A stretch of DNA of 53,667 nt from Raja brachyura (Eukaryota). Of this stretch, positions 1 through 53,667 are shown piece after piece. Positions within the stretch are counted from its first letter, which is position 1. Each line of letters starts with the position of its first letter. The notes under the pieces were generated by a model. That model was not told where the DNA came from, ran no database searches, and worked only from the letters and a program-made list of their open reading frames with translations. The stretch lies in contig OY740795.1 in the NCBI GenBank assembly GCA_963514005.1, positions 59,034,334 to 59,088,000 on the forward strand, in the 5' to 3' direction. The position numbers and the translations under genes are program-made.

Positions 1-9893: not shown

Positions 9894-12800
9894 CAGGCAC
9901 GTGCCGTGAGTAATTACTCAGGGTAGTTACTCAGGAAGCACTCGGACACAAGAGGAGAGAGAAAAAAAAGGAAATAAACAGAGAATACGAGATGGGGGGT
10001 TTCTTAAATGTGCATATTTTAATGCTAGGAGCATTGTAAGAAAGGTGGATGAGCTTAGAGTCTGGATAGACACCTGGAAGTATGATGTTGTGGCGATCAG
10101 TGAAACATGGTTGCAGGAGGGCTGTGATTGGAAACTAAATATTCCAGGATTTCGTTGCTTCAGGTGTGATAGAATTGGAGGGGCAAGAGGTGGAGGTGAT
10201 GCATTGCTAGTCAGGGAAGATATTACAGCAGTGCTTTGGCAGGATAGATTGGAGGGCTCATCTAGGGAGGCTATTTGGGTAGAACTTAGAAGTGGGAAAG
10301 GTGTAGCAACACTTATGGGGGTATGTTATAGACCACCAAATGGGGAACGAGAATTGGAAGAGCAAATATGTAAAGAGATAGCAGATATTAGTAGTAAGCA
10401 CAAGGTAGTGATTGTGGGAGATTTCAACTTTCCACACATAGACTGGGAAACACATTCTGTAAATGGGCTGGATGGTTTGGAGTTTGTAAAATGTGTGCAG
10501 GATAGTTTTTTGCAGCAATACATAGAGGTGCCTACTAGAGGAGGGGCAGTGCTGGACCTCCTGTTAGGAAATGAGACGGGACAGGTGGCGGAGGTATGCG
10601 TTGGGGAGCACTTCGGGTCCAGTGATCACAATACCATTAGTTTCAATATAATTATGGAGAAGGACAGAACTGGGCCTAGGGTTGAGATTTTTGATTGGAG
10701 AAAGGCTAACTTTAACGAGATGCGAGATGATTTAAAAGGAGTGAACTGGGACATTTTGTTTTATGGGAAAGATGTAGAGGAGAAATGGAGGACATTTAAA
10801 GGGGACATTTTAAGAGTACAGAATCTTTATGTTCCTGTTCGGTTGAAAGGAACCAGTAAAAATTGGAAAGAGCCCTGGTTTTCAAGGGAAATTGGACATC
10901 TTGTTCGGAAAAAGAGGGAGATCTTCAATAATTATAGGCAGCATGAAGTAAATGAGGTGCTTGAGGAGTATAAGGAATGTTAAAAGAATCTTAAGAAAGA
11001 AATTAGAAAAGCTAAAAGAAGATATGAGGTTGCTTTGGCAAGTAAGGTGAAAGTAAATCCAAAGGGTTTCTACAGCTATATTAATAGCAAAAGGATAACA
11101 AGGGATAAAATTGGTCCATTGGAGAGACTGAGTGGACAGCTATCTGCAGAGCCAAAAGAGATGGGGGAGATATTGAACAATTTCTTTTCTTCGGTATTCA
11201 CCAAGGAGAAGGATATTGAATTATGTGAGGTAAGGGAAACTAGTAGAGTAGCTATGGATACTATGAGTTTCAAAGTAAAAGAAGTACTGACACTTTTGAA
11301 AAATATAAAAGTGGATAAGTCTCCAGGTCCTGAAAGGATATTCCCTAGGACATTGAGGGAAGTTAGTGTAGAAATAGCCGGGGATATGACAGAAATATTT
11401 CAAATGTCATTAGAAACGGGAATAGTCCCCGAGGATTGGCGTACTGCGCATGTTGTTCCATTGTTTAAAAAGGGTTCTAAAAGTAAACCTAGCAATTATA
11501 GACCGGTTAGTTTGACTTCAGTGGTGGGCAAATTAATGGAAAAGATACTTAGAGATAATATATATAAGTATCTGGATAAAGAGGGTCTAATTAGGAACAG
11601 TCAAGATGGATTTATGCCTGGAAGGTCACGTTTGACTAATCTTCTTGAATTTTTTGAAGAGGTTACTAGGAAAATTGACGAGGGTGAAGCAGTGGATGTT
11701 GTCTATGTGGACTTCAGTGAGGCCTTTGACAAGGTTCCTCATGGAAGGTTGGTTAAGAAGGTTCAACTGTTGGATATAAATGCAGGAATAGCAAGATGGA
11801 TTCAACAGTGGCTGAATGGGAGAAGCCGGAGGGTAATGGTGGATGGCTGTTTGTCGGGTTGGAGGCAGGTGATAGTGGGGTGCCTCAGGGATCTGTGTTG
11901 GGTCCTTTGTTGTTTGTCATGTACATCAATGATCTGGATGAAGGGGTGGTAAATTGGATTAGTAAGTATGCAGATGATACCAAGATAGGGGGTGTTGTGG
12001 ATAATGAAGAGGATTTCCAAAGTCTACAGAATGATTTAGGCCACTTGGAAAAATGGGCTGAAAGATGGCAGATGGAGTTTAATGCTGATAAATGTGAGGT
12101 GCTACACCTTGGCAGGACAAATCAAAATAGGACGTACATTGTAAACGGTAGGGAATTGAAGAATACAGTTGAACAGAGGGATCTGGGAATAACCGTGAAG
12201 GTGGAATCTCATATAGATAGGGTGGTAAAGAAAGCTTTTGGTATGCTTGCCTTTATAAATCAGAGCATTGAGTATAGAAGCTGGGATGTAATGTTAAAAT
12301 TGTACAAGGCATTGGTGAGACCAAATCTGGAGTATGGTGTACAATTTTGGTCGCCCAATTATAGGAAGGATGTCAACAAAATAGAGAGGGTACAGAGGCG
12401 ATTTACTAGAATGTTGCCTGGGTTTCAACAGCTAAGTTACAGAGATAGGTTGAATAAGTTAGGTCTTTATTCTCTGGAGCGCAGAAGGTTAAGGGGGGAC
12501 TTGATAGAGGTCTTTAAAATGATGAGAGGGATAGACAGAGTTGATATGGACAAGCTTTTCCCTTTGAGAATAGGGAAGTTTCAAACAAGAGAACATGACT
12601 TTAGAATTAAGGGACAGAGGTTTAGGGGTAACATGAGGGGGAACTTCTTTACTCAGAGAGTGGTAGCGGTGTGGAATGAGCTTCCAGTGGAAGTGGTGGC
12701 GGCAGGTTCGTTGGTATCATTTAAAAATAAATTGGATAGGCATATGGATGAGAAGGGTGTGGAGGGTTATGGCATGAGTGCAGGCAGGTGGGACTAAGGG

Positions 12801-12935
12801 AAAAAAGTTGTTCGGCACGGACTTGAAGGGCCGAGATGGCCTGTTTCCGTGCTGTAATTGTTATATGGTTATATGGTAGGCACTCAGTCCGCTTTAAAAA
12901 AAAATTAAACCGCGCATGCGCAGATTGTGCTCCCT

Positions 12936-12966
<31 letters not shown>

Positions 12967-14092
12967 GCAGTGCCACTTCAATTTGCCCAAGGCTTCCTAG
13001 TCCTCGACCAATTGGGGGAACTGTTCCTTTCACAACGTGTGTGGAGTCTGTGCCAGGGGTGGGGTTGTGGGGAGGGCACGAGTGTTGAGAAGGAGGGTGT
13101 CGGGGATACTGCCAGTAACTCACTCACTCACCGCTATCGCAGCTCTCCGGGCGCGAAGCCACGCACTGTAGCTGGGGATAGAAGCAGCTCGGGGAGCGGC
13201 CACCGGGACCCTACAGCAGAACTGGCCGCCACTTCAGCGCCTTCTGCCGGCCCGCTCACCTTTGGTAGTGCTCTCTGTCGGAACACCTGTCACCTGCCAT
13301 TCGCCGACTTCGCTCATGTCAGCGACTTCCTGCAAATCCTTAAATTCCCACAGCCGAGTAACCTCAATCGCGCTGTCGGAATTTAAGGACATGAGTGAGG
13401 TTTTTAGAGGGAGAGCTGTCAGAGGTGAGCGGGGACCGGCAGAGGGAGCTAAGGTGGCGGCTGGTTCCGCTGTCCGGCCCGGCGGCCGCTCAGCCACCTG
13501 AGCTACTTCTCTCTCCCCCCCCCCTCCCCGGCCTCAGAGCGGCGGCATTCCACGCCTCCGTGCAAGGAGCGTCGCAGGTGGATGCTCCCGACCCCTCATT
13601 CATACCATTCGTGCCCTCCCCGCAACTTTAACCCGGGCCAGACTCCCCAAACGCTGTGAAAGGAGCTCTCCCCCCCCCACCCCCACACCCCGGGAAATGC
13701 GGTATTTAAAAAAAAATCACAAAATGTACTTCCCACATCATTGGTACACGACAAACCATGGTTGAATACGCCGCCAAGAAACTTGCGCTGTGCATGCGCA
13801 GTAGACTGATGTGCATGCGCAGTATGATGCTGCACATGCGCAGTACTGCAAAGGCAGAATTTCTGCTGCCTTCAGCCCCGCTTGAAAGTGACGGCTTCAG
13901 GCAGCGCTGAGCTTCCCGTGTTACAAGCGCTGCGGATGAAAGGCACGGAGAATTATGCCTACCTAGGAGATCTATCTCTTAGACAGGCATAATTCTCCCA
14001 TGCCGTTACTATTTATATTTAATAATTGCCATTTCATAATTTTAGTCAGGGTAGGCAGTGCCTACCTTGCCAACCCTGACGGCACGTGCCTG
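9894..14092. mobile_element. Non-autonomous hAT-like TIR element, interrupted in its left TIR by a CR1
   Basis: Left end CAGGCACGTGCCGT (9894) and right end ACGGCACGTGCCTG (to 14092) are inverted. The inner TIR motif GGTAGGCACT resumes at 12875 after the CR1. Flanking 8-mers CCTCAAAG and CCACAAAC match at 6 of 8 positions. Confidence 0.6.
9927..12876 (+). mobile_element. CR1 LINE family B, near-complete ORF2 (APE endonuclease and RT), inactivated
   Basis: APE motifs FNARSI, ISETWL, YRPP, GDFN and SDH. RT motifs NYRPVSLTS, AFDKV, PQGSVLGP and YADD. Stop at 10981, frameshift near 11870, (TTATATGG)n tail. Confidence 0.95.
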
Positions 14093-14315
14093 CCACAAAC
14101 TCTTTCAATCACTTCCCTCTGGAAGGCGACTCCGGACTGTCAAAGCTGCCACAGCCAGACATAAAAACAGCTTTTTTCCACGGGCAGTTGCTCTACTCAA
14201 TAACCAAAAATCTGTAGCCTTTTGCTCTGGAAATTTATATAATTCATATCTTTAATCAATAATGTTTTATTATTAATGTTTAATGTTTTATGTATCACTT
14301 TTAACTGTAACCAAG
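14093..14315 (+). mobile_element. Rex1/Babar-type non-LTR element 3' end
   Basis: HKLFQSLPSGRRLRTVKAATARHKNSFFPRAVALLN matches the recalled LPSGRR...SFFP.A C-terminal signature. Confidence 0.7.
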
Positions 14316-14334
14316 AGCGGAACTCGCTATCAAA

Positions 14335-15140
14335 ACATGGAGGGGACCGGGGGACATAATTCTTTGGCGCATGCGCACACCCACACACACATGCGCGAGG
14401 CTTCAGAGGCTCAATCCAGCGCTAAACGCAGCTCAACTCTGTCTGTCTCGCCGGGTTAACTACAGCCCTGACTGGACTGACGGGACACCAGCGCTGCTTC
14501 TCCGCGCTGCCCATATTTCCCGCAAGCCCAGGCAGGTTAACCAGGCAGAGTGAGCTGGGTTTAGTGCTGCTTCTCTGCGCTGGCTGTGGGCCTGGGGGTA
14601 CAGCTCGTGTCTGACTCCCGACATCTCTGGCCACCCGCGGGGGGGGGGGGGGGGGCACTCGGGTGGGGACGGGACAGGACAGCGCCGGAGACCCTGGCTG
14701 TGGATGAGGCGCAGGTCTGTGCCACGTCTCCCTCCTCCAATCACCGCACTCTATCCTCAGTCCCACCCCCCCCACCCCACCCTCCCTCCTCCAATCACCG
14801 CACTTAATCATCATGTCCCGCCCCCATTGCCTGCTGACCTACGTCTCTCTCGTCCAATCGGCGCCCTCGATCAGCCGTCCCACCTCCACTGTCTCTGGGA
14901 AAGCGGAGATTTTAAAATCCGGATTACAAAACTTGCGGGGGATGTCCCCCACCTCTCAAAACACGATGTTAATAGAAACATTTAACAAACGCTGAACAGT
15001 GACATCCCCACTGTCTCGCGTAAAGCGGAGATTTTAATAGAGTTTTTCACCGAATTTCAAAATCCGGATTACAAAGCATGGGGGGGGGGGGGGGGGGTCG
15101 TGTCCCTCCCCCCGTCCCCCCCAGGATTTATGCCCATGGC
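14335..15140. mobile_element. Probable non-autonomous DNA transposon (GC-rich)
   Basis: Partial inverted ends (CATGG..GGGGAC..GGGGGACA versus TGTCCC..CCGTCCCC..CCCATG). Internal duplications of CCTCCTCCAATCACCGCACT and AAAGCGGAGATTTTAA..AATCCGGATTACAAA. Confidence 0.4.
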
Positions 15141-15504
15141 CATATGGCGTCATCGTGTTGTACAACAGGGAAGCAGGCCCTTCGGCCCAAGTAGCCCAGG
15201 CTGAACAAGATGTGCCATCTAAGCTAGTCCCAGGGGTGGAAATCCAGGGGAGGGTGGGGGGTGGGCCCCCTCCATGTTTTCACAGGTTGGGGACAATTCC
15301 CTCCCATGTTTTGTGGAACATGGATTTTGCAACCAGTTCCCATCCGACCACACGCTGCGGAGTGGCGACCGCATGCATGGTCAGCTAGCTCAGACTCTGA
15401 AAAGAATTAGACCACTATGCTGCCTGCTTACATTTGCCTTCCTTACAATCTTCATAGACTCCACTTGTTGAATAGCCTCATTCAGTGTTACAACCATTGT
15501 ACGA

Positions 15505-15800
15505 GTGTGCAGAAGGAACTGCAGATGCTGGTATATACCAAAGATAGACACAAAGTGCTGCTCAAAGTGATGGTCAGGCAGCTTCTCTGGAGTTAAAGGA
15601 TGGGTGACGTTTCGGGTCGGGACCCTTGTTGGAACAGGAGGAAACCTACATGGTCAGAGGGAGAATGGGCAAACTCCACACAGATGGCAGCCAACGTCAG
15701 GATTGAACCCGGATCTCTGGCGCTGTGAGACAGCAGCTCTAGTGGTTGAAGTCTGAAAAAGGGGCCCGACCAGAAACGTCACCCATGATTTTTCTCTGTA
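15505..15800. mobile_element. Penelope pseudo-LTR-derived inverted element split by a SINE fragment
   Basis: GAAGGAACTGCAGATGCTGG...GGTGACGTTTCGGGTC followed by the inverted GTCTGAA...GAAACGTCACC. Same family as the ends of 2425-4435. Confidence 0.6.
15636..15742 (-). mobile_element. tRNA-derived SINE 5' portion (HE1/V-SINE-like)
   Basis: The reverse complement has ...CACAGCGCCAGAGATCCGGGTTCAATCC (Pol III B box) followed by TGTGTGGAGTTTGC..TTCTCCC. Confidence 0.65.
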
Positions 15801-16329
15801 TGATTCCCCGACACTGGTGGCAAACTAACTTTCCAGAAACGGAATGGTACGAATATAATAATGTACAATTCACACTTTATAAAAGCTGTTCTCGATTGTT
15901 AGTAATCACATTCAATTTTACAGGTAATTTCTTTCAGCGATCCACAAGCCAACAACACACCTGTTCACAACTAAACCAGAGGACAAACAGGTGATGAGTG
16001 CTACTGAAAATTATACCAACAATGGTGGTCTCTTCATTGGTTTGTTAGCTTTCTTTTATATGTGCCACTTATAATACTTGCCATTACGCTTTAATTCTTG
16101 AAATCCTGAAGTCAATCACGATCAATACAATTTGCTACATTTCAGAAGGAAATCACCTTAGGATAAAGCTTCAATGCTTTTATCACAACTCACCTGCATC
16201 TCCACTAGTGGGAGCTGAAGACTCGATTGGAAATTAAAGGGCCTGTCCCACTTACGCAATTTTTTCGGCGACTGCCGGCACCAGTGATGAATTACCGTCC
16301 ACATTGTCCATGGCGAAGGCTCCGAAGCC

Positions 16330-16448
16330 TCGCGCGCGCGTGTGTGTGAGTGAGTGTGCTCATGCGCGTGTGTGAGTGTGCTCATGCGCGTGTGTGTGTG
16401 AGTGTGCTCATGTGCGTGTGTGTGGGTGTGCTCATGCGCGTGTGTGTC
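16330..16448. repeat. GT-rich minisatellite (GAGTGTGCTCATGCGCGTGTGT)n
   Basis: About 4 visible copies. Confidence 0.85.
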
Positions 16449-16554
16449 CCCACGGTCCCCCCTGTGTTATGATATCGATTTACGTGTCTGCTCCCATTTG
16501 ACCCACATCCCTCTGAACATTGCATGAAGGTGCTGGTTTACACCAATGATAGAC

Positions 16555-17549
16555 ACAATATACATAAATGATCTGGATGAGGGAATTGAAGGCAATATCT
16601 CCAAGTTTGCGGATGACACTAAGCTGGGGGGCAGTGTTAGCTGTGAGGAGGATGCTAGGAGACTGCAAGGTGACTTGGATAGGCTGGGTGAGTGGGCAAA
16701 TGTTTGGCAGATGCAGTATAATGTGGATAAATGTGAGGTTATCCACTTTGGTGGCAAAAATAGGAAAACAGACTATTATCTAAATGGAGGCCGATTAGGA
16801 AAAGGGGAGATGCAGCGCGACCTGGGTGTCATGGTACACCAGTCATTGAAAATAGGCATGCAGGTGCAGCAGGCAGTGAAGAAAGCGAATGGTATGTTAT
16901 CTTTCATAGCAAAAGGATTTGAGTATAGGAGCAGGGAGGTTCTACTTCAGTTGTATAGGGTCTTGGTGAGGCCACACCTGGAGTATTGCGTACAGTTCTG
17001 GTCTCCAAATCTGAGGAAGGACATTATTGCCATAGAGGGAGTGCAGCGAAGGTTCACCAGACTGATTCCTGGGATGTCAGGACTGTCTTATGAACAAAGA
17101 CTGCATAGACTCGGTTTATACTCTCTAGAATTTAGGAGATTGAGAGGGGATCTTATAGAAACTTACAAGATTCTTAAGGGGTTGGACAGGCTAGATGTAG
17201 GAAGATTGTTCCCGATGTTGGGGAGGTCCAGGACAAGGGGTCACAGCTTAAGGATAAGGGGGAAATCCTTTAGGACCGAGATGAGAAGGACTTTTTTCAC
17301 ACAGAGAGTGGTGTGTCTCTGGAACTCTCTGCCACAGAGGGTAGTTGAGGCCAGTTCATTGGCTATATTTAAGAGGGAGTTAGATGTGGCCCTTGTGGCT
17401 AAGGGGATCAGAGGGTATGGAGAGAAGGCAGGTACGGGATACTGAGTTGGATGATCAGCCATGATCATATTGAATGGCGGTGCAGGCTCGAAGGGCCGAA
17501 TGGCCTACTCCTGCACCTAATTTCTATGTTTCTATGTTTCTATGTTTCT
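16555..17549 (+). mobile_element. CR1 family A (different subfamily), 5'-truncated, inserted into a Penelope pLTR-derived element
   Basis: ORF 16546..17445 runs from TIYINDLD...FADD to AGTGY, with a (TTTCTATG)3 tail. The flanks GATAGACACAA and AAAGCTGGAGTAACTCAG rejoin into the pLTR element. Confidence 0.93.
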
Positions 17550-19525
17550 AAAAAGCTGGAGTAACTCAGTGGGACAGGCAGCTTCTCTGGAGAAAATAAA
17601 GAGGTGACATTTTGGCTCGGAACCCTTCGGACTCAAGTCTGAATGGAAGTCTTTTATTTTTACAAGTTGCTAAAGACGCCCCAAAAATTACACACTTTTA
17701 ACATCGCTCATTTTGATTCGCTGGTCGTTGTTTTCAAGAATATGAAACAATTCTTGGGTAGGACAGGTTTAGAGGGATATATGGCCCAAACGCAGGCTGG
17801 TGGGACGTGTGTAGATGGGACCAGATGGTCTGAAGTCTGAAGAAAGGTCTCGACCCAAAACATCACCCATTTCTTCTCTCCAGAGATGCTGCCTGTCCCG
17901 CTGAGTTACTCCAGCTGTTTGTGTCCATCTTTACTTCAGCCATGATTGACTGGTGGAATACCGAATGGCCTCATTCTGCTTCTATCCCTTATGAATTTAC
18001 ATCTTCAGTGTGAACCAACATCTGTACTTCCTTCCTACGCATGTTGGTCGGTGTGGGTAAGTTGGGCCGAAGGGCCTGATCCCCCATTGTGTGACTCCAT
18101 GACTGTAATTTGCTGCTTTTCTCGGTCGGGAGAATGCAAAGTGTGAAGTAAGGAGGATTTGAACAGGGCGATGTTGATACAACATCATGCCGGTGGCTAC
18201 AACTCTGCACGTTCCTCTACGTCGCTGCAATGTGGCCCTGAAACCGACAAGTGCCTGATCATTACACAAGGTAACTGAGTCTCCCAGTCTCCTAGTCGTG
18301 AAAGTTGATCTTGCCCTCTGTAGTATCCGCTGCAAAATTCAGGAACGTATCGCCCAAGTGGAGCCCCATTGCTGATATTTTTCTTTCCAATTCCCCCGGG
18401 AATGGAATGCAGAAATATAGCAGAGATAGGCAGCGACAGAGAGGGGAAAAACAGAGGGGCGGGCAATGAGAAAGTCTGCACCAATAGTCTTACGGGAGAA
18501 CGTGGCAGTGTGCTTCAATTCATGTAGGGAGGAACTGCAGATGCTGGTTTATACCTGAGATAGAGACAAAATGCTGGAGTAACTCAGCAGGACTGGCAGT
18601 ATCTCTGGAGAAAAAGGGATGGGTGACGTTTTGGAAACCTTCTTCAGTGTGATGAGGGGGAGAGAGACGGAAAACTGCTTAATTGTCTGACTGATGTTGC
18701 CTGCAGGACAGAACATAAAACACAGAACAGTGTTCGTCTCAGAAACAAGCCCTTCGGCCCATAAGTCCTAGGGGCAGAATTAGGCCATTCAGCACATTGG
18801 GTCTGCTCCGCCATTCAGACCCAGCTGATCTATCTTTCTGCCTCAACCCCAATCTCCTGCCTTTTCCACACAATCAAGAACCTCTCAAGAGTCAAGTATG
18901 TCTTATTGTCATATGTCCCGAAACGGAGCAATGAAATTCTTACTTGCAACAGTACAACAGGTATGTAAACATAGTAGCCTGTAAAATCTATAATCAACAA
19001 CTAAAATAGCTCAGTGTACAGTGTATGGATATAAAAATCTAGATAAACAATAATAGTGTAAAGTCAGAAACAATGTCCCCAAGTCTATATAGTTCAGAGC
19101 TTATTTGCAGGTTGTGTTTAATAGGCAGATGGCTGTAGGGAAGAAGCTGCTTCTGAACCTGGACGTTACAGTTTTCAGGCTCAGCTGTTATTCTACATTT
19201 AAAAATACCCAATGACCTGGTCTCAGCCGTCCGTGGCAATGAATTCCACAGATTCACCATCCTCAGAGTGCAGATGATGGAGCTGAGAAGGAATTTCTTC
19301 AGCCAGAAGGTGGCGAATCTGTGGAATTCATTGCCACTGACGGTGATAGAGGCCAATCACTGGGTATTTTTCAAATGGAGATTGATAAGTTTAGTTTAGA
19401 GATACAGTGTGGAAACTGGCCATTTGGCCCATCGAGTCAGTGCCGACCAGCGACCACCCATAAACTAGTTCTGCCCAACACACCAGGAACAATTTACAGA
19501 AAACAATTACCCTACAAACTTGTAC
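17550..19525. repeat. Patchwork of decayed CR1, Rex/Babar, SINE and Penelope-pLTR fragments
   Basis: pLTR pieces at 17550-17640, 17830-17930 and 18525-18650. Rex-type end on - at ~18890-19185 (LKTVTSRFRSSFFPTAI). CR1 pieces at 19190-19390. SINE-like 3' part on - at ~19390-19525. Confidence 0.6.
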
Positions 19526-19526
19526 T

Positions 19527-20985
19527 TAATGTAACCCCACTTTTTAAAAAAGGAGGGAGAGAGAAAGCGGGGAATTACAGACCAGTTAGTCTAACATCGG
19601 TAGTGGGGAAACTGCTAGAGTCAGTTATTAAAGATGGGATAGCAGCGCATTTGGAAAGTGGTGAAATCATTGGACAAAGTCAGCATGGATTTATGAAAGG
19701 TAAATCATGTCTGACAAATCTGATAGAATTTTTCGAGGATGTAACTAGTAGAGTGGATAAGGGAGAACCAGTGGATGTGTTATATCTAGACTTTCAGAAG
19801 GCTTTCGACAAGGTCCCACATAAGAGATTAGTATACAAACTTAAAGCACACGGTATTGGGGGTTCAGTATTGATGTGGATAGAGAACTGGCTAGCAGACA
19901 GGAGGCAAAGGGTAGGAGTAAACGGGTCCTTTTCAGAATGGCAGGCAGTGACTAGTGGGGTGCCGCAAGGCTCAGTGCTGGGACCCCAGCTATTTACAAT
20001 ATATATTAATGATTTGGACGAGGGAATTCAATGCAACATCTCCAAATTTGCAGATGATACCAAGCTGGGGGGTATAGTTAGGTGTGAGGAGGATGCTTGG
20101 AGGCTGCAGGGTGATTTGGATAGGCTGAGTGAATGGGCAGATGCATGGCAGATGCAGTATAATGTGGATAAATGTGAGGTTATCCACTTTGGTGGCAAAA
20201 ACATGAGGGTAAACTATTATCTGAATGGTGGCAGATTAGGAAAGGGGGAGATGCAACGAGACCTGGGTGTCATGGTACACCAGTCATTGAAAGTAGGCAT
20301 GCAGGTGCAGCAGGCAGTGAAGAAAGCAAATGGTATGTTAGCATTCATAGCGAAAGGATTTGAGTACAGGAGCAGGGAGGTTCTACTGCAGTTGTACAGG
20401 GTTTTGGTGAGGCCACACCTGGAGTATTGCGTACAGTTTTGGTCTCCAAATCTGAGGAAAGACATCCTTGCCATAGAGGGGGTACAGAGAAGATTCACCA
20501 GACTGATTCCTGGGATGTCAGGACTTTCATATGAGGAAAGATTGGATAGACTCGGCTTGTACTCGCTGGAATTTAGAAGATTGAGGGGGGATCTTATAGA
20601 AACTTACAAAATTCTTAAGGGGTTGGACAAGCTAGATGCTGGAAGATTGTTCCCGATGTTGGGGGAGTCCAGAACAAGGGGTCACAGTCTAAGGATAAGG
20701 GGGAATTCCTTTAGGACCGAAATGAGGAAAACATTATTTACACAGAGAGTGGTGAGTCTCTGGAATTCTCTGCCACAGAAGGTAGTTGAGGCCAGTTCAT
20801 TGGCTATATTTAAGAGGGCGTTCGATGTGGCACTTGTGGCTAAAGGGATCAGGGGGTATGGAGAGAAGGCAGGTACGGGATACTGAGTTGGATGATCAGC
20901 CATGATCACATTGAATGGCGGTGCAGGCTCGAAGGGCCGAATGGCCTACTCCTGCACCTATTTTCTATGTTTCTATATTTCTATG
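19527..20985 (+). mobile_element. CR1 family A, 5'-truncated, uninterrupted RT frame, directly abutting the satellite
   Basis: NVTPLFKKG...FADD...AGTGY* is open to 20886. Three 8-bp tail units are followed by GCTAGACACAAAA satellite. Confidence 0.95.
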
Positions 20986-23900
20986 CTAGACACAAAACCC
21001 ACTCCGCTAGACCCAAACCCACTCCGCTAGACCCAAACCCACTCCGCTAGACCCAATACCCACTCCGCTAGACCCAAACCCACTCCGCTAGACCCAAACC
21101 CCCTCCGCTAGACCCAAAACCACTCCGCTAGATCCAAACCCACTCCGCTAGACCCAAACCCTCTCCGCTAGACCCAAACCCACTGCGCTAGACCCAAACC
21201 CACTCCGCTAGACCCAAACCAACTCCGCTAGACCCAAACCCACTCCACTAGAACCAAACCCACTCCGCTAGACCCAAACCCACTCCGCTACACGGAAACC
21301 CACTCCGCCAGACCCACACTCCCACTCCGCTAGACCCACACTCCCACTCCGCTAGACCCAAAACCCACTCCGCGAGACCCAAACCACTCCGCAAGACCCA
21401 AACCCACTCCGCTAGACCCAAACCCACACCGTTAGACCCAAATCCACTCCGCCAGACCCACACTCCCACTCCGCTAGACCCAAACCCACTCCGCTAAACC
21501 CACACTCCCACTCCGCTAGACCCAAACCCACTCCTCTAGACCCAAACCCACTCCGCTAGACCCAAACCCACTCCGCTAGACCCAAACCCACTCCGCTAGG
21601 CCCAAACCCACTCCGCTAGACACAAAACCCACTCTGCTCGACCCAAACCCACTCCGCTATACCCAAACCCACTCCGCTAGACACAATACCCACTCCGCTA
21701 GACCCAAACCCACTCCGCTAGACCCAAACCCACTCCGCTAGACCCAAACCCACTCCGCTAGACCCAAACCCACTTCGCTATACCCAAACCCACTCCGCTA
21801 GAACCAAACCCACTCCGCTAGACCCAAACCCACTCCGCTACCCGCAAACCCACTCAGCTAGTCCCAAACCCACTCCGCTAGACCCAAACCCACTCCGCTA
21901 GACCCACACTCCCACTCCGCTAGACCCAAACCCACTCCGCTAGACCCAATCCCACTCCGCTAGACCCAAACCCACTCCGCTAGACCCAAACCCACTCCGC
22001 TAGGCCCAAACCCACTCCGCTAGACACAAAACCCACTCCGCTAGACCCAAACCCACTCCACTATATCCAAACCCACTCCGCTAGACCCAAACCCACTCCG
22101 CTAGAACCAAAACCACTCTGCTAGATCCAAACCCACTCCGCTAGAACCAAACCCTCTCCGCGAGACCCAAACCCACTGCACTAGACCCAAACCCACTCCG
22201 GTAGACCCAAACCCACTCCGCTAGACCCAAACCCACTCCGCTAGAACCAAACCCACTCCGCTAGACCCAAACCCACTCCGCTACACGCAAACCCACTCTG
22301 CTAGACCCACACTCCCACTCCGCTAGACCCACACTCCCAATCCGCTAGACCCACACTCCCACTCCGCTAGACCTAAACCACTCCGCAAGACCCAAACCCA
22401 CTCCGCTAGACCCAAACCCACTCCGTTAGACCCAAATCCACTCCGCTAGACCCACACTCCCACTCCGCTAGACCCAAACCCACTCCGCTAGACCCACACT
22501 CCCACTCCGCTAGACCCAAACCCACTCCGCTAGACCCAAACCCACTCCGCTAGACCCAAACCCACTCCGCTAGACCCAAACCCACTCCGCTAGGCCCAAA
22601 CCCACTCCGCTAGACACAAAACCCACTCCGCTCGACCCAAACCCACTCCGCTATACCCAAACCCACTCCGCTAGACCCAAATCCACTCCGCTAGACCCAC
22701 ACTCCCACTCCGCTAGACCCAAACCCACTCCGCTAGACCCACACTCCCACTCCGCTAGACCCAAACCCACTCCGCTAGACCCAAACCCACTCCGCTAGAC
22801 CTAAACCCACTCCGCTAGACCCAAACCCACTCCGCTAGGCCCAAACCCACTCCGCTAGACACAAAACCCACTCCGCTCGACCCAAACCCACTCCGCTATA
22901 CCCAAACCCACTCCGCTAGACCCAATACCCACTCCGCTAGACCCAAACCCACTCCGCTAGACCCAAACCCACTCCGCTAGACCCAAACCCTCTCTGCTAG
23001 ACACAAACCCACTTCGCTATACCCAAACCCACTCCGCTAGAACCAAACCCACTCCGCTAGACCCAAACCCACTCCGCTACCCGCAAACCCACTCTGCTAG
23101 ACCAACACTCCCACTCCGCTAGACCCACACTCCCACTCCGCTAGACCCACACTCCCACTCCGCTAGACCCAAACCACTCCGCAAGACCCAAACCCACTCC
23201 GCTAGACCCAAACCCACTCCGCTAGACCCAAACCCACTCCGCTAGACCTAAACCCACTCCGCTAGACCCAAACCCACTCCGCTAGACCCACACTCACTCC
23301 GCTAGACCCACACTCCCACTCCGCTAGACCCAAACCCATTCCGCTAGACACAAACCCACTCCGCTATACCCAAACCCACTTTGCTAGGCGCAAACCCACT
23401 CAGCTAGTCCCAAACCCACTCCGCTAGACCCAAACCCACTCCGCTAGACCCAATCCCACTCCGCTAGGCCCAAACCCACTCCGCTAGACCCAAACCCACT
23501 CCGCTAGGCCCAAACCCACTCCGCTAGACACAAAACCCACTCCGCTAGACCCAAACCCACTCCGCTATATCCAAACCCACTCCGCTAGACCCAAACCCAC
23601 TCCGCTAGAACCAAAACCACTCCGCTAGATGCAAACCCACTCCGCTAGAACCAAACCCTCTCCGCGAGACCCAAACCCACTGCACTAGACCCAAACCCAC
23701 TCCGCTAAACCCAAACCCACTCCGCTAGACCCAAACCCACTCCGCTAGAACCAAACCCACTCCGCTAGACCCAAACCCACTCCGCTACACGCAAACCCAC
23801 TCCGCTAGACCCACACTCCCACTCCGCTAGACCCACACTCCCAATCCGCTAGACCCACACTCCCACTCCGCTAGACCCAAACCACTCCGCAAGACCCAAA

Positions 23901-26900
23901 CAACTCCGCAAGACCCAAACCCACTCCACTAGACCCAAACCCACTCCGCTAGACCCAAACCCACTCCGCTAGACCTAAACCCACTCCGCTAGACCCAAAC
24001 CCACTCCGCTAGACCTACACTCACTCCGCTAGACCCACACTCACACTCCGCTAGACCCAAACCCATTCCGCTAGACACAAACCCACTCCGCTATACCCAA
24101 ACCCACTTTGCTAGACGCAATCCCACTCAGCTAGTCCCAAACCCACTCCGCTAGACCCAAACCCACTCCGCTTGACCCACACTCCCACTCCGCTAGACCC
24201 AAACCCACTCCGCTAGACCCAAACCCACTCCACTAGACCCAAACCCACTCCGGTAGACCCAAACCCACTCCGCTAGGCCCAAACCCACTCCGCTAGACAC
24301 AAAACCCACTCCGCTAGACCCAAACCCACTCCGCTATACCCAAACCTGCTCAGCTAGACCCAATACCCACTCCGCTAGACCCAAACCCACTCCGCTAGAC
24401 CCAAAACCACTCTGCTAGATCCAAACCCACTCCGCTAGAACCAAACCCTCTCCGCGAGACCCAAACCCACTGCACTAGACCCAAACCCACTCCGCTAGAC
24501 CCAAACCCACACCGCTAGACCCAAACCCACTCCGCTAGAACCAAACCCACTCCGCTAGACCCAAACCCACTCCGCAACACGCAAACCCACTCCGCTAGAC
24601 CAACACTCCCACTCCGCTAGACCCACACTCCCACTCCGCTAGACCCACACTCCCACTCCGCTAGACCCAAACCACTCCGCAAGACCCAAACCCACTCCGC
24701 TAGACCCAAACCCACTCCGCTAGACCCAAACCCAATCCGCTAGACCTAAACCCACTCCGCTAGACCCAAACCCACTCCGCTAGACCCACACTCACTCCGC
24801 TAGACCCACACTCCCACTCCGCTAGACCCAAACCCATTCCGCTAGACACAAACCCACTCCTCTATACCCAAACCCACTTTGCTAGGCGCAAACCCACTCA
24901 GCTAGTCCCAAACCCACTCCGCTAGACCCAAACCCACTCCGCTAGACCCAATCCCACTCCGCTAGGCCCAAACCCACTCCGCTAGACCCAAACCCACTCC
25001 GCTAGGCCCAAACCCACTCCGCTAGACACAAAACCCACTCCACTAGACCCAAACCCACTCCGCTATATCCAAACCCACTCCGCTAGACCCAAACCCACTC
25101 CGCTAGAACCAAAACCACTCCGCTAGATGCAAACCCACTCCGCTAGAACCAAACCCTCTCCGCGAGACCCAAACCCACTGCACTAGACCCAAACCCACTC
25201 CGCTAGACCCAAACCCACTCCACTAGACCCAAACCCACTCCGCTACACGCAAACCCAATCCGCTAGACCCACACTCCCACTCCGCTAGACCCACACTCCC
25301 AATCCGCTAGACCCACACTCCCACTCCGCTAGACCCAAACCCACTCCGTTAGACCCAAATCCACTCCGCTAGACCCACACTCCCACTCCGCTAGACCCAA
25401 ACCCACTCCGCTAGACCCACACTCCCACTCCGCTAGACCCAAACCCACTCCGCTAGACCCAAACCCAATCCGCTAGACCCAAACCCACTCCGCTAGACCC
25501 AAACCCACTCCGCTAGGCCCAAACCCACTCCGCTAGACACAAAACCCACTCCGCTCGACCCAAACCCACTCCGCTATACCCAAACCCACTCCGCTAGACA
25601 CAATACCCACTCCGCTAGACCGAAACCCACTCCGCTAGACCCAAACCCATTCCGCTAGACCCAAACCCACTTCGCTAGACCCAAACCCACTTCGCTATAC
25701 CCAAACGCACTCCGCTAGAACCAAACCCACTTCGCTAGACCCAAACCCACTCCGCTACACGCAAACCCACTCCGCTAGACCCGCACTCCCACTCCGCTAG
25801 ACCCACACTCCCACTCCGCTAGACCCACACTCCCACTCCGCTAGACACAAATAACTCCGCAAGACCCAAACCCACTCCACTAGACCCAAACCCACTCCGC
25901 TAGACCAACACTCCCACTCCGCTAGACCCACACTCCCACTCCGCTAGACCCACACTCCCACTCCGCTAGACCCAAACCACTCCGCAAGACCCAAACCCAC
26001 TCCGCTAGACCCAAACCCACTCCGCTAGACCCAAACCCACTCCGCTAGACCTAAACCCACTCCGCTAGACCCAAACCCACTCCGTTAGACCCACACTCAC
26101 TCCGCTAGACCCACACTCCCACTCCGCTAGACCCAAACCCATTCCGCTAGACACAAACCCACTCCGCAATAACCAAACCCACTTTGCTAGGCGCAAACCC
26201 ACTCAGCTAGTCCCAAACCCACTCCGCTAGACCCAAACCCACTCCGCTAGACCCAATCCCACTCCGCTAGGCCCAAACCCACTCCGCTAGACCCAAACCC
26301 ACTCCGCTAGGCCCAAACCCACTCCGCTAGACACAAAACCCACTCCGCTAGACCCAAACCCACTCCGCTATATCCAAACCCACTCCGCTAGACCCAAACC
26401 CACTCCGCTAGAACCAAAACCACTCCGCTAGATGCAAACCCACTCCGCTAGAACCAAACCCTCTCCGCGAGACCCAAACCCACTGCACTAGACCCAAACC
26501 CACTCCGCTAGACCCAAACCCACTCCGCTAGACCCAAACCCACTCCGCTAGAACCAAACCCACTCCGCGAGACCCAAACCCACTCCGCTACACGCAAACC
26601 CACTCCGCTAGACCCACACTCCCACTCCGCTAGACCCACACTCCCAATACGCTAGACCCACACTCCCACTCCGCTAGACCCAAACCACTCCGCAAGACCC
26701 AAACCCACTCTGCTAGACCCAAACCCACTCCGTTAGACCCAAATCCACTCCGCTAGACCCACACTCCCACTCCGCTAGACCCAAACCCACTCCGCTAGAC
26801 CCACACTCCCACTCCGCTAGACCCAAACCCACTCCGCTAGACCCAAACCCACTCCGCTAGACCCAAACCCACTCCGCTAGACCCAAACCCACTCCGCTAG

Positions 26901-29900
26901 GCCCAAACCCACTCCGCTAGACACAAAACCCACTCCGCTCGACCCAAACCCACTCCGCTATACCCAAACCCACTCCGCTAGACCCAAATCCACTCCGCTA
27001 GACCCACACTCCCACTCCGCTAGACCCAAACCCACTCCGCTAGACCCACACTCCCACTCCGCTAGACCCAAACCCACTCCGCTAGACCCAAACCCACTCC
27101 GCTAGACCTAAACCCACTCCGCTAGACCCAAACCCACTCCGCTAGGCCCAAACCCACTCCGCTAGACACAAAACCCACTCCGCTCGACCCAAACCCACTC
27201 CGCTATACCCAAACCCACTCCGCTAGACCCAATACCCACTCCGCTAGACCCAAACCCACTCCGCTAGACCCAAACCCACTCCGCTAGACCCAAACCCTCT
27301 CTGCTAGACACAAACCCACTTCGCTATACCCAAACCCACTCCGCTAGAACCAAACCCACTCCGCTAGACCCAAACCCACTCCGCTACCCGCAAACCCACT
27401 CCGCTACCCGCAAACCCACTCTGCTAGACCAACACTCCCACTCCGCTAGACCCACACTCCCACTCCGCTAGGCCCACACTCCCACTCCGCTAGACCCAAA
27501 CCACTCCGCAAGACCCAAACCCACTCCGCTAGACCCAAACCCACTCCGCTAGACCCAAACCCACTCCGCTAGACCCAAACCCACTCCGCTAGACCCAAAC
27601 CCACTCCGCTAGACCCACACTCACTCCGCTAGACCCACACTCCCACTCCGCTAGACCCAAACCCATTCCGCTAGACACAAACCCACTCCGCTATACCCAA
27701 ACCCACTTTGCTAGGCGCAAACCCACTCAGCTAGTCCCAAACCCACTCCGCTAGACCCAAACCCACTCCGCTAGACCCAATCCCACTCCGCTAGGCCCAA
27801 ACCCACTCCGCTAGACCCAAACCCACTCCGCTAGGCCCAAACCCACTCCGCTAGACACAAAACCCACTCCGCTAGACCCAAACCCACTCCGCTATATCCA
27901 AACCCACTCCGCTAGACCCAAACCCACTCCGCTAGAACCAAAACCACTCCGCTAGATGCAAACCCACTCCGCTAGAACCAAACCCTCTCCGCGAGACCCA
28001 AACCCACTGCACTAGACCCAAACCCACTCCGCTAAACCCAAACCCACTCCGCTAGACCCAAACCCACTCCGCTAGAACCAAACCCACTCCGCTAGACCCA
28101 AACCCACTCCGCTACACGCAAACCCACTCCGCTAGACCCACACTCCCACTCCGCTAGACCCACACTCCCAATCCGCTAGACCCACACTCCCACTCCGCTA
28201 GACCCAAACCACTCCGCAAGACCCAAACAACTCCGCAAGACCCAAACCCACTCCACTAGACCCAAACCCACTCCGCTAGACCCAAACCCACTCCGCTAGA
28301 CCTAAACCCACTCCGCTAGACCCAAACCCACTCCGCTAGACCTACACTCACTCCGCTAGACCCACACTCACACTCCGCTAGACCCAAACCCATTCCGCTA
28401 GACACAAACCCACTCCGCTATACCCAAACCCACTTTGCTAGACGCAATCCCACTCAGCTAGTCCCAAACCCACTCCGCTAGACCCAAACCCACTCCGCTT
28501 GACCCACACTCCCACTCCGCTAGACCCAAACCCACTCCGCTAGACCCAAACCCACTCCGCTAGACCCAAACCCACTCCGGTAGACCCAAACCCACTCCGC
28601 TAGGCCCAAACCCACTCCGCTAGACACAAAACCCACTCCGCTAGACCCAAACCCACTCCGCTATACCCAAACCTGCTCAGCTAGACCCAATACCCACTCC
28701 GCTAGACCCAAACCCACTCCGCTAGACCCAAAACCACTCTGCTAGATCCAAACCCACTCCGCTAGAACCAAACCCTCTCCGCGAGACCCAAACCCACTGC
28801 ACTAGACCCAAACCCACTCCGCTAGACCCAAACCCACACCGCTAGACCCAAACCCACTCCGCTAGAACCAAACCCACTCCGCTAGACCCAAACCCACTCC
28901 GCTACACGCAAACCCACTCCGCTAGACCAACACTCCCACTCCGCTAGACCCACACTCCCACTCCGCTAGACCCACACTCCCACTCCGCTAGACCCAAACC
29001 ACTCCGCAAGACCCAAACCCACTCCGCTAGACCCAAACCCACTCCGCTAGACCCAAACCCAATCCGCTAGACCTAAACCCACTCCGCTAGACCCAAACCC
29101 ACTCCGCTAGACCCACACTCACTCCGCTAGACCCACACTCCCACTCCGCTAGACCCAAACCCATTCCGCTAGACACAAACCCACTCCTCTATACCCAAAC
29201 CCACTTTGCTAGGCGCAAACCCACTCAGCTAGTCCCAAACCCACTCCGCTAGACCCAAACCCACTCCGCTAGACCCAATCCCACTCCGCTAGGCCCAAAC
29301 CCACTCCGCTAGACCCAAACCCACTCCGCTAGGCCCAAACCCACTCCGCTAGACACAAAACCCACTCCACTAGACCCAAACCCACTCCGCTATATCCAAA
29401 CCCACTCCGCTAGACCCAAACCCACTCCGCTAGAACCAAAACCACTCCGCTAGATGCAAACCCACTCCGCTAGAACCAAACCCTCTCCGCGAGACCCAAA
29501 CCCACTGCACTAGACCCAAACCCACTCCGCTAGACCCAAACCCACTCCACTAGACCCAAACCCACTCCGCTACACGCAAACCCAATCCGCTAGACCCACA
29601 CTCCCACTCCGCTAGACCCACACTCCCAATCCGCTAGACCCACACTCCCACTCCGCTAGACCCAAACCCACTCCGTTAGACCCAAATCCACTCCGCTAGA
29701 CCCACACTCCCACTACGCTAGACCCAAACCCACTCCGCTAGACCCACACTCCCACTCCGCTAGACCCAAACCCACTCCGCTAGACCCAAACCCAATCCGC
29801 TAGACCCAAACCCACTCCGCTAGACCCAAACCCACTCCGCTAGGCCCAAACCCACTCCGCTAGACACAAAACCCACTCCGCTCGACCCAAACCCACTCCG

Positions 29901-32900
29901 CTATACCCAAACCCACTCCGCTAGACACAATACCCACTCCGCTAGACCGAAACCCACTCCGCTAGACCCAAACCCATTCCGCTAGACCCAAACCCACTTC
30001 GCTAGACCCAAACCCACTTCGCTATACCCAAACGCACTCCGCTAGAACCAAACCCACTTCGCTAGACCCAAACCCACTCCGCTACACGCAAACCCACTCC
30101 GCTAGACCCGCACTCCCACTCCGCTAGACCCACACTCCCACTCCGCTAGACCCACACTCCCACTCCGCTAGACACAAATAACTCCGCAAGACCCAAACCC
30201 ACTCCACTAGACCCAAACCCACTCCGCTAGACCAACACTCCCACTCCGCTAGACCCACACTCCCACTCCGCTAGACCCACACTCCCACTCCGCTAGACCC
30301 AAACCACTCCGCAAGACCCAAACCCACTCCGCTAGACCCAAACCCACTCCGCTAGACCCAAACCCACTCCGCTAGACCTAAACCCACTCCGCTAGACCCA
30401 AACCCACTCCGCTAGACCCACACTCACTCCGCTAGACCCACACTCCCACTCCGCTAGACCCAAACCCATTCCGCTAGACACAAACCCACTCCGCTATAAC
30501 CAAACCCACTTTGCTAGGCGCAAACCCACTCAGCTAGTCCCAAACCCACTCCGCTAGACCCAAACCCACTCCGCTAGACCCAATCCCACTCCGCTAGGCC
30601 CAAACCCACTCCGCTAGACCCAAACCCACTCCGCTAGGCCCAAACCCACTCCGCTAGACACAAAACCCACTCCGCTAGACCCAAACCCACTCCGCTATAT
30701 CCAAACCCACTCCGCTAGACCCAAACCCACTCCGCTAGAACCAAAACCACTCCGCTAGATGCAAACCCACTCCGCTAGAACCAAACCCTCTCCGCGAGAC
30801 CCAAACCCACTGCACTAGACCCAAACCCACTCCGCTAGACCCAAACCCACTCCGCTAGACCCAAACCCACTCCGCTAGAACCAAACCCACTCCGCGAGAC
30901 CCAAACCCACTCCGCTACACGCAAACCCACTCCGCTAGACCCACACTCCCACTCCGCTAGACCCACACTCCCAATACGCTAGACCCACACTCCCACTCCG
31001 CTAGACCCAAACCACTCCGCAAGACCCAAACCCACTCCGCTAGACCCAAACCCACTCCGTTAGACCCAAATCCACTCCGCTAGACCCACACTCCCACTCC
31101 ACTAGACCCAAACCCACTCCGCTAGACCCACACTCCCACTCCGCTAGACCCAAACCCACTCCGCTAGACCCAAACCCACTCCGCTAGACCCAAACCCACT
31201 CCGCTAGACCCAAACCCACTCCGCTAGGCCCAAACCCACTCCGCTAGACACAAAACCCACTCCGCTCGACCCAAACCCACTCCGCTAGATGCAAACCCAC
31301 TCCGCTAGAACCAAACCCTCTCCGCGAGACCCAAACCCACTGCACTAGACCCAAACCCACTCCGCTAGACCCAAACCCACTCCACTAGACCCAAACCCAC
31401 TCCGCTACACGCAAACCCAATCCGCTAGACCCACACTCCCACTCCGCTAGACCCACACTCCCAATCCGCTAGACCCACACTCCCACTCCGCTAGACCCAA
31501 ACCCACTCCGTTAGACCCAAATCCACTCCGCTAGACCCACACTCCCACTCCGCTAGACCCAAACCCACTCCGCTAGACCCACACTCCCACTCCGCTAGAC
31601 CCAAACCCACTCCGCTAGACCCAAACCCAATCCGCTAGACCCAAACCCACTCCGCTAGACCCAAACCCACTCCGCTAGGCGCAAACCCACTCCGCTAGAC
31701 ACAAAACCCACTCCGCTCGACCCAAACCCACTCCGCTATACCCAAACCCACTCCGCTAGACACAATACCCACTCCGCTAGACCGAAACCCACTCCGCTAG
31801 ACCCAAACCCATTCCGCTAGACCCAAACCCACTTCGCTAGACCCAAACCCACTTCGCTATACCCAAACACACTCCGCTAGAACCAAACCCACTTCGCTAG
31901 ACCCAAACCCACTCCGCTACACGCAAACCCACTCCGCTAGACCCGCACTCCCACTCCGCTAGACCCACACTCCCACTCCGCTAGACCCACACTCCCACTC
32001 CGCTAGACACAAATAACTCCGCAAGACCCAAACCCACTCCACTAGACCCAAACCCACTCCGCTAGACCAACACTCCCACTCCGCTAGACCCACACTCCCA
32101 CTCCGCTAGACCCACACTCCCACTCCGCTAGACCCAAACCACTCCGCAAGACCCAAACCCACTCCGCTAGACCTAAACCCACTCCGCTAGACCCAAACCC
32201 ACTCCGCTAGACCTAAACCCACTCCGCTAGACCCAAACCCACTCCGCTAGACCCACACTCACTCCGCTAGACCCACACTCCCACTCCGCTAGACCCAAAC
32301 CCATTCCGCTAGACACAAACCCACTCCGCTATAACCAAACCCACTTTGCTAGGCGCAAACCCACTCAGCTAGTCCCAAACCCACTCCGCTAGACCCAAAC
32401 CCACTCCGCTAGACCCAATCCCACTCCGCTAGGCCCAAACCCACTCCGCTAGACCCAAACCCACTCCGCTAGGCCCAAACCCACTCCGCTAGACACAAAA
32501 CCCACTCCGCTAGACCCAAACCCACTCCGCTATATCCAAACCCACTCCGCTAGACCCAAACCCACTCCGCTAGAACCAAAACCACTCCGCTAGATGCAAA
32601 CCCACTCCGCTAGAACCAAACCCTCTCCGCGAGACCCAAACCCACTGCACTAGACCCAAACCCACTCCGCTAGACCCAAACCCACTCCGCTAGACCCAAA
32701 CCCACTCCGCTAGAACCAAACCCACTCCGCGAGACCCAAACCCACTCTGCTACACGCAAACCCACTCCGCTAGACCCACACTCCCACTCCGCTAGACCCA
32801 CACTCCCAATACGCTAGACCCACACTCCCACTCCGCTAGACCCAAACCACTCCGCAAGACCCAAACCCACTCCGCTAGACCCAAACCCACTCCGTTAGAC

Positions 32901-34954
32901 CCAAATCCACTCCGCTAGACCCACACTCCCACTCCACTAGACCCAAACCCACTCCGCTAGACCCACACTCCCACTCCGCTAGACCCAAACCCACTCCGCT
33001 AGACCCAAACCCACCCCGCTAGACCCAAACCCACTCCGCTAGACCCAAACCCACTCCGCTAGGCCCAAACCCACTCCGCTAGACACAAAACCCACTCCGC
33101 TCGACCCAAACCCACTCCGATATACCCAAACCCACTACGCTAGACCCAATACCCACTCCGCTAGACCGAAACCCACTCCGCTAGACCCAAACCCACTTCG
33201 CTATACCCAAACGCACTCCGCTAGAACCAAACCCACTCCGCTAGACCCAAACCCACTCCGCTACACGCAAACCCACTCCGCTAGACCCACACTCCCACTC
33301 CGCTAGACCCACACTCCCACTCCGCTAGACCCACACTCCCACTCCGCTAGACCCACACTCCCACTCCGCTAGACCCACACTCCCACTCCGCTAGACCCAA
33401 ACAACTCCGCAAGACCCAAACCCACTCCGCTAGACCCACACCCACTCCGCTAGACCCAAACCCTCTCCGCGAGACCCAAACCCACTGCACTAGACCCAAA
33501 CCCACTCCGCTAGACCCACACTCCCACTCCGCTAGACCCAAACAACTCCGCAAGACCCAAACCCACTCCACTAGACCCAAACCCACTCCGCTAGACCCAA
33601 ACCCTCTCCGCGAGACCCAAACCCACTGCACTAGACCCAAACCCACTCCGCTAGACCCACACTCCCACTCCGCTAGACCCAAACCCACTCCGCTAGACCC
33701 AAACCCACTCCGCTAGACCCAAACCCACTCCGCTAGACCCAAACCCACTCCGCTAGGCCCAAACCCACTCCGCTAGACACAAAACCCACTCCGCTCGACC
33801 CAAACCCACTCCGCTAGACCCAAACCCATTCCGCTAGACCCAAACCCACTCCGCTAGACCCAAACCCACTTCGCTATACCCAAACGCACTCCGCTAGAAC
33901 CAAACCCACTCCGCTAGACCCAAACCCACTCCGCTACACGCAAACCCACTCCGCTAGACCACACTCCCACTCCGCTAGACCCACACTCCCACTCCGCTAG
34001 ACCCACACTCCCACTCCGCTAGACCCAAACAACTCCGCAAGACCCAAACCCACTCCACTAGACCCAAACCCACTCCGCTAGACCCAAACCCACTCCGCTA
34101 GACCTAAACCCACTCCGCTAGACCCAAACCAACTCCGCTAGACCTACACTCACTCCGCTAGACCCACACTCACACTCCGCTAGAACCAAACCCATTCCGC
34201 TAGACACAAACCCACTCCGCTATACCCAAACCCACTTTGCTAGACGCAATCCCACTCAGCTAGTCCCAAACCCACTCCGCTAGACCCAAACCCACTCCGC
34301 TAGACCCACACTCCCACTCCGCTAGACCCAAACCCACTCCGCTAGACCCAAACCCACTCCGCTAGACCCAAACCCACTCCGGTAGACCCAAACCCACTCC
34401 GCTAGGCCCAAACCCACTCCGCTAGACACAAAACCCACTCTGCTAGACCCAAACCCACTCCGCTATACCCAAACCCGCTCAGCTAGACCCAATACCCACT
34501 CCGCTAGACCCAAACCCACTCCGCTAGACCCAAACCACTCTGCTAGATCCAAACCCACTCCGCTAGAACCAAACCCTCTCCGCGAGACCCAAACCCACTG
34601 CACTAGACCCAAACCCACTCCGCTAGACCCAAACCCACACCACTAGACCCAAACCCACTCCGCTAGAACCAAACCCACTCCGCTAGACCCAAACCCACTC
34701 CGCTACACGCAAACCCACTCCGCTAGACCCACACTCCCACTCCGCTAGACCCACACTCCCAATCCGCTAGACCCACACTCCCACTCCGCTAGACCCAAAC
34801 CACTCCGCAAGACCCAAACCCACTCCGCTAGACCCAAACCCACTCCGCTAGACCCACACTCCCGCACCGCTGGACACAAACCCACTCTGCTAGACCCAAA
34901 CCCACTCCGCTAGACCCAAACCCACTCCGCTAGGCCCAAACCCACACCGCTAGA
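20985..34954. repeat. 20-bp satellite array 1 (consensus GACCCAAACCCACTCCGCTA, with 19, 21 and 22-bp variants)
   Basis: About 14 kb of head-to-tail repeats with recurring ordered variants. Confidence 0.98.
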
Positions 34955-36796
34955 TATGTGAAGAGAAAGAGACTAGTTAAAACAAATGTTGGTCCCTTGC
35001 AGTCAGAAACAGGTGAATTGATCATGGGGAACAAGGACATGGCAGACCAATTGAATAACTACTTTGGTTCTGTCTTCACTAAGGAAGACATAAATAATCT
35101 GCCGGAAATAGCAGTGGAACGGGGGTCAAATAAGATGGAGGAACTGAGTGAAATCCAGGTGAGCCGGGAGGTGGTGTTGGGTAAATAGAACGGATTGAAG
35201 GCCGATAAATCCCCAGGGCCAGATAGTCTGCATCCCAGAGTACTCAAGGAGGTAGCCACAGAAATAGTGGATGCATTAGTGATAATTTTTCAAAATTCCT
35301 TAGATTCTGGAGTAGTTCCTGAGGATTGGAGGGTAGCTAATGTAACCCCACTTTTTAAAAAAGGAGGGAGAGAGAAAGCGGGGAATTACAGACCAGTTAG
35401 TCTAACATCGGTAGTGGGGAAACTGCTAGAGTCAGTTATTAAAGATGGGATAGCAGCGCATTTGGAAAGTGGTGAAATCATTGGACAAAGTCAGCATGGA
35501 TTTACGAAAGGTAAATCATGTCTGACAAATCTGATAGAATTTTTTGAGGATGTAACTAGTAGAGTGGATAAGGGAGAACCAGTGGATGTGTTATATCTAG
35601 ACTTTCAGAAGGCTTTCGACAAGGTCCCGCATAAGAGATTAGCATACAAACTTAAAGCACACGGTATTGGGGGTTCAGTATTGATGTGGATAGAGAACTG
35701 GCTAGCAGACAGGAGGCAAAGGGTAGGAGTAAACGGGTCCTTTTCAGAATGGCAGGCAGTGACTAGTGGGGTGCCGCAAGGCTCAGTGCTGGGACCCCAG
35801 CTATTTACAATATATATTAATGATTTGGACGAGGGAATTCAATGCAACATCTCCAAATTTGCAGATGATACCAAGCTGGGGGGTATAGTTAGGTGTGAGG
35901 AGGATGCTTGGAGGCTGCAGGGTGATTTGGATAGGCTGAGTGAATGGGCAGATGCATGGCAGATGCAGTATAATGTGGATAAATGTGAGGTTATCCACTT
36001 TGGTGGCAAAAACATGAGGGTAGACTATTATCTGAATGGTGGCAGATTAGGAAAGGGGGAGATGCAACGAGCCCTGGGTGTCATGGTACACCAGTCATTG
36101 AAAGTAGGCATGCAGGTGCAGCAGGCAGTGAAGAAAGCAAATGGTATGTTAGCATTCATAGCGAAAGGATTTGAGTATAGGAGCAGGGAGGTTCTACTGC
36201 AGTTGTACAGGGTTTTGGTGAGGCCACACCTGGAGTATTGCGTACAGTTTTGGTCTCCAAATCTGAGGAAAGACATCCTTGCCATAGAGGGGGTACAGAG
36301 AAGATTCACCAGACTGATTCCTGGGATGTCAGGACTTTCATATGAGGAAAGATTGGATAGACTCGGCTTGTACTCGCTGGAATTTAGAAGATTGAGGGGG
36401 GAACTTATATAAACTTACAAAATTCTTAAGGGGTTGGACAAGCTAGATGCTGGAAGATTGTTCCCGATGTTGGGGGAGTCCAGAACAAGGGGTCACAGTC
36501 GAAGGATAAGGGGGAATTCCTTTAGGACCGAAATGAGGAAAACATTCTTTACACAGAGAGTGGTGAGTCTCTGGAATTTTCTGCCACAGAAGGTAGTTGA
36601 GGCCAGTTCATTGGCTATATTTAAGAGGGCGTTCGATGTGGCACTTGTGGCTAAAGGGATCAGGGGGTATGCAGAGAAGACAGGTACGGGATACTGAGTT
36701 GGATGATCAGCCATGATCACAATGAATGGCGGTGCAGGCTCGAAGGGCCGACTGGCCTACTCCTGCACCTATTTTCTATGTTTCTATGTTACTGTG
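34955..36796 (+). mobile_element. CR1 family A, 5'-truncated, embedded in the satellite
   Basis: ORFs 34958..35188, 35195..36412 and 36434..36697 are in one frame broken by two stops. GCTAGA flanks both sides. Confidence 0.95.
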
Positions 36797-39700
36797 CTAG
36801 ACACAAAACCCACTCCGCTAGACCCAAACCCACTCCGCTAGACCCACACTCCCACTCCGCTAGACCCAAAACCCACTCCGCTAGACCCAAACCACTCCGC
36901 AAGACCCAAACCCACTCTGCTAGACCCAAACCCACACCGTTAGACCCAAATCCACTCCGCTAGACCCACACTCCCACTCCGCCAGACCCAAACCCACTCC
37001 GCTAGGCCCACACTCCCACTCCGCAAGACCCAAACCCACTCCGCTAGACCCAAACCCACTCCGCTAGACCCAAACCCACTCCGCTAGACCCAAACCCACT
37101 CCGCTAGGCCCAAACCCACTCCGCCAGACACAAAACCCACACTGCTCGACCCAAACCCACTCCGCTATACCCAAACCCACTCCGCTAGACCCAATACCCA
37201 CTCCACTAGACCCAAACCCACTCCGCTAGACCCAAACCCACTCCGCTAGACCCAAACCCACTCCGCTAGACCCAAACCCACTTCGCTATACCCAAACCCA
37301 CTCCGCTAGAACCAAACCCACTCAGCTAGACCCAAACCCACTCCGCTACCCGCAAACCCACTCCGCTAGACCAACACTCCCACTCCGCTAGACCCACACT
37401 CCCGCTCCGCTAGACCCACACTCCCACTCCGCTAGACCCAAACCACTCCGCAAGACCCAAACCCAGTCCGCTAGACCCAAACCCACTCCGCTAGACCCAA
37501 ACCCACTCCGCTAGACCAAAACCCACTCCGCTAGACCCAAACCCACTCCGCTAGACCCACACTCACTCCGCTAGACCCACACTCCCACTCCGCTAGACCC
37601 AAACCCATTCCACCAGACACAAACCCACTCCGCTATACCCAAACCCACTCTGCTAGACGGAAACCCACTCAGCTAGTCTCAAACCCACTCCGCTAGACCC
37701 AAACCCACTCCGCTAGACCCACACCCCCACTCCGCTAGACCCAAACCCACTCCGCTAGACCCAATCCCACTCCGCTAGACCCAAACCCACTCCGCTAGAC
37801 CCACACTCCCACTCCGCTAGACCCAAACCCACTCCGCTAGACCCAAACCCACTCCGCTAGACCCAAACCCACTCCGCTAGACCCAAACCCACTCCGCTAG
37901 GCCCAAACCCACTCCGCTAGACACAAAACCCACTCCGCTCGACCCAAACCCACTCCGCTATACCCAAACCCACTCCGCTAGACCCAATACCCACTCCGCT
38001 AGACCCAAACCCACTCCACTAGACCCAAACCCACTCCGCTAGACCCAAACCCACTCCGCTAGACCCAAACCCACTTCGCAAAACCCAAACGCACTCCGCT
38101 AGAACCAAACCCACTCCGCTAGACCAAAACCCACTCCGCTACACGCAAACCCACTCCGCTAGACCCACACTCCCACTCCGCTAGACCCACACTCCCACTC
38201 CGCTAGACCCACACTCCCAATCCGCAAGACCCACACTCCCACTCCGCTAGACCTAAACCACTCCGCAAGACCCAAACCCACTCCGCTAGACCCAAACCCA
38301 CTCCGTTAGACCCAAATCCACTCCGCTAGACCCACACTCCCACGCCGCTAGACCCAAACCCACTCCGCTAGACCCACACTCCCACTCCGCTAGACCCAAA
38401 CCCACTCCGCTAGACCCAAACCCACTCCGCTAGACCCAAACCCACTCCGCTAGACCCAAACCCACTCCGCTATACCCAAACCCACTCCGCTAGACCCAAT
38501 ACCCACTCCGCTAGACCCAAACCCACTCCGCTAGAGCCAAACCCACTCCGCTAGACCCAAACCCACTCCGCTAGACCCAAACCCACTTCGCAAAACCCAA
38601 ACGCACTCCGCTAGAACCAAACCCACTCCGCTAGACCCAAACCCACTCCGCTACACGCAAACCCACTCCGCTAGACCCACACTCCCACTCCGCTAGACCC
38701 ACACTCCCACTCCGCTAGACCCACACTCCCAATCCGCAAGACCCACACTCCCACTCTGCTAGACCTAAACCACTCCGCAAGACCCAAACCCACTCCGCTA
38801 GACCCAAACCCACTCCGTTAGACCCAAATCCACTCCACTAGACCCACACTCCCACTCCGCTAGACCCAAACCCACTCCGCTAGACCCACACTCCCACTCC
38901 GCTAGACCCAAACCCACTCCGCTAGACCCAAACCCACTCCGCTAGACCCAAACCCACTCCGCTAGACCCAAACCCACTCCGCTAGGCCCAAACCCACTCC
39001 GCTAGACACAAAATCCACTCCGCTCGACCCAAACCCACTCCGCTAGACCCAAACCCACTCCGCTAGACCCAATACCCACTCCGCTAGACCCAAACCCACT
39101 CCGCTAGACCCAAACCCACTCCGCTAGACCCAAACCCACTCCGCTACACGCAAACCCACTCCGCTAGACCCACACTCCCACTCCGCTAGACCCACACTCC
39201 CACTCCGCTAGACCCACACTCCCACTCCGCTAGACCCAAACCACTCCGCAAGACCCAAACCCACTCCACTAGACCCAAACCCACTCCGCTAGACCCAAAC
39301 CCACTCCGCTAGACCCACACTCACTCCGCTAGACCCACACTCCCACTCCGCTAGACCCAAACCCATTCCGCTAGACACAAACCCACTCCGCTATACCCAA
39401 ACCCACTTTGCTAGACGCAAACCCACTCAGCTAGTCCCAAACCCACTCCGCCAGACCCAAACCCACTCCGCTAGACCCACACTCCCACTCCGCTAGACCC
39501 AAACCCACTCCGCTAGACCCAAACCCACTCCGCTAGACCCAAACCCACTCCGCATTCCCAAACCCACTCTGCTAGGCCCAAATCCACTCCGCTAGACACA
39601 AAACCCACTCCGCTAGACCCAAACCCACTCCGCTATACGCAAACCCGCTCAGCTGGATCCAATACCCACTCCGCTAGACCCAAACCCACTCCGCTAGACC

Positions 39701-42700
39701 CAAACCCACTCCGCTAGAACCAAAACCACTCCGCTAGATCCAAACCCACTCCGCTAGAACCAAACCCTCTCCGCGAGACCCAAACCCCCTGCACTAGACC
39801 CAAACCCACTCCGCTAGACCCAAACCCACACCGCTAGACCCAAACCCACTCCGCTAGAACCAAACCCACTCCGCTAGACCCAAACCCACTCCGCTACACG
39901 CAAACCCACTCCGCTAGACCCACACTCCCACTCCGCTAGACCCACACTCCCAATCCGCTAGACCCACACTCCCACTCCGCTAGACCCAAACCACTCCGCA
40001 AGACCCAAACCCACTCCGCTAGACCCAAACCCACTCCGTTAGACCCAAATCCGCTCCGCTAGACCCACACTCCCACTCCGCTAGACCCAAACCCACTCCG
40101 CTAGACCCACACTCCCACTCCGCTAGACCCAAACCCACTCCGCTAGACCCAAACACACTCCGCTAGACCCAAACCCACTCCGCTAGATGCAAACCCACTC
40201 ACGCATGACCCAAACCCACTCCGCAAGACACAAACCAACTCCGCTAGACCAAAACTCACTACGCTAAACCCAAACCCACTCCGCTAGACCCACACTCCCA
40301 CTCCGCGAGACACAAACCCACTCCGCTAGACCCAAACCCATTCCACCAGACACAAACCCACTCCGCTATACCCAAACCCACTCTGCTAGACGGAAACCCA
40401 CTCAGCTAGTCTCAAACCCACTCCGCTAGACCCAAACCCACTCCGCTAGACCCACACCCCCACTCCGCTAGACCCAAACCCACTCCGCTAGACCCAATCC
40501 CACTCCGCTAGACCCAAACCCACTCCGCTAGACCCACACTCCCACTCCGCTAGACCCAAACCCACTCCGCTGGACCCAAACCCACTCCGCTAGACCCAAA
40601 CCCACTCCGCTAGACCCAAACCCACTCCGCTAGGCCCAAACCCACTCCGCTAGACACAAAACCCACTCCGCTCGACCCAAACCCACTCCGCTATACCCAA
40701 ACCCACTCCGCTAGACCCAATACCCACTCCGCTAGACCCAAACCCACTCCACTAGACCCAAACCCACTCCGCTAGACCCAAACCCACTCCGCTAGACCCA
40801 AACCCACTTCGCAAAACCCAAACGCACTCCGCTAGAACCAAACCCACTCCGCTAGACCAAAACCCACTCCGCTACACGCAAACCCACTCCGCTAGACCCA
40901 CACTCCCACTCCGCTAGACCCACACTCCCACTCCGCTAGACCCACACTCCCAATCCGCAAGACCCAAACCCACTCCGCTAGACCCAAACCCACTCCGTTA
41001 GACCCAAATCCACTCCGCTAGACCCACACTCCCACGCCGCTAGACCCAAACCCACTCCGCTAGACCCACACTCCCACTCCGCTAGACCCAAACCCACTCC
41101 GCTAGACCCAAACCCACTCCGCTAGACCCAAACCCACTCCGCTAGACCCAAACCCACTCCGCTATACCCAAACCCACTCCGCTAGACCCAATACCCACTC
41201 CGCTAGACCCAAACCCACTCCGCTAGAGCCAAACCCACTCCGCTAGACCCAAACCCACTCCGCTAGACCCAAACCCACTTCGCAAAACCCAAACGCACTC
41301 CGCTAGAACCAAACCCACTCCGCTAGACCCAAACCCACTCCGCTACACGCAAACCCACTCCGCTAGACCCACACTCCCACTCCGCTAGACCCACACTCCC
41401 ACTCCGCTAGACCCACACTCCCAATCCGCAAGACCCACACTCCCACTCTGCTAGACCTAAACCACTCCGGAAGACCCAAACCCACTCCGCTAGACCCAAA
41501 CCCACTCCGTTAGACCCAAATCCACTCCACTAGACCCACACTCCCACTCCGCTAGACCCAAACCCACTCCGCTAGACCCACACTCCCACTCCGCTAGACC
41601 CAAACCCACTCCGCTAGACCCAAACCCACTCCGCTAGACCCAAACCCACTCCGCTAGACCCAAACCCACTCCGCTAGGCCCAAACCCACTCCGCTAGACA
41701 CAAAATCCACTCCGCTCGACCCAAACCCACTCCGCTAGACCCAAACCCACTCCGCTAGACCCAATACCCACTCCGCTAGACCCAAACCCACTCCGCTAGA
41801 CCCAAACCCACTCCGCTAGACCCAAACCCACTCCGCTACACGCAAACCCACTCCGCTAGACCCACACTCCCACTCCGCTAGACCCACACTCCCACTCCGC
41901 TAGACCCACACTCCCACTCCGCTAGACCCAAACCACTCCGCAAGACCCAAACCCACTCCACTAGACCCAAACCCACTCCGCTAGACCCAAACCCACTCCG
42001 CTAGACCCACACTCACTCCGCTAGACCCACACTCCCACTCCGCTAGACCCAAACCCATTCCGCTAGACACAAACCCACTCCGCTATACCCAAACCCACTT
42101 TGCTAGACGCAAACCCACTCAGCTAGTCCCAAACCCACTCCGCCAGACCCAAACCCACTCCGCTAGACCCACACTCCCACTCCGCTAGACCCAAACCCAC
42201 TCCGCTAGACCCAAACCCACTCCGCTAGACCCAAACCCACTCCGCATTCCCAAACCCACTCTGCTAGGCCCAAATCCACTCCGCTAGACACAAAACCCAC
42301 TCCGCTAGACCCAAACCCACTCCGCTATACGCAAACCCGCTCAGCTGGATCCAATACCCACTCCGCTAGACCCAAACCCACTCCGCTAGACCCAAACCCA
42401 CTCCGCTAGAACCAAAACCACTCCGCTAGATCCAAACCCACTCCGCTAGAACCAAACCCTCTCCGCGAGACCCAAACCCCCTGCACTAGACCCAAACCCA
42501 CTCCGCTAGACCCAAACCCACACCGCTAGACCCAAACCCACTCCGCTAGAACCAAACCCACTCCGCTAGACCCAAACCCACTCCGCTACACGCAAACCCA
42601 CTCCGCTAGACCCACACTCCCACTCCGCTAGACCCACACTCCCAATCCGCTAGACCCACACTCCCACTCCGCTAGACCCAAACCACTCCGCAAGACCCAA

Positions 42701-45700
42701 ACCCACTCCGCTAGACCCAAACCCACTCCGTTAGACCCAAATCCGCTCCGCTAGACCCACACTCCCACTCCGCTAGACCCAAACCCACTCCGCTAGACCC
42801 ACACTCCCACTCCGCTAGACCCAAACCCACTCCGCTAGACCCAAACACACTCCGCTAGACCCAAACCCACTCCGCTAGATGCAAACCCACTCACGCATGA
42901 CCCAAACCCACTCCGCAAGACACAAACCAACTCCGCTAGACCAAAACTCACTACGCTAAACCCAAACCCACTCCGCTAGACCCACACTCCCACTCCGCGA
43001 GACACAAACCCACTCCGCTAGACCCAAACCCACACCGCTATACCCAAACCCACTCCGCTAGACCCAATACCCACTCCGCTAGACCCAAACCCACTCCGCT
43101 AGACCCAAACCCACTCCGCTAGACCCAAACCCACTCCGCTAGACCCAAACCCACTTTGCTATACCCAAACCCACTCCGCTAGAACCAAACCCACTCCGCT
43201 AGACCCAAACCCACTCCGCTACACGCAAACCCACTCCGCTAGACCCACACTCCCACTCCGCTAGACCCACACTCCCACTCCGCTAGACCCAAACCCACTC
43301 CGCTAGACCCAAACCCACTCCGCGAGACCCAAACCCACTCCGCTAGACCCAAACCCACTCCGCTAGACCCAAACCCACTCCGCTAGACCCAAACCCACTC
43401 CGCTAGGCCCACACTCCCACTCCGCTAGACCCAAACCCACTCCGCTAGACCCAAACCCACTCCGCTAGACCCAAACCCACTCCGCTAGACCCAAACCCAC
43501 TCCGCTACGCCCAAACCCACTCCGCTAGACACAAAACCCACTCTGCTAGACCCAAACCCACTCCGCTATACCCAAACCCGCTCAGCTGGATCCAATACCC
43601 ACTCCGCTAGACCCAAACCCACTCCGCTAGACCCAAACCCACTCCGCTAGAACCAAAACCACTCCGCTAGATCCAAACCCACTCCGCTAGAACCAAACCC
43701 TCTCCGCGAGACCCAAACCCCCTGCACTAGACCCAAACCCACTCCGCTAGACCCAAACCCACACCGCTAGACCCAAACCCACTCCGCTAGAACCAAACCC
43801 ACTCCGCTAGACCCAAACCCACTCCGCTACACGCAAACCCACTCCGCTAGACCCACACTCCCACTCCGCTAGACCCACACTCCCAATCCGCTAGACCCAC
43901 ACTCCCACCCCGCTAGACCCAAACCACTCCGCAAGACCCAAACCCACTCCGCTAGACCCAAACCCACTCCGTTAGACCCAAATCCGCTCCGCTAGACCCA
44001 CACTCCCACTCCGCTAGACCCAAACCCACTCCGCTAGACCCACACTCCCACTCCGCTAGACCCAAACCCACTCCGCTAGACCCAAACACACTCCGCTAGA
44101 CCCAAACCCACTCCGCGAGACCCAAACCCACTCCGCTAGACCCGATCCACTCTGCAAGACCCAAACTCACTCCGCTAGACCCAAAACCACTCCGCCAGAC
44201 CCAAACCCACTCCGCTAGACCCAAAACCCACTCCGCTAGACCCAAACCCACTCCGCTAGACACAAACCCAGTCCGCTAGACCCAAACCCACTCCGCTAGT
44301 CCCAAACCCACTGCGCTAGATCCAAACCCACTCCGCTGGACCCAAACCCACTCCGCAAGACCCAAACCCACTCCGCTAGACCCAAACCCACTCCGCTAGA
44401 CCCAAACCCAATCCGCTAAACCCACGCCCACTCCGATAGACCCAAACCCACTCCCCTGGACTGAAACCCACTCCGCTAGACCCACACTCCCACTCCGCGA
44501 GACACAAACCCACTCCGCTAGACCCAAACCCACACCGCTATACCCAAACCCACTCCGCTAGACCCAATACCCACTCCGCTAGACCCAAACCCACTCCGCT
44601 AGACCCAAACCCACTCCGCTAGACCCAAACCCACTCCGCTAGACCCAAACCCACTTTGCTATACCCAAACCCACTCCGCTAGAACCAAACCCACTCCGCT
44701 AGACCCAAACCCACTCCGCTACACGCAAACCCACTCCGCTAGACCCACACTCCCACTCCGCTAGACCCACACTCCCACTCCGCTAGACCCAAACCCACTC
44801 CGCTAGACCCAAACCCACTCCGCGAGACCCAAACCCACTCCGCTAGACCCAAACCCACTCCGCTAGACCCAAACCCACTCCGCTAGACCCAAACCCACTC
44901 CGCTAGGCCCACACTCCCACTCCGCTAGACCCAAACCCACTCCGCTAGACCCAAACCCACTCCGCTAGACCCAAACCCACTCCGCTAGACCCAAACCCAC
45001 TCCGCTACGCCCAAACCCACTCCGCTAGACACAAAACCCACTCTGCTAGAACCAAACCCACTCCGCTATACCCAAACCCGCTCAGCTAGACCCAATACCC
45101 ACTCCGCTAGACCCAAACCCACTCCGCTAGACCCAAACCCACTCCGCTAGAACCAAAACCACTCCGCTAGATCCAAACCCACTCCGCCAGAACCAAACCC
45201 TCTCCGCGAGACCCAAACCCACTGCACTAGACCCAAACCCACTCCGCTAGACCCAAACCCACACTGCCAGACCCAAACCCACTCCGCTAGAACCAAACCC
45301 ACTCCGCTAGACCCAAACCCACTCCGCTACACGCAAACCCACTCCGCTAGACCCACACTCCCACTCCGCTAGACCCACACTCCCAATCCGCTAGACCCAC
45401 ACTCCCACTCCGCTAGACCCAAACCACTCCACAAGACCCAAACCCACTCCGCTAGACCCAAACCCACTCCGTTAGACCCAAATCCACTCTGCTAGACCCA
45501 CACTCCCACTCCGCTAGACCCAAACCCACTCTGCTAGACCCACACTCCCACTCCGCTAGACCCAAACCCACTCCGCTAGACCCAAACCCACTCCGCTAGA
45601 CCCAATCCACTCCTCAAGACCCAAACCCACTCCGCTAAACCCACGCCCACTCCGATAGACCCAAACCCACTCCCCTGGACTGAAACCCACTCCGCCAGAC

Positions 45701-48700
45701 CCAAAACCCACTCTGCTGGAGCCAAACCCACTCCGCTAGACCCAAACCCACTCCGCTAGACGCAAACCCACTCACGCAAGACCCAAACCCACTCCGCTAG
45801 ATGCAAACCCACTCACGCATGACCCAAACCCACTCTGCAAGACACAAACCAACTCCGCTAGACCAAAACTCACTACGCTTAACCCAAACCCACTCCGCTA
45901 GACCAACACTCCCACTCCGCGAGACACAAACCCATTCCGCTAGACCCAAACCCACTCCGCTATACCCAAACCCACTCCGCTAGACCCAATACCCACTCCG
46001 CTAGACCCAAACCCACTCCGCTAGACCCAAACCCACTCCGCTAGACCCAAACGCACTCCACTAGACCAAAACCCACTTCGCATTACCCAAACCCACTCCG
46101 CTAGAACCAAACCCACTCCGCGAGACCCAAACCCACTCCGCTACACGCAAACCCACTCCGCTAGACCCACACTCCCACTCCGCTAGACCCACACTCCCAC
46201 TCCGCTAGACGCACACTCCCACTCCGCTAGAACCAAACCACTCCGCAAGACCCAAACCCACTCCGCTAGACCCAAACCCATTCCGCTAGGCCCACACTCC
46301 CACTCCGCTAGACCCAAACCCACTCCGCTAGACCCAAACCCACTCCGCTAGACCCAAACCCACTCCGCTAGACCCAAACCCACTCCGCTAGGCCCAAACC
46401 CACTCCGCTAGACACAAAACCCACTCTGCTAGACCCAAACCCACTCCGCTATACCCAAACCCGCTCAGCTAGACCCAATACCCACTCCGCTAGACCCAAA
46501 CCCACTCCGCTAGACCCAAACCCACTCCGCTAGAACCAAAACCACTCCGCTAGATCCAAACCCACTCCGCTAGAACCAAACCCTCTCCGCGAGACCCAAA
46601 CCCACTGCACTAGACCCAAACCCACTCCGCTAGACCCAAACCCACACCGCTAGACCCAAACCCACTCCGCTAGAACCAAACCCACTCCGCTAGACCCAAA
46701 CCCACTCCGCTACACGCAAACCCACTCCGCTAGACCCACACTCCCACTCCGCTAGACCCACACTCCCAATCCGCTAGACCCACACTCCCACTCCGCTAGA
46801 CCCAAACCCGCTCAGCTAGCCCCAATACCCACTCCGCTAGACCCAAACCCACTCCGCTAGACCCAAACCCACTCCGCTAGGACCAAAACCACTCCGCTAG
46901 ATCCAAACCCACTCCGCTAGAACCAAACCCTCTCCGCGAGACCCAAACCCACTGCACTAGACCCAAACCCACTCCGCTAGACCCAAACCCACTCCGCTAG
47001 ACCCAAACCCACTCCGCTAGACCCAACCCCACTCCGCTAGACCCAAATCCACTCCGCTAGACCCACACTCCCACTCCGCTAGACCCAAACCCACTCCGCT
47101 AGACCCACACTCCCACTCCGCTAGACCCAAACCCACTCCGCTAGACCCACACTCCCACTCCGCTAGACCCAAACCCACTCCGCTAGACCCAAGCCCACTC
47201 CGCTAGACCCAAACCCACTCCGCTAGACCCAAACCCACTCCGCTAGGCCCAAACCCACTCCGCTAGACACAAAACCCACTCCGCTCGACCCAAACCCACT
47301 CCGCTATACCCAAACCCACTCCGCTAGACCCAATACCCACTCCGCTAGACCCAAATCCACTCCGCTAGACCCAAACCCACTCCGCTAGACCCAAACCCAC
47401 TCCGCTAGACCCAAACCCACTTCGCTATACCCAAACCCACTCCGCTAGAACCAAACCCACTCCGCTAGACCCAAACCCACTCCGCTACACGCAAACCCAC
47501 TCCGCTAGACCCACACTCCCACTCCGCGAGGCCCACACTCCCACTCCGCTAGACCCACACTCCCACTCCGCTATACCCAAACCACTCCGCAAGACCCAAA
47601 CCCACTCCGCTAGACCCAAACCCACTCCGCAAGACCCAAACCCACTCCGCTAGACCCAAACCCACTCCGCCAGACCCAAACCCACTCCGCTAGAACCACA
47701 CTCACTCCGCTAGACCCACACTCCCACTCCGCTAGACCCAAACCCATTCCGCTAGACACAAACCCACTCCGCGATACCCAAACCCACTTTGCTAGACGCA
47801 AACCCACTCAGCTAGTCCCAAACCCACTCCGCTAGACCCAAACCCACTCCGCTAGACCCACACTCCCACTCCGCTAGACCCAAACCCACTCCGCTAGACC
47901 CAAACCCACTCCGCTAGACCCAAACCCACTCCGCTAGACCCAAACCCACTCCGCTAGACCCAAACCCACTCCGCTACGCCCAAACCCACTCCGCTAGACA
48001 CAAAACCCACTCTGCTAGACCCAAACCCACTCCGCTATACCCAAACCCGCTCAGCTAGACCCAATACCCACTCCGCTAGACCCAAACCCACTCCGCTAGA
48101 CCCAAACCCACTCCGCTAGAACCAAAACCACTCCGCTAGATCCAAACCCACTCCGCCAGAACCAAACCCTCTCCGCGAGACCCAAACCCACTGCACTAGA
48201 CCCAAACCCACTCCGCTAGACCCAAACCCACACCGCCTGACCCAAACCCACTCCGCTAGAACCAAACCCACTCCGCTAGACCCAAACCCACTCCGCTACA
48301 CGCAAACCCACTCCGCTAGACCCACACTCCCACTCCGCTAGACCCACACTCCCAATCCGCTAGACCCACACTCCCACTCCGCTAGACCCAAACCACTCCA
48401 CAAGACCCAAACCCACTCCGCTAGACCCAAACCCACTCCGTTAGACCCAAATCCACTCTGCTAGACCCACACTCCCACTCCGCTGGACCCAAACCCACTC
48501 CGCTAGACCCACACTCCCACTCCGCTAGACCCAAACCCACTCCGCTAGACCCAAACCCACTCCGCTAGACCCAATCCACTCCTCAAGACCCAAACCCACT
48601 CCGCTAAACCCACGCCCACTCCGATAGACCCAAACCCACTCCCCTGGACTGAAACCCACTCCGCCAGACCCAAAACCCACTCTGCTGGAGCCAAACCCAC

Positions 48701-51700
48701 TCCGCTAGACCCAAACCCACTCCGCTAGACGCAAACCCACTCACGCAAGACCCAAACCCACTCCGCTAGATGCAAACCCACTCACGCATGACCCAAACCC
48801 ACTCTGCAAGACACAAACCAACTCCGCTAGACCAAAACTCACTACGCTTAACCCAAACCCACTCCGCTAGACCAACACTCCCACTCCGCGAGACACAAAC
48901 CCATTCCGCTAGATCCAAACCCACTCCGCTATACCCAAACCCACTCCGCTAGACCCAATACCCACTCCGCTAGACCCAAACCCACTCCGCTAGACCCAAA
49001 CCCACTCCGCTAGACCCAAACGCACTCCACTAGACCAAAACCCACTTCGCATTACCCAAACCCACTCCGCTAGAACCAAACCCACTCCGCGAGACCCAAA
49101 CCCACTCCGCTACACGCAAACCCACTCCGCTAGACCCACACTCCCACTCCGCTAGACCCACACTCCCACTCCGCTAGACGCACACTCCCACTCCGCTAGA
49201 ACCAAACCACTCCGCAAGACCCAAACCCACTCCGCTAGACCCAAACCCATTCCGCTAGGCCCACACTCCCACTCCGCTAGACCCAAACCCACTCCGCTAG
49301 ACCCAAACCCACTCCGCTAGACCCAAACCCACTCCGCTAGACCCAAACCCACTCCGCTAGGCCCAAACCCACTCCGCTAGACACAAAACCCACTCTGCTA
49401 GATCCAAACCCACTCCGCTATACCCAAACCCGCTCAGCTAGACCCAATACCCACTCCGCTAGACCCAAACCCACTCCGCTAGACCCAAACCCACTCCGCT
49501 AGAACCAAAACCACTCCGCTAGATCCAAACCCACTCCGCTAGAACCAAACCCTCTCCGCGAGACCCAAACCCACTGCACTAGACCCAAACCCACTCTGCT
49601 AGACCCAAACCCACTCCGCTAGACCCAATACCCACTCCGCTAGACCCAAATCCACTCCGCTAGACACAAACCCACTCCGCTAGACCCAAACCCACTCCGC
49701 TAGACCCAAACCCACTTCGCTATACCCAAACCCACTCCGCTAGAACCAAACCCACTCCGCTAGACCCAAACCCACTCCGCTACACGCAAACCCACTCCGC
49801 TAGACCCACACTCCCACTCCGCGAGACCCACACTCCCACTCCGCTAGACCCACACTCCCACTCCGCTATACCCAAACCACTCCGCAAGACCCAAACCCAC
49901 TCCGCTAGACCCAAACCCACTCCGCAAGACCCAAACCCACTCCGCTAGACCCAAACCCACTCCGCTAGACCCAAACCCACTCCGCTAGAACCACACTCAC
50001 TCCGCTAGACCCACACTCCCACTCCGCTAGACCCAAACCCATTCCGCTAGACACAAACCCACTCCGCGATACCCAAACCCACTTTGCTAGACGCAAACCC
50101 ACTCAGCTAGTCCCAAACCCACTCCGCTAGACCCAAACCCACTCCGCTAGACCCACACTCCCACTCCGCTAGACCCAAACCCACTCCGCTAGACCCAAAC
50201 CCACTCCGCTAGACCCAAACCCACTCCGCTAGACCCAAACCCACTCCGCTAGGCCCAAACCCACTCCGCTAGACACAAAACCCACTCCGCTAGACACAAA
50301 CCCACTCCGCTATACCCAAACCCGCTCAGCTAGACCCAATACCCACTCCGCTAGACCCAAACCCACTCCGCTAGACCCAAACCCTCTCCGCGAGACCCAA
50401 ACCCACTGCACTAGACCCAAACCCACTCCGCTAGACCCAAACCCACTCCGCTAGACCCAAACCCACTCCGCTAGAACCAAACCCACTCCGCTAGACCCAA
50501 ACCCACTCCGCTACACGCAAACCCACTCCGCTAGACCCACACTCCCACTCCGCTAGACCCACCCTCCCAATCCGCTGGACCCACACTCCCACTCCGCTTG
50601 ACCCAAACCACTCCGCAAGACCCAAACCCACTCCGCTAGACCCAAACCCACTCCGTTAGACCCAAATCCACTCCGCTAGACCCACACTCCCACTCCGCTA
50701 GACCCAAACCCACTCCGCTAGACCCACACTCCCACTCCGCTAGACCCAAACCCACTCCGCTAGACCCAAACCCACTCCGCTAGACCCAAACCCACTCCGC
50801 TAGACCCAAACCCACTCCGCTAGACCCAAACGACTCCGCAAGACCCAAACCCACTCCGCTAGACCCAAAACCACTCCGGTAGACCCAAACCCACTCCGCT
50901 CGACCCAAAACCCACTCCGCTAGACCCAAACCCACTCCGCTAGACACAAACCCACTCCGCGAGACCCAAACCCACTCCGCCAGACGCAAACCCAATCCGC
51001 TAAACCCACGCCCACTCCGATAGACCCAAACCCACTCCTCTGGACCGAAACCCACTCCGCTAGACCCAAGCCCAATCCGCTAAACCCACGCCCACTCCGA
51101 AAGACCCAAACCCACTCCGCTGGACCGAAACCCACTCCGCTAGACCCAAAACCCACTCTGCTACAGCCAAACCCACTTCGCTAGACCCAAAACCCACTCC
51201 GCTAGACCGAAACCCACTCCGCTAGACCCAAACCCACTCCGCTAGACGCAAACCCACACATGCAAGACCCAAACCCACTCCGCTAGATGCAAACCCACTC
51301 ACGCATGACCCAAACCCACTCCGCTAGACACAAACCAACTCCGGTAGACCAAAACCCACTACGCTAAACCCAAACCCACTCCGCTAGAACCACACTCCCA
51401 CTCCGCGAGACACAAACCCACTCCGCTAGACCCAAACCCACTCAGCTAGACCCAAACCCACTCTGCTAGACCCAAACCCACTCCGCTAGACCCAAACCCA
51501 CTACGCTAGACCCAAACCCACTCCGCTACACCCAAACCCACTCCGCTAGACCCACACTCCCACTCCGCTAGACCCAAACCCTCTCCGCTAGACCCAAACC
51601 CACTCCGTTAGACCCAAACCCACTCCGCTAGACCCAAACCCACTCCGCTAGACCCAAACCCACTCCGCTGCACCCAAACCCACTCCGCTAGACCCAAACC

Positions 51701-53667
51701 CACTCCGCTGCACCCAAACCCACTCCGCTAGACCCAAACCCACTACGCTAGACCCAAACCCACTCCCCTAGACCCAAACCCACTCCGCTAGGCCCAAACC
51801 AACTACGCTTGACCCAGATCCACTCCGCGAGACCCAGACCCACTCCGCTAGACCCAGACCCACTCCGCTGGACCCAGACCCACTCCGCTAGACCCAGACC
51901 CACTCCGCTAGACCCAAACCCACTCCGCTAGACCCACACTCCCACTCCGCTAGACCCAAACCCACTCCGCTAGACCTAAACACACTCCGCTAGACCCAAA
52001 CCCACTCCGCGAGACCCAAACCCACTCCGCTAGACCCGATCCACTCCGCAAGACCCAAACTCACTCCGCTAGACCCAAAACCACTCCGCCAGACCCAAAC
52101 CCACTCCGCTAGACCCAATACCCACTCCGCTAGACCCAAACCCACTCCGCTAGACACAAACCCAGTCCGCTAGACCCAAACCCACTCCGCTAGTCCCAAA
52201 CCCACTGCGCTAGATCCAAACCCACTCCGCTGGACCCAAACCCACTCCGCAAGACCCAAACCCACTCCGCTAGACCCAAACCCACTCCGCTAGACCCAAA
52301 CCCAATCCGCTAAACCCACGCCCACTCCGATAGACCCAAACCCACTCCCCTGGACTGAAACCCACTCCGCTAGACCCACACTCCCACTCCGCGAGACACA
52401 AACCCACTCCGCTAGACCCAAACCCACACCGCTATACCCAAACCCACTCCGCTAGACCCAATACCCACTCCGCTAGACCCAAACCCACTCCGCTAGACCC
52501 AAACCCACTCCGCTAGACCCAAACCCACTCCGCTAGACCCAAACCCACTTTGCTATACCCAAACCCACTCCGCTAGAACCAAACCCACTCCGCTAGACCC
52601 AAACCCACTCCGCTACACGCAAACCCACTCCGCTAGACCCACACTCCCACTCCGCTAGACCCACACTCCCACTCCGCTAGACCCAAACCCACTCCGCTAG
52701 ACCCAAACCCACTCCGCGAGACCCAAACCCACTCCGCTAGACCCAAACCCACTCCGCTAGACCCAAACCCACTCCGCTAGACCCAAACCCACTCCGCTAG
52801 GCCCACACTCCCACTCCGCTAGACCCAAACCCACTCCGCTAGACCCAAACCCACTCCGCTAGACCCAAACCCACTCCTCTAGACCCAAAACCACTCCGCT
52901 ACGCCCAAACCCACTCCGCTAGACACAAAACCCACTCTGCTAGACCCAAACCCACTCCGCTATACCCAAACCCGCTCAGCTAGACCCAATACCCACTCCG
53001 CTAGACCCAAACCCACTCCGCTAGACCCAAACCCACTCCGCTAGAACCAAAACCACTCCGCTAGATCCAAACCCACTCCGCCAGAACCAAACCCTCTCCG
53101 CGAGACCCAAACCCACTCCGCTACACGCAAACCCACTCCGCTAGACCCACACTCCCACTCCGCTAGACCCACACTCCCAATCCGCTAGACCCACACTCCC
53201 ACTCCGCTAGACCCAAACCACTCCACAAGACCCAAACCCACTCCGCTAGACCCAAACCCACTCCGTTAGACCCAAATCCACTCTGCTAGACCCACACTCC
53301 CACTCCGCTAGACCCAAACCCACTCCGCTAGACCCACACTCCCACTCCGCTAGACCCAAACCCACTCCGCTAGACCCAAACCCACTCCGCTAGACCCAAT
53401 CCACTCCTCAAGACCCAAACCCACTCCGCTAAACCCACGCACACTCCGATAGACCCAAACCCACTCCCCTGGACTGAAACCCACTCCGCCAGACCCAAAA
53501 CCCACTCTGCTGGAGCCAAACCCACTCCGCTAGACCCAAACCCACTCCGCTAGACGCAAACCCACTCACGCATGACCCAAACCCACTCTGCAAGACACAA
53601 ACCAACTCTGCTAGACCAAAACTCACTACGCTTAACCCAAACCCACTCCGCTAGACCAACACTCCCA
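36796..53667. repeat. 20-bp satellite array 2 (runs off the window end)
   Basis: Same monomer as array 1, more than 16.8 kb, with its own set of higher-order variants. Confidence 0.98.

What the first reader, a model, noticed from the sequence alone, without database searches (positions are those of the whole stretch)
19527..36960. Two CR1 copies share the same CR1-satellite junction: a duplicated LINE+satellite unit about 15.8 kb apart
Seen: both CR1s end in three 8-bp tail units followed by the same 21-bp variant GCTAGACACAAAACCC (20985 and 36796). Both share changes absent from the sister copy at 357-2105 (for example KRAFDVAL). Both are followed by the variant CACACCGTTAG (21425 and 36933), which I did not see elsewhere, with about 300 bp less spacing in the second. 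The internal copy sits at the normal GGCCC-unit to GACACAAAA-unit position with GCTAGA on both sides, like an original insertion. Inference: one insertion was co-amplified with the satellite; independent site-specific targeting is less likely.
Basis: partly seen in the sequence, partly recalled or inferred. Interest (0 to 1): 0.7.

Follow-up and report, generated by a model that had tools for sequence, protein, structure and literature searches.

The report
One LINE insertion duplicated within satellite
Two broken copies of a common jumping gene (a CR1-type LINE) sit 15.8 kb apart in a chromosome-end satellite and very likely descend from one insertion that was probably copied early along with about 1.6 kb of satellite; such co-copying is common in this genome, so the pair is ordinary, but one copy forms the satellite's edge.

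Summary
Copy A (19527-20985) and copy B (34955-36796) are 5'-truncated CR1-type LINEs joined to the same monomer variant of a 20-bp satellite that runs about 0.69 Mb to the telomere.

One origin is well supported:
- Both carry a base found in 49 of 26,453 copies.
- Three composite satellite markers occur only behind A and B in 104 kb.

- The shared tail and junction phase are not diagnostic; 14 other insertions use that phase.
- The homologous unit is the CR1 plus about 1.6 kb, not 15.8 kb.
- The split was early: 1 shared versus 6 and 10 private changes.

B looks like the original insertion. A lacks its first 382 bp and is fused to a cut SINE-like element, forming the array edge. The element is not targeted to the satellite (61,780 tails genome-wide). 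Co-amplified copies are common here.

A side find, a CR1-satellite-CR1 insert in unique DNA on C26, suggests CR1 can move satellite. That leaves about 15% for an RNA route to A. The scan noted a similar re-capped CR1 in this genome earlier.

The parts
17550..19526 (.). Non-satellite segment with paralogs on several contigs, ending in a SINE-like element (about 19388-19526; the label is recalled) that is cut at copy A
   Evidence: paralogs L177, L178, L179 and L183 (88-96% identical) continue into the rest of the element where the window switches to CR1
19527..20985 (+). CR1 copy A: 5'-truncated, reverse-transcriptase frame open, 382 bp shorter than B, 1-nt microhomology at the 5' join, no target duplication; forms the edge of the array
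   Evidence: RVT_1, E 3e-33
20823..20823 (+). Rare derived base shared with B (the F of KRAF)
   Evidence: 49 versus 26,404 copies genome-wide; 0 of 30 same-haplotype copies
20985..22608 (+). Three higher-order satellite units behind A, collinear with those behind B
   Evidence: 28 differences in 1,241 aligned bases; composite markers
22609..31242 (+). Younger 4,307-bp tandem duplication of satellite between the two copies
   Evidence: 9 mismatches in 4,307 bases, 1 gap
34929..34954 (+). Left target flank of B: a GGCCC unit, then GCTAGA (TAGA ambiguous with CR1)
34955..36796 (+). CR1 copy B: 5'-truncated, about 1.84 kb, with both insertion junctions in satellite; likely the original insertion
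   Evidence: RVT_1, E 4e-33
36634..36634 (+). Rare derived base shared with A
36796..38490 (+). Satellite units behind B, homologous to those behind A; the first unit lacks 15 monomers
20985..53667 (+). Start of a 20-bp satellite array with higher-order structure; it continues about 0.69 Mb on G000:C15 and ends directly in TTAGGG repeats

Best explanation
A and B very likely descend from one CR1-type LINE insertion, which was probably copied early at DNA level together with at least 1.6 kb of downstream satellite, after which the proximal copy was likely cut by a deletion that now forms the edge of the array.

Step 1 (junctions shown, mechanism inferred from established LINE biology): target-primed reverse transcription at the G|CTAGA position of the monomer gave B, with a 1-6 bp target duplication.
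Step 2 (homology shown, route inferred): unequal exchange or break repair duplicated the CR1 and its flank. This happened early, about a tenth of the way from insertion to now and at most about half (my Poisson arithmetic on 1 shared change against a mean of 9).
Step 3 (junction shown, route inferred): end-joining with 1-nt microhomology fused a SINE-like element to base 383 of the proximal copy, removing everything between.
Step 4 (shown): later satellite expansions widened the gap to 15.8 kb.

I put the single origin at about 0.95 and this full DNA-level route at 0.72. No function is implied.
For: Shared rare base: 49 of 26,453 copies and 0 of 30 same-haplotype copies. Its carriers lie on several haplotype backgrounds, as expected of recurrent mutation rather than a source-element marker; at least 2,477 copies share A's haplotype.

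Flanks: three composite markers occur exactly twice in 104 kb, behind A and B. Three more occur 3-5 times and in the same order. At k=24, among 71 other units, B1's best match is A1, A2's is B2 and A3's is B3.

B has both insertion junctions. Four paralogs show the element left of A intact.

The process is common here. 8 of the 14 other insertions at this phase exist as 2-4 copies. 18 of 20 stretches, chosen because junctions clustered there, hold repeated copies with the same 5' end.
Against: CR1 sequence alone is weak evidence. There is only 1 shared change. A and B differ at 16 of 1,436 sites, as much as dispersed siblings do, and the tree does not resolve them as sisters (that comparison set was partly selected on the shared base). 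28 of 435 pairs of independent copies also share some derived base, 15 of them at one site.

Plain alignment scores over the whole flank rank the A/B pair only 8th in both directions. A1's best rare-word matches are four distant units, with B1 5th or 6th; the two of these examined share only isolated words. At k=16, A3 does not pick B3.

Flank divergence (2.3%) is about twice CR1 divergence (1.1-1.3%).

The deletion is not dated. No paralog shows satellite near the lost segment. No read support was obtained.
Confidence: 0.72

Rival explanations
1. RNA route: a transcript running through B into the satellite was reverse-transcribed by CR1 proteins and inserted into the SINE-like element as a 5'-truncated copy plus flank. 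Later out-of-register recombination with the source array removed the right end and joined this seed to the array upstream of B.
For: A is 5'-truncated relative to B and joined to non-satellite DNA, as a retrocopy would be. G000:C26 near 22.16 Mb holds a 936-bp CR1, 385 bp of satellite and a 101-bp CR1 3' end inside a SINE-like element, with a short target duplication. Copies of 4.3-4.5 kb sit inside arrays.
Against: There is no second CR1 tail and no remainder of the SINE-like element between A and B. The route needs at least 3 kb of reverse transcription, and an exchange that avoids the near-perfect A/B homology and lands just upstream of B. The source of the C26 insert was not found among the loci held.
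Confidence: 0.15
2. Gene conversion copied the CR1 from one satellite block into the matching site of an older paralogous block; the edge deletion followed.
For: Flanks differ at 28 of 1,241 bases, CR1s at 16 of 1,436.
Against: In clear co-amplified pairs the satellite flank also tends to differ more than the CR1: 36 of 3,955 versus 16 of 9,092 over ten pairs, though 28 of the 36 come from one pair.
Confidence: 0.06
3. Two independent insertions at a preferred site of the satellite (site-specific targeting).
For: The G|CTAGA phase is reused, with 16 distinct 5' ends counting A and B. The CR1 tree does not join A and B.
Against: It needs the same 0.19% base, the same orientation and minority phase, the same 2.4% monomer variant, and the only two units with the composite markers. 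The element is dispersed, with 61,780 exact tails.
Confidence: 0.03
4. Assembly artefact, for example two haplotypes joined in tandem.
For: The region is highly repetitive and no reads spanning the junctions were seen.
Against: The copies differ at 18 scattered sites and by separate multi-monomer deletions. The satellite between them has its own nested duplication history.
Confidence: 0.03

Closest known systems
Canonical vertebrate CR1 LINEs (PMC13343379, PMC4316615; passages read)
   Same: Esterase-type ORF1 and an APE endonuclease plus RT ORF2 in the 4.5-kb sibling L159; octamer tail, no poly-A, 5' truncation.
   Different: Placement against reference CR1 and L2 RT sequences and the 3' hairpin were not tested here.
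Retrotransposon-containing segmental duplications in maize centromere 10 (PMC4806543; passages read)
   Same: Adjacent duplication of element plus repeat, a breakpoint inside the element, microhomology, and younger higher-order expansions.
   Different: The maize 'CR1' is an unrelated LTR element; here it is a LINE and a 20-bp vertebrate satellite, and centromere status is untested.
Chicken HinfI tandem repeat with an embedded CR1, and human composite satellites (as described in PMC9659126 and 10.1101/2021.07.12.452052; passages read)
   Same: A LINE fragment amplified as part of a tandem repeat.
   Different: At this locus there are only two copies and no regular period; denser families occur on C37, C25 and C33.
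Ape subterminal satellite caps with duplicated spacers (PMC12758386; abstract and Discussion read)
   Same: A short-monomer satellite at chromosome ends, punctuated by duplicated non-satellite pieces, with duplicated DNA at the boundary.
   Different: Spacers here are 0.1-4.5 kb LINE insertions, not segmental duplications of about 30 kb; methylation and ectopic exchange are untested.
Sequence-specific non-LTR elements (R2, R4, CRE as in PMC2881922, passages read; R1, Tx1, SART and TRAS recalled)
   Same: Repeated use of a few positions within a tandem repeat.
   Different: Not confined to the repeat, several phases on both strands, and an ordinary APE endonuclease.

Membership tests
CR1 LINE | ORF2 with APE endonuclease and RT | tested here: met
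   L159 ORF2 (1,025 aa): PF03372 E 2.5e-11 and PF00078 E 2.4e-32; A and B carry the RT part only
CR1 LINE | Esterase-type ORF1 | tested here: met
   L159 ORF1: PF13472 E 1.1e-12; L159 is 98.6-99.0% identical to A and B
CR1 LINE | Octamer tail and no poly-A | tested here: met
   (TTTCTATG)n tails
CR1 LINE | RT falls in the canonical CR1 clade rather than in esterase-bearing L2 | not tested
   No reference RT set was held
CR1 LINE | Conserved 3' UTR hairpin | not tested
   Not folded
Co-amplified LINE-satellite unit | Same 3' junction and shared rare flank variants | tested here: met
Co-amplified LINE-satellite unit | Shared private mutations in the element | tested here: inconclusive
   One rare shared base against 6 and 10 private ones; the tree is unresolved
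Co-amplified LINE-satellite unit | Same 5' junction | tested here: not met
   A starts 382 bp later, in non-satellite DNA; this needs a second event
Site-specific non-LTR retrotransposon | Copies confined to or enriched in the target repeat | tested here: not met
   61,780 tails, 1 per 44 kb, against at most 521 tail-satellite matches in at least 36 Mb of satellite; the patterns miss mutated and GCCAGA-type junctions
Site-specific non-LTR retrotransposon | One fixed position and orientation | tested here: not met
   Four classes of position on two strands
Centromeric satellite | CENP-A binding or location at the primary constriction | not testable with these tools
   Only the terminal position on C15 and the abundance are shown

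The most novel reading that the evidence does not exclude
CR1 proteins copy satellite-containing RNA into unique DNA and so seed new arrays, and the 0.69-Mb terminal satellite cap of this chromosome was attached through such a retrocopy (copy A). The C26 CR1-satellite-CR1 insert would be an unexpanded seed caught at the first step.
Probability: 0.15. Interest if true: 0.7.

Novelty: new member of a known kind. Interest (0 to 1): 0.3.

Why it matters
The pair itself is an ordinary product of satellite turnover. It is useful as an internal clock: insertion, early duplication, edge formation and younger expansions can be put in order.

The surroundings matter more. This is a major satellite (at least 36 Mb) in what looks like a skate or ray genome, and my searches found no description of it. 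Its roughly 65-70 distinct CR1 insertions sampled here fall on a few positions of one fixed 20-bp target, which gives a natural read-out of CR1 nicking and priming preference.

One insert suggests that a LINE can carry satellite into unique DNA. If that is general, it would make a long-standing question testable: how satellites reach new chromosomes.

Tried and rejected
Site-specific targeting. It looked likely, where all 26 satellite junctions had one phase. That was query bias; any-phase patterns showed the AAA run dominates.

'No private shared mutation'. This was circular, because the comparison copies had been picked on that very base; it was corrected.

A as a chimera of another subfamily. 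No foreign haplotype was seen in its 5' part; a same-haplotype donor cannot be excluded.

Whole-flank alignment scoring did not single out the pair, and the script stopped early in the family section.

Public runs. 20 were listed and 4 were laid on 18700-19900. All were short contigs swamped by repeats and no listed piece bridged the junction, so this is uninformative.

CR1 at array edges as a rule. Two other edges were read (C1 near 150.806 Mb and the far end of C15) and neither has a CR1. Probes on C18, C36 and C37 only bracketed or missed their edges.

Paralogs of the left segment show no satellite within 10-20 kb, or in sparse probes beyond. The source of the C26 satellite piece was not found among the loci held.

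Literature searches gave no paper on this satellite or on CR1-borne satellite transduction. Most subscription papers and all supplements were not seen.

Full report
Setting. The window is G000:C15:59,034,334-59,088,000 of a 2.7-Gb genome. An earlier scan note calls it ray- or skate-like (unchecked, but it fits the repeat content as I recall it). A 20-bp satellite begins at 20985. It was read continuously for 80 kb beyond the window and probed further; it ends near 59.743 Mb directly in TTAGGG repeats, about 0.69 Mb in all. Exact monomers number 1,821,505 genome-wide, so at least 36 Mb; scaling from sampled loci gives up to about 120 Mb.

The element. A and B both encode part of an RT. A 4.5-kb sibling inside a C37 array has open frames for an esterase-type ORF1 and an APE-RT ORF2. 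With the octamer tail this fits canonical CR1 as described in PMC13343379 and PMC4316615 (passages). I did not test clade placement.

The observation. All coordinates check out. A and B differ at 18 of 1,456 bases. B has both junctions in satellite, with 4 nt of 5' microhomology and a target duplication of 1-6 bp. This is the pattern expected of target-primed insertion (PMC2881922, passages). A starts 382 bp later and is fused to a SINE-like element. Four paralogs of that segment show the element continuing intact, and its remainder is not found behind A.

Is the shared junction informative? Not by itself. A junction query returned 26 satellite junctions (40 of 1,289 candidates scored), 24 of them with three tail units at the same G|CTAGA phase. 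They resolve into 16 distinct 5' ends, counting A and B, so the phase is reused.

Any-phase patterns gave 313 sense and 208 antisense matches, with double counts, and only the first 100 rows of each were listed. By eye, about 85 of the 100 sense rows join at the AAA run, 7 at G|CTAGA, 6 are outside satellite, and 2 look like satellite variants (the one checked had no CR1). Fetching 80 stretches chosen from these rows gave 39 distinct 5' ends at the AAA run, 13 at antisense TTTGGG and 3 at other antisense positions; a few of these are derivatives of one another. Several AAA-phase joins have no microhomology, so a nicking preference next to the T-run is likely (inference; the likeness to L1's TTTT/AA site is recalled). 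With 61,780 exact tails genome-wide, the satellite is not enriched.

Are A and B sisters? The KRAF base occurs in 49 copies against 26,404 with the ancestral base, on several haplotype backgrounds. At least 2,477 copies share A's haplotype. Against the first 30 of these, A and B share exactly one derived base and have 6 and 10 private ones in 1,436 bp. My first comparison found no shared private base because its copies had been selected on that base. One shared base is modest evidence: 28 of 435 independent pairs share something, and the tree is unresolved.

The flanks are stronger. A monomer alignment is collinear over three higher-order units, with 28 differences in 1,241 bases and deletions on both sides. 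Three composite markers occur only behind A and B in 104 kb, and at k=24 three of six reciprocal tests rank the partner first, two rank it second behind a young local duplicate, and one ranks it fifth. Plain alignment scores do not single the pair out. Taken together, independent origin needs several coincidences of a few percent or less each.

Size and timing. No clear collinearity appears beyond about 1.6 kb. The DNA between the copies holds a 4,307-bp tandem pair 0.21% apart and 1,384-bp repeats 0.29% apart, all younger than the A/B split. One shared change against a mean of nine per lineage puts the split early. The other co-amplified pairs at this phase differ by 0-0.8% in the CR1, so A/B is the oldest of those compared.

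How common is it? 8 of the other 14 insertions at this phase exist in 2-4 copies. 18 of 20 stretches chosen for clustered junctions hold repeated copies with one 5' end; one C37 family has 13 copies in five stretches. Similar events are in print for maize centromeres (PMC4806543), the chicken HinfI repeat (as described in PMC9659126), human composite satellites (10.1101/2021.07.12.452052) and ape subterminal caps (PMC12758386).

The open point is how A came to the edge. A deletion by end-joining is simplest. However, G000:C26 near 22.16 Mb holds, inside a SINE-like element and with a short target duplication, a 936-bp CR1, 385 bp of satellite and a 101-bp CR1 3' end. This looks like a reverse-transcribed chimera, although a repair origin is possible, as an earlier scan note argued for a similar insert (e1-9816063, not checked here). 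A could be such a copy of B whose right end was later lost, but nothing of that right end remains and the exchange needed is unlikely. I give it 0.15.

Verdict. It is a new member of a known kind. Interest 0.3, mostly for the edge junction and the side findings.

Noticed in passing
L218 + L303 (G000:C26, about 22,161,090-22,162,520): Composite insert in unique DNA inside a SINE-like element: 936-bp CR1, 385 bp of satellite, a 101-bp CR1 3' end and a short target duplication; likely LINE-mediated movement of satellite.
   Followed up: partly
Satellite arrays on C13, C18, C25-C28, C33, C36-C38 (L187-L266): CR1 3' junctions cluster at the AAA/TTT run of the monomer on both strands, with G|CTAGA second; a natural map of target preference.
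   Followed up: partly
L159/L160 (C37, 23.83 and 24.41 Mb); L220 (C27, 1.55 Mb): A 4.5-kb CR1 with both frames open in L159, duplicated 580 kb away inside satellite; another copy of at least 4.3 kb on C27.
   Followed up: partly
L202, L232, L233, L236, L238, L241 (C37): A co-amplified 670-bp CR1 has antisense satellite on its 5' side and sense satellite on its 3' side, so it sits at an inversion breakpoint. In L191, a copy with the same 5' end carries the 3' junction of another family, suggesting recombination between CR1s.
   Followed up: no
L068 (G000:C15, about 59,161,700-59,167,400): An inversion of about 5.6 kb within the array.
   Followed up: no
L069-L073, L169-L173, L299-L301, L074: The C15 array switches from GCTAGA monomers near the edge to GCCAGA monomers from 59.2 Mb or earlier. 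It abuts TTAGGG repeats at 59.743 Mb, and non-telomeric DNA lies before the final telomeric tract.
   Followed up: partly
window 17550-19526; L176-L184: The segment left of A has 88-97% paralogs on C6, C10, C14, C15 (56.9 Mb), C26 and C929, several with their own CR1 insertions.
   Followed up: partly
window 357-2105 (-), 6046-6252 (-), 11394-12422 (+), 16555-17550 (+): Other CR1-like copies at 97%, 93%, 64% and 90% identity to B; the first has a perfect 25-bp tandem duplication at its 5' end, 2056-2105.
   Followed up: no
L004, L012, L013, L017, L162: 5' junctions with short filler, duplicated or inverted CR1 pieces.
   Followed up: no
L297/L298 (G000:C1, 150.806 Mb): An internal array of the same satellite begins inside a SINE-like element, with 22-bp and then 26-bp spaced units and no CR1 at the edge.
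   Followed up: no
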